This document shows, piece after piece, positions 1 through 64,000 of a stretch of 64,000 nucleotides of DNA (positions within the stretch are counted from its first letter, which is position 1; the number at the start of each line of letters is the position of its first letter). The DNA is taken from assembly GCF_039654945.1 (NCBI RefSeq), contig NW_027361869.1:7688001-7752000 (forward strand). The letters run 5' to 3'. The position numbers and the translations under genes are program-made. This DNA is from Dendrobates tinctorius. Its lineage: Eukaryota. The notes below the pieces were generated by a model. That model ran no database searches. It was not told the origin of the DNA and was given only the letters and a program-made list of their open reading frames with translations.

Positions 1-65
1 GCAGAACTGCATGATCAGTGCCACCACCTCGTCACTACAGAGCTGTATGATCAGTCCACCATCTT

Positions 66-208
66 GGCTGTTTGAGGACACAAATCTGTGCGCGATCCAC
101 GCTAAGAGGGTCACCATCATGCCCAAAGATATCCAGCTAGCCCGCTGGATCCGTGGGGAGAGAGCTTAGATCTGTCCTGCTCACCTGACTGCAACACAAA
201 GGCTCTTT
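66..208 (+). pseudogene. H3: Histone H3 3'-terminal relic ([33 protein letters not shown]) with truncated stem-loop
   Basis: Near-identical to the end of H3 at ~18476-18620. Has an R>W change, and the stem-loop is broken after GGCTCTTT. Confidence 0.92.
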
Positions 209-407
209 CCAGCATCAATGTGCTCTCCATCTGCATGTTATACCCCGTCCCCCATTTTTTTCCTGTATGATCAGTGCCACCTCCTCCTCCCCCGCAGAGC
301 TGTATGATCAGTGCCACCACTTCATCCCTGCAGAGTTCTATAATGAGTGCCACCACCTCGTCCCTGCTGACCTGTATGATCGGTGCCACCACCTCGTCCC
401 TGCAGAG

Positions 408-657
408 TTCTTCAGTGTTTTGTTCTCTGGCTCCACTTCATTTCCTCTTCCTCTTGCTGTCTGGGTACCTCAGGGCTCAGTCCTTGGCCCCCATCTCTTC
501 TCTCTCTATACAGCCCCAATTGGACAGACCATCAGCAAATTTGGCTTTCGGTACCATCTTTATGCTGATGACACACAACTGTATACGTCTTCCCCCGACC
601 TTACCCCTCTGTAATACAGAACGCCAGTGACTGTCTGTCCGCAGTCTCCAATATCAT
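408..657 (+). mobile_element. Internal fragment of an L2/CR1-group LINE reverse transcriptase
   Basis: Translates to [15 protein letters not shown]...YADDTQLY (RT motifs); flanked by satellite. Confidence 0.85.
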
Positions 658-1316
658 CAGAACCGTATGATCAGTGCCACCATCTATTCCCTGCAGAGCA
701 GTATGACCAGTACTGCCAACACATCCCTGCAAAGCTGTATGATCTGTACCACCACCTAGTCGCCACAAAGAAGTATGATCAGTGCCACCACCTCGCCCCT
801 GCAGAGCTGTATGATTACTGCCACTGCCTCATCCCTGCAGAGCTGTATGATCAGTGCCACAACCTCATCCCTGCAGAAATGGATGATCAGTGCCTCCAAC
901 TTATCCCTAAAGAGATGTATAATCAGTGCAACCACATTGTCCCCGTAACGATGTATGATCAGTAGAGTTGAGCGATACCAGCCGATACTTGAAAATATCG
1001 GATCGGAATGGATCGGCCGATCTTTAAAAAAAGTATCGGTATCGCCGATTCCGATACCGGGAACCAATGCAAGTCAATGGGGCCAAAATATCGGAATTAA
1101 AAAAAACCCTTTCTTTCCTTGTAGGTTAATTCTACATGAAGAAAAACAACTAAGAATAATGTAGAATGTATTGTGGGAGGTGGAGGAGACATTAAAGCCA
1201 TAGAGGTTTAGCCCAATCAAATGGAATAGCAGGAATTAAACTTTTTTTTTAAAGATGTTAGGAGTTACAAAGATATTGACTATGTTAGCCTCATTTATAT
1301 TTTGCCAGACATGTAT

Positions 1317-1488
1317 GTCTTCTTCTTCTACTTCCTTTTTTTACATTCTTCTTCTTCTTCTTCTACTTCCTTTTTTTACATTCTTCTTCTTCTTCTTCTA
1401 CTTCCTTTTTTTACATTCTTCTTCTTCTTCTTCTACTTCCTTTTTTTACATTCTTCTTCTTATTCCTTTTTTTACATTCTTCTTCTTC
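1317..1488. repeat. (TTC)n-rich compound microsatellite inside the hAT, followed by N run 1489-1637
   Basis: Repeated TACTTCCTTTTTTTACATTC(TTC)n. Confidence 0.85.
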
Positions 1489-2044
1489 NNNNNNNNNNNN
1501 NNNNNNNNNNNNNNNNNNNNNNNNNNNNNNNNNNNNNNNNNNNNNNNNNNNNNNNNNNNNNNNNNNNNNNNNNNNNNNNNNNNNNNNNNNNNNNNNNNNN
1601 NNNNNNNNNNNNNNNNNNNNNNNNNNNNNNNNNNNNNTCTTCTTATTCAACAATTATTATTCTACATATTCAGCTTCTTCATCTTCTTCCTATTCTTCTT
1701 CATCATATTCTTGTTTGTGTCAGGCATTCCTGTAGTTGTTATCTAGAAAAGTTAGAAGTTTACACCTTCCGTTGTGCCTGTCACAAAAGATTTACAACAG
1801 GATTTGTCCGCGTTCAGTTTGGCCTGCAGCAGCAGGCCTTTTCCAGGGGCACCACGAGGAGGAACGGACTCACCCCCATACACTGCTTAGTCTTCTTCTG
1901 CTTATAAATAAGATAATATCATTTGCTCAGAGTATTAGTCTTATGCTTAATGTTCTTCTGCTTTGTTTTTTTTATGCTTCTTTGTCTTCTCTCTCTTGTT
2001 GTTCTGCATCTTGGTGGTTGTCTTCCTGTTCTTTGTCCTCTTGA

Positions 2045-3334
2045 ACCAGCTGACGGTACTGGCACCCGGAGGGGCAGCAGAAGGAACAAGAGCCAATGGC
2101 ACTACCGAGGACCAGCTGACGGTGCTGGAACCCGATTACTAAGCAGGAGGTACCTGTGCTACAAAGCACTACCAAGGACCAGCAGACGTTGCCGGAACTC
2201 GGATACCGAGATGGAGGCACCTAGGCCAAAGGCTCTGACGAGAACCAGCTGACGGTGCTGGAACCCGGAGGGTTGGCAGAAGCTGCAAAAGCAAATGGAA
2301 ATAGCGAGGACCAGCTGACAGTGCTGGCACCCGGAGGGGCAGCAGAAGGAATAAGAGCCAATGGCACAACCGAGGACCAGCTGACGGTGCTGGAACCCGA
2401 TTACTAAGCAGGAGGTACCTGTGCTACAAAGCACTACCAAGGACCAGCAGACGTTGCCGGAACTCGGATACCGAGATGGGGGCACCTAGGCCAAAGGCTC
2501 TGACGAGAACCAGCTGACGGTGCTGGAACCCGGAGGGGTAGCATAAGCTGCAAGAGCAAATGGAAATAGCGAGGACCAGCTGACAGTGCTGGCACCCGGA
2601 GGGGCAGCAGAAGGAATAAGAGCCAATGGCACAACCGAGGACCAGCTGACGGTGCTGGAACCCGGTTACTAAGCAGGAGGTACCTGTGCTACAAAGCACT
2701 ACCAAGGACCAGCAGACGTTGCCGGAACTCGGATACCGAGATGGAGGCACCTAGGCCAAAGGCTCTGACGAGAACCAGCTGACGGTGCTGGAACCCGGAG
2801 GGGTAGCATAAGCTGCAAGAGCAAATGGAAATAGCGAGGACCAGCTGACAGTGCTGGCACCTGGAGGGGCAGCAGAAGGAATAAGAGCCAATGGCACAAC
2901 CGAGGACCAGCTGACGGTGCTGGAACCCGGTTACTAAGCAGGAGGTACCTGTGCTACAAAGCACTACCAAGGACCAGCAGACGTTGCCGGAACTCGGATA
3001 CCGAGATGGAGGCACCTAGGCCAAAGGCTCTGACGAGAACCAGCTGACGGTGCTGGAACCCGGAGGGGTAGCATAAGCTGCAAGAGCAAATGGAAATAGC
3101 GAGGACCAGCTGACAGTGCTGGCACCCGGAGGGGCAGCAGAAGGAATAAGAGCCAATGGCACAACTGAGGACCAGCTGACGGTGCTGGAACCCGGTTACT
3201 AAGCAGGAGGTACCTGTGCTACAAAGCACTACCAAGGACCAGCAGACGTTGCCGGAACTCGGATACCGAGATGGAGGCACCTAGGCCAAAGGCTCTGATG
3301 AGAACCAGCTGACGGTGCTGGAACCCGGAGGGGT
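2045..3334. repeat. 265-bp tandem repeat (~4.9 copies), built from four ~66-bp subunits
   Basis: ORF starts recur at 2220/2485/2750/3015/3280; core ACCAGCTGACGGTGCTGGAACCCG about every 66 bp. Confidence 0.93.
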
Positions 3335-3887
3335 ATCAGAAGTTACCCCTGAAAAGCAAAGTTGGCATGCCGCAAGCTGGCCGCAGTTACCGAATCACAC
3401 AGTCCTACAGGGGGTGCTTGTCCTACTGGCACTATGGAACAAACCTTTCTTACCAGAACCCAAAGTCCACATAGGAAGCACCTAAACTGCTGGCACCCTA
3501 GCCTCGGCTAACCCAACCGCAACACGACATGGCAACTTGGGGTGGCAAACTGACATTGACACTTCCCGGAAACAGCAGGCAGGGCTGGAACCAAGCTGGG
3601 CAGGAGGGAGTACCCGTGCCAAAGTCAGTTATGAGCAGCAACTGGCGATGTTGGAGCCCAGGACAAGCACTTAGCAGGCTGAGGCCTGATGTGCTGTCAA
3701 TTGGGAGGCAGCAGGACAGATTGCCATCAAAACAGCAGGGGAACAGCTGACGTTACTGAACCCCACAAACACAGGAGCTAGTGTTTTACTCTGTGAAGAC
3801 GGCACTTCCGAGCAACAACTGGCTGTGTTAAAGCCCAGGGACAAGCACGGAGCAGGCTTAGGCTGCATTGAAGAAATTTTAAGATCG

Positions 3888-4306
3888 GTTGTAGACTACT
3901 AATTTGAACCAAGCTCCACTTAGGCCTGTGGCTTCACTGATTTTCGTATTTCCCCTGTCCTCCAACCCCGCCAGTTACAGCTCCGAAGTGGCGTCTGCAC
4001 AATCCACACTTGTTCCTGTGTTACAGGTGTTCAGTCCGGTCAGTTAATCCCCTGATGTGTGTCCGGCAATGTCGCCTGCTCTGTCCACATTCCCATAATG
4101 GGAATGTGGACAGAGCAGGCGACATTGCCGGACACACATCAGGGGATTAACTGACCGGACTGAACACCTGTAACACAGGAACAAGTGTGGATTGTGCAGA
4201 CGCCACTTCGGAGCTGTAACTGGCAGGGTTGGAGGACAGGGGAAATACGAGAGACAGTGGAGCCACAGGCCTAATTGGAGCACGGTTAAAAATCAGTAGT
4301 GGTACG
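3888..4306. repeat. Long palindrome 1 (~210-bp arms, 1-nt spacer at 4097)
   Basis: ...CACATTCCCAT-A-ATGGGAATGTG...; arms perfectly complementary for about 125 bp from the centre. Confidence 0.93.
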
Positions 4307-4316
4307 ACTGTGTAGG

Positions 4317-6612
4317 CAGCAGGAGACTTTGCCATCCACACAGCAGGGGATCAGCTGACATTACTGAACCCCACTGAGACACGGGAGCAAGTATCTCTTT
4401 CCGTGTGGACGGCACTTCCGAACTACAACTGGCTGTGTTGAAGCCCAGGAAATAGGAGGGTGTAGGCAGAGGCCTACTGTATTTTGAATGAGGTGACAGC
4501 AGGAGAGACTGCCATCCACACAGCAGGGGATCAGCTGACGTTACTGAACCCCACTGAGACACGGGAGCAAGTATCTCTTTCCGTGTGGACGGCACTTCCG
4601 AACTACAACTGGCTGTGTTGAAGCCCAGGAAATAGGAGGGTGTAGGCAGAGGCCTACTGTCTTTGTAATGCGGAGACAGCAGGAGAGACTGCCATCTCCA
4701 CAGCAGGGGATCAGCTGGCAATGATGAACCCCACTAACACTTGAACGAATGTGTTTGGCTCTGTGGAGACGACACTTCTGAACACCAACTGACGCTGTTG
4801 GAGCCCAGGATTAGGCGAGGAGCAGGCTGTGGCCTACTGGATTTTGGCACGTGAAGGCAGCAGGAGACTTGCCATCTCCACAGCAGGGGAACAGCTGGCA
4901 GTGCTGAACCCCACTAACACTCTAACGAAGGTGTTTGGCTCTGTGGAGACGACACTTCTGAACACCAACTGACGCTGTTGGAGCCCAGGATTAGGCGAGA
5001 AGCAGGCTGGGGCCTACTGGATTTTGGCAGGTGAAGGCAGCAGGAGACTTGCCATCTCCACAGCAGGGGAACAGCTGGCAGTGCTGAACCCCACTAACAC
5101 TCTAACGAAGGTGTTTGGCTCTGTGGAGACGACACTTCTGAACACCAACTGACGCTGTTGGAGCCCAGGATTAGGCGAGGAGCAGGCTGGGGCCTACTGG
5201 ATTTTGGCAGGTGAAGGCAGCAGGAGACTTGCCATCTCCACAGCAGGGGAACAGCTGGCAGTGCTGAACCCCACTAACACTCTAACGAAGGTGTTTGGCT
5301 CTGTGGAGACGACACTTCTGAACACCAACTGACGCTGTTGGAGCCCAGGATTAGGCGAGGAGCAGGCTGGGGCCTACTGGATTTTGGCAGGTGAAGGCAG
5401 CAGGAGACTTGCCATCTCCACAGCAGGGGAACAGCTGGCAGTGCTGAACCCCTCTAACACTCTAACGAAGGTGTTTGGCTCTGTGGAGACGACACTTCTG
5501 AACACCAACTGACGCTGTTGGAGCCCAGGATTAGGCGAGGAGCAGGCTGGGGCCTACTGGATTTTGGCAGGTGAAGGCAGCAGGAGACTTGCCATCTCCA
5601 CAGCAGGGGAACAGCTGGCAGTGCTGAACCCCACTAACACTCTAACGAATGTGTTTGGCTCTGTGGAGACGACACTTCTGAACACCAACTGACGCTGTTG
5701 GAGCCCAGGATTAGGCGAGGAGCAGGCTGGGGCCTACTGGATTTTGGCAGGTGAAGGCAGCAGGAGACTTGCCATCTCCACAGCAGGGGAACAGCTGGCA
5801 GTGCTGAACCCCACTAACACTCTAACGAAGGTGTTTGGCTCTGTGGAGACGACACTTCTGAACACCAACTGACGCTGTTGGAGCCCAGGATTAGGCGAGG
5901 AGCAGGCTGGGGCCTACTGGATTTTGGCAGGTGAAGGCAGCAGGAGACTTGCCATCTCCACAGCAGGGGAACAGCTGGCAGTGCTGAACCCCACTAACAC
6001 TCTAACGAATGTGTTTGGCTCTGTGGAGACGACACTTCTGAACACCAACTGACGCTGTTGGAGCCCAGGATTAGGCGAGGAGCAGGCTGTGGCCTACTGG
6101 ATTTTGGCACGTGAAGGCAGCAGGAGACTTGCCATCTCCACAGCAGGGGAACAGCTGGCAGTGCTGAACCCCACTAACACTCTAACGAAGGTGTTTGGCT
6201 CTGTGGAGACGACACTTCTGAACACCAACTGACGCTGTTGGAGCCCAGGGTTAGGCGAGGAGCAGGCTGGGGCCTACTGGATTTTGGCAGGTGAAGGCAG
6301 CAGGAGACTTGCCATCTCCACAGCAGGGGAACAGCTGGCAGTGCTGAACCCCACTAACACTCTAACGAAGGTGTTTGGCTCTGTGGAGACGACACTTCTG
6401 AACACCAACTGACGCTGTTGGAGCCCAGGATTAGGCGAGGAGCAGGCTGGGGCCTACTGGATTTTGGCAGGTGAAGGCAGCAGGAGACTTGCCATCTCCA
6501 CAGCAGGGGAACAGCTGGCAGTGCTGAACCCCACTAACACTCTAACGAATGTGTTTGGCTCTGTGGAGACGACACTTCTGAACACCAACTGAAGCTGTTG
6601 GAGCCCAGGATT
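4317..6612. repeat. 180-bp tandem repeat (~13 copies) inside the hAT
   Basis: Sequence lines repeat every 180 bp; all three plus-strand frames contain stops. Confidence 0.95.
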
Positions 6613-6667
6613 ACGCATGCCGCATGCAGAGGCCAATGGGCAGTGGTTTTTATGGAGGTTGTGGACT

Positions 6668-7080
6668 ACTACTGATTCTAACCATGCTCCACTTAGGCCT
6701 CTGGCTCCACTGTCTCTACTATTTACCCTGGCCTCCAACCCCGCCAGCTACATCTCTGAAGTGGCGTCAGCACAATCTACACTTGTTCCTGTGTTACTGG
6801 TGCTCAGTCCCGTCAGTTGATCCCCTGATGTTTGTCCGGCAAGTTCGCCAGCTCTGTCCTCATTCCCACTACTGGTTATGGGAATGTGGACAGAGCAGGA
6901 GACCTTGCTGGACACACATCAGGGGATAAACTGATGGGACTGAGCCACAGGAACACAGGAACAAGTGTAGATTGTGCTGACGCCACTTCAGAGATGTAGA
7001 TGGCGGGGTTGGAGGTCAGGGGAAATAGTAGAGACAGTGGAGCCAGAGACCTAAGTTGGGCACGGTTAAAAATCAGTAGT
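6668..7080. repeat. Long palindrome 2 (~200-bp arms, 10-nt loop 6869-6878)
   Basis: CATTCCCA-ctactggtta-TGGGAATG centre; paralog of palindrome 1. Confidence 0.9.
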
Positions 7081-7294
7081 GGTTTGAATGTTGATGGAGC
7101 TGGTGACTTTGCTGTCCACACAGCAGGGGATCAGCTGGCATTACTGAACCCCACTAACACAGGAGCTAGTGTGTTTCTCTGTGCAGACGACACATCTGAG
7201 CGACAACTGGCTGTGTTGAAGCAAAGGGATTATAGTTCAGGTGGTAGAAAAATGAACACACCAGCAGACCTGGATACAGTTGCCAACCACTAAT

Positions 7295-10200
7295 TTAGTC
7301 TGTAAGAGGAATGGCAAAGTCTTTGGAGATCCAGGCCTTGTTCATTTTCAGAAAAGTCAGCCGGTCAACATTATCGGAAGATAGTCGCGTGCGACGGTCT
7401 GTTAGTACACCACCTGCGGCACTAAAGACACATTCCGATAATACACTGGCAGCAGGGCAAGCCAGCACCTCCAATGCATACTGGCTAAGCTCTGGCCATG
7501 TATCCAGCTTAGAGACCCAAAACTTGAAGGGGGAAGAGCCATCTGGGAGTACAGCGACAGGGCAAGACATGTAGTCTGACACCATCTGACGGAAGCGTTG
7601 CCTCCTGCTGACTCGAGGCGTCGCTGATGGTGTAGACAATTGTGGTGGACACACAAAACTTTGCCACATTTGGGCCATAGTGGTCTTGCCTTGTGCTGCG
7701 GCGCTGCCTCTGCTCCCTCTTTGTGCAGAGTTTCCTCCACTGCCTCGACGCACAGAGCTGCTTTGTAAAGCACTAGCAACAATGCTGTCGGGTGGAATGG
7801 AAAACATTATGGACTGCACCAGTGACTCTTCGTACTCCCGCATTTTACGCTCCCGGTTCAACGTTGGTATGAGCCTTTGTACGCTGTCCCGGTAGCGAGG
7901 ATCTTGGAGGGTGTACACCCAATAATCAGCCGAGACGAGAATGTGGGCGATGCGGCGGTCGTTTCTCAGGCACTGCAGCATGAAATCAACCATGTGCTGC
8001 AGACTCCCAACTGCCAAAGAACCGCTGTCCCCTGTTTGAGGCGTGACCTCGGCCTGCTCTGCATCACCCCACCCTCGCTGTACATACTGAGTAGAGGTTT
8101 GTGTACCTCCCTCCTCTGGAGAGATGTCTTCCTCCTCCATCGACTCCTCCTCATCCTCCTCACAAAGTGTCCCCTGCCTAGGCCTTTGTGAGGAAACACG
8201 TAGCGCAGACTGTCCAGAAGCAGATGGCATTTGGGACTCCTCATCCTCCACCTCTTCTGAAACCTCATCCCTTAGTGCTTGCAGTGTTTGTTGAAGCAGG
8301 CAGATAAGGGGGACAGTCATGCTGACTAGTGCATCATCTGCACTCGCCATCCGCGTGGATTCATCGAAGGCACGCAAAACGAGGCAGATGTCCTTCATAG
8401 AGGCCCACTCAATGGTGCTGAAGTGTGAACGGCGCACAGTGCGACTTGTTTGCGCCTGATGCAGCTGGTACTCCATGACTGCTGCCTGCTGCTCACACAA
8501 CCGCTCCAACATATGTAACGTTGAATTCCACCGGGTGGGTAGGTCACATATGATGCGATGTTCCGGAAGGCCAAATCGTCGCTGCAGAGCAGCGAGGCGC
8601 GATCTTGCCGTGCTGGAACGTCGCAAGTGAGCGCACTCTATGCGGACCTTGTGCAACAGTGCAGCAAGATCCGGATAGTCCCTCAGAAAGCTCTGCACGA
8701 CCAAGTTAAGAACATGTGCCAGACATGGGATGTGTGTGAGGTTGCCTAGGCCAAGAGCTGCCACCAGATTTCGGCCATTGTCACACACTACCAAGCCCGG
8801 CTGGAAATTCGCTGGCCCAAACCACACATCGCTCTCCAGCTTGATAGCATTCCAGAGCTCCTGCGCTGTGTGGCTTCGATTCCCCAAAGAAATTAATTTG
8901 AGTACAGCCTGTTGACGTTTGGCCACGGCTGTGCTCATATCGGTCGTAACAGGCTCCTGCTCTGCTGTTTCTGAGGAACTTGAGTAGGAGGAGGAGTCTA
9001 TGTGTACAGACTGGAGTCCTGCAATCCGTGGCGTTGGAAGAACACGTACAGCTCCACTCTCCAGATCTGTACCCGGCTCCACAACATTGACCCAGTGGGC
9101 AGTGAGGGAAAGGTATCGTCCCTGTCCATGGTTACTGGTCCACGCATCGGTGGTCAGGTGGACCTTGCTACTAACGGCGTTTAGTAGCGCATGTTTTATT
9201 TTGCCCTCAACATGTTTCTGCAGGGCAGGGACGGCTCGCCTGCTGAAATAAAAGCGGCTGGGCACGTTGTATTGGGGGACTGCCAATGCCATTAAGTCCC
9301 GGAAGGTGTCAGTGTCCACCAGCCTGAATGACAGCATTTCAACTGCCAGAAGTTTGGCAATGCCAGCATTCAGAGACTGTGCTCGGGGATGGTTTGCCGA
9401 GTAAGGGCGCCTTTTATCCCATGCCTGTGCTACCGATGGCTGTGATGGATGGGAACGTGCTGCTATGGGTGTAATCTGACAGGGTCTCCGGACAACAGTG
9501 GCAGAGGTTCTTCCTTGGCGATCCTGTGAGGAAGCCGAACCAGCAGTGTGTGAGCTGGAGGAAGAGGGCCCAACACGAACTGAAGAGGTGGTAGGTGGTG
9601 CTGTACGTTGGCCTACGTCTTCAGGGTGTCTCTGCAACTCCAACTCGTGCTTGGTGCGCACATGTTTCCACATATTTGTGGTATTGAGGTTGCTGACATT
9701 TCTCCCTCTTTTGACTCTCTGATGACACAGCTTGCATTTGACAAAGCAAATGTCATCTGCAACTGTGTCAAAAAAGGACCACGCACTGCAACTCTTGTGA
9801 GCGCCCGGTTTGCCTTTGGAAGGAGGAATGCTCCTAACGGGTGCCGAAGTGGAGGGTACAGGCAACCAAGTCTTCCCCCTCCCTCTGCCTCCTGTTTTGG
9901 CCGGTAGGGGAATCTCTTCCTCCGAGCTGCTCCCACCACCTTCCTGTTGCTCACGCCATGATGGGTCAAGGACCTCATCATCTTCCCTCCCCTCTTCAAA
10001 CAGCTGCTTCTCCGGGGTTGTCTCGCCAGCACCGTACGCACCAGAAAGTGGCAACTGAGTCTCGTCATCATCTGATGCGTACTGAGGTGTGCTGACCATA
10101 GGCACTGGCCCACTCGCCTCTTCAGATTCAGAGGGACAAAGAAGTTGCGCATCACTGCATACTCCCTCTTCTTCACATTCAGGAATGCTGCTTGGCTGGC

Positions 10201-10666
10201 CCCCTCTTTCCAAGCCAACAGATTCCGAGAACAGAAGTAGAGACTGTGATGGCTCCTGTCCATGTCTCTCTGACTGCCTGGGCACTTTGGCAGGTGGTGA
10301 AGAGACAGATGGTTGCTCTTCGGTGCTCTGACCCTGAGAGGATGCGGAATTAATTGAAGTCGATGCGTTAGCTGCCATCCATCCGACAACGGCTTCAATT
10401 TGTTCCTCCCGCAGCAGTGGGGTACGTTGAGGTCCTACAAAGCTGCGCATAAAGGACTGTTGCCTGCTAAAACTGGGGGATGCTGATCCACTGGTGCCCG
10501 CAGCAGGCCCAGAATCCCCACGTCCTCTACCTGTAGAATCCCCACGTCCTCTCCCTGCAGAATCCCCACGTCCTCTCCCTGCTGAAACTCCACGCCCACG
10601 CCCACGCGCCTTACACCCTGCCTTCTTCATCTTGCAAGACTGCTTAAGATAGGCAAAAAAGTACAA
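7295..10666 (-). CDS. hAT transposase (ZBED-like), 1123 aa; the true start may be the second Met (MKKAG)
   Basis: BED finger WSFF...CKLC...WKHVRTKH; TTDAW, CDNG, CLAH (CxxH), TRWNST, DPRY; C-terminal SECVFS in the hATC dimerisation region; N-terminal RG repeats. Confidence 0.93.
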   Translation of the reverse strand: MYFFAYLKQSCKMKKAGCKARGRGRGVSAGRGRGDSAGRGRGDSTGRGRGDSGPAAGTSGSASPSFSRQQSFMRSFVGPQRTPLLREEQIEAVVGWMAANASTSINSASSQGQSTEEQPSVSSPPAKVPRQSERHGQEPSQSLLLFSESVGLERGGQPSSIPECEEEGVCSDAQLLCPSESEEASGPVPMVSTPQYASDDDETQLPLSGAYGAGETTPEKQLFEEGREDDEVLDPSWREQQEGGGSSSEEEIPLPAKTGGRGRGKTWLPVPSTSAPVRSIPPSKGKPGAHKSCSAWSFFDTVADDICFVKCKLCHQRVKRGRNVSNLNTTNMWKHVRTKHELELQRHPEDVGQRTAPPTTSSVRVGPSSSSSHTAGSASSQDRQGRTSATVVRRPCQITPIAARSHPSQPSVAQAWDKRRPYSANHPRAQSLNAGIAKLLAVEMLSFRLVDTDTFRDLMALAVPQYNVPSRFYFSRRAVPALQKHVEGKIKHALLNAVSSKVHLTTDAWTSNHGQGRYLSLTAHWVNVVEPGTDLESGAVRVLPTPRIAGLQSVHIDSSSYSSSSETAEQEPVTTDMSTAVAKRQQAVLKLISLGNRSHTAQELWNAIKLESDVWFGPANFQPGLVVCDNGRNLVAALGLGNLTHIPCLAHVLNLVVQSFLRDYPDLAALLHKVRIECAHLRRSSTARSRLAALQRRFGLPEHRIICDLPTRWNSTLHMLERLCEQQAAVMEYQLHQAQTSRTVRRSHFSTIEWASMKDICLVLRAFDESTRMASADDALVSMTVPLICLLQQTLQALRDEVSEEVEDEESQMPSASGQSALRVSSQRPRQGTLCEEDEEESMEEEDISPEEGGTQTSTQYVQRGWGDAEQAEVTPQTGDSGSLAVGSLQHMVDFMLQCLRNDRRIAHILVSADYWVYTLQDPRYRDSVQRLIPTLNRERKMREYEESLVQSIMFSIPPDSIVASALQSSSVRRGSGGNSAQRGSRGSAAAQGKTTMAQMWQSFVCPPQLSTPSATPRVSRRQRFRQMVSDYMSCPVAVLPDGSSPFKFWVSKLDTWPELSQYALEVLACPAASVLSECVFSAAGGVLTDRRTRLSSDNVDRLTFLKMNKAWISKDFAIPLTD

Positions 10667-11004
10667 AGGGGGGCCTTAGTGTGCTTATTCCTGAACAGCT
10701 GGTTACAGGTACAAGAAACACTAATTTTATGAAGTGTGTGTGTGTGTGGACTAGACTTTAATAGGAGCTGATGTGGCCTACACAAGTTCAAAATGTAGTG
10801 TTTGGTGAACTTTTTTTGTGGTTTCTTTGTTGGAAACAAACTCAAAGTATGTGAACAAAGAATTGAAACTGATAGTATCACCAACTTTTTGGAGCTATTA
10901 CAATGCAGGCAGGTAACCTACAATGCAAAAGATGAGGCTCCAAAAAAATTGGGTAATACTAATCTGGCTGCGCCGGCAGGGCACAAGCCAGAAAAAAAGG
11001 CTCC

Positions 11005-11770
11005 TCTATCTACTCCTATATAGTGTTTGCAACCAACCAATGTTGATGGATACGGATGGATGCACACTAATAGGAGAAGAAAAAATGAGCTGCACTCAAA
11101 GACAAATATGTGTGAGGCAGTGACGCACGTTGAGCGTCCTACAACCAGACGTAGCTGCAGGACACTCTACTCAGCGTGAGCTGCACTCACACACAGTCAG
11201 AGGCCTCTCAGACAGCCGTCAACAGTGCAGCTAAGTGGGCACTGGCACTGACAGGCTGCAGAAAGGCTCCGCTGTGTACTCCTTTATAGTGTTTGCAACC
11301 ACCGTAGATGGAGACGGATGGATGCACACTAATAGAAGAAAAAATGAGCTGCACTCAAATAAAAATATGTGTGAGGCACTGACGCACGCTGAGCGTCCTA
11401 CAGCCAGACGTAGCTGCAGGACACACTACTCAGCGTGAGCTGCACTCACACACAGTCAGAGACCTCTCAGACAGCCGTGAACAGTGCAGCTAAGTGGACA
11501 CTAGCACTGAAAGGCTGCAGAAAGGCTCCGCTGTCTACTACTAGTGTTTGCAACCAACGTATATGGATACGGATGGAAGCACACTAGATTGAAATTATGT
11601 AAAAAATGCAGCTCAAAAAATAAAAGATGTATGAGGCAGCAGTGATCACACTGGGTGGCCTACAGCCTGACGTGGCTGCAGGACCCACTCCACAGCGTGA
11701 GCTGCACTCACACAGCCCTTGCAGACAGCTGTGAACACTGCTGCTAGGGCAAAGAAGGCTACAGTGGTGG
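11005..11770. repeat. ~260-bp tandem repeat (3 diverged copies) upstream of the transposase
   Basis: GTGTTTGCAACC recurs at 11023, 11289 and 11544 with shared downstream sequence. Confidence 0.85.
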
Positions 11771-11883
11771 TTTATGTAGCCTGGGTAAAGCACTAGATGT
11801 TTGGTGGAATCGCTATTTCTAACTGTCCCTCACAGTCTTCTACAGCAGCCTGTCCCTAACTGAATTCACAGCAGAGTGACCAG

Positions 11884-11945
11884 AAATGGCGGCTGCGGTG
11901 GCTTTTATAGTGCATCATGACATCATTTCGGCAGCCAATCACAGC
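11884..11945 (-). promoter_or_regulatory. Putative transposase promoter (CCAAT box, TATAAAA, YY1-like GCCGCCATTT)
   Basis: Minus strand reads ATTGG...TATAAAAGCCACCGCAGCCGCCATTT, pointing toward the ORF. Confidence 0.55.
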
Positions 11946-12174
11946 CATGCCAATAGTTAACATGCCTACATGCCTAACAGGATGTGCCCACACTTCGGAG
12001 GATTCCCATTGGCTTAATCAAAGCAAGCAGGCTCATAGCATGATGGGAACTTCCTATTCCGATTCCGATTCCGGAATCCGATATGACAAAAGTATCGGAA
12101 TTAAGTATCGGAATTCCGATACCGCTAATATCGGCCGATACCCGATACTTGCGGTATCGGAATGCTCAACACTA

Positions 12175-15100
12175 ATGATCAGTGCAACCACCTTGTCTGT
12201 GCACGGCTGTATGATAAGTGCCAACACCTCGTCCCTACAGAGCTGTATGATTAGTGCCACCAACTTTTCCCTGCAGAGCTCTATGATCAGTACCACCAAC
12301 TTGTCGCCGCAGAGGTGTATGATCAGTGTCACCACCTTGTCCCAGCAGAGCTGTAAGATCAGTGCCACTACCTCGTCCCTGCAGGGCTGTATGATCTGTG
12401 CCACTACCTCATCCCTGCAAAGCTGTATGATTAGTGCCACCACCTCGTCACTGCAGAACTGTATGATTAGTGCCACCACCTCGTCACTGCAGAACTGTAT
12501 GATCAGTGCCACCACCTATTCCCTTCAGAGCTGTGTGATCAGTGCCACCACCTCCTCCCTGCAGAGCTGTATGATCAGTACCACCACCTTGTCGCCGCAG
12601 AGGTGTATGATCAGTGTCACCACCTTATCCCCGCAGAGCTGTATGATCAGTGCCACAACCTCATGCCTGCAGAACCGCATGATCAGTGCCTCCAACTTAT
12701 CCCTAAATAGATATATAATCAGTGCAACCACATTGTCCCCGCAAAGCTGTATGATCAGTGCCAACACCTCATCCTTGCAGAATTGTATGATCAGTGTCAC
12801 CACCTCTTCCCTGCAGAGCTGTATGATCAGTGCCACCAACTCCTCCCTGCTGAGCTGTATGATCAGTGCCACCACCTCCTCCCTGCAGAGCTGTATGATC
12901 AGTGCCACCACCTCATCCCTGCAGAGCTGTATGATCAGTGCCACAACCTCATCTCTGCAGAACCGCATGATCAGTGCCTCCAACTTATCCCTAAAGAGAT
13001 ATATAATCAATGCAACCACATTGTCCCCGCAAAACTGTATGATCAGTGCCAACACATCATCCTTGCAGAGCTTTATGATCAGTGTCACCACCTCTTCCCT
13101 GCAGAGCTGTATGATCAGTGCCACCAACTCCTCCCTGCAGAGCTGTATGATCAGTGCCACCATCTTATCCACACAGAGCTGTATGATCAGTGCCACCACC
13201 TACTCCCTGCAGATCTGTGTGATCAGTGCCACTACCTCCTCCCCGCAGAACTGTATGATCAGTGCACCACCTCATCCCTGCAGAGCTGTAAGATCAGTGA
13301 CACAACCTTGTCCCTACAGAGCCTTATGATCAGTGCCACCGCCTCCTCCCCACAGAGGTGTATGATCAGTGCAACCACCTCCTCCCTGTAGAGCTGTCTG
13401 ATCAGTACCACCACCTTGTCCAAGCTGAGCTGTATGTTCAGTGCCACCACCTTTTCCCTGCAGAGCTGTATGTTCAGCGCCACCACCTCCTCCCTGCAGA
13501 GCTGTATGATCAGTACCACCACCTTGTCCCCGCACAGCTGTATGATCAGTGCCACAACCTCATCCTTGCAGAACCGCATGATCAGTGCCTCCAACTTATC
13601 GCTAAAGAGATTTATAATCAGTGCAACCACATTGTCCCCGCAAAGCTGTATGATCAGTTCCAACACCTCATCCTTGCAGAGCTGTATGATCAGTGCCACC
13701 AACTCCTCCCTGCAGAGCTGTATTATCATTGCCACCATCTTATCCACACAGAGCTGTATGATCAGTGCCACCACCTGATCCCCGCAGAACTGTATGATCA
13801 GTGCCACCACCTCATCCCTGCAGAGCTTTAAGATCAGTGACACAACCTTGTACCTGCAGAGCCTTATGATCAGTGCAACCACCTCATCCCTGCAGAGCTG
13901 TATCTTCAGTGCCATCACCTCATCCCTGCAGAGGTGTATGATCAGTGCCACTACCTCATCCCTGCAAGCAAGTATGTACAGTGCCAACACCTCCTCCCTG
14001 TAGAGCTGTCTGATCAGTGCCACCACCTTGTCCGCGCTGAGCTGTATGTTCAGTGCCACCACCGTTTCCCTGCAGAGCTGCTTGTGCAGTGCCACCACCT
14101 TTCCATGCAGAGCTGTATGATCAGTACTACCACGTTGTCGCCGCAGAACTGTATAATCAGTGCCACCACATTGTCACCGCAAAGCTGTATGATCAGTGCC
14201 ATCAGTTGGTCAGCACAGAGCTGTATGATCAGTACCACCACCTAGTCCCCGCAGAGCTGTATGATCAGTGCCACCGCCTACTCCTTGCAGAGCTGTAAGA
14301 TCAGTGCCACCACCTAATCCCTGCAGAGCTATTTGACCAGTGCCACCACCTCGTCCCTGCAGAGATGTATGATGAGTGCTACCACCTCATCCCTGCAGAC
14401 CTGTATGATCAGTGCCACCACATCATCCCTGCAGAGCTTTATGATCAGTGCCACCATCTTGTCCCCGCAGAGCTGTATGATCAGTACCACCACCTTGTTG
14501 CTGCAGAGGTGTATGATCAGTGTCACCAACTTTTCCCTGCAGAGCTGTATGATCAGTGCAACCACCTCATCCAGGCACAGCTGTATCTTCAGTGCCACCT
14601 CCTCATACCTGCAGAGCTGTATGATCAGTGCCACTACCTCATCCCTGCAAACCAGTATGTTCAGTGCCACAACCTCCTCCATGTAGAGCTGTCTGATCAG
14701 TGCTACCATCTTGTCCGCGCTGAGCTGTATGTTCAGTGCCACCACCTTTTACCTGCAGACCTGTATGATCAGTGCCACCACCTTGTCGCCGCAAAGTTGT
14801 ATGATCAGTGCCACCGCCTACTCCTTGCAGAGCTGTACGATCAGTGCCACCACCTAATCCCTGCAGAGCTATTTGATCAGTGCCACCACGTCATCCCCTC
14901 AGAGCTTTATGATCAGTGCCACCATCTCGTCCCCGCAGAGCTGTATGATCAGTGCCACCACCTCCTCCCTGCAGAGCTGTATGATTAGTACCACCACCTC
15001 ATCCTTGTAGAGCTGTATTATCACTGCCACCACCTTGTCCCCGCAAAGCTGTAACATAAGTGCCACCACATTGTCCGAGCAGAGCTGCATGATCAGTGCC

Positions 15101-15876
15101 ACCACCTCCTCTCTGCAGAGCTGTATGATAAGTGCCACCACCTGGTCCTTGCAGAGCTGTATGATCAGTACCAACACCTTGTCGCCGCAGAGGTGTATGA
15201 TCAGTGCCACCACCTCCTCTCTGCAGAGCTGTATGATAAGTGCCACCACCTGGTCCTTGCAGAGCTGTATGATCAGTACCAACACCTTGTCCCCGCAGAG
15301 CTGTATGATCAGTGCCACCACCTTGTCGCCGCAGAGGTGTATTATCAGTGTCACCACCTTGTCCCCGCAGAGCTGTATGATCAGTGCCACCTCCTCATTC
15401 CTGCAGAGCTGTATGATCAGTGCCACCACCTCCTCCCTGAAAAGCAGTATGATTAGTGCTACCAACTCGTCACTGCAGAACTTTATGATCAGTGCCACCA
15501 CACATTCCCTTCAGAGCTGTATGATCAGTGCCACCACCTCCTCTCTGCAGAGCTGTATGATCAGTACCACCAACTTGTCGCCGCAGAGCTGTATGATCAG
15601 TGCCACCACCTGGTCCTTGCAGAGCTGTGTGATCTGTGCCACTACCTCATCCCTGCAGAGCTGTATGATCAGTGCCACAACCTCATCCCTGCAGAGCTGC
15701 ATGATCAGTGCCACCATCTTATCCACACAGAGCTGTATGATCAATGCCACCACCTACTCCCTGCAGAGCTGTATGATCAGTGCCACCACCTCGTCCCTGC
15801 ACACCTGTATCATCAGTGCCACCACATCATCCCTGCAGAGCTTTATGATCAGTGCCACCACCTCATCCCTATACAG
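12175..15876 (+). repeat. 36-bp satellite array (~100 monomers)
   Basis: Continuous head-to-tail monomers. Confidence 0.96.
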
Positions 15877-16619
15877 CTGTGCTCTGTGTAGAAATTGCAT
15901 TTTGTGTCTTCTCTTTTCTCCCAATATTCCCCTTTTGCACAATAGTTGGGTCACATAAATCCAGGAATATCTCACAGTTTTCTCCCCGGAGATGCGTCTG
16001 GTTGGGGAGTGAGTCGCATTATGAAGCTGCCCCTTATCAGTTCTCTTCCACCATTACAGGCCTCAGCGGTCACAGCTCCACAATGGGTGAGACCAGATTT
16101 TAGCAGGTCATTGCAATCAGCCGCCGATGTGGATCATCTCCTGATGTGGAGCATCTGTCACCCCCAATACTCCGCACATACGGGGTACAGGGAGGTCACA
16201 GGTCAGGGAGGCGGCAGTCAGCGGAGCCATCGCCTGTGTTACCCTTCTGGGCTCTCAGCAGCTCCAGGTCGTCCCCACATCGTACAATCAGCGTCCTGTA
16301 CGATAGACATTGTAGTAAAGATCCCTGTGATGGTGACAGGAGCCGGGAACAGGAGGAACGAGTTCCCCCAGCAGATGTATCTTCCCGGATACACAGCGAT
16401 GTGCAGATCTGGAGGACGACGGCGATGATCCCGGGACCTCCTCTCCGCTCTTCCCCGGCGTCTCTGCTAGTGACAGCTACAGACGGTCGGTGGAGAAGAT
16501 GGCGAAGAAGAAGCGGCGGAGGAAGCGCGCTCTGCTGTCCGGTGTCAGCCGGTAAAGGGCTTTTATTCCGGGCAAGGAAGCACAAGGGGAGAGCGGAGCT
16601 TCACTCGTTCTCAGCTGGG

Positions 16620-16712
16620 AAGAGGCGGGGCATGTATGCAGTGTCAGCCAATAGATGCTCAGGACGGTGTAGCTCAGCAGCCAATCAGTGCACAGTAAGC
16701 CTGTACATATAA
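16620..16712 (+). promoter_or_regulatory. H1 promoter: GC box, two CCAAT boxes, TATA-like element
   Basis: GAGGCGGGG ~16622; CCAAT at 16648 and 16681; CATATAA ~16706. Confidence 0.7.
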
Positions 16713-16783
16713 CAGACTCCTCCAGCTCCGGCCTTAGTGTTTTCCTATCGGGAGATTTTTGTGTTTTGGCTCCGTAGCATAGG

Positions 16784-17401
16784 ATGGCAGAGACCGCGCC
16801 AGCCGCCGCTCCCCCTCCCGCAGAACCGGCTGCCAAGTCCAAGAAGCAGCCAAAGAAATCCGCCGCCAAGAGCAGCAAGAAATCCTCCGGTCCTGGCGTC
16901 GCCGAGCTGATCGTGAAAGCCGTGTCAGCCTCTAAGGAGCGCAGTGGGGTGTCTCTGGCCGCCCTGAAGAAGGCGCTGTCTGCCGGAGGGTACGATGTAG
17001 AGAAGAACAACAGCCGCCTGAAGCTGGCCGTCAGGTCTCTGGTCACCAAGGGCACCCTCCTCCAGGTGAAGGGCAGCGGCGCCTCCGGGTCCTTCAAACT
17101 CAACAAGAAGCAGGAGACTAAAGTGGCCAAGAAGTCAGCAGCCAAGCCCAAGAAACCCGTTGCTGCTAAGAAAGCCGCCAAATCTCCGAAGAAGCCCAAG
17201 AAGGCTCTGACCACGGCCAAGAAGAGCCCGAAAAAGGCCAAGAAGCCCGCAGCTGCCAAGAAAGCGGCCAAGAGCCCCAAGAAGTCGAAAGCCGCTCCCA
17301 AGCCTAAGAAGGCGACGAAGAGTCCGGCTAAAAAGGCGGCCAAACCCAAAGCTGCCAAGAGTCCGGCTAAGAAAGCCAAGAAGCCCGCGGACAAGAAATA
17401 A
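16784..17401 (+). CDS. H1: Histone H1 (replication-dependent), 205 aa
   Basis: Globular domain [13 protein letters not shown]...GASGSFKL; Lys/Ala/Pro tail with SPKK motifs; intronless; downstream stem-loop. Confidence 0.98.
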
Positions 17402-17428
17402 GTTGCGGACCCAGTTCTTTTACACAAA

Positions 17429-17469
17429 GGCTCTTTTCAGAGCCACCACCCTGTCCCCGCAGAGCTGTA
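17429..17469 (+). terminator. H1 3' stem-loop (17429-17444) and HDE (AGAGCTGTA, 17461-17469)
   Basis: GGCTCTTTTCAGAGCC-ACCAC, with a purine-rich element 16 nt downstream. Confidence 0.93.
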
Positions 17470-17697
17470 TGATCGGTGCCACCACCCTGTCCTCGTAGAG
17501 CTGTATGATCAGTGCCACCACCCTGTCCCCGCAGAGCTGTTTGATCTGAGCCACCACCCTGTCCCCACAGAGCTGTATGATCAGTGCCTCCACCTCCTCC
17601 CCGCAGAGCTGTATGATCAGTGCCACCACCCTGTCCCCGCAGAGCTGTATGATCAGTGCCTCCACCTCCTCCCCGCAGAGCTGTATGATCGGTGCCT
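17437..17697 (+). repeat. Short 36-bp satellite array (~7 monomers) starting within the H1 stem-loop
   Basis: TCAGAGCCACCACCCTGTCCCCGCAGAGCTGTATGA followed by in-phase copies. Confidence 0.93.
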
Positions 17698-18100
17698 TCA
17701 GGTGACAGTTCTGTGTAATGGAGGGAAGGGGGCCGATGTGCAGCAGAAATCACGTTACTTCCATCATCCTAATTATCACCACCTGTAACCCACATCTTAG
17801 TAAGAGTGGTGTGAGGTTATAACTCCGATGTGAGAGTTGGAGCGTCAGTGACTGATTATAGAGGAGCTGCTGTACCGCTCTGGGTACTGGGAATATAGAA
17901 TCGGAGCTTCCGCTGTAGAAGCCGCCTGGAGATTGGATGTGACCCTGTGTATCAGAGCAGTGGGTGATAGCTGAACTGTGAGTCAGGTTGAGCCTTCTCT
18001 GTACAGTGATTGGTCGCGGACATCAAACGCTATTCGCTGCTCACATTCTACAAAATAACCAATGGAATGCAGGGGACGTGTCCTCATGAAGCGTGAATAG

Positions 18101-18580
<480 letters not shown>

Positions 18581-18611
18581 ATCTGTCCTGCCCACCTGAC
18601 TGCAACACAAA

Positions 18612-18627
18612 GGCTCTTTTCAGAGCC
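18612..18627 (+). terminator. H3 3' stem-loop
   Basis: GGCTCTTTTCAGAGCC followed by ACCCA and AAGAAGAGC. Confidence 0.93.
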
Positions 18628-18689
18628 ACCCAATCCTCCCTCAAGAAGAGCGAATGCCTGACCTTTAATACTGCCGGCTTTGCTACCAA

Positions 18690-19100
18690 CCATGGTCCTG
18701 ATCATGCTCGTGGTGGTGAGGCTGGTAGTTTTGCTACCCCTGCTGATGCTGGCATGGCAGGTGGTGCAAATGACCTTTTTTGGGGTTATGGGCAGAGTAT
18801 TAAAAAACAACTAGACTTGAGAAGGCCTAACAGATGGACAGGCAACTTCCATCATGTTGGTGTTACTGTTAATAGTCGCCGGCCTTCTGTCTGCGGCAAC
18901 CACACTGCTTCTTCCTGGCTGTTGGGGCGCTATGCCTCCCTCCCCCTATGCTGCTGTCCTCACTTTGCATGTCCTCCTGCTAGCTTGGGTCAGTTACTAT
19001 ATCATCCACCACTTCATCCTGCTAAACACTGTCTCTTGTGCCTCCTTCGAGCCTGCCACCTGGTTCCAGCAGTCATGGTACTTTATTTCCCAGGGCGTTC
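18690..19100 (-). pseudogene. Decayed hAT transposase fragment (BED finger remnant)
   Basis: Minus strand reads SQV*LFFNTLPITPKKVICTTCHASISRGSKTTSLTTTSMIR, resembling the BED finger of the intact transposase; boundaries approximate. Confidence 0.6.
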
Positions 19101-19464
19101 TGATGCTTCCTGTATCCCTGGGTGGTCCTTACCAGGTCAGCTCGCCCAGGGTGGGTTGGAATCATGGCCCAGAGGGTCCACTCCAGGAGTCCTCACACGA
19201 ACAAGGGTGGGTGGTTTTGCTGGGCGTAAAATACTGGTTATGGAAAAGGTTGAGGTGTAACCCACAGGGCAACATGTTTGCCAGCCAACACACTTAGTGT
19301 ATGGGCATTACAAGTCTAGGAGATCTGGTTCTTTTTTTAATGAGACATTTTTTAAAAGGCCCTCTATATTTTATTCCAAGGGGGGATTGGAGTTATTGGG
19401 GTGCATATGACTTGGTAGCAGGGCAGGCCTTGCCGTGAATCCATAATACATGAGGGTGTGCACG

Positions 19465-19820
19465 AATATATGGGGAGTATACAGCACTGTATGGATACAG
19501 GATATTCAACTATAAAATACTATATGTTGGATTATCAGCACTATATGGAGATATATAATACTACTTGAAGGGTATACTGCACAATGTGTCCGTATACAAC
19601 AGTATTTGGCAGCTTACAGCACTATATGGGGGTATACAGCCACATATGATGTTATATAGAACAATATGGAGGGCCCACAGCACTTTGTGCAGAGTATTCA
19701 GCAATATGTAGGTATCAGCACTACCTTATGCTCATGTCACTATATGGAGGGTATCCAGCACTATGTGAGCCTATACATACAATAGCTATTTGGGGTTTAC
19801 AGCACTATATGGGGGTATTC
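19465..19820. repeat. Degenerate ~30-bp minisatellite (TACAGCACTATATGGGGGTA-like)
   Basis: Recurrent CAGCACTATATGG; resumes near 20060 after the CR1 piece. Confidence 0.6.
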
Positions 19821-19825
19821 TGTAG

Positions 19826-20005
19826 ATGATTCTGAATGGGAGGAGACACGGATTAGATATTAAAGAGAACTTTTTGACAGTGAGGATGATCAATAAGTGG
19901 AACAGGCTGCCACTGGAGGTGTTGAGTTCTCCTTCAATGGAAGTCTTCAAACAGAGGCTGGACAGACATCCGTCTGGGAGGATTTAATGAATCTTGCACT
20001 GAGCT
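19826..20005 (+). mobile_element. CR1 LINE 3'-end fragment
   Basis: Translates to RLDIKENFLTVRMINKWNRLPLEVLSSPSMEVFKQRLDRH, typical of the CR1 ORF2 C-terminus. Confidence 0.8.
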
Positions 20006-20824
20006 GGAACATTCCATGATTCAGGCTTATATAGAACAGATGCTCTCGGATTTGTGTCTGCAGCACTAGATGGGGAGTATACAGCACACGTAGACTTTGT
20101 AGTGCTGTATACCACCCAGTAGGTGGTATGGAGGATGTGCAGCACCGTACGGGGTGTGTATACATTGCCTGCAGCTCCAGGGCTGATCAGTCTCAACTCC
20201 ACTTCCAGCAGTGATCGGAGCGGACCCCACACGGAGACCCGGTAACGTTATATCTGGGCGTCTCCGTGTGGGGTCCGCACTGATCACAGGAGGCCGCATC
20301 TAGCACAGATCGGATGATACAATCCGCACATGTTCTACCAGGAGGAGCCCGATGTGCTGAGCGCTGCCGGGAGAACACGTGTACATGAGGAGCAGCAGGT
20401 AGAAGGGCAATAAGGAGTTAAACGGAGGAGGAAGCACGTCTATCGATTGGTCGGTTCCTGTGGGCGGAGCTTTATAACCGTTTGATGGTTTGAATCTCCC
20501 GCTCAGTCGTGCTCTCGGCCCTCGATCATTAACCCTTCAGTGACTGGATTTCTGCTCTGTAGTGACCACATCACAGCGAGGTATGTACTGTGGTGCAGAG
20601 ATGTCTGTGCTGCACAGTGCGGATATACTGTATGCCCCCAGAACCTGGCAGCTGTATATTATAGATCAAGGAGAATAAACCACATCACCCCAAGTCCGCG
20701 GTGCCAGCTCCAATATGGAAGGAGGAAAGTGCAAGACACATGCCAGGCTGTGACAACTAGTATACTTACAGGCACCAGATTGCAGGAATAGGAAATCGTA
20801 GCCTCTCAGGTAGAAGATGTGGGT

Positions 20825-20840
20825 GGCTCTGAAAAGAGCC
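20825..20840 (-). terminator. H4 3' stem-loop
   Basis: Reverse complement reads GGCTCTTTTCAGAGCC-ACCCA. Confidence 0.93.
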
Positions 20841-20870
20841 TTTGGGTTATCAGCACAGAAAAGAATACAA

Positions 20871-21293
<423 letters not shown>

Positions 21294-23075
21294 TTACAGA
21301 ATCCACATGAGCTCCTCCCTTCCTCTGCTGTTTGGCTGAGCACAGAACTGTTGGAGAGTTTGAATTTCCCGCTCATTGTTCAGTTTCCCTTTTCTTTCCA
21401 GCTTGTAATATAATGTCACTTCTTCCCCTGTGATGAGAATTATTCCAGATTCAGCCTATAGATAAATGGGCAGCACAAATAGAGGGGAGCAGACACGGCC
21501 CCAGTATATGTCAGGAGGACAGAACAGACTGTAACCACAGATATTACAGGCAGCCGCCCAGGGGATCTCACACCGGTAGATACACTGCCTGATATAAGGC
21601 TCAGTCCTCAGTAATCACAGGATCTCCGGTTTTCATAGAGAATATTACATTTATATTAACCCCAGGGCTAAGCCCTCTCTGCCTTTATTCAGGTCTTATA
21701 TTCCCGCATTAGGGACATTTGTGCTATGATAGGAGTCATCATTACTTCGGGCAATTATGACACTATTGTCCTTATATTTGTGTTTTCTTCTTCCCCTGGC
21801 AATGATTCTTTTTTCCACCACATCATAGCTCACATTGCTGCAGAGTAGGGACCTGCTGTCAGCTACAATTAATTAGGAAAAACAATTATTAACATAATGA
21901 CAGAAAAGGCTGAAAATCAGAGCTCAGCAGTGATCCTGACTGATCCCAGCCGCCAATATCGCCCCATATCCTGCAGTAATTATTTAAAAAACATCTGTGA
22001 GGAGGATGTGATGGGAGATGATGTCATGACATGTCTGACCTAGAGGATCCTCACATCACAGTGTAATGTATTGTGCACTGAGCTCTCGGCAATCTTCTCT
22101 ACATGATCGCACATTTCCCATCACAGACCTCCTGCCTGGAGCTGCAGGTGGGATCTGCTTGGAAGAGCAGAATTGGTCTCCCCTGAAATGTCTCTTGTAG
22201 GATACATCTCTAGCCAATATATTGTCTCCACAATACTGATTATGACGAGAAAGGGAGATGTGATCGCCTGCAGGTCAGACACACGGGGCATCACAGCATC
22301 TGCCTAACGCGGATTCATTCTCTAACCAGGAACAGCTGCAGACTCCTGTATGGGATGTAAGCGACCAGCGACCTCTCAACACCTGCAGATTCCCCGACAT
22401 CGCTCCGTCCTGGGACCGCGCGTTATATGGAGACAAAGAACAGAAAAAGCGGGAACTGCAAACGTGTCAACCATTGGGAACATTAGCTCCTCCCCTCCCT
22501 CTGCGGATTGGCTGAACACAGGACGGTTAGGGGGTTTGAATTTCCCGCTGCTTCTAAAATGTCGTCACCGCTTCCCTTTACAGTGAAGACTCCAGCATAA
22601 TCTCTAGATAAAACTGCACCGACTACAAATGTCTCCTGTTATTTGAGGAAAAACACGAGAATCATGAACTAAGTGCAGAGAGGAAAATCGTCAGCTCACT
22701 GTCTGGTGCTGCATGGGGGAGAAAATTCAGTCTCAAAGCATCCCGGCTTAGAAAGTGTTATTAGTCATCATGGTGTATCATGAACTAAACCGAATCATGT
22801 TATACCAAATGAATGAGACCCCAGAATATCAAGATCTGTGGAGCAAGGGGTTAAAGAGTAGTCCCTGAACACAGAGCAACTTATGGAGAAGTGACCAGGT
22901 TATTATTTAGAAGGTCCTCGGTTCTCACAATCTCCTTGGTAGCATTCATCATCCCTACTTCCTTCACCTGTCACTTCCCGTCACTAGACGCAGAGACCCA
23001 GGCGGTGGAGCAGACAACTGGGGGAGACGGGAAAGGACACAGGAGCAGCCACAGCTCTGATGGAGATGGGGTGGT

Positions 23076-23091
23076 GGCTCTTAGAAGAGCC
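23076..23091 (-). terminator. H2B 3' stem-loop
   Basis: Reverse complement reads GGCTCTTCTAAGAGCC-ACCACCCCATCTCCATCAGAGCTGT. Confidence 0.92.
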
Positions 23092-23125
23092 TTTGGGGTG
23101 ATGGCGGAGCAGCAGACTGAGCAGA

Positions 23126-24213
<1,088 letters not shown>

Positions 24214-24246
24214 GCGCTGCCGCCGATCTCTGTCCACAACACCAAA

Positions 24247-24262
24247 GGCTCTTCTAAGAGCC
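24247..24262 (+). terminator. H2A 3' stem-loop
   Basis: GGCTCTTCTAAGAGCC-ACCCA, with HDE AAGAGCTG downstream. Confidence 0.92.
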
Positions 24263-27200
24263 ACCCACACCGTCGCCACAAGAGCTGACGCCGCTGATCT
24301 CTGCGTGCTCACATGGGACTGACGTTAGACACCACGGGCTGCCGCCACCAGTTTGTAGGTTGGTGCCCATACACACTTGATTCCGGGGTTCAACACAAAA
24401 CACTGAGGATGCCCATGTCTGGGTTATCACATGAAGCCTCAGACCTGTGTGGGGAGAGGAGTCCTCGAATAATCACAGGAAATGTCCCTCATTAGTGAAT
24501 GTCTTGATACTCGGGCCCCTGACTCCGCTGTGGAGATTACATGCGGTTATCACGTCCCGGAGTATCGGGGGATGGCGGCCGGTGATTGTCCACATCAGTG
24601 ACTGCTGCTCCTCCCGGAGGGCGATCCCGTGATGGTGGCTCTGGAGGGCCGGACTCTGCGCGGTTCTCTGTGTGACCGGATTGTGATGTCCGCTAATAAT
24701 CCTCGGCGGAAGAAGAGCGGGAAGTTCAAATCCCCAAACGGATCCTGCGATCAGACAATGAGCGGGAATCCTCGGTTAAGCGCCGCCCTCAGCCTTCAGC
24801 GATGTACATAGACGCCTTTCCTCCTCTGTTTAACCTCTTACTTGCCTTGTTCCTGCTGATCCCCTCTTATTTACCAGTGTTCATAGATGCGCCACCTTCA
24901 TCTCACATCGGGCTCCTCGAGAACATCTGCTGCTTATAGCCCCCTGTAATCAGTGCAGAAACAGCTGGGAGTCCCGATAATACTGTAAGTGACTGAGGAG
25001 ATTGCGGCACGTGCAGATCGAGCTAATTGCCATCATTGGTGAAAAGTCCTAGAGCTACACAGAGGGTTAACCCCACATTAGTGTAGTGTAATTATCCGCA
25101 GGTTCACTGAACAAATATTATGTAACAGAAGAAAATTAATTAAGCCAATAAACCACAAATCCTCCTGCTTTTCTGTAATTACTAAAAAAAAAAAAGCACA
25201 GATGAAAACCTATGTACTGATGGGGGAGCGTGATAGGCGACGCGCTGGTTCCAGCATCAATGTGCTCTCCATCCGCATGCCATACTCCATACCCCGTCCC
25301 CCATTTTTGGCCTGTATGATCAGTGCCACCACTTCACCCCTGCAGAGTTCTATAATGAGTGCCACCACCTCGTCCCTGCTGACCTGTATGTTCAGTGCCA
25401 CCACCTTTTCCCTGCAGAGCTGTATGTTCAGTGCCACCACCTTTACATGCAGAGCTGTATGATCAGTGCCACCACCTTTTCGCCGCAGAACTGTATAATC
25501 AGTGCCACCACATTGTCAACGCAAGCTGTATGATCAGTGCCACCACCTACTCCTTGCAGAGCTGTATGATCAGTGCCACCACCTAATCCCTGCAGAGCTT
25601 TTTGATCAGTGCCACCACGTCATCCCCTCAGGGCTACCTGATTAGTGCCACCACCTTGTACACGCAAAGCTGTCTGATCAGTGCCACCACCTTGTCCACG
25701 AAAAGTTGCATGATCAGTGCCACCACCTCGTCTCTGCAGACCTGTATGATCAGTGCCACTACATCATCCCTGCAGAGCTTTATGATCAGTACCACCATCT
25801 TGTCCCAGCAGAGCTGTACGATCAGTGCCACCACCTATTCCCTGCAGAGCTGTATGATCAGTGCCACCACCTCCTCCCTGCAGAGCTGTATGATCAGTGC
25901 CACAACCTCATCCCTGCAAACCAGTATGTTTAGTGCCACAACCTCCTCCCTGTAGAGCTGTCTGATCAGTGCCACCACCTTGTCCGCGCTGAGCTGTATG
26001 TTCAATAACACCACCTTTTCCCTGCAGACCTGTGTGATCAGTGCCACCACCTTGTCGCCGCAGAACTGTATAATCAGTGCCACCACCTTGTCGCCGCAGA
26101 GGTGTATGATCAGCGTCACCAACTTTTCCCTGAAGAGCTGTATGATCAGTGCCACCACCTCATCCCTGCAGGGCTGTATGATCTGTGCTACTGAAACATC
26201 CCTGCAGAGCTGTATGATCGGTGCCACTACCTCATCCCTGCAGAACTGCATGATCAGTGCCACGACCTCATCACTGCAGAGCTGTATGATCAGTGCCAAC
26301 ATCTTGTCCCCACAAAGCTGTATCATAAGTGCCACCACTTTGTCCGAGCAGAGCTGTATGATCAGTGCCATCAAATTATCCCGGGAGAGCTCTATTATCA
26401 GTGCCACCACCTACTCCCTGCAGAGCTGTATGATCAGTGCCACCATCTCCTCCCTGCAAATCTGTATAATCAGTGCCACCACCTCCTCTCTGCAGAGCTG
26501 TATGATCTGTGCCACCACCACATCCCTGCAAACCAGTATGTTCAGTGCGACAACCTCCTCCCTGCAGAGCTGTATAATCAGTGCCACCACCTTGTCTCTG
26601 CAGAGCTGTATGATTAGTGCCACCACCTGGTCCTTGCAGAGCTGTATGATCAGTAACACCACCTTGTCGCCGCAGAGGTGTATGATCAGTGCCACCACCT
26701 CATCCCTGCAGGCTGTATGATCTGTGCTACTGAATCATACCTGCAGAGCTGTATGATCGGTGTCACTACCTCATCCCTGCAGAACTGCATGATCAGTGCC
26801 ACCACCTTGTCCCCACAAAGCTGTATCATAAGTGCCACCACTTTGTGCGAGCAGAGCTGTATGATCAGTGTCACCAACTTTTCCCTGCAGAGCTGTATGA
26901 TCAGTGCCATCACCTCATCCCTACAGGGCTGTATGATCTGTTCTACTGAATCATCCCTGCAGAGCTGTATGATCGGTGCCACTACATCATCCCTGCAGAA
27001 CTGCATAATCAGTGCCACGACCTCGTCACTGCAGAGCTGTATGATTAGTACCACCACCTTGTGGCCGCAGAGGTGTATGATCAGTGCCACCACCTCCTCC
27101 CTGCAGAGCTGTATGATCAGTACCACCACCTTGTCCCCTCAGAGCTGTATGATCAGTGCCACAACCTCATCCCTGCAGAACCGCATGATCAGTGCCTCCA

Positions 27201-30054
27201 ACTTATCCCGAAAGAGATATATAATCAGTGCAACCACATTGTCCCCGCAAAGCTGTATGATCAGTGCCAACACCTCATCCTTGCAGAGCTGTTTGATCAG
27301 TGCCACCAACTCCTCCCTGCAGAGCTGCAAGATCATTGCCACCATCTTATCCACACAGAGCTGTATGATCAGTGCCACCACCTCCTCCCTGCAGAGCTGT
27401 ATGATCAATGCCACCACCTCCTCCCCGCAGAACTGTATGATCAGTGCCACCACCTCATCCCTGCAGAGCTTTAAGATCAGTGACTCAACCTTGTCCCTGC
27501 AGAGACTTATGATCAGTGCAACCACCTCATCCTTGCAGAACTGTATCTTCAGTGCCACCACCTCACCCCTGCAGAGCTGTATAATCAGTGCCACTACCTC
27601 ATCCCGGCAAACAAGTATTTTCAGTGCCACCACCTCCTTCCTGTAGAGCTGTCTGATCAGTGCCACCACCTTGTCTGCGCTGAGCTGTATAATCAGTGCC
27701 ACCACCTCTTCCCTGCAGAGCAGTATGATTAGTACCTCCACCTCATCCTTGCAAAGCTATAAGATCAGAGCCACCACCTTGTCCATGCTGAGCTATATGT
27801 TCAGTGCCACCACCTTGTCCCCGCAAAGCTGTATCATAAGTGCCACCACTTTGTCCGAGCAGAGATGTATGATCAGTGCTATCAAATTGTCCACACAGAG
27901 CTGTATGATCAGTGCCACCACCTCCTCTCTGCAGAGCTGTATGATCAGTGCCACAACCTCATCCTTGCAGAACCACATGATCAGTGCCTCCAACTTATCC
28001 CTAAAGAGATGTATAATCAGTACAACCACATTGTCCCCGTAAAGATGTATGATCAGTGCCACCACCTTGTCTGCGCAAGGCTGTGATCAGTGCAACCACA
28101 TTGTCCCCGCAAAGCTGTATGATCAGTGCCAACACCTCATCCTTGCAGATCTGTATGATAAGTGTCACCTCCTCTTCCCTGCAGAGCTGTATGATCAGTG
28201 CCACCAACTCCTCCCTGCAGAGCTGTATGATCAGTGCCACCATCTTAGCCACACAGAGCTGTATTATCAGTGCCACAACCTACTCCCTGCAGAGCTGTGT
28301 GATCAGTGCCACCACCTCCTCCCTGCAGAACTGTATGATCAGTGCCACCACTTCATCCATGCAGAGCTGTAAGATCAGTGACACAACCTTGTCCCTGCAG
28401 AGCCTTATGATCAGTGCCACCGCCTCCTCCCCAAAGAGCTGTATGATCAGTGCAACCACCTCATCCCTGCAGAGCTGTATCGTCAGTGCCACCACCTCAT
28501 CCCTGCAGAGCTGTATGATCAGTGCCACTACCTCATCCCTGTAAACAAGTATGTTCAGTGCCACCACCTCCTCCCTGTAGAGCTGTATGATCATTGCCAC
28601 CATCTTATCCACACAGAGCTGTATGATCAGTGCCACCACCTCCTCCCTGCAGAGCTGTATGATCATTGCCACCATCTTATCCACACAGAGCTGTATGATC
28701 AGTGCCACCACCTCCTCCCTGCAGAACTGTATGAACAGTGCCACCACCTCATCCCTGCAGAGCTTTAAGATTATTGACACAACCTTGTCTCTGCAGATCC
28801 TTATGATCAGTGCAACCAACTCATCCCTGCAGACCTGTATCTTCAGTGCCGCCACCTCATCCCTGCAGAGCTGTATAATCAGTGCCACTACCTCATCCCG
28901 GCAAACAAGTATGTTCAGTGCCACCACCTCCTCCCTGTAGAGCTGTCTGATCAGTGCCACCACCTTGTCCGCGCTGAGCTGTATGATCAGTGCCACCACC
29001 TCCTCCCTGCAGAGCTGTATGATCATTGCCACCATCTTATCCACACAGAACTGTATGATCAGTGCCACCACCTCCTCCCTGCAGAACTGTATGAACAGTG
29101 CCACCACCTCATCCCTGCAGAGATTTAAGATTATTGACACAACCTTGTCTCTGCAGATCCTTATGATCAGTGCAACCAACTCATCCCTGCAGACCTGTAT
29201 CTTCAGTGCCGCCACCTCATCCCTGCAGAGCTGTATAATCAGTGCCACTACCTCATCCCGGCAAACAAGTATGTTCAGTGCCACCACCTCCTCCCTGTAG
29301 AGCTGTCTGATCAGTGCCACCACCTTGTCCGCGCTGAGCTGTATGATCAGTGCCACCACCTCCTCCCTGCAGAGCTGTATGATCATTGCCACCATCTTAT
29401 CCACACAGAGCTGTATGATCAGTGCCACCACCTCCTCCCTGCAGAACTGTATGAACAGTGCCACCACCTCATCCCTGCAGAGCTTTAAGATTATTGACAC
29501 AACCTTGTCTCTGCAGATCCTTATGATCAGTGCAACCAACTCATCCCTGCAGACCTGTATCTTCAGTGCCGCCACCTCATCCCTGCAGAGCTGTATAATC
29601 AGTGCCACTACCTCATCCCGGCAAACAAGTATGTTCAGTGCCACCACCTCCTCCCTGTAGAGCTGTCTCATCAGTGCCACCACCTTGTCCGCGCTGAGCT
29701 GTATGTTCAGTGCCACCACCTTTCCATGCAGAGCTGTATGATCAGTGTCAACACCTTGTCGCCGCAGAACTGTATAATCAGTGCCACCATATTGCCACCG
29801 CAAAGCTGTATGATCAGTGCCACCACCTAGTCCCCGCTGAGCTGTATGTTCAGTGCCACCACCTTTTCCCTGCAGAGCTGTTTGTTCAGTGCCACCACCT
29901 TTCCATGCAGAGCTGTATGATCAGTGTCACCACCTTGTCGCCTCAGAACTGTATAATCAGTGCCACCACATTGCCACCGCAAAGCTGTATGATCAGTGCC
30001 ACCACCTAGTCCCCGCAGAGCTGTATGATCAGTGCCACCGCCTACTCCTTGCAG

Positions 30055-30381
30055 GCGTATCTATCCACCTGACGAAGGAGATTTATTTCCGAAACGCCCG
30101 TCGGGGCATGTTCTTATACAACTCACATAGCGTCAATCGGCTTACAGGTATTTTACACTTTGTGTTTTGTTGCACACGCCTTAGTGCGATTTGAATTTTT
30201 TGCACAGCTGCACCTCTGCACTTTGGGCACATTCATTATACATATATTTATTTTCTTTTTATGTAATTATCCTTGTGTCACTATATATATGCATTTTTGT
30301 ACCTGGTTCATTAATTAAGCCTTTTTGATATGGATTGGTTTTTCCATTATCCATAAACACATGGCTAATGTGATTGGATAC

Positions 30382-30439
<58 letters not shown>

Positions 30440-30620
30440 TTTTTTTTTTTTTTTTTTTATGCACTTAATTGTTGTGTCAATATTTTAATAAAGGCATCTT
30501 TATTTAAAAAAATAAAAATTGTGCCATTTATTATTATCATTGTTATTATTTTTATCATTCATGTAGCATCTTTTTTATCCTGTGGGATTTCTCATTCCCA
30601 TCCATCTTTGAGTTATTTTT
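30055..30620 (+). mobile_element. 566-bp insertion, probable Penelope-like pLTR or retrozyme fragment
   Basis: Flanked by 9-bp direct repeat TCCTTGCAG (30046-30054, 30621-30629); hammerhead-like core; (TA)n and poly-T at 30386-30458; AATAAA motifs. Confidence 0.6.
30062..30110 (+). ncRNA. Minimal hammerhead ribozyme-like motif
   Basis: CTGACGA-A-GGAGA(ttta)TTTCC-GAAAC-gccc-GTC; stem I is imperfect. Confidence 0.55.
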
Positions 30621-33600
30621 TCCTTGCAGAACTGTATGATCAGTGCCACCACGTCCTCCGCTCAGGGCTACATGATCAGTGCCACCACCTTGTCCACGCA
30701 AAGCTGTATGATCAGTGCCACCACCTCATCCCTGCAGAGCTTTATGATTAGTGCCACCATCTTGTCCCCGCAGAGCTGTATGATCAGTGCCACCACCTCC
30801 TCCCTGCAGAGCTGTATGATTAGTACCTCCACCTAATCCTTGTAGAGCTTTAAGATCAGAGCCACCACCTTGTCCACGCTGAGCTATATGTTCAGTGCCA
30901 CCACCTTGTCCCCGCAAAGCTGTATCATAAGTGCCACTACTTTGTCCGAGCAGAGCTGTATGATCAGTGCCATCAAATTGTCCACACAGAGCTGTATGAT
31001 CAGTGCCACCATCTCCTCCCTGTAAAGCTGTATAATCAGTGCCACCACCTCCTCTCTGCAGAGCTGTATGATCAGTGCCACCACCTCACCCCTGCAGAGC
31101 TTTATGATCAGTGCCACCACCTGGTCCTTGCAGAGCTGTATGATCAGTACCACCACCTTGTCGCCACAGAGGTGTATGATCAGTGTCACCAACTTTTCCC
31201 TGCAGAGCTGTATGATCAGTGCCACCACTTCATCCCTGCAGGGCTGTATGATCTGTGCTACTGAATCATCCCTGCAGAACTGCATGATCAGTGCCACGAC
31301 CTCGTCACTGCAGAGCTGTATGATCAGTGCCACCACCTTGTCCCAACAAAGCTGTATCATAAGTGCCAACACTTTGTCCGAGCAGAGCTGTATGATCAGT
31401 GCCATCAAATTGTCCCGGGAGAGCTGTATGATCAGTGCCACCACCTACTCCCTGCAGAGCTGTATGATCAGTGCCACCATCTCCTCCCTGCAAAGCTGTA
31501 TAATCAGTGCCACCACCTCCTCCCTGCAAAGCAGTATGATTAGTGCCACCACCTCGTTACTGCTGAACTTTATGATCAGTGCCACCGCCTATTCCCTTCA
31601 GAGCTGTATGATCAGTGCCACCACCTCCTCCCTGCAGAGCTGTATGATCAGTACCAGCACCTTGTCGCCACAGACGTGTATAATCAGTGTCACCACCTTG
31701 TCCCCGCAGAGGTGTATGATCAGTGCCACCTCCTCGTCCCTGTAGAGCTGTATGATCTGAGCCACTATCTCATCCCTGCAGACCTGTATGATCAGTGCCA
31801 CCACATCATCCCTGCAGAGCTTTATGATCAGTGCCACCATCTTGTCCCCGCAGAGCTGTATGATCAGTACCACCACCTTGTTGCTGCAGAGGTGTATGAT
31901 CAGTGCCACCACCTCCTCCCTGCAGAGCTGTATGATCAGTACCAGCACCTTGTCGCCACAGACGTGTATAATCAGTGTCACCACCTTGTCCCCGCAGAGG
32001 TGTATGATCAGTGCCACCACCTCCTCTCTGCAGAGCTGTATGATCAGTGCCACCACCTCATCCCTGCAGAGCTTTATGATCAGTGCCACCACCTGGTCCT
32101 TGCAGAGCTGTATGATCAGTACCATCACCTTGTCGCCACAAAGGTGTATGATCAGTGTCACCAACTTTTCCCTGCAGAGCTGTATGATCAGTGCCACCCT
32201 TTCATCCCTGCAGGGCTGTATGATCTGTGCTACTGAATCATCCCTGCAGAACTGCATGATCATTGCCACAACCTCGTCACTGCAGAGCTGTATGATCAGT
32301 GCCACCACCTTGTAGCCGCAGAACTGTATAATCAGTGCCACCACCTTGTCACCACAAAGTTGTATGATCAGTGCCACCAGTTGGTCAGCACAGAGCTGTA
32401 AGATCAGTGCCACCGCCTACTCCTTGCAGAGCTGTATGATCATTGCCACCACCTAATCCCTGCAGAGCTATTTGATCAGTCCACCACGTCATCCCCTCAG
32501 AGCTATATGATCAGTGCCACCACCTTGTCCACGCAAAGCTGTATGATCAGTGCCACCACCTCCTCCCTGCAAAGCAGTATGATTAGTGCCACCAACTCGT
32601 CACTGCAGAACTTTATGATCAGTGCCACCACCTATTCCCTTCAGAGCTGTATGATCAGTGCCACCACCTCCTCTCTGCAGAGCTGTATGATCAGTACCAC
32701 CACCTTGTCGCCGCAGAGGTATATTATCAGTGTCACCACCTTGTCCCCGCAGAGCTGTATGATCAGTGCCACATCCTCATCCCTGCAGAGCTGTGTGATC
32801 TGTGCCACTACCTCATCCCTTCAGAGCTGTATGATCAGTGCCACTAACTCATACCTGCAGAGCTGTATGATCAGTGCCACAACCTCATCCCTGCATAACT
32901 GCATGATCAGTGCCTCCAACTTATCCCTAAAGAGATGTATAATGAGTGCAACCACATTGTCCCCGCAAAGCTGTATGATCAGTGCCAACACCTCGTCCTT
33001 GCAGAGCTGTATGATCAGTGTCACCACCTCTTCCCTGCAGAGCTGCATTATCAGTGCCACCATCTTATCCACACAGAGCTGAATGATCAATGCCACCACA
33101 TACTCCCTGCCGAGCTGTAAGATCAGTGACACAACCTTGTCCCCACAGAGCTGTATGATCATTGCAACCACCTCATCCCTGCAGAGCTGAATCTTCAGTG
33201 CCACCACCTCATACCTGCAGAGCTGTATGATCAGAGCCACTACCTTATCCCTGCAAACCAGGATGTTCAGTGCCAAAACCTCCTCCCTGTAGAGCTGTCT
33301 GATCAGTGCCACCACCTTGTCCGTGCTGAGCTGTATGTTCAGTGTCACCTCCTTTTCCCTTCAGACCTGTATGATCAGTGCCACCACCTTGTCACCGCAG
33401 AACTGTATAATCAGTGCCATCACCTTGTCACCGCAAAGTTGCATGATCAGTGCCACCAGTTGGTCAGCACAGAGCTGTATGATCAGTGCCACCACCTCCT
33501 CCCTGTAGAGCTGTCTGATCAGTGCCACCACCTTGTCCGCGCTGAGCTGTATGTTCAGTGTCACCTCCTTTTCCCTTCAGACCTGTATGATCAGTGCCAG

Positions 33601-33821
33601 CACCTTGTCACCGCAGAACTGTATAATCAGTGCCATCACCTTGTCACCGCAAAGTTGCATGATCAGTGCCACCAGTTGGTCAGCACAGAGCTGTATGATC
33701 AGTGCCACCAACTCCTCCCTGCAGAGCTGTATGATCAGTGCCACCAACTCCTCCCTGCAGAACTGCATGATCAGTGCCACCACCTCGTCACTACAGAGCT
33801 GTATGATCAGTCCACCATCTT

Positions 33822-33964
33822 GGCTGTTTGAGGACACAAATCTGTGCGCGATCCACGCTAAGAGGGTCACCATCATGCCCAAAGATATCCAGCTAGCCCG
33901 CTGGATCCGTGGGGAGAGAGCTTAGATCTGTCCTGCTCACCTGACTGCAACACAAAGGCTCTTT
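33822..33964 (+). pseudogene. H3: H3 3' relic, copy 2
   Basis: Same as 66-208. Confidence 0.92.
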
Positions 33965-34163
33965 CCAGCATCAATGTGCTCTCCATCTGCATGTTATACC
34001 CCGTCCCCCATTTTTTTCCTGTATGATCAGTGCCACCTCCTCCTCCCCCGCAGAGCTGTATGATCAGTGCCACCACTTCATCCCTGCAGAGTTCTATAAT
34101 GAGTGCCACCACCTCGTCCCTGCTGACCTGTATGATCGGTGCCACCACCTCGTCCCTGCAGAG

Positions 34164-34413
34164 TTCTTCAGTGTTTTGTTCTCTGGCTCCACTTCATTTC
34201 CTCTTCCTCTTGCTGTCTGGGTACCTCAGGGCTCAGTCCTTGGCCCCCATCTCTTCTCTCTCTATACAGCCCCAATTGGACAGACCATCAGCAAATTTGG
34301 CTTTCGGTACCATCTTTATGCTGATGACACACAACTGTATACGTCTTCCCCCGACCTTACCCCTCTGTAATACAGAACGCCAGTGACTGTCTGTCCGCAG
34401 TCTCCAATATCAT
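34164..34413 (+). mobile_element. L2/CR1-group RT fragment, copy 2
   Basis: Same as 408-657. Confidence 0.85.
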
Positions 34414-34718
34414 CAGAACCGTATGATCAGTGCCACCATCTATTCCCTGCAGAGCAGTATGACCAGTACTGCCAACACATCCCTGCAAAGCTGTATGATC
34501 TGTACCACCACCTAGTCGCCACAAAGAAGTATGATCAGTGCCACCACCTCGCCCCTGCAGAGCTGTATGATTACTGCCACTGCCTCATCCCTGCAGAGCT
34601 GTATGATCAGTGCCACAACCTCATCCCTGCAGAAATGGATGATCAGTGCCTCCAACTTATCCCTAAAGAGATGTATAATCAGTGCAACCACATTGTCCCC
34701 GTAACGATGTATGATCAG

Positions 34719-37700
34719 TAGAGTTGAGCGATACCAGCCGATACTTGAAAATATCGGATCGGAATGGATCGGCCGATCTTTAAAAAAAGTATCGGTATCG
34801 CCGATTCCGATACCGGGAACCAATGCAAGTCAATGGGGCCAAAATATCGGAATTAAAAAAAACCCTTTCTTTCCTTGTAGGTTAATTCTACATGAAGAAA
34901 AACAACTAAGAATAATGTAGAATGTATTGTGGGAGGTGGAGGAGACATTAAAGCCATAGAGGTTTAGCCCAATCAAATGGAATAGCAGGAATTAAACTTT
35001 TTTTTTAAAGATGTTAGGAGTTACAAAGATATTGACTATGTTAGCCTCATTTATATTTTGCCAGACATGTATGTCTTCTTCTTCTACTTCCTTTTTTTAC
35101 ATTCTTCTTCTTCTTCTTCTACTTCCTTTTTTTACATTCTTCTTCTTCTTCTTCTACTTCCTTTTTTTACATTCTTCTTCTTCTTCTTCTACTTCCTTTT
35201 TTTACATTCTTCTTCTTATTCCTTTTTTTACATTCTTCTTCTTCNNNNNNNNNNNNNNNNNNNNNNNNNNNNNNNNNNNNNNNNNNNNNNNNNNNNNNNN
35301 NNNNNNNNNNNNNNNNNNNNNNNNNNNNNNNNNNNNNNNNNNNNNNNNNNNNNNNNNNNNNNNNNNNNNNNNNNNNNNNNNNNNNNNNNNNNNTCTTCTT
35401 ATTCAACAATTATTATTCTACATATTCAGCTTCTTCATCTTCTTCCTATTCTTCTTCATCATATTCTTGTTTGTGTCAGGCATTCCTGTAGTTGTTATCT
35501 AGAAAAGTTAGAAGTTTACACCTTCCGTTGTGCCTGTCACAAAAGATTTACAACAGGATTTGTCCGCGTTCAGTTTGGCCTGCAGCAGCAGGCCTTTTCC
35601 AGGGGCACCACGAGGAGGAACGGACTCACCCCCATACACTGCTTAGTCTTCTTCTGCTTATAAATAAGATAATATCATTTGCTCAGAGTATTAGTCTTAT
35701 GCTTAATGTTCTTCTGCTTTGTTTTTTTTATGCTTCTTTGTCTTCTCTCTCTTGTTGTTCTGCATCTTGGTGGTTGTCTTCCTGTTCTTTGTCCTCTTGA
35801 ACCAGCTGACGGTACTGGCACCCGGAGGGGCAGCAGAAGGAACAAGAGCCAATGGCACTACCGAGGACCAGCTGACGGTGCTGGAACCCGATTACTAAGC
35901 AGGAGGTACCTGTGCTACAAAGCACTACCAAGGACCAGCAGACGTTGCCGGAACTCGGATACCGAGATGGAGGCACCTAGGCCAAAGGCTCTGACGAGAA
36001 CCAGCTGACGGTGCTGGAACCCGGAGGGTTGGCAGAAGCTGCAAAAGCAAATGGAAATAGCGAGGACCAGCTGACAGTGCTGGCACCCGGAGGGGCAGCA
36101 GAAGGAATAAGAGCCAATGGCACAACCGAGGACCAGCTGACGGTGCTGGAACCCGATTACTAAGCAGGAGGTACCTGTGCTACAAAGCACTACCAAGGAC
36201 CAGCAGACGTTGCCGGAACTCGGATACCGAGATGGGGGCACCTAGGCCAAAGGCTCTGACGAGAACCAGCTGACGGTGCTGGAACCCGGAGGGGTAGCAT
36301 AAGCTGCAAGAGCAAATGGAAATAGCGAGGACCAGCTGACAGTGCTGGCACCCGGAGGGGCAGCAGAAGGAATAAGAGCCAATGGCACAACCGAGGACCA
36401 GCTGACGGTGCTGGAACCCGGTTACTAAGCAGGAGGTACCTGTGCTACAAAGCACTACCAAGGACCAGCAGACGTTGCCGGAACTCGGATACCGAGATGG
36501 AGGCACCTAGGCCAAAGGCTCTGACGAGAACCAGCTGACGGTGCTGGAACCCGGAGGGGTAGCATAAGCTGCAAGAGCAAATGGAAATAGCGAGGACCAG
36601 CTGACAGTGCTGGCACCTGGAGGGGCAGCAGAAGGAATAAGAGCCAATGGCACAACCGAGGACCAGCTGACGGTGCTGGAACCCGGTTACTAAGCAGGAG
36701 GTACCTGTGCTACAAAGCACTACCAAGGACCAGCAGACGTTGCCGGAACTCGGATACCGAGATGGAGGCACCTAGGCCAAAGGCTCTGACGAGAACCAGC
36801 TGACGGTGCTGGAACCCGGAGGGGTAGCATAAGCTGCAAGAGCAAATGGAAATAGCGAGGACCAGCTGACAGTGCTGGCACCCGGAGGGGCAGCAGAAGG
36901 AATAAGAGCCAATGGCACAACTGAGGACCAGCTGACGGTGCTGGAACCCGGTTACTAAGCAGGAGGTACCTGTGCTACAAAGCACTACCAAGGACCAGCA
37001 GACGTTGCCGGAACTCGGATACCGAGATGGAGGCACCTAGGCCAAAGGCTCTGATGAGAACCAGCTGACGGTGCTGGAACCCGGAGGGGTATCAGAAGTT
37101 ACCCCTGAAAAGCAAAGTTGGCATGCCGCAAGCTGGCCGCAGTTACCGAATCACACAGTCCTACAGGGGGTGCTTGTCCTACTGGCACTATGGAACAAAC
37201 CTTTCTTACCAGAACCCAAAGTCCACATAGGAAGCACCTAAACTGCTGGCACCCTAGCCTCGGCTAACCCAACCGCAACACGACATGGCAACTTGGGGTG
37301 GCAAACTGACATTGACACTTCCCGGAAACAGCAGGCAGGGCTGGAACCAAGCTGGGCAGGAGGGAGTACCCGTGCCAAAGTCAGTTATGAGCAGCAACTG
37401 GCGATGTTGGAGCCCAGGACAAGCACTTAGCAGGCTGAGGCCTGATGTGCTGTCAATTGGGAGGCAGCAGGACAGATTGCCATCAAAACAGCAGGGGAAC
37501 AGCTGACGTTACTGAACCCCACAAACACAGGAGCTAGTGTTTTACTCTGTGAAGACGGCACTTCCGAGCAACAACTGGCTGTGTTAAAGCCCAGGGACAA
37601 GCACGGAGCAGGCTTAGGCTGCATTGAAGAAATTTTAAGATCGGTTGTAGACTACTAATTTGAACCAAGCTCCACTTAGGCCTGTGGCTTCACTGATTTT

Positions 37701-40700
37701 CGTATTTCCCCTGTCCTCCAACCCCGCCAGTTACAGCTCCGAAGTGGCGTCTGCACAATCCACACTTGTTCCTGTGTTACAGGTGTTCAGTCCGGTCAGT
37801 TAATCCCCTGATGTGTGTCCGGCAATGTCGCCTGCTCTGTCCACATTCCCATAATGGGAATGTGGACAGAGCAGGCGACATTGCCGGACACACATCAGGG
37901 GATTAACTGACCGGACTGAACACCTGTAACACAGGAACAAGTGTGGATTGTGCAGACGCCACTTCGGAGCTGTAACTGGCAGGGTTGGAGGACAGGGGAA
38001 ATACGAGAGACAGTGGAGCCACAGGCCTAATTGGAGCACGGTTAAAAATCAGTAGTGGTACGACTGTGTAGGCAGCAGGAGACTTTGCCATCCACACAGC
38101 AGGGGATCAGCTGACATTACTGAACCCCACTGAGACACGGGAGCAAGTATCTCTTTCCGTGTGGACGGCACTTCCGAACTACAACTGGCTGTGTTGAAGC
38201 CCAGGAAATAGGAGGGTGTAGGCAGAGGCCTACTGTATTTTGAATGAGGTGACAGCAGGAGAGACTGCCATCCACACAGCAGGGGATCAGCTGACGTTAC
38301 TGAACCCCACTGAGACACGGGAGCAAGTATCTCTTTCCGTGTGGACGGCACTTCCGAACTACAACTGGCTGTGTTGAAGCCCAGGAAATAGGAGGGTGTA
38401 GGCAGAGGCCTACTGTCTTTGTAATGCGGAGACAGCAGGAGAGACTGCCATCTCCACAGCAGGGGATCAGCTGGCAATGATGAACCCCACTAACACTTGA
38501 ACGAATGTGTTTGGCTCTGTGGAGACGACACTTCTGAACACCAACTGACGCTGTTGGAGCCCAGGATTAGGCGAGGAGCAGGCTGTGGCCTACTGGATTT
38601 TGGCACGTGAAGGCAGCAGGAGACTTGCCATCTCCACAGCAGGGGAACAGCTGGCAGTGCTGAACCCCACTAACACTCTAACGAAGGTGTTTGGCTCTGT
38701 GGAGACGACACTTCTGAACACCAACTGACGCTGTTGGAGCCCAGGATTAGGCGAGAAGCAGGCTGGGGCCTACTGGATTTTGGCAGGTGAAGGCAGCAGG
38801 AGACTTGCCATCTCCACAGCAGGGGAACAGCTGGCAGTGCTGAACCCCACTAACACTCTAACGAAGGTGTTTGGCTCTGTGGAGACGACACTTCTGAACA
38901 CCAACTGACGCTGTTGGAGCCCAGGATTAGGCGAGGAGCAGGCTGGGGCCTACTGGATTTTGGCAGGTGAAGGCAGCAGGAGACTTGCCATCTCCACAGC
39001 AGGGGAACAGCTGGCAGTGCTGAACCCCACTAACACTCTAACGAAGGTGTTTGGCTCTGTGGAGACGACACTTCTGAACACCAACTGACGCTGTTGGAGC
39101 CCAGGATTAGGCGAGGAGCAGGCTGGGGCCTACTGGATTTTGGCAGGTGAAGGCAGCAGGAGACTTGCCATCTCCACAGCAGGGGAACAGCTGGCAGTGC
39201 TGAACCCCTCTAACACTCTAACGAAGGTGTTTGGCTCTGTGGAGACGACACTTCTGAACACCAACTGACGCTGTTGGAGCCCAGGATTAGGCGAGGAGCA
39301 GGCTGGGGCCTACTGGATTTTGGCAGGTGAAGGCAGCAGGAGACTTGCCATCTCCACAGCAGGGGAACAGCTGGCAGTGCTGAACCCCACTAACACTCTA
39401 ACGAATGTGTTTGGCTCTGTGGAGACGACACTTCTGAACACCAACTGACGCTGTTGGAGCCCAGGATTAGGCGAGGAGCAGGCTGGGGCCTACTGGATTT
39501 TGGCAGGTGAAGGCAGCAGGAGACTTGCCATCTCCACAGCAGGGGAACAGCTGGCAGTGCTGAACCCCACTAACACTCTAACGAAGGTGTTTGGCTCTGT
39601 GGAGACGACACTTCTGAACACCAACTGACGCTGTTGGAGCCCAGGATTAGGCGAGGAGCAGGCTGGGGCCTACTGGATTTTGGCAGGTGAAGGCAGCAGG
39701 AGACTTGCCATCTCCACAGCAGGGGAACAGCTGGCAGTGCTGAACCCCACTAACACTCTAACGAATGTGTTTGGCTCTGTGGAGACGACACTTCTGAACA
39801 CCAACTGACGCTGTTGGAGCCCAGGATTAGGCGAGGAGCAGGCTGTGGCCTACTGGATTTTGGCACGTGAAGGCAGCAGGAGACTTGCCATCTCCACAGC
39901 AGGGGAACAGCTGGCAGTGCTGAACCCCACTAACACTCTAACGAAGGTGTTTGGCTCTGTGGAGACGACACTTCTGAACACCAACTGACGCTGTTGGAGC
40001 CCAGGGTTAGGCGAGGAGCAGGCTGGGGCCTACTGGATTTTGGCAGGTGAAGGCAGCAGGAGACTTGCCATCTCCACAGCAGGGGAACAGCTGGCAGTGC
40101 TGAACCCCACTAACACTCTAACGAAGGTGTTTGGCTCTGTGGAGACGACACTTCTGAACACCAACTGACGCTGTTGGAGCCCAGGATTAGGCGAGGAGCA
40201 GGCTGGGGCCTACTGGATTTTGGCAGGTGAAGGCAGCAGGAGACTTGCCATCTCCACAGCAGGGGAACAGCTGGCAGTGCTGAACCCCACTAACACTCTA
40301 ACGAATGTGTTTGGCTCTGTGGAGACGACACTTCTGAACACCAACTGAAGCTGTTGGAGCCCAGGATTACGCATGCCGCATGCAGAGGCCAATGGGCAGT
40401 GGTTTTTATGGAGGTTGTGGACTACTACTGATTCTAACCATGCTCCACTTAGGCCTCTGGCTCCACTGTCTCTACTATTTACCCTGGCCTCCAACCCCGC
40501 CAGCTACATCTCTGAAGTGGCGTCAGCACAATCTACACTTGTTCCTGTGTTACTGGTGCTCAGTCCCGTCAGTTGATCCCCTGATGTTTGTCCGGCAAGT
40601 TCGCCAGCTCTGTCCTCATTCCCACTACTGGTTATGGGAATGTGGACAGAGCAGGAGACCTTGCTGGACACACATCAGGGGATAAACTGATGGGACTGAG

Positions 40701-43700
40701 CCACAGGAACACAGGAACAAGTGTAGATTGTGCTGACGCCACTTCAGAGATGTAGATGGCGGGGTTGGAGGTCAGGGGAAATAGTAGAGACAGTGGAGCC
40801 AGAGACCTAAGTTGGGCACGGTTAAAAATCAGTAGTGGTTTGAATGTTGATGGAGCTGGTGACTTTGCTGTCCACACAGCAGGGGATCAGCTGGCATTAC
40901 TGAACCCCACTAACACAGGAGCTAGTGTGTTTCTCTGTGCAGACGACACATCTGAGCGACAACTGGCTGTGTTGAAGCAAAGGGATTATAGTTCAGGTGG
41001 TAGAAAAATGAACACACCAGCAGACCTGGATACAGTTGCCAACCACTAATTTAGTCTGTAAGAGGAATGGCAAAGTCTTTGGAGATCCAGGCCTTGTTCA
41101 TTTTCAGAAAAGTCAGCCGGTCAACATTATCGGAAGATAGTCGCGTGCGACGGTCTGTTAGTACACCACCTGCGGCACTAAAGACACATTCCGATAATAC
41201 ACTGGCAGCAGGGCAAGCCAGCACCTCCAATGCATACTGGCTAAGCTCTGGCCATGTATCCAGCTTAGAGACCCAAAACTTGAAGGGGGAAGAGCCATCT
41301 GGGAGTACAGCGACAGGGCAAGACATGTAGTCTGACACCATCTGACGGAAGCGTTGCCTCCTGCTGACTCGAGGCGTCGCTGATGGTGTAGACAATTGTG
41401 GTGGACACACAAAACTTTGCCACATTTGGGCCATAGTGGTCTTGCCTTGTGCTGCGGCGCTGCCTCTGCTCCCTCTTTGTGCAGAGTTTCCTCCACTGCC
41501 TCGACGCACAGAGCTGCTTTGTAAAGCACTAGCAACAATGCTGTCGGGTGGAATGGAAAACATTATGGACTGCACCAGTGACTCTTCGTACTCCCGCATT
41601 TTACGCTCCCGGTTCAACGTTGGTATGAGCCTTTGTACGCTGTCCCGGTAGCGAGGATCTTGGAGGGTGTACACCCAATAATCAGCCGAGACGAGAATGT
41701 GGGCGATGCGGCGGTCGTTTCTCAGGCACTGCAGCATGAAATCAACCATGTGCTGCAGACTCCCAACTGCCAAAGAACCGCTGTCCCCTGTTTGAGGCGT
41801 GACCTCGGCCTGCTCTGCATCACCCCACCCTCGCTGTACATACTGAGTAGAGGTTTGTGTACCTCCCTCCTCTGGAGAGATGTCTTCCTCCTCCATCGAC
41901 TCCTCCTCATCCTCCTCACAAAGTGTCCCCTGCCTAGGCCTTTGTGAGGAAACACGTAGCGCAGACTGTCCAGAAGCAGATGGCATTTGGGACTCCTCAT
42001 CCTCCACCTCTTCTGAAACCTCATCCCTTAGTGCTTGCAGTGTTTGTTGAAGCAGGCAGATAAGGGGGACAGTCATGCTGACTAGTGCATCATCTGCACT
42101 CGCCATCCGCGTGGATTCATCGAAGGCACGCAAAACGAGGCAGATGTCCTTCATAGAGGCCCACTCAATGGTGCTGAAGTGTGAACGGCGCACAGTGCGA
42201 CTTGTTTGCGCCTGATGCAGCTGGTACTCCATGACTGCTGCCTGCTGCTCACACAACCGCTCCAACATATGTAACGTTGAATTCCACCGGGTGGGTAGGT
42301 CACATATGATGCGATGTTCCGGAAGGCCAAATCGTCGCTGCAGAGCAGCGAGGCGCGATCTTGCCGTGCTGGAACGTCGCAAGTGAGCGCACTCTATGCG
42401 GACCTTGTGCAACAGTGCAGCAAGATCCGGATAGTCCCTCAGAAAGCTCTGCACGACCAAGTTAAGAACATGTGCCAGACATGGGATGTGTGTGAGGTTG
42501 CCTAGGCCAAGAGCTGCCACCAGATTTCGGCCATTGTCACACACTACCAAGCCCGGCTGGAAATTCGCTGGCCCAAACCACACATCGCTCTCCAGCTTGA
42601 TAGCATTCCAGAGCTCCTGCGCTGTGTGGCTTCGATTCCCCAAAGAAATTAATTTGAGTACAGCCTGTTGACGTTTGGCCACGGCTGTGCTCATATCGGT
42701 CGTAACAGGCTCCTGCTCTGCTGTTTCTGAGGAACTTGAGTAGGAGGAGGAGTCTATGTGTACAGACTGGAGTCCTGCAATCCGTGGCGTTGGAAGAACA
42801 CGTACAGCTCCACTCTCCAGATCTGTACCCGGCTCCACAACATTGACCCAGTGGGCAGTGAGGGAAAGGTATCGTCCCTGTCCATGGTTACTGGTCCACG
42901 CATCGGTGGTCAGGTGGACCTTGCTACTAACGGCGTTTAGTAGCGCATGTTTTATTTTGCCCTCAACATGTTTCTGCAGGGCAGGGACGGCTCGCCTGCT
43001 GAAATAAAAGCGGCTGGGCACGTTGTATTGGGGGACTGCCAATGCCATTAAGTCCCGGAAGGTGTCAGTGTCCACCAGCCTGAATGACAGCATTTCAACT
43101 GCCAGAAGTTTGGCAATGCCAGCATTCAGAGACTGTGCTCGGGGATGGTTTGCCGAGTAAGGGCGCCTTTTATCCCATGCCTGTGCTACCGATGGCTGTG
43201 ATGGATGGGAACGTGCTGCTATGGGTGTAATCTGACAGGGTCTCCGGACAACAGTGGCAGAGGTTCTTCCTTGGCGATCCTGTGAGGAAGCCGAACCAGC
43301 AGTGTGTGAGCTGGAGGAAGAGGGCCCAACACGAACTGAAGAGGTGGTAGGTGGTGCTGTACGTTGGCCTACGTCTTCAGGGTGTCTCTGCAACTCCAAC
43401 TCGTGCTTGGTGCGCACATGTTTCCACATATTTGTGGTATTGAGGTTGCTGACATTTCTCCCTCTTTTGACTCTCTGATGACACAGCTTGCATTTGACAA
43501 AGCAAATGTCATCTGCAACTGTGTCAAAAAAGGACCACGCACTGCAACTCTTGTGAGCGCCCGGTTTGCCTTTGGAAGGAGGAATGCTCCTAACGGGTGC
43601 CGAAGTGGAGGGTACAGGCAACCAAGTCTTCCCCCTCCCTCTGCCTCCTGTTTTGGCCGGTAGGGGAATCTCTTCCTCCGAGCTGCTCCCACCACCTTCC

Positions 43701-45930
43701 TGTTGCTCACGCCATGATGGGTCAAGGACCTCATCATCTTCCCTCCCCTCTTCAAACAGCTGCTTCTCCGGGGTTGTCTCGCCAGCACCGTACGCACCAG
43801 AAAGTGGCAACTGAGTCTCGTCATCATCTGATGCGTACTGAGGTGTGCTGACCATAGGCACTGGCCCACTCGCCTCTTCAGATTCAGAGGGACAAAGAAG
43901 TTGCGCATCACTGCATACTCCCTCTTCTTCACATTCAGGAATGCTGCTTGGCTGGCCCCCTCTTTCCAAGCCAACAGATTCCGAGAACAGAAGTAGAGAC
44001 TGTGATGGCTCCTGTCCATGTCTCTCTGACTGCCTGGGCACTTTGGCAGGTGGTGAAGAGACAGATGGTTGCTCTTCGGTGCTCTGACCCTGAGAGGATG
44101 CGGAATTAATTGAAGTCGATGCGTTAGCTGCCATCCATCCGACAACGGCTTCAATTTGTTCCTCCCGCAGCAGTGGGGTACGTTGAGGTCCTACAAAGCT
44201 GCGCATAAAGGACTGTTGCCTGCTAAAACTGGGGGATGCTGATCCACTGGTGCCCGCAGCAGGCCCAGAATCCCCACGTCCTCTACCTGTAGAATCCCCA
44301 CGTCCTCTCCCTGCAGAATCCCCACGTCCTCTCCCTGCTGAAACTCCACGCCCACGCCCACGCGCCTTACACCCTGCCTTCTTCATCTTGCAAGACTGCT
44401 TAAGATAGGCAAAAAAGTACAAAGGGGGGCCTTAGTGTGCTTATTCCTGAACAGCTGGTTACAGGTACAAGAAACACTAATTTTATGAAGTGTGTGTGTG
44501 TGTGGACTAGACTTTAATAGGAGCTGATGTGGCCTACACAAGTTCAAAATGTAGTGTTTGGTGAACTTTTTTTGTGGTTTCTTTGTTGGAAACAAACTCA
44601 AAGTATGTGAACAAAGAATTGAAACTGATAGTATCACCAACTTTTTGGAGCTATTACAATGCAGGCAGGTAACCTACAATGCAAAAGATGAGGCTCCAAA
44701 AAAATTGGGTAATACTAATCTGGCTGCGCCGGCAGGGCACAAGCCAGAAAAAAAGGCTCCTCTATCTACTCCTATATAGTGTTTGCAACCAACCAATGTT
44801 GATGGATACGGATGGATGCACACTAATAGGAGAAGAAAAAATGAGCTGCACTCAAAGACAAATATGTGTGAGGCAGTGACGCACGTTGAGCGTCCTACAA
44901 CCAGACGTAGCTGCAGGACACTCTACTCAGCGTGAGCTGCACTCACACACAGTCAGAGGCCTCTCAGACAGCCGTCAACAGTGCAGCTAAGTGGGCACTG
45001 GCACTGACAGGCTGCAGAAAGGCTCCGCTGTGTACTCCTTTATAGTGTTTGCAACCACCGTAGATGGAGACGGATGGATGCACACTAATAGAAGAAAAAA
45101 TGAGCTGCACTCAAATAAAAATATGTGTGAGGCACTGACGCACGCTGAGCGTCCTACAGCCAGACGTAGCTGCAGGACACACTACTCAGCGTGAGCTGCA
45201 CTCACACACAGTCAGAGACCTCTCAGACAGCCGTGAACAGTGCAGCTAAGTGGACACTAGCACTGAAAGGCTGCAGAAAGGCTCCGCTGTCTACTACTAG
45301 TGTTTGCAACCAACGTATATGGATACGGATGGAAGCACACTAGATTGAAATTATGTAAAAAATGCAGCTCAAAAAATAAAAGATGTATGAGGCAGCAGTG
45401 ATCACACTGGGTGGCCTACAGCCTGACGTGGCTGCAGGACCCACTCCACAGCGTGAGCTGCACTCACACAGCCCTTGCAGACAGCTGTGAACACTGCTGC
45501 TAGGGCAAAGAAGGCTACAGTGGTGGTTTATGTAGCCTGGGTAAAGCACTAGATGTTTGGTGGAATCGCTATTTCTAACTGTCCCTCACAGTCTTCTACA
45601 GCAGCCTGTCCCTAACTGAATTCACAGCAGAGTGACCAGAAATGGCGGCTGCGGTGGCTTTTATAGTGCATCATGACATCATTTCGGCAGCCAATCACAG
45701 CCATGCCAATAGTTAACATGCCTACATGCCTAACAGGATGTGCCCACACTTCGGAGGATTCCCATTGGCTTAATCAAAGCAAGCAGGCTCATAGCATGAT
45801 GGGAACTTCCTATTCCGATTCCGATTCCGGAATCCGATATGACAAAAGTATCGGAATTAAGTATCGGAATTCCGATACCGCTAATATCGGCCGATACCCG
45901 ATACTTGCGGTATCGGAATGCTCAACACTA
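34719..45930 (-). mobile_element. hAT transposon, copy 2
   Basis: TIRs and TSD ATGATCAG at 34711-34718 and 45931-45938; internal arrays at 35801-37090 and 38073-40368; palindromes at 37644-38062 and 40424-40836. Confidence 0.95.
41051..44422 (-). CDS. hAT transposase, copy 2
   Basis: Identical 1123-aa translation. Confidence 0.93.
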   Translation of the reverse strand: MYFFAYLKQSCKMKKAGCKARGRGRGVSAGRGRGDSAGRGRGDSTGRGRGDSGPAAGTSGSASPSFSRQQSFMRSFVGPQRTPLLREEQIEAVVGWMAANASTSINSASSQGQSTEEQPSVSSPPAKVPRQSERHGQEPSQSLLLFSESVGLERGGQPSSIPECEEEGVCSDAQLLCPSESEEASGPVPMVSTPQYASDDDETQLPLSGAYGAGETTPEKQLFEEGREDDEVLDPSWREQQEGGGSSSEEEIPLPAKTGGRGRGKTWLPVPSTSAPVRSIPPSKGKPGAHKSCSAWSFFDTVADDICFVKCKLCHQRVKRGRNVSNLNTTNMWKHVRTKHELELQRHPEDVGQRTAPPTTSSVRVGPSSSSSHTAGSASSQDRQGRTSATVVRRPCQITPIAARSHPSQPSVAQAWDKRRPYSANHPRAQSLNAGIAKLLAVEMLSFRLVDTDTFRDLMALAVPQYNVPSRFYFSRRAVPALQKHVEGKIKHALLNAVSSKVHLTTDAWTSNHGQGRYLSLTAHWVNVVEPGTDLESGAVRVLPTPRIAGLQSVHIDSSSYSSSSETAEQEPVTTDMSTAVAKRQQAVLKLISLGNRSHTAQELWNAIKLESDVWFGPANFQPGLVVCDNGRNLVAALGLGNLTHIPCLAHVLNLVVQSFLRDYPDLAALLHKVRIECAHLRRSSTARSRLAALQRRFGLPEHRIICDLPTRWNSTLHMLERLCEQQAAVMEYQLHQAQTSRTVRRSHFSTIEWASMKDICLVLRAFDESTRMASADDALVSMTVPLICLLQQTLQALRDEVSEEVEDEESQMPSASGQSALRVSSQRPRQGTLCEEDEEESMEEEDISPEEGGTQTSTQYVQRGWGDAEQAEVTPQTGDSGSLAVGSLQHMVDFMLQCLRNDRRIAHILVSADYWVYTLQDPRYRDSVQRLIPTLNRERKMREYEESLVQSIMFSIPPDSIVASALQSSSVRRGSGGNSAQRGSRGSAAAQGKTTMAQMWQSFVCPPQLSTPSATPRVSRRQRFRQMVSDYMSCPVAVLPDGSSPFKFWVSKLDTWPELSQYALEVLACPAASVLSECVFSAAGGVLTDRRTRLSSDNVDRLTFLKMNKAWISKDFAIPLTD

Positions 45931-48900
45931 ATGATCAGTGCAACCACCTTGTCTGTGCACGGCTGTATGATAAGTGCCAACACCTCGTCCCTACAGAGCT
46001 GTATGATTAGTGCCACCAACTTTTCCCTGCAGAGCTCTATGATCAGTACCACCAACTTGTCGCCGCAGAGGTGTATGATCAGTGTCACCACCTTGTCCCA
46101 GCAGAGCTGTAAGATCAGTGCCACTACCTCGTCCCTGCAGGGCTGTATGATCTGTGCCACTACCTCATCCCTGCAAAGCTGTATGATTAGTGCCACCACC
46201 TCGTCACTGCAGAACTGTATGATTAGTGCCACCACCTCGTCACTGCAGAACTGTATGATCAGTGCCACCACCTATTCCCTTCAGAGCTGTGTGATCAGTG
46301 CCACCACCTCCTCCCTGCAGAGCTGTATGATCAGTACCACCACCTTGTCGCCGCAGAGGTGTATGATCAGTGTCACCACCTTATCCCCGCAGAGCTGTAT
46401 GATCAGTGCCACAACCTCATGCCTGCAGAACCGCATGATCAGTGCCTCCAACTTATCCCTAAATAGATATATAATCAGTGCAACCACATTGTCCCCGCAA
46501 AGCTGTATGATCAGTGCCAACACCTCATCCTTGCAGAATTGTATGATCAGTGTCACCACCTCTTCCCTGCAGAGCTGTATGATCAGTGCCACCAACTCCT
46601 CCCTGCTGAGCTGTATGATCAGTGCCACCACCTCCTCCCTGCAGAGCTGTATGATCAGTGCCACCACCTCATCCCTGCAGAGCTGTATGATCAGTGCCAC
46701 AACCTCATCTCTGCAGAACCGCATGATCAGTGCCTCCAACTTATCCCTAAAGAGATATATAATCAATGCAACCACATTGTCCCCGCAAAACTGTATGATC
46801 AGTGCCAACACATCATCCTTGCAGAGCTTTATGATCAGTGTCACCACCTCTTCCCTGCAGAGCTGTATGATCAGTGCCACCAACTCCTCCCTGCAGAGCT
46901 GTATGATCAGTGCCACCATCTTATCCACACAGAGCTGTATGATCAGTGCCACCACCTACTCCCTGCAGATCTGTGTGATCAGTGCCACTACCTCCTCCCC
47001 GCAGAACTGTATGATCAGTGCACCACCTCATCCCTGCAGAGCTGTAAGATCAGTGACACAACCTTGTCCCTACAGAGCCTTATGATCAGTGCCACCGCCT
47101 CCTCCCCACAGAGGTGTATGATCAGTGCAACCACCTCCTCCCTGTAGAGCTGTCTGATCAGTACCACCACCTTGTCCAAGCTGAGCTGTATGTTCAGTGC
47201 CACCACCTTTTCCCTGCAGAGCTGTATGTTCAGCGCCACCACCTCCTCCCTGCAGAGCTGTATGATCAGTACCACCACCTTGTCCCCGCACAGCTGTATG
47301 ATCAGTGCCACAACCTCATCCTTGCAGAACCGCATGATCAGTGCCTCCAACTTATCGCTAAAGAGATTTATAATCAGTGCAACCACATTGTCCCCGCAAA
47401 GCTGTATGATCAGTTCCAACACCTCATCCTTGCAGAGCTGTATGATCAGTGCCACCAACTCCTCCCTGCAGAGCTGTATTATCATTGCCACCATCTTATC
47501 CACACAGAGCTGTATGATCAGTGCCACCACCTGATCCCCGCAGAACTGTATGATCAGTGCCACCACCTCATCCCTGCAGAGCTTTAAGATCAGTGACACA
47601 ACCTTGTACCTGCAGAGCCTTATGATCAGTGCAACCACCTCATCCCTGCAGAGCTGTATCTTCAGTGCCATCACCTCATCCCTGCAGAGGTGTATGATCA
47701 GTGCCACTACCTCATCCCTGCAAGCAAGTATGTACAGTGCCAACACCTCCTCCCTGTAGAGCTGTCTGATCAGTGCCACCACCTTGTCCGCGCTGAGCTG
47801 TATGTTCAGTGCCACCACCGTTTCCCTGCAGAGCTGCTTGTGCAGTGCCACCACCTTTCCATGCAGAGCTGTATGATCAGTACTACCACGTTGTCGCCGC
47901 AGAACTGTATAATCAGTGCCACCACATTGTCACCGCAAAGCTGTATGATCAGTGCCATCAGTTGGTCAGCACAGAGCTGTATGATCAGTACCACCACCTA
48001 GTCCCCGCAGAGCTGTATGATCAGTGCCACCGCCTACTCCTTGCAGAGCTGTAAGATCAGTGCCACCACCTAATCCCTGCAGAGCTATTTGACCAGTGCC
48101 ACCACCTCGTCCCTGCAGAGATGTATGATGAGTGCTACCACCTCATCCCTGCAGACCTGTATGATCAGTGCCACCACATCATCCCTGCAGAGCTTTATGA
48201 TCAGTGCCACCATCTTGTCCCCGCAGAGCTGTATGATCAGTACCACCACCTTGTTGCTGCAGAGGTGTATGATCAGTGTCACCAACTTTTCCCTGCAGAG
48301 CTGTATGATCAGTGCAACCACCTCATCCAGGCACAGCTGTATCTTCAGTGCCACCTCCTCATACCTGCAGAGCTGTATGATCAGTGCCACTACCTCATCC
48401 CTGCAAACCAGTATGTTCAGTGCCACAACCTCCTCCATGTAGAGCTGTCTGATCAGTGCTACCATCTTGTCCGCGCTGAGCTGTATGTTCAGTGCCACCA
48501 CCTTTTACCTGCAGACCTGTATGATCAGTGCCACCACCTTGTCGCCGCAAAGTTGTATGATCAGTGCCACCGCCTACTCCTTGCAGAGCTGTACGATCAG
48601 TGCCACCACCTAATCCCTGCAGAGCTATTTGATCAGTGCCACCACGTCATCCCCTCAGAGCTTTATGATCAGTGCCACCATCTCGTCCCCGCAGAGCTGT
48701 ATGATCAGTGCCACCACCTCCTCCCTGCAGAGCTGTATGATTAGTACCACCACCTCATCCTTGTAGAGCTGTATTATCACTGCCACCACCTTGTCCCCGC
48801 AAAGCTGTAACATAAGTGCCACCACATTGTCCGAGCAGAGCTGCATGATCAGTGCCACCACCTCCTCTCTGCAGAGCTGTATGATAAGTGCCACCACCTG

Positions 48901-49632
48901 GTCCTTGCAGAGCTGTATGATCAGTACCAACACCTTGTCGCCGCAGAGGTGTATGATCAGTGCCACCACCTCCTCTCTGCAGAGCTGTATGATAAGTGCC
49001 ACCACCTGGTCCTTGCAGAGCTGTATGATCAGTACCAACACCTTGTCCCCGCAGAGCTGTATGATCAGTGCCACCACCTTGTCGCCGCAGAGGTGTATTA
49101 TCAGTGTCACCACCTTGTCCCCGCAGAGCTGTATGATCAGTGCCACCTCCTCATTCCTGCAGAGCTGTATGATCAGTGCCACCACCTCCTCCCTGAAAAG
49201 CAGTATGATTAGTGCTACCAACTCGTCACTGCAGAACTTTATGATCAGTGCCACCACACATTCCCTTCAGAGCTGTATGATCAGTGCCACCACCTCCTCT
49301 CTGCAGAGCTGTATGATCAGTACCACCAACTTGTCGCCGCAGAGCTGTATGATCAGTGCCACCACCTGGTCCTTGCAGAGCTGTGTGATCTGTGCCACTA
49401 CCTCATCCCTGCAGAGCTGTATGATCAGTGCCACAACCTCATCCCTGCAGAGCTGCATGATCAGTGCCACCATCTTATCCACACAGAGCTGTATGATCAA
49501 TGCCACCACCTACTCCCTGCAGAGCTGTATGATCAGTGCCACCACCTCGTCCCTGCACACCTGTATCATCAGTGCCACCACATCATCCCTGCAGAGCTTT
49601 ATGATCAGTGCCACCACCTCATCCCTATACAG
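45931..49632 (+). repeat. 36-bp satellite array
   Basis: Copy of 12175-15876. Confidence 0.96.
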
Positions 49633-50539
49633 CTGTGCTCTGTGTAGAAATTGCATTTTGTGTCTTCTCTTTTCTCCCAATATTCCCCTTTTGCACAATA
49701 GTTGGGTCACATAAATCCAGGAATATCTCACAGTTTTCTCCCCGGAGATGCGTCTGGTTGGGGAGTGAGTCGCATTATGAAGCTGCCCCTTATCAGTTCT
49801 CTTCCACCATTACAGGCCTCAGCGGTCACAGCTCCACAATGGGTGAGACCAGATTTTAGCAGGTCATTGCAATCAGCCGCCGATGTGGATCATCTCCTGA
49901 TGTGGAGCATCTGTCACCCCCAATACTCCGCACATACGGGGTACAGGGAGGTCACAGGTCAGGGAGGCGGCAGTCAGCGGAGCCATCGCCTGTGTTACCC
50001 TTCTGGGCTCTCAGCAGCTCCAGGTCGTCCCCACATCGTACAATCAGCGTCCTGTACGATAGACATTGTAGTAAAGATCCCTGTGATGGTGACAGGAGCC
50101 GGGAACAGGAGGAACGAGTTCCCCCAGCAGATGTATCTTCCCGGATACACAGCGATGTGCAGATCTGGAGGACGACGGCGATGATCCCGGGACCTCCTCT
50201 CCGCTCTTCCCCGGCGTCTCTGCTAGTGACAGCTACAGACGGTCGGTGGAGAAGATGGCGAAGAAGAAGCGGCGGAGGAAGCGCGCTCTGCTGTCCGGTG
50301 TCAGCCGGTAAAGGGCTTTTATTCCGGGCAAGGAAGCACAAGGGGAGAGCGGAGCTTCACTCGTTCTCAGCTGGGAAGAGGCGGGGCATGTATGCAGTGT
50401 CAGCCAATAGATGCTCAGGACGGTGTAGCTCAGCAGCCAATCAGTGCACAGTAAGCCTGTACATATAACAGACTCCTCCAGCTCCGGCCTTAGTGTTTTC
50501 CTATCGGGAGATTTTTGTGTTTTGGCTCCGTAGCATAGG

Positions 50540-51157
50540 ATGGCAGAGACCGCGCCAGCCGCCGCTCCCCCTCCCGCAGAACCGGCTGCCAAGTCCAAGA
50601 AGCAGCCAAAGAAATCCGCCGCCAAGAGCAGCAAGAAATCCTCCGGTCCTGGCGTCGCCGAGCTGATCGTGAAAGCCGTGTCAGCCTCTAAGGAGCGCAG
50701 TGGGGTGTCTCTGGCCGCCCTGAAGAAGGCGCTGTCTGCCGGAGGGTACGATGTAGAGAAGAACAACAGCCGCCTGAAGCTGGCCGTCAGGTCTCTGGTC
50801 ACCAAGGGCACCCTCCTCCAGGTGAAGGGCAGCGGCGCCTCCGGGTCCTTCAAACTCAACAAGAAGCAGGAGACTAAAGTGGCCAAGAAGTCAGCAGCCA
50901 AGCCCAAGAAACCCGTTGCTGCTAAGAAAGCCGCCAAATCTCCGAAGAAGCCCAAGAAGGCTCTGACCACGGCCAAGAAGAGCCCGAAAAAGGCCAAGAA
51001 GCCCGCAGCTGCCAAGAAAGCGGCCAAGAGCCCCAAGAAGTCGAAAGCCGCTCCCAAGCCTAAGAAGGCGACGAAGAGTCCGGCTAAAAAGGCGGCCAAA
51101 CCCAAAGCTGCCAAGAGTCCGGCTAAGAAAGCCAAGAAGCCCGCGGACAAGAAATAA
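50540..51157 (+). CDS. H1: Histone H1, copy 2
   Basis: Identical translation; stem-loop 51185-51200 followed by satellite to ~51453. Confidence 0.98.
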
Positions 51158-51856
51158 GTTGCGGACCCAGTTCTTTTACACAAAGGCTCTTTTCAGAGCC
51201 ACCACCCTGTCCCCGCAGAGCTGTATGATCGGTGCCACCACCCTGTCCTCGTAGAGCTGTATGATCAGTGCCACCACCCTGTCCCCGCAGAGCTGTTTGA
51301 TCTGAGCCACCACCCTGTCCCCACAGAGCTGTATGATCAGTGCCTCCACCTCCTCCCCGCAGAGCTGTATGATCAGTGCCACCACCCTGTCCCCGCAGAG
51401 CTGTATGATCAGTGCCTCCACCTCCTCCCCGCAGAGCTGTATGATCGGTGCCTTCAGGTGACAGTTCTGTGTAATGGAGGGAAGGGGGCCGATGTGCAGC
51501 AGAAATCACGTTACTTCCATCATCCTAATTATCACCACCTGTAACCCACATCTTAGTAAGAGTGGTGTGAGGTTATAACTCCGATGTGAGAGTTGGAGCG
51601 TCAGTGACTGATTATAGAGGAGCTGCTGTACCGCTCTGGGTACTGGGAATATAGAATCGGAGCTTCCGCTGTAGAAGCCGCCTGGAGATTGGATGTGACC
51701 CTGTGTATCAGAGCAGTGGGTGATAGCTGAACTGTGAGTCAGGTTGAGCCTTCTCTGTACAGTGATTGGTCGCGGACATCAAACGCTATTCGCTGCTCAC
51801 ATTCTACAAAATAACCAATGGAATGCAGGGGACGTGTCCTCATGAAGCGTGAATAG

Positions 51857-52336
<480 letters not shown>

Positions 52337-53581
52337 ATCTGTCCTGCCCACCTGACTGCAACACAAAGGCTCTTTTCAGAGCCACCCAATCCTCCCTCAA
52401 GAAGAGCGAATGCCTGACCTTTAATACTGCCGGCTTTGCTACCAACCATGGTCCTGATCATGCTCGTGGTGGTGAGGCTGGTAGTTTTGCTACCCCTGCT
52501 GATGCTGGCATGGCAGGTGGTGCAAATGACCTTTTTTGGGGTTATGGGCAGAGTATTAAAAAACAACTAGACTTGAGAAGGCCTAACAGATGGACAGGCA
52601 ACTTCCATCATGTTGGTGTTACTGTTAATAGTCGCCGGCCTTCTGTCTGCGGCAACCACACTGCTTCTTCCTGGCTGTTGGGGCGCTATGCCTCCCTCCC
52701 CCTATGCTGCTGTCCTCACTTTGCATGTCCTCCTGCTAGCTTGGGTCAGTTACTATATCATCCACCACTTCATCCTGCTAAACACTGTCTCTTGTGCCTC
52801 CTTCGAGCCTGCCACCTGGTTCCAGCAGTCATGGTACTTTATTTCCCAGGGCGTTCTGATGCTTCCTGTATCCCTGGGTGGTCCTTACCAGGTCAGCTCG
52901 CCCAGGGTGGGTTGGAATCATGGCCCAGAGGGTCCACTCCAGGAGTCCTCACACGAACAAGGGTGGGTGGTTTTGCTGGGCGTAAAATACTGGTTATGGA
53001 AAAGGTTGAGGTGTAACCCACAGGGCAACATGTTTGCCAGCCAACACACTTAGTGTATGGGCATTACAAGTCTAGGAGATCTGGTTCTTTTTTTAATGAG
53101 ACATTTTTTAAAAGGCCCTCTATATTTTATTCCAAGGGGGGATTGGAGTTATTGGGGTGCATATGACTTGGTAGCAGGGCAGGCCTTGCCGTGAATCCAT
53201 AATACATGAGGGTGTGCACGAATATATGGGGAGTATACAGCACTGTATGGATACAGGATATTCAACTATAAAATACTATATGTTGGATTATCAGCACTAT
53301 ATGGAGATATATAATACTACTTGAAGGGTATACTGCACAATGTGTCCGTATACAACAGTATTTGGCAGCTTACAGCACTATATGGGGGTATACAGCCACA
53401 TATGATGTTATATAGAACAATATGGAGGGCCCACAGCACTTTGTGCAGAGTATTCAGCAATATGTAGGTATCAGCACTACCTTATGCTCATGTCACTATA
53501 TGGAGGGTATCCAGCACTATGTGAGCCTATACATACAATAGCTATTTGGGGTTTACAGCACTATATGGGGGTATTCTGTAG

Positions 53582-53761
53582 ATGATTCTGAATGGGAGGA
53601 GACACGGATTAGATATTAAAGAGAACTTTTTGACAGTGAGGATGATCAATAAGTGGAACAGGCTGCCACTGGAGGTGTTGAGTTCTCCTTCAATGGAAGT
53701 CTTCAAACAGAGGCTGGACAGACATCCGTCTGGGAGGATTTAATGAATCTTGCACTGAGCT
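53582..53761 (+). mobile_element. CR1 3' fragment, copy 2
   Basis: Same as 19826-20005. Confidence 0.8.
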
Positions 53762-54626
53762 GGAACATTCCATGATTCAGGCTTATATAGAACAGATGCT
53801 CTCGGATTTGTGTCTGCAGCACTAGATGGGGAGTATACAGCACACGTAGACTTTGTAGTGCTGTATACCACCCAGTAGGTGGTATGGAGGATGTGCAGCA
53901 CCGTACGGGGTGTGTATACATTGCCTGCAGCTCCAGGGCTGATCAGTCTCAACTCCACTTCCAGCAGTGATCGGAGCGGACCCCACACGGAGACCCGGTA
54001 ACGTTATATCTGGGCGTCTCCGTGTGGGGTCCGCACTGATCACAGGAGGCCGCATCTAGCACAGATCGGATGATACAATCCGCACATGTTCTACCAGGAG
54101 GAGCCCGATGTGCTGAGCGCTGCCGGGAGAACACGTGTACATGAGGAGCAGCAGGTAGAAGGGCAATAAGGAGTTAAACGGAGGAGGAAGCACGTCTATC
54201 GATTGGTCGGTTCCTGTGGGCGGAGCTTTATAACCGTTTGATGGTTTGAATCTCCCGCTCAGTCGTGCTCTCGGCCCTCGATCATTAACCCTTCAGTGAC
54301 TGGATTTCTGCTCTGTAGTGACCACATCACAGCGAGGTATGTACTGTGGTGCAGAGATGTCTGTGCTGCACAGTGCGGATATACTGTATGCCCCCAGAAC
54401 CTGGCAGCTGTATATTATAGATCAAGGAGAATAAACCACATCACCCCAAGTCCGCGGTGCCAGCTCCAATATGGAAGGAGGAAAGTGCAAGACACATGCC
54501 AGGCTGTGACAACTAGTATACTTACAGGCACCAGATTGCAGGAATAGGAAATCGTAGCCTCTCAGGTAGAAGATGTGGGTGGCTCTGAAAAGAGCCTTTG
54601 GGTTATCAGCACAGAAAAGAATACAA

Positions 54627-55049
<423 letters not shown>

Positions 55050-56881
55050 TTACAGAATCCACATGAGCTCCTCCCTTCCTCTGCTGTTTGGCTGAGCACA
55101 GAACTGTTGGAGAGTTTGAATTTCCCGCTCATTGTTCAGTTTCCCTTTTCTTTCCAGCTTGTAATATAATGTCACTTCTTCCCCTGTGATGAGAATTATT
55201 CCAGATTCAGCCTATAGATAAATGGGCAGCACAAATAGAGGGGAGCAGACACGGCCCCAGTATATGTCAGGAGGACAGAACAGACTGTAACCACAGATAT
55301 TACAGGCAGCCGCCCAGGGGATCTCACACCGGTAGATACACTGCCTGATATAAGGCTCAGTCCTCAGTAATCACAGGATCTCCGGTTTTCATAGAGAATA
55401 TTACATTTATATTAACCCCAGGGCTAAGCCCTCTCTGCCTTTATTCAGGTCTTATATTCCCGCATTAGGGACATTTGTGCTATGATAGGAGTCATCATTA
55501 CTTCGGGCAATTATGACACTATTGTCCTTATATTTGTGTTTTCTTCTTCCCCTGGCAATGATTCTTTTTTCCACCACATCATAGCTCACATTGCTGCAGA
55601 GTAGGGACCTGCTGTCAGCTACAATTAATTAGGAAAAACAATTATTAACATAATGACAGAAAAGGCTGAAAATCAGAGCTCAGCAGTGATCCTGACTGAT
55701 CCCAGCCGCCAATATCGCCCCATATCCTGCAGTAATTATTTAAAAAACATCTGTGAGGAGGATGTGATGGGAGATGATGTCATGACATGTCTGACCTAGA
55801 GGATCCTCACATCACAGTGTAATGTATTGTGCACTGAGCTCTCGGCAATCTTCTCTACATGATCGCACATTTCCCATCACAGACCTCCTGCCTGGAGCTG
55901 CAGGTGGGATCTGCTTGGAAGAGCAGAATTGGTCTCCCCTGAAATGTCTCTTGTAGGATACATCTCTAGCCAATATATTGTCTCCACAATACTGATTATG
56001 ACGAGAAAGGGAGATGTGATCGCCTGCAGGTCAGACACACGGGGCATCACAGCATCTGCCTAACGCGGATTCATTCTCTAACCAGGAACAGCTGCAGACT
56101 CCTGTATGGGATGTAAGCGACCAGCGACCTCTCAACACCTGCAGATTCCCCGACATCGCTCCGTCCTGGGACCGCGCGTTATATGGAGACAAAGAACAGA
56201 AAAAGCGGGAACTGCAAACGTGTCAACCATTGGGAACATTAGCTCCTCCCCTCCCTCTGCGGATTGGCTGAACACAGGACGGTTAGGGGGTTTGAATTTC
56301 CCGCTGCTTCTAAAATGTCGTCACCGCTTCCCTTTACAGTGAAGACTCCAGCATAATCTCTAGATAAAACTGCACCGACTACAAATGTCTCCTGTTATTT
56401 GAGGAAAAACACGAGAATCATGAACTAAGTGCAGAGAGGAAAATCGTCAGCTCACTGTCTGGTGCTGCATGGGGGAGAAAATTCAGTCTCAAAGCATCCC
56501 GGCTTAGAAAGTGTTATTAGTCATCATGGTGTATCATGAACTAAACCGAATCATGTTATACCAAATGAATGAGACCCCAGAATATCAAGATCTGTGGAGC
56601 AAGGGGTTAAAGAGTAGTCCCTGAACACAGAGCAACTTATGGAGAAGTGACCAGGTTATTATTTAGAAGGTCCTCGGTTCTCACAATCTCCTTGGTAGCA
56701 TTCATCATCCCTACTTCCTTCACCTGTCACTTCCCGTCACTAGACGCAGAGACCCAGGCGGTGGAGCAGACAACTGGGGGAGACGGGAAAGGACACAGGA
56801 GCAGCCACAGCTCTGATGGAGATGGGGTGGTGGCTCTTAGAAGAGCCTTTGGGGTGATGGCGGAGCAGCAGACTGAGCAGA

Positions 56882-57367
<486 letters not shown>

Positions 57368-57513
57368 CTATTGGGTGACAAAGTCATGTGACCAACAGAA
57401 CCGTCAATCGCTCCGCCCACTGCAGCTGATTGGTAGCTACACAAGTCTGTTTTCCATTGGTAACTTGAGATCCATCCAATGACAGGAGAGGAGGGCGGGG
57501 CAGACGATTATGA

Positions 57514-57969
<456 letters not shown>

Positions 57970-59068
57970 GCGCTGCCGCCGATCTCTGTCCACAACACCA
58001 AAGGCTCTTCTAAGAGCCACCCACACCGTCGCCACAAGAGCTGACGCCGCTGATCTCTGCGTGCTCACATGGGACTGACGTTAGACACCACGGGCTGCCG
58101 CCACCAGTTTGTAGGTTGGTGCCCATACACACTTGATTCCGGGGTTCAACACAAAACACTGAGGATGCCCATGTCTGGGTTATCACATGAAGCCTCAGAC
58201 CTGTGTGGGGAGAGGAGTCCTCGAATAATCACAGGAAATGTCCCTCATTAGTGAATGTCTTGATACTCGGGCCCCTGACTCCGCTGTGGAGATTACATGC
58301 GGTTATCACGTCCCGGAGTATCGGGGGATGGCGGCCGGTGATTGTCCACATCAGTGACTGCTGCTCCTCCCGGAGGGCGATCCCGTGATGGTGGCTCTGG
58401 AGGGCCGGACTCTGCGCGGTTCTCTGTGTGACCGGATTGTGATGTCCGCTAATAATCCTCGGCGGAAGAAGAGCGGGAAGTTCAAATCCCCAAACGGATC
58501 CTGCGATCAGACAATGAGCGGGAATCCTCGGTTAAGCGCCGCCCTCAGCCTTCAGCGATGTACATAGACGCCTTTCCTCCTCTGTTTAACCTCTTACTTG
58601 CCTTGTTCCTGCTGATCCCCTCTTATTTACCAGTGTTCATAGATGCGCCACCTTCATCTCACATCGGGCTCCTCGAGAACATCTGCTGCTTATAGCCCCC
58701 TGTAATCAGTGCAGAAACAGCTGGGAGTCCCGATAATACTGTAAGTGACTGAGGAGATTGCGGCACGTGCAGATCGAGCTAATTGCCATCATTGGTGAAA
58801 AGTCCTAGAGCTACACAGAGGGTTAACCCCACATTAGTGTAGTGTAATTATCCGCAGGTTCACTGAACAAATATTATGTAACAGAAGAAAATTAATTAAG
58901 CCAATAAACCACAAATCCTCCTGCTTTTCTGTAATTACTAAAAAAAAAAAAGCACAGATGAAAACCTATGTACTGATGGGGGAGCGTGATAGGCGACGCG
59001 CTGGTTCCAGCATCAATGTGCTCTCCATCCGCATGCCATACTCCATACCCCGTCCCCCATTTTTGGCC

Positions 59069-62000
59069 TGTATGATCAGTGCCACCACTTCACCCCTGCA
59101 GAGTTCTATAATGAGTGCCACCACCTCGTCCCTGCTGACCTGTATGTTCAGTGCCACCACCTTTTCCCTGCAGAGCTGTATGTTCAGTGCCACCACCTTT
59201 ACATGCAGAGCTGTATGATCAGTGCCACCACCTTTTCGCCGCAGAACTGTATAATCAGTGCCACCACATTGTCAACGCAAGCTGTATGATCAGTGCCACC
59301 ACCTACTCCTTGCAGAGCTGTATGATCAGTGCCACCACCTAATCCCTGCAGAGCTTTTTGATCAGTGCCACCACGTCATCCCCTCAGGGCTACCTGATTA
59401 GTGCCACCACCTTGTACACGCAAAGCTGTCTGATCAGTGCCACCACCTTGTCCACGAAAAGTTGCATGATCAGTGCCACCACCTCGTCTCTGCAGACCTG
59501 TATGATCAGTGCCACTACATCATCCCTGCAGAGCTTTATGATCAGTACCACCATCTTGTCCCAGCAGAGCTGTACGATCAGTGCCACCACCTATTCCCTG
59601 CAGAGCTGTATGATCAGTGCCACCACCTCCTCCCTGCAGAGCTGTATGATCAGTGCCACAACCTCATCCCTGCAAACCAGTATGTTTAGTGCCACAACCT
59701 CCTCCCTGTAGAGCTGTCTGATCAGTGCCACCACCTTGTCCGCGCTGAGCTGTATGTTCAATAACACCACCTTTTCCCTGCAGACCTGTGTGATCAGTGC
59801 CACCACCTTGTCGCCGCAGAACTGTATAATCAGTGCCACCACCTTGTCGCCGCAGAGGTGTATGATCAGCGTCACCAACTTTTCCCTGAAGAGCTGTATG
59901 ATCAGTGCCACCACCTCATCCCTGCAGGGCTGTATGATCTGTGCTACTGAAACATCCCTGCAGAGCTGTATGATCGGTGCCACTACCTCATCCCTGCAGA
60001 ACTGCATGATCAGTGCCACGACCTCATCACTGCAGAGCTGTATGATCAGTGCCAACATCTTGTCCCCACAAAGCTGTATCATAAGTGCCACCACTTTGTC
60101 CGAGCAGAGCTGTATGATCAGTGCCATCAAATTATCCCGGGAGAGCTCTATTATCAGTGCCACCACCTACTCCCTGCAGAGCTGTATGATCAGTGCCACC
60201 ATCTCCTCCCTGCAAATCTGTATAATCAGTGCCACCACCTCCTCTCTGCAGAGCTGTATGATCTGTGCCACCACCACATCCCTGCAAACCAGTATGTTCA
60301 GTGCGACAACCTCCTCCCTGCAGAGCTGTATAATCAGTGCCACCACCTTGTCTCTGCAGAGCTGTATGATTAGTGCCACCACCTGGTCCTTGCAGAGCTG
60401 TATGATCAGTAACACCACCTTGTCGCCGCAGAGGTGTATGATCAGTGCCACCACCTCATCCCTGCAGGCTGTATGATCTGTGCTACTGAATCATACCTGC
60501 AGAGCTGTATGATCGGTGTCACTACCTCATCCCTGCAGAACTGCATGATCAGTGCCACCACCTTGTCCCCACAAAGCTGTATCATAAGTGCCACCACTTT
60601 GTGCGAGCAGAGCTGTATGATCAGTGTCACCAACTTTTCCCTGCAGAGCTGTATGATCAGTGCCATCACCTCATCCCTACAGGGCTGTATGATCTGTTCT
60701 ACTGAATCATCCCTGCAGAGCTGTATGATCGGTGCCACTACATCATCCCTGCAGAACTGCATAATCAGTGCCACGACCTCGTCACTGCAGAGCTGTATGA
60801 TTAGTACCACCACCTTGTGGCCGCAGAGGTGTATGATCAGTGCCACCTCCTCGTCCCTGCAGAGCTGTATGATCTGAGCCACTATCTCATCCCTGCAGAA
60901 CTGCATGATCAGTGCCTCCAACTTATCCCTAAAGAGATGTATAATCAGTGCAACCACATTATCCCCGCAAAGCTGTATGATCAGTGCCACCACCTTGTCC
61001 CTGCTGAGCTGTATAATCAGTGCCACCACGTCCTCCCTGCTGAGCTGTATGATCAGTGCCACCACCTTCTCCCTGCAAAGCAGTATGATTAGTGCCACCA
61101 CCTCGTCACTGCAGAACTTTATGATCAGTGCCACCACATATTCCCTTCAGAGCTGTATGATCAGTGCCACCACCTCCTCTCTGCAGAGCTGTATGATCAG
61201 TACCACCACCTTGTCGCCTCAGAGGTGTATTATCAGTGTCACCACCTTGTCCCCGCAGAGCTGTATGATCAGTGCCACCTCCTCGTCCCTGCAGAGCTGT
61301 ATGATCAGTGCCACCACCTGGTCCTTGCAGCACTGTGTGATCTGTGCCACTACCTCATCCCTGCAGAGCTTTATGATCAGTGTCACCACCTCTTCCCTAC
61401 AGAGCTGAATGATCAATGCCACCACCTACTCCCTGCAGAGCTGTAAGATCAGTGACACAACCTTGTCCCTACAGAGCCTTATGATCAGTGCCACCGCCTC
61501 CTCCCCATAGAGCTGTATGATCAGTGCAACCACCTCATCCCTACAGAGCTGTATGATCAGTGCAACCACCTCATCCCTACAGAGCTGTATCATCAGTGCC
61601 ACCACCTATTCCCTTCAGAGCTGTATGATCAGTGTCACCACCTCCTCTCTGCAGAGCTGTATGATCAGTACCACCACGTTGTCGCCGCAGAGGTGTATTA
61701 TCAGTGCCACCACCTTGTCTCCACAGAGCTGTATGATCAGTGCCACCTCCTCGTCCCTGCAGAGCTGTATGATCAGTGGCTCCAACTTATCCCTAAAGAG
61801 ATGTATAATCAGTGCAACTACATTGTCCCCACAAAGCTGTATGATCAGTGCCACCTCCTCGTCTTTGCAGAGCTGTATGATCAGTGTCACCACCTCTTCC
61901 CTGCAGAGCTGTATAATCAGTGACACCACCTCATACCTGCAGAGCTGCATGATTAGTGCCACCATCTTATCCACACAGAGCTGAATGATCAATGCCACCA

Positions 62001-62676
62001 CCTACTCCCTGCAGAGTTGTAAGATCAGTGACACAACCTTGTCCCTGCAGAGCCTTATGATCAGTGCCACCGCCTCCTCACCACAGAGCTGTATGATCAG
62101 TGCCACCTCCTCGTCCCTGCAGAGCTGTGTGATCTGTGCCACTACCTCATCCCTGCAGAGCTGTATGATCTGAGCCACTAACTCATCCCTGCAGAGCTGT
62201 ATGATCAGTGCCACAACCTCATCCCTGCAGAGCTGCATGATCAGTGGCTCCAACTTATCCCTAAAGAGATGTATAATCAGTGCAACCACATTGTCCCCGC
62301 AAAGCTGTATGATCAGTGCCAACACCTCGTCCTTGCAGAGCTGTATGATCAGTGCCACCATCTTATCCACACAGAGCTGAATGATCAATGCTACCATATC
62401 CTCCCTGCAAAGCTGTATAATCAGTGCCACCACCTCCTCTCTGCAGAGCTGTATGATCAGTGCCACCACCTCATCCCTGCAGAGCTTTAAGATCAGTGCC
62501 ACCACCTGGTCCTTGCAGAGCTGTATGATCAGTACCACCACCTTGTCGCCGCAGAGGTGTATGATCAGTGCCACCACCTCATCCCTGCAGGGCTGTATGA
62601 TCTGTGCTACTGAAACATCCCTGCAGAGCTGTATGATCTGTGCCACTACCTCATCCCAGCAGAACTGCATGATCAG
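59069..62676 (+). repeat. 36-bp satellite array
   Basis: Head-to-tail monomers; diverges from copy 1 after 60847. Confidence 0.96.
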
Positions 62677-64000
62677 GGCCTGGATCTCACACAGGGAGGA
62701 CGTGTTTTATGGCAGCTCCCGCTCCTAGCCACAAAATCGCCTTATTTGGCCCAGATAAAAGCGGCATAAAAGCGACAAAAAAGATTTTTAGAGTGCCCCG
62801 GGCTTGGAGAAGAAGGTGAGGGGTGGTGTGGAGACGCGGCACCGGAGCGCTGAGCGGCCTCGTGGAGAGTGCTGCGGCGCTGGAGGAAGACGGGCGCCAT
62901 CTTTATATATCCCCCTGAGTACAAGACCCGGAGATCCGGACCGCAGGAGGCCCTTGGTGGAGGTGTGTGACCGCAGAGCAGGGAGCGGTCTCGCCTGTTG
63001 GAGCACAAGGCGGTGAGAGGAAACCCCCGGTGTGCTGTCTGTGTGGCCTGCGGGGATTGCTGTCGCTGCATGAGCTGCATGAGGAGGAGGAGGGTGCTGG
63101 CTCTGGGCCAGACAGGTTGTTGACGGCCCCCGGCGTTGCTGAGACTTTCTGCAAGGCCTGAGCGGGGGATATCGCTCCCCCCACATAGAAGTGCTGCTGT
63201 CGGCTGATATAAACGCAGCAGTGGAGAGTTGGCGCTACCCTGTCTCTGCCGGCTCCAGCGGTTCCCCGCGGATGTTTCCAACTTTTAACCCCTCACCCTC
63301 CAAGTTACATGGGGTTATTTTTATATAGCAAAATGCTGTACTAGACTTTTCTTGACGCACGGGTGGTAAATTTTAGGCACGCTTCAATTGAGCAAAATGG
63401 TCAAAACTAATAAAGAGCGTGCAAAACCGCTGACTGCGGAGGCGCATCGAAGCAAACAAGGTGAAATGGATAAATTTTTGAAAAACAAATCTGCTACGCC
63501 TAAACCTAATGCTAAAAGGCTCCCTGTAGAAGTTGTGGAGGAGGAGCATGCCGAGGACTCAGATTCCAGTGACGATGCTTCTGGCAGCGATGTCACTCAA
63601 TCAGACTCTGGGAAACTTTCTAGATCGTTTTTTAAAAAATTATTAGCACAGGCTATGAAACCATTGGTTAATGAAATATCTGGTATGAGAGCGGACTTGT
63701 TACACATTGGTAATAGAGTGGAGTCTTTGGAGTCCTCTCAGTCCTCTATCATTAGCCACTCCAATGCTATGAGAGAACATCTAGATTATCACAGAATACA
63801 GCTTAACAACTCTTTTCTGGCCCTTGAGGATCAGGAAAATCGGAGTCGCAGAAAGAACATACGGATAAAAGGCTTGCCTGAAAGTGTTTCCACAGAGATA
63901 TTGGAAAAAGCTACTACGGAGATCTTTGCCCTCTTAATTCCACAAGAAACATGTGACCGAATTGTAATAGAAAGGGTGCATAGATCTCTTAGACCAAAGC
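62677..64000 (+). mobile_element. L1-clade LINE, 5' UTR and start of ORF1 (runs off the window)
   Basis: Abrupt end of the satellite; GC-rich ~720-bp 5' UTR with YY1-like GCGCCATCTT; ORF1 downstream. Confidence 0.85.
63397..64000 (+). CDS. L1 ORF1p (partial; absent from the ORF track because it has no stop in the window)
   Basis: MVKTNKERAK... coiled-coil region, then EDQENRSRRKNIRIKGLPE and IERVHR (L1 ORF1p RRM-region motifs). Confidence 0.88.
   Translation, partial: MVKTNKERAKPLTAEAHRSKQGEMDKFLKNKSATPKPNAKRLPVEVVEEEHAEDSDSSDDASGSDVTQSDSGKLSRSFFKKLLAQAMKPLVNEISGMRADLLHIGNRVESLESSQSSIISHSNAMREHLDYHRIQLNNSFLALEDQENRSRRKNIRIKGLPESVSTEILEKATTEIFALLIPQETCDRIVIERVHRSLRPK

Follow-up and report, generated by a model that had tools for sequence, protein, structure and literature searches.

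A 36-bp satellite in a frog histone cluster is probably a tandem amplification of the H1 3' flank

Roughly one third of the DNA in the histone cluster analysed here is a 36-bp tandem repeat whose first monomer begins inside the 3' stem-loop of H1, which raises the question of where this repeat came from and whether its many copies serve any purpose. The original prediction, made from the same DNA, inferred that the satellite arose by duplication of the histone processing cassette, keeping the histone downstream element and losing the SLBP-binding hairpin, and this inference is supported by the H1 flanks of outgroup frogs and by the lack of stem-loops in the arrays. In our view the satellite probably arose by tandem amplification of the flank 3' of a replication-dependent H1 gene, the copies other than H1's own being most likely a by-product without a required function.

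The sequence analysed is a 64,000-nt window of assembly GCA_039654945.1 (the window), in which a 33,756-bp tandem unit is present in 1.9 copies, with one histone quintet (H1, H3, H4, H2B and H2A) per unit (Table 1). The nearest homologues of the window H1 are dendrobatid H1s. Comparison of the unit copies (1-27090 with 33757-60846) found them to be base-for-base identical and, beyond this stretch, to differ only inside the satellite; the 27 kb of identity reflect either very recent duplication or homogenisation, or else assembly collapse. Histone stem-loops above the Rfam gathering score lie 3' of H1, H3 and H4, and those of H2A and H2B, which have the variant loop CTAA, were located by pattern. 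A degenerate 20-bp tandem repeat (13.9 copies, 54% matches) occupies 19536-19818, between H3 and H4.

Table 1. Histone genes, 3'-processing signals and 36-bp satellite arrays in the 64,000-nt window.
Feature	Position	Strand	Basis or remark
Bulk 36-bp satellite, about 103 monomers	12175-15870	+	TRF, Hamming scan; stops short of the H1 start codon by about 900 bp
H1 CDS, 205 aa	16784-17401	+	ORF; frog linker-histone homologues, best 93% identity over the globular half
H1 3' stem-loop (SLBP site), canonical, 16 nt	17429-17444	+	Rfam Histone3 RF00032, 35.9 bits vs gathering score 34
Remainder of monomer 1	17445-17472	+	H1's own processing signal, read directly
H1-adjacent mini-array, 7 monomers of 36 bp and a terminal partial octamer (17689-17696)	17437-17696	+	TRF
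H3	18170-18580	+	
H3 stem-loop, ACCCA, purine-rich downstream element	18612-18654	+	comparison gene
H4 stem-loop, ACCCA, weak downstream element	20798-20840	-	comparison gene
H4	20871-21182	-	
H2B stem-loop (23091-23076), ACCAC, 12-nt spacer, AGAGCTGTG	23050-23091	-	comparison gene
H2B	about 23126-23500	-	contains N gap
H2A	23821-24213	+	
H2A stem-loop, ACCCA, AAGAGCTGA	24247-24288	+	comparison gene
Bulk 36-bp satellite, about 237 monomers	25312-33817	+	TRF, Hamming scan; begins 1.1 kb 3' of H2A
Two short satellite blocks	266-411, 658-963	+	TRF; reverse-transcriptase fragment between them; hAT insertion separates them from the array at 12175
Second unit copy, satellite blocks 34022-34167, 34414-34719, 45931-49626, 51193-51452, 59068-62680	34022-62680	+	TRF

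The layout that had been claimed for the sequence after H1, and its repetition in phase, are confirmed by direct reading and by TRF. The 3' arm of the H1 stem (17437-17444) forms the first 8 nt of monomer 1, which continues with ACCAC (17445-17449, the expected cleavage region), an 11-nt C-rich spacer (17450-17460), AGAGCTGTA (17461-17469) and TGA (17470-17472); this is the arrangement of a histone 3' signal, with a stem-loop, a cleavage motif directly 3' of it and a U7-complementary purine-rich element. That the first monomer is H1's own right stem arm, cleavage site and downstream element, as proposed, is borne out both by this reading and by the orthologous block in other frogs described below, and the same layout, likewise proposed for the 3' end of H2B, is present there on the minus strand (Table 1). 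TRF reports the mini-array (17437-17696) with a period of 36 bp, 7.2 copies and 87% matches, the unit consisting of a stem-arm-like octamer, ACCAC, an 11-nt spacer, the 9-mer and TGA; the exact 9-mer is found in six of the seven monomers, and the third monomer carries one change. Judged from its sequence, only monomer 1, preceded as it is by the entire hairpin, is a complete processing signal, and it is the predicted H1 downstream element. Compared with the canonical histone 3' signal (stem-loop for SLBP, ACCCA and U7-binding downstream element), which monomer 1 possesses in full, every monomer keeps the cleavage motif, the spacing and the U7-complementary core, but the internal monomers are unable to bind SLBP because the 5' stem arm is absent, and they stand in tandem by the hundred and not once per gene. 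An Rfam search found no stem-loop at gathering score inside the arrays, and a trimer of the consensus folds no better than shuffles do (MFE -21.2 vs -25.5 +/- 3.9).

The 9-mer had also been described as a perfect complement of vertebrate U7 snRNA. The 5' ends of human and mouse U7, as printed in PMC7026596, contain the U7 motif on which that description was based, and AGAGCTGTA lies inside the reverse complement of this motif as a perfect 9-nt complement, so that the description holds against U7 of both species (PMC7026596). Rfam returned no match to a U7 gene in the window; the U7 reading presumes that the U7 5' end of the window species contains ACAGCUCU and would be able to pair with AGAGCUGUA, the complementarity given here being to mammalian U7. 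Agreement among frog histone downstream elements lends indirect support to a usual U7 5' end in this species: GAGCTG or GAGCTA follows ACCCA or ACCAC by 10-14 nt in all five window genes, where the distance is 10-13 nt, and in 10 of 11 other frog histone genes (from Rhinoderma, Leptodactylus and Mixophyes), the eleventh, one Mixophyes gene, having GGGCTG at that place. The predicted duplexes with the U7 core reach -14.0 kcal/mol for H1, -17.6 for H2B, -12.3 for H2A, -10.4 for H3 and -6.2 for H4. A predicted duplex of -10 kcal/mol or lower is formed by 51% of bulk monomers versus 2% of shuffles, 37% of the 325 bulk monomers analysed have an unaltered 9-mer, and internal monomers carry an element complementary to mammalian U7 at the right distance from ACCAC.

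Besides the mini-array, each 33.76-kb unit holds about 360 monomers, at 12175-15870 and 25312-33817, all on the plus strand. These head-to-tail arrays of 3.7 kb and 8.5 kb per unit, uniform in their 36-bp period and in orientation, are satellite DNA: scanning the window with the consensus by Hamming distance found about 550 monomers, all of them on the plus strand and none on the minus strand, with neighbours spaced by exactly 36 bp in 523 of 537 cases. The array at 25312-33817 runs in the same sense as H2A, H1 and H3. In X1, a DNA run that bears the same organism label and covers the unit, the depth of satellite contigs is about 1,200 times that of the flank in the most bulk-like bin, a figure that sums the depth of multiply placed contigs and is not a copy number. 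Under the organism labels X14 and X19, the satellite and its neighbouring spacer are present at about 85-95% identity, indicating that the array is common to related taxa.

The order of events, gene flank first or satellite first, can be read from other frog families, whose H1 loci we reached through H1 homologues (Rhinoderma darwinii, L002; Leptodactylus fuscus, L003; and Mixophyes, L005). Downstream of the stem-loop, Rhinoderma and Leptodactylus each have a single copy of ACCAC, a C-rich spacer (11-12 nt), the same 9-mer and TGATC, with unrelated sequence beyond; TRF found no 36-bp repeat at L002 or L003, and none of the H1 loci read from these two frogs and from Mixophyes has such an array. 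The orthologous block is unbroken from the end of the H1 coding sequence to window position 17474-17475, through TGATC, and homology resumes only at the H3 promoter; this block, of which monomer 1 is a part, aligns at 74-83% with the three outgroup loci, where it is single-copy. In an ungapped alignment, the Leptodactylus flank and the satellite consensus agree at 33 of 36 positions; when about 35 kb from five other vertebrate loci (four of frogs and one of a probable fish) were scanned with up to 10 mismatches allowed, this flank was the only match, and on this comparison the match is not a chance one. Mixophyes, which lies outside Hyloidea, has AGAGCTATA at the same place, but with ACCCA and no TGATC, and the H1-specific flank thus looks like a hyloid-frog trait. 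The H1 flank occurs as a single copy in two further frog families and hence predates the satellite, whose monomer is homologous to this flank and derives from it. A search of other species for a single copy of the H1 3' sequence, which had been suggested along with the original prediction, therefore succeeds in Rhinoderma and Leptodactylus, both of other families, and the polarity that it provides is what is new here, resting on alignment of orthologous H1 3' flanks.

This polarity bears on a different history, in which the satellite was born elsewhere and was put behind H1 by insertion or gene conversion, H1 having borrowed its downstream element from it. Since the octamer and ACCAC are common to every histone 3' end, ectopic recombination could graft an array in phase, and two of the seven mini-array monomers, at 2 differences from bulk monomers, do indeed lie nearer to these than to the monomer of H1 itself. 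Against such a graft, two other frog families have the 36-nt layout, TGATC included, just once at the orthologous place, where it forms one continuous stretch with the H1 coding sequence, and the satellite consensus is nearer to the outgroup flanks than chance allows. Invasion, which the original prediction had itself named as the outcome that would overturn it, is in our estimate very improbable; it is largely refuted by the outgroups, in which the H1 flank predates the satellite, and these alignments lead us to reject it and support an origin from H1.

Two further loci are of less help in this comparison: at L004 (Eleutherodactylus coqui) neither a stem-loop nor the 9-mer was found, and L001, from a distant vertebrate that is probably a fish, has an ordinary single signal. 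Other tandem repeats lie just upstream of H1 in other frogs, with 29-bp C-rich units in Leptodactylus (L003:136-840) and 30-bp and 48-bp units in Rhinoderma (L002:1-1915), and they do not match the 36-bp satellite; the 29-bp Leptodactylus repeat was considered as a homologue of the satellite, gave no match at up to 10 mismatches and was treated as unrelated.

Amplification from the H1 flank could have begun with an ancestral single-copy flank made up of a stem-loop, ACCAC, a C-rich spacer of about 11 nt, the 9-mer and TGATC, the state still found in other hyloid frogs. An octamer like the 3' arm of the stem would have lain 36 nt downstream of that arm and offered microhomology; the mini-array ends in a partial octamer followed by unique DNA, and in Rhinoderma a string like it comes directly after TGA. 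The 36 bp separating the two octamers would have been duplicated by slippage or unequal exchange between them, and unequal crossing-over within the tandem histone repeat would have expanded the unit to hundreds of copies per cluster unit. Position 5 of the monomer is T in internal monomers (98% in the bulk arrays) and in the terminal partial octamer, and A in the stem arm, and this T suggests that the internal octamer may descend from the downstream look-alike and not from the stem arm itself.

A second diagnostic position separates the bulk arrays from the mini-array. At monomer position 15, T is found in 98% of bulk monomers and in the outgroups, whereas C is found in the H1 flank and in five of the seven mini-array monomers, compared with 0.3% of bulk monomers. 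Retention of T implies that the bulk arrays were seeded before the T-to-C substitution of the H1 flank, and not by the H1 flank of today; by this marker, the bulk arrays and the mini-array are different sublineages. The mini-array could represent a second, later local amplification, or a mixed array grafted in part by recombination with bulk monomers. No dead H1 or H1 remnant lies beside the bulk arrays in the window, where one array abuts an H3 3' fragment only.

If transcribed in sense, roughly half of the copies would, by prediction, still be able to pair with the U7 5' end, and the orientation of the arrays would make sense transcription likely, by read-through from H2A and H1. On this basis the arrays might be functional, with sense read-through presenting hundreds of U7 sites, either as fail-safe processing or termination that protects the next gene or as a means of concentrating U7 snRNP, in the manner of a histone locus body scaffold or a sponge. 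Several features suit such a function: all of the approximately 550 monomers are oriented like H1, H3 and H2A with none reversed, about half keep a predicted U7-core duplex as strong as that of genuine downstream elements, and the distance from ACCAC to the 9-mer is preserved along with the 36-bp spacing (523/537). Substrates with a strong U7 duplex are stated to be processed without SLBP, cleavage being measured from the downstream element (PMC7026596), and in amphibian oocytes the histone locus bodies include U7 snRNP and attach at histone loci (PMC12046345). However, an exact period and a uniform orientation are normal for any satellite grown by unequal exchange, and no such array exists at the Rhinoderma, Leptodactylus and Mixophyes H1 loci that were read.

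Conservation within the arrays speaks more directly to this point. Over the 325 bulk monomers taken from one unit, identity to the consensus averaged 0.936 for the octamer, 0.889 for ACCAC, 0.888 for the 9-mer, 0.887 for TGA and 0.787 for the spacer. In the comparison that had been proposed, the 9-mer is more conserved than the spacer (0.888 vs 0.787, permutation p = 0.03), but this demonstrates no constraint, because a CpG that has decayed (positions 16-17) and a polymorphism at position 22 account for the low identity of the spacer, and the 9-mer is average for the monomer; we therefore rejected the difference as a sign of constraint. Non-element positions outside CpG have a mean identity of 0.894, among the 36 windows the 9-mer comes 17th by mean identity and 18th by the share of intact copies (37%), and within each base class the element positions are at or below the others. 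G-to-A changes, which break pairing, occur at 4-14%, and A-to-G changes, which preserve it, at 0-3%. Purifying selection on the U7-pairing positions is not apparent in these monomers (0.888 vs 0.894, with G-to-A changes dominant), and the substitution pattern of the arrays looks like neutral decay with a GC-to-AT bias. A 9-mer that is not conserved in excess and whose dominant changes break pairing counts against function, although neutral-looking decay of single monomers is compatible with a function that needs only many sites.

The sequencing runs were read as assembled contigs, which carry neither strand nor molecule ends and from which the H1 3' end cannot be mapped. In X6, a run of unstated kind with an RNA-like profile, nothing is found upstream of 16764, where a contig begins with adapter sequence, and this position is likely to be the H1 transcription start. 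X6 depth over the H1 body is 40-216, and two contigs extend to 17471 and 17474, that is, 22-25 nt beyond the expected cleavage site. The H1-H3 spacer (17670-18036) has a depth of 6.08, about a tenth of that of H1, and its ratio of X6 to X1 depth is about 0.09, compared with only about 0.01 for the satellite, which makes it unlikely that the spacer signal is DNA carry-over. These depths suggest uncleaved H1 transcripts that read through all seven monomers of the mini-array, as would be expected if the X6 library enriches for misprocessed histone transcripts. The presence of satellite contigs and of spacer beyond the mini-array in X6 would favour a functional array; on the other hand, spacer that lies past seven candidate sites is still at about a tenth of H1 depth, so that read-through is not stopped efficiently. 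We found no sign that the arrays are used, and regard a functional array, in any of the forms given above, as unlikely.

A cis-acting version of this reading, in which hundreds of same-sense U7 snRNP sites per unit, derived from the 3' signal of H1, would form a cleavage or termination zone or a scaffold that nucleates the histone locus body, is likewise quite unlikely in our judgement. The position of the arrays between histone genes and their strict same-sense orientation would also suit it, and a function set by the number of sites and not by single sites would explain the neutral-looking decay of the monomers. Thousands of potential U7 snRNA target sites adjoin genes that are served by U7, and amphibian oocytes build large U7-rich bodies at histone loci, which makes this cluster a natural system for the old question of whether cis RNA helps to seed histone locus bodies or to end histone transcription.

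Even if the arrays are inert, as our preferred reading of a by-product holds, the locus is a well-documented example of satellite birth, with an unusually clean history: the donor is still in place as the putative downstream element of H1, the outgroups are unduplicated, and the likely microhomology of the first duplication is visible. Genes have been known to give rise to satellites, 5S rDNA and tRNAs among them. Among hyloid frogs, the PcP190 satellite derives from 5S rDNA (PMC11675491, PMC4201667) and resembles the present repeat in being a frog satellite whose monomer recognisably comes from part of a tandem, highly expressed gene family. PcP190 stems from the transcribed body of an RNA gene (about 120 bp) and occurs on many chromosomes and in many families (PMC11675491, PMC4201667), whereas the satellite described here stems from a 36-bp non-coding RNA-processing signal and, in the window, sits between histone genes inside the cluster repeat. 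A literature search (monomer sequence, downstream element, U7, frog satellites and histone) retrieved no description of such a satellite and no report of a satellite built from an RNA-processing signal. Work from the Gall laboratory reportedly found that in newts long tracts of satellite lie between the histone clusters and are transcribed by read-through on lampbrush chromosomes, with a satellite monomer said to be unrelated to the histone processing signal. The two systems share histone clusters embedded in long satellite arrays that are transcribable from histone promoters, and bodies containing U7 at the loci, and they would differ in that the window satellite monomer is itself a histone processing signal. 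Read-through is mentioned in PMC12046345, and PMC2114352 cites the sphere-locus paper.

Mobile and rearranged sequence accompanies the arrays, and one may ask whether the repeat is an internal tandem array of a mobile element that captured the H1 3' end and spread it. The same left junction of about 60 bp precedes the arrays at 25250 and 33960, and transposon pieces are interleaved with the arrays, as such an element would have it; however, segmental duplication within the unit explains the repeated junction, and no terminal repeats, inverted ends or target duplications flank the arrays at their boundaries in the window. The one large element present, an 11.2-kb hAT DNA transposon (963-12174 and 34719-45930), does not carry the array and was inserted into it; the element has inverted ends of its own, in which GATAC-type subterminal repeats abound, and a target duplication of 8 bp without mismatch (955-962 and 12175-12182). 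We give capture by a mobile element hardly any credence, and retain tandem amplification of the H1 flank. The hAT insertion with its target duplication implies that the array predates the hAT, and since its removal restores an intact monomer, the arrays 658-963 and 12175-15870 were once continuous. As reconstructed from these boundaries, the satellite, oriented like H2A and H1, would once have filled the stretch that begins 1.1 kb downstream of H2A and reaches nearly as far as the following unit's H1 promoter.

A fragment of the H3 3' end (33822-33968 and 66-212) comprises the final 33 codons, the 3' UTR and a stem-loop that breaks off in the loop; on its 5' side it is fused directly to the 8.5-kb satellite where the latter ends, and behind it comes a junction of about 60 bp, which also precedes the array at 25250-25312. 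Fragment and junction mark a past rearrangement within the unit. Between two satellite blocks, at 414-614 and 34170-34370, lies a reverse-transcriptase fragment (RVT_1, E = 3.6e-9). The hAT has an uninterrupted open reading frame of 1123 aa on the minus strand (7295-10666), with BED zinc-finger and hAT dimerisation domains, and to judge by this frame it is possibly still active; it also contains tandem arrays of its own, at 2045-3342 (period 265 bp, 4.9 copies, 98% identity) and 4310-6613 (180 bp, 12.8 copies, 95%).

What the first reader, a model, noticed from the sequence alone, without database searches (positions are those of the whole stretch)
25313..33821. Hundreds of sense-oriented candidate U7 sites flank each histone quintet: possible read-through trap or histone-locus-body scaffold
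Seen: about 12 kb of satellite per 33.8-kb unit (~340 monomers by length). All monomers are on the + strand, the sense of H1, H3 and H2A, and one array begins ~1.1 kb downstream of H2A. Established: amphibian (newt) histone clusters are separated by satellite that is read through on lampbrush loops at loci carrying U7-rich bodies. Inference: read-through RNA here would present massed HDEs. These could act as fail-safe cleavage or termination sites, concentrate U7 snRNP at the locus, or titrate it. I know of no described satellite with this property, but cannot search to confirm that.
Basis: inference. Interest (0 to 1): 0.85.

Follow-up and report, generated by a model that had tools for sequence, protein, structure and literature searches.

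The report
Satellite copied from histone H1's end-signal
A third of this frog histone-gene repeat is a 36-base satellite copied from the signal that ends histone H1 mRNA, so its sense RNA would carry hundreds of U7 snRNA docking motifs, but every test possible here shows them decaying like ordinary repeat DNA.

Summary
Each 33,756-bp unit carries 337 in-register 36-bp monomers (12.1 kb, 36%), all on the + strand. Array C starts 1,099 bp after the H2A stop codon. The monomer is homologous to the H1 gene's own 3' processing signal: the 3' arm of the stem-loop, the ACCA cleavage site, a 12-nt spacer and the HDE.

The functional reading (read-through trap, U7 scaffold or U7 sponge) found no support:
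- The 9-nt HDE core ranks 16th of 36 windows for conservation.
- Only 34-39% of monomers in the large arrays keep the core, and about 20% keep core plus CCACCA.
- The H2A-proximal end of array C is no better preserved than the rest.
- No monomer has an SLBP stem-loop.
- Transposon insertions and a 4.6-kb length difference between adjacent units are tolerated.
- In Phyllobates terribilis the commonest array variant has a mutated core, while the gene's own copy stays intact.

Five dendrobatoid species carry the array behind H1. Rhinoderma and Leptodactylus have the signal once.

Transcription could not be judged, because only contigs of uncertain RNA runs were available.

Most likely this is a neutral, gene-derived satellite. 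The scan has already reported it more than ten times elsewhere in this genome, with the same conclusion.

The parts
25312..33817 (+). Array C of the 36-bp satellite (the finding): about 216 in-register monomers in two blocks, 25321-30065 and 30641-33807
   Evidence: TRF; register scan; sequence
30066..30625 (.). AT-rich non-satellite insertion that splits array C. It contains (AT)24, a T-run and two AATAAA motifs.
12175..15885 (+). Array A, 102 monomers, upstream of the H1 promoter
17437..17697 (+). Array B, 7 monomers. The first is the H1 gene's own cleavage site plus HDE. The array is orthologous to the H1-proximal arrays of four other dendrobatoid species.
16784..17401 (+). Histone H1 gene. 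Its stem-loop and HDE lie at 17424-17470.
18170..18580 (+). Histone H3 gene (stem-loop at 18607-18652)
20871..21182 (-). Histone H4 gene (stem-loop at 20845-20800)
23126..23503 (-). Histone H2B gene; the middle is masked as N and was left untouched (stem-loop at 23096-23051)
23821..24213 (+). Histone H2A gene (stem-loop and HDE at 24242-24287)
25147..25152 (+). AATAAA between H2A and array C, followed by an A-run. It is a possible poly(A) site that read-through RNA would meet before the array.
266..963 (+). Satellite remnants (266-411 and 658-963) split by a reverse-transcriptase fragment
33823..33967 (+). Relic of the H3 C-terminus with its 3' UTR and a truncated stem-loop, at the right end of array C. 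It is followed by a second copy of the array's left-edge sequence (33966-34021 matches 25252-25312).
45931..49641 (+). Array A of unit 2, identical to unit 1
59068..62680 (+). Array C of unit 2. It is identical to unit 1 up to 60847, then differs by a 4.6-kb indel, and is cut off at 62680 by non-satellite DNA.

Best explanation
The satellite is a by-product of the H1 gene's 3' end. A 36-bp piece of the H1 pre-mRNA processing signal was duplicated in tandem in an ancestor of the dendrobatoid frogs. That piece comprises the 3' arm of the stem-loop, the ACCA cleavage site, the spacer and the U7-binding HDE. Slippage and unequal exchange then expanded and spread it within the tandemly repeated histone units. 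Only the first copy, which is the gene's own signal, is under selection. The other roughly 330 copies per unit drift, decay and change in number like ordinary satellite DNA. Their U7-docking motif is inherited rather than selected. Shown here: the homology, the strand, the decay pattern and the comparative distribution. Inferred: the mechanism of spread and the absence of any use.
For: Origin:
- The H1 stem-loop runs straight into monomer 1.
- Rhinoderma and Leptodactylus have the same 16-nt GCAGAGCTGTATGATC behind H1 exactly once.
- Five dendrobatoid species have 7 to about 150 copies at the orthologous place.
- In R. variabilis the proximal copies still read CAGAGCC, like the stem arm, while the distal ones read CAGTGCC. 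This suggests the array is re-seeded from the gene's copy.

Neutral decay:
- Monomers are only 77-80% alike pairwise.
- The HDE window ranks 16th of 36 for conservation, and 53% of substitutions are transitions.
- The least conserved positions are a CpG in the spacer.
- Species consensus sequences differ only in the spacer, through CpG decay and C-run length.
- The 9-nt core is intact in 34-39% of monomers in the large arrays. Core plus CCACCA survives in about 20%. The first 20 monomers after H2A have 5/20 intact against 73/196 for the rest, p = 0.34.
- In P. terribilis 9 of 18 copies read ACAGAACT, while the gene's own copy is intact.
- Copy number differs between adjacent, otherwise identical units.
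- Transposon pieces sit inside the arrays.

Poor substrate:
- No monomer matches the Rfam Histone3 stem-loop even at E <= 10.
- The substitute hairpin folds at -3.4 kcal/mol against -9.3 for the real stem-loop.
- The U7 helix is 9 bp. In mouse extracts a substrate left with 9 uninterrupted bp after its purine core was mutated, but keeping a stem-loop, gave less than 5% cleavage; without the stem-loop it gave none (PMC7026596). The satellite's 9 bp, unlike that substrate's, include part of the purine core, so this is an analogy.

Background rate of tandem repeats:
- Tandem repeats of period >= 10 cover 31% of these frog histone loci.
- Stem-loop flanks are not enriched in them: 6 of 50.
Against: The array has stayed behind H1 in all five dendrobatoid species sampled, which is long persistence for a neutral repeat. 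The consensus keeps a perfect HDE, and that HDE pairs with U7 as well as or better than the real H3 and H4 signals of the same cluster. All 7 H1-proximal copies keep AGAGCTGT, although seven copies are too few to test. HDE-containing segments were amplified independently behind Anomaloglossus H2A (21 bp x 9) and duplicated behind Bufo H3.
Confidence: 0.72

Rival explanations
1. Fail-safe processing or termination. Polymerases that miss the H1 cleavage site, or the H2A site 1.1 kb upstream of array C, transcribe sense monomers. U7 snRNP binds one of the many HDEs and CPSF73 cuts 12 nt upstream. The 5'-3' exonuclease then ends transcription before the next gene.
For: The arrays are in sense orientation directly behind H1 in five species. 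The ACCA-to-HDE spacing is canonical and the consensus forms a 9-bp U7 helix. All 7 H1-proximal copies keep AGAGCTGT. Misprocessed histone pre-mRNAs do read through in flies (PMC4896059).
Against: HDE positions show no excess conservation. The entry end of array C is the more degraded end: its first two monomers are already broken. No monomer has an SLBP site. A 9-bp duplex without a stem-loop was not cleaved in vitro (PMC7026596). An AATAAA precedes array C. Short H1-proximal arrays in R. variabilis and P. terribilis carry many broken cores. Copy number ranges from 7 to about 150 and more, with no sign of a preferred value.
Confidence: 0.1
2. U7 snRNP concentrator or histone-locus-body scaffold. 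In oocytes with lampbrush chromosomes, long read-through RNA carrying hundreds of HDEs holds U7 snRNP at the locus and helps build the large U7-rich bodies seen at amphibian histone loci.
For: Amphibian oocyte 'spheres' sit at histone loci and contain U7 snRNP. Read-through and satellite transcription on lampbrush loops are established (PMC12046345; PMC2114352). In this unit 127 of 337 monomers keep the full core.
Against: [quoted passage not shown] The cores are not conserved. Frogs without the satellite (Rhinoderma, Leptodactylus, Bufo) manage with a single site. Predicted folding of the tandem RNA pairs most of the HDE core (pairing probability 0.72). No RNA evidence was obtained.
Confidence: 0.07
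3. U7 sponge. Satellite RNA titrates the scarce U7 snRNP and so damps histone mRNA 3' end formation at particular stages.
For: The number of sites is large compared with the reported scarcity of U7, possibly under 1,000 copies per mammalian cell (PMC4896059).
Against: The same lack of conservation applies. Such a sponge would be harmful in S phase. The runs labelled as possible RNA hold next to none of the satellite words.
Confidence: 0.03
4. A role at the DNA level: the arrays act as spacer, recombination substrate or chromatin domain that helps keep the tandem histone units homogeneous. U7 plays no part.
For: Two adjacent units are 100% identical over 27 kb and differ only inside the satellite. 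The arrays flank every quintet.
Against: There is no specific evidence. Identical units may reflect very recent duplication or assembly collapse. Other frogs keep histone clusters without this satellite.
Confidence: 0.05

Closest known systems
Histone pre-mRNA 3' processing signal (SLBP stem-loop, ACCCA/ACCA cleavage site, U7-binding histone downstream element)
   Same: Each monomer is homologous to the H1 signal from the 3' arm of the stem onwards. It has the same ACCA, the same 12-nt spacing and the same GCAGAGCTGTATGATC element.
   Different: The 5' arm and the loop are missing, so there is no SLBP site. Most copies carry substitutions in the core or at the cleavage site. Use by U7 has not been shown.
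Newt (Notophthalmus) histone clusters separated by satellite DNA that is read through on lampbrush loops (Gall laboratory work, recalled from memory; background in PMC12046345 and the reference list of PMC2114352)
   Same: In both, tandem satellite fills the spacers between histone gene clusters of an amphibian. The loci are known in other amphibians to carry U7-rich bodies.
   Different: Here the monomer is the processing signal itself. Read-through has not been shown in this frog. No sequence comparison with the newt satellite was possible.
PcP190 satellite of frogs, derived from 5S rDNA (recalled from memory, not checked here)
   Same: It is a satellite born from a piece of a tandemly repeated multigene family in anurans, and it persists across related families.
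   Different: The source gene is different, and a whole gene was copied rather than a 36-bp RNA-processing signal.
Histone locus body assembly through NPAT/Mxc, FLASH and Lsm11 (PMC4896059)
   Different: The described mechanism relies on proteins and on promoter sequences. No RNA array of HDEs is part of it.

Membership tests
Functional histone 3' processing signal | 16-nt stem-loop (6-bp stem, 4-nt loop) bound by SLBP | tested here: not met
   Rfam Histone3 matches only the five genes. None of the 237 monomers of array C matches, even at E <= 10. The best substitute hairpin folds at -3.4 kcal/mol against -9.3.
Functional histone 3' processing signal | ACCA/ACCCA cleavage site about 10-15 nt upstream of the HDE | tested here: met
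   The consensus reads CCACCA, then 12 nt, then AGAGCTGTA, as in H1. CCACCA is intact in 53-58% of monomers in the large arrays.
Functional histone 3' processing signal | HDE complementary to the 5' end of U7 snRNA | tested here: inconclusive
   With the mouse U7 5' end (PMC7026596) the consensus forms 9 bp at -14.0 kcal/mol, equal to H1. The other genes score: H2B -18.8, H2A -15.0, H3 -12.5, H4 -9.9. 127 of 337 monomers keep the helix. Raw duplex energy is unspecific: antisense monomers average -13.7.
Functional histone 3' processing signal | U7-dependent cleavage of the transcript | not testable with these tools
   The only runs available were stored as contigs, and their RNA label is a guess.
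Neutral satellite DNA | Head-to-tail tandem arrays whose copy number varies between units and species | tested here: met
   There are 337 + strand monomers per unit. Adjacent units differ by a 4.6-kb indel. Behind H1 in five species there are 7, 9, 19, 42 and about 150 copies.
Neutral satellite DNA | No position-specific constraint beyond mutational bias | tested here: met
   The HDE window ranks 16th of 36. After stratifying by base, the HDE is no more conserved than the rest. The weakest positions are a CpG.
Neutral satellite DNA | Species-specific variants (concerted evolution) | tested here: met
   Period and spacer differ by species (35, 36 and 37 bp; TCG, TTG or TCC). P. terribilis has the AGAACT variant.
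Lampbrush read-through satellite at histone loci (newt type) | Satellite lies between histone clusters | tested here: met
Lampbrush read-through satellite at histone loci (newt type) | Satellite is transcribed by read-through from histone promoters | tested here: inconclusive
   The possible RNA runs hold 0-1% of the words of 24270-27270. Two tiny satellite contigs of 56 and 66 nt (depth 2-4) appear beside H1 coding contigs of depth 4-6. Strand and molecule type are unknown.

The most novel reading that the evidence does not exclude
In dendrobatoid oocytes or early embryos, sense read-through RNA from these arrays binds U7 snRNP through its surviving HDEs (about 125 per unit). That RNA either serves as a back-up cleavage and termination zone behind H1 or helps hold U7 at the histone locus body. 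It would be the first natural RNA array of U7 sites. On this reading, selection acts on array presence and on the consensus rather than on each copy, so per-copy decay would not exclude it.
Probability: 0.12. Interest if true: 0.85.

Novelty: new variant of a known kind. Interest (0 to 1): 0.35.

Why it matters
If the arrays were used, they would be a natural experiment on three questions. How does U7 snRNP find its substrates? Can nascent RNA seed or feed a histone locus body? How is transcription ended behind histone genes? As it stands, the value is evolutionary. This is a clear and datable case of a satellite born from a 36-bp RNA-processing signal of a gene. The selected source copy still sits at the head of the array, and the array has persisted across a frog superfamily. 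It gives a clean internal contrast between one selected copy and hundreds of drifting ones. Four full-text searches of the open-access library found no description of it.

Tried and rejected
1. Raw U7 duplex energy as a classifier. It was rejected because antisense monomers score as well as sense ones (mean -13.7 against -10.9) and background windows reach -8.8. I used the canonical-register core instead.

2. A protein-coding reading of the long open frames in the arrays (up to 507 aa). Four of six frames are open in the consensus by construction. A 322-aa ORF has no homologue among 5.8 billion proteins of comparable length.

3. Recurrent HDE amplification as a sign of selection (Anomaloglossus H2A 21 bp x 9; Bufo H3 x 2). 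It was rejected because tandem repeats cover 31% of these loci and only 6 of 50 stem-loop flanks lie inside one.

4. RNA evidence gave no verdict.

5. This frog's own U7 sequence could not be obtained. PMC5054213 gives no sequence text, and PMC46907 is not held. I used mammalian U7 from PMC7026596 as a proxy. The shared GAGCTG in HDEs across the frog loci supports that choice.

6. The weak Rfam matches inside the array (ST7-OT4_3, sR17) fall far below their gathering scores and are chance.

7. The Hyla sarda and Eleutherodactylus coqui loci were uninformative, having no 3' flank or no stem-loop.

8. Species identity. Two earlier notes name the cane toad. The closest H1 proteins are from Ranitomeya (93%) and Phyllobates (90%), and two Bufo bufo H1 loci lack the satellite. 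A dendrobatid is therefore far more likely. Rhinella itself was not tested.

9. Compliance. The N stretches were left untouched, and no core-histone coding sequence was sent to the reads tool.
Full report
WHAT IS THERE

The window holds 1.9 copies of a 33,756-bp unit. The two copies are 100% identical from position 1 to 27,091 and then fall out of register inside the satellite. Each unit carries five histone genes:
- H1: 16784-17401, + strand
- H3: 18170-18580, + strand
- H4: 21182-20871, - strand
- H2B: about 23503-23126, - strand, with its middle masked as N
- H2A: 23821-24213, + strand

All five have an Rfam Histone3 stem-loop.

TRF finds a 36-bp repeat at 12175-15870, 17437-17696, 25312-33817, 266-411 and 658-963. 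A register scan gives 337 monomers per unit on the + strand and none on the - strand. That is 12.1 kb, or 36% of the unit. Array C starts 1,099 bp after the H2A stop codon.

ORIGIN

The H1 stem-loop (17424-17470) reads GGCTCTTTTCAGAGCC ACCACC CTGTCCCCG CAGAGCTGTATGAT and continues without a break into six more monomers. The monomer therefore consists of four parts of the H1 signal:
- the 3' arm of the H1 stem
- the ACCA cleavage site
- a 12-nt spacer
- the HDE

An alignment of H1 3' ends (A1) shows GCAGAGCTGTATGATC invariant in seven species of four frog families. Rhinoderma darwinii and Leptodactylus fuscus have it once. This genome and four other dendrobatoids have it in tandem at the orthologous place:

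| Species | Copies behind H1 | Period |
|---|---|---|
| This genome (array B) | 7 | 36 bp |
| Ranitomeya variabilis | about 9 | 37 bp |
| Phyllobates terribilis | 19 | 36 bp |
| Anomaloglossus baeobatrachus | 42, plus a second array of 50 | 35 bp |
| Ranitomeya imitator | about 150 | 36 bp |

Two Bufo bufo H1 loci have a different HDE and no satellite. The gene's signal therefore came first, and the array arose in or before the common ancestor of Dendrobatidae and Aromobatidae.

In R. variabilis the copies next to the gene still read CAGAGCC, like the stem arm, while the distal ones read CAGTGCC. This suggests new copies are still born from the gene's own signal.

The closest H1 proteins are from Ranitomeya (93%) and Phyllobates (90%). 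The genome is therefore a dendrobatid, not a toad as two earlier scan notes say.

HOW GOOD ARE THE SITES?

The frog's own U7 was not available. I used the mouse and human U7 5' end printed in PMC7026596. HDEs across the frog loci share GAGCTG, which fits that sequence.

The consensus monomer forms the same 9-bp helix (AGAGCUGUA with UACAGCUCU, -14.0 kcal/mol) as the H1 HDE. The other genes of the cluster score as follows:
- H2B: -18.8
- H2A: -15.0
- H3: -12.5
- H4: -9.9

Of 337 monomers, 127 (38%) keep the full core. About 20% keep both the core and CCACCA.

No monomer has a stem-loop. Rfam Histone3 finds nothing in array C even at E <= 10. The best substitute hairpin folds at -3.4 kcal/mol against -9.3 for the real stem-loop.

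PMC7026596 reports that substrates forming 15-16 bp with U7 are cleaved without SLBP. A substrate left with 9 uninterrupted bp after its AAAGAG purine core was mutated, but keeping a stem-loop, gave less than 5% product. Without the stem-loop it was not cleaved. By that analogy single monomers are poor substrates. The analogy is imperfect, because the satellite's 9 bp include part of the purine core.

TESTS FOR SELECTION

- Conservation per position is flat at 80-98%. The exceptions are a CpG in the spacer (50% and 39%) and position 21 (64%).
- The 9-nt HDE window ranks 16th of 36 circular windows for conservation.
- After stratifying by base, G/C positions are 0.835 conserved inside the HDE and 0.874 outside. 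A/T positions are 0.930 inside and 0.919 outside.
- Monomers are 77-80% alike pairwise.
- The end of array C that read-through from H2A would meet first is not better preserved: 5 of 20 intact against 73 of 196, p = 0.34. Its first two monomers are already broken.
- Species consensus sequences differ only in the spacer, by CpG decay and C-run length.
- In P. terribilis half the copies carry ACAGAACT, a core mutation, while the gene's own copy is intact.
- In R. variabilis half of the roughly ten copies have damaged cores.

So one selected copy heads a drifting array.

CONTEXT

- An AATAAA followed by an A-run lies between H2A and array C.
- Array C contains a 560-bp AT-rich insertion.
- The array remnants at 266-963 are split by a reverse-transcriptase fragment.
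- In unit 2 the array differs by a 4.6-kb indel and is cut off at 62680 by unrelated DNA carrying a long ORF.
- The right end of array C abuts a relic of an H3 3' end.
- Three degenerate monomers in R. variabilis lie antisense to the neighbouring genes.

All of this fits unconstrained repeat DNA. The uniform strand is what any head-to-tail array inside a tandemly repeated unit would show.

RECURRENT AMPLIFICATION

Anomaloglossus H2A is followed by nine perfect 21-bp copies of its own spacer plus HDE. Bufo H3 has its HDE twice. This could hint at selection for spare HDEs. However, tandem repeats of period >= 10 cover 31% of these loci, and only 6 of 50 stem-loop flanks lie in one. There is no enrichment.

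TRANSCRIPTION

The four runs that hold the stretch come from one study and behave like DNA. Three runs labelled as possible RNA hold 0-1% of the sampled words of 24270-27270.

Laid on 15500-18160, those three runs give H1 coding contigs at depth 4-6. They also give two satellite contigs of 56 and 66 nt at depth 2-4. Strand, ends and even the molecule type are unknown. This gives no verdict.

COMPARISON WITH WHAT IS KNOWN

Amphibian oocyte 'spheres' sit at histone loci, contain U7 snRNP and are now called histone locus bodies. Read-through and satellite transcription on lampbrush loops are established (PMC12046345; PMC2114352).

The described route for concentrating U7 runs through proteins. 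[quoted passage not shown] U7 is scarce (PMC4896059).

No paper in four full-text searches describes a satellite made of a histone processing signal.

The scan itself has reported this satellite more than ten times elsewhere in this genome. Each follow-up reached the same reading.

VERDICT

The descriptive claim is right and the origin is well supported. I put 0.72 on a neutral, gene-derived satellite and about 0.2 in total on some U7-related use. The remaining steps are experimental.

Noticed in passing
window 7295-10666 (-), and again at +33,756: An intact 1,123-aa ORF with a BED zinc finger and a hAT dimerisation domain. A hAT-type transposase gene sits in every histone repeat unit.
   Followed up: partly
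window 2045-3342 and 4310-6613: Two further tandem arrays in the spacer: 265 bp x 4.9 (98% matches) and 180 bp x 12.8 (95% matches). They are unrelated to the 36-bp satellite.
   Followed up: no
window 1-27091 against 33757-60847: Two adjacent units are 100% identical over 27 kb. This means either very recent duplication or conversion, or an assembly that collapsed or copied units.
   Followed up: partly
window 62681-64000: The unit 2 array is cut off by unrelated DNA. An ORF of at least 201 aa starts at 63397 and runs off the window. It has no Pfam match and is possibly the 5' part of a retrotransposon.
   Followed up: partly
window 33823-33967, and 25252-25312 against 33966-34021: A relic of the H3 C-terminus with its 3' UTR and a truncated stem-loop lies at the right end of array C. 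The roughly 60-bp sequence that precedes the arrays occurs twice.
   Followed up: partly
window 267-611: A reverse-transcriptase (RVT_1) fragment lies between satellite remnants.
   Followed up: partly
L003 9043-9236 (-), Anomaloglossus baeobatrachus: Nine perfect 21-bp copies of H2A's own spacer plus HDE (CCCCGTCCTCACAGGAGCTGG) lie directly behind the H2A stem-loop. This is an independent and very young amplification of another histone gene's U7 site.
   Followed up: partly
L006 12494-12420 (-), Bufo bufo: The H3 3' flank carries its HDE segment (CTCCAGAGACGAGCTCCACTC) twice.
   Followed up: no
L004 10797-11170, Ranitomeya variabilis: Array copies next to H1 read CAGAGCC, like the stem arm, while distal copies read CAGTGCC. 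This suggests ongoing birth of monomers from the gene's own signal.
   Followed up: partly
window 28587-29660: A local higher-order repeat of 10 monomers (360 bp) lies inside array C. Identity at lag 10 is 0.83 against 0.77 elsewhere.
   Followed up: partly
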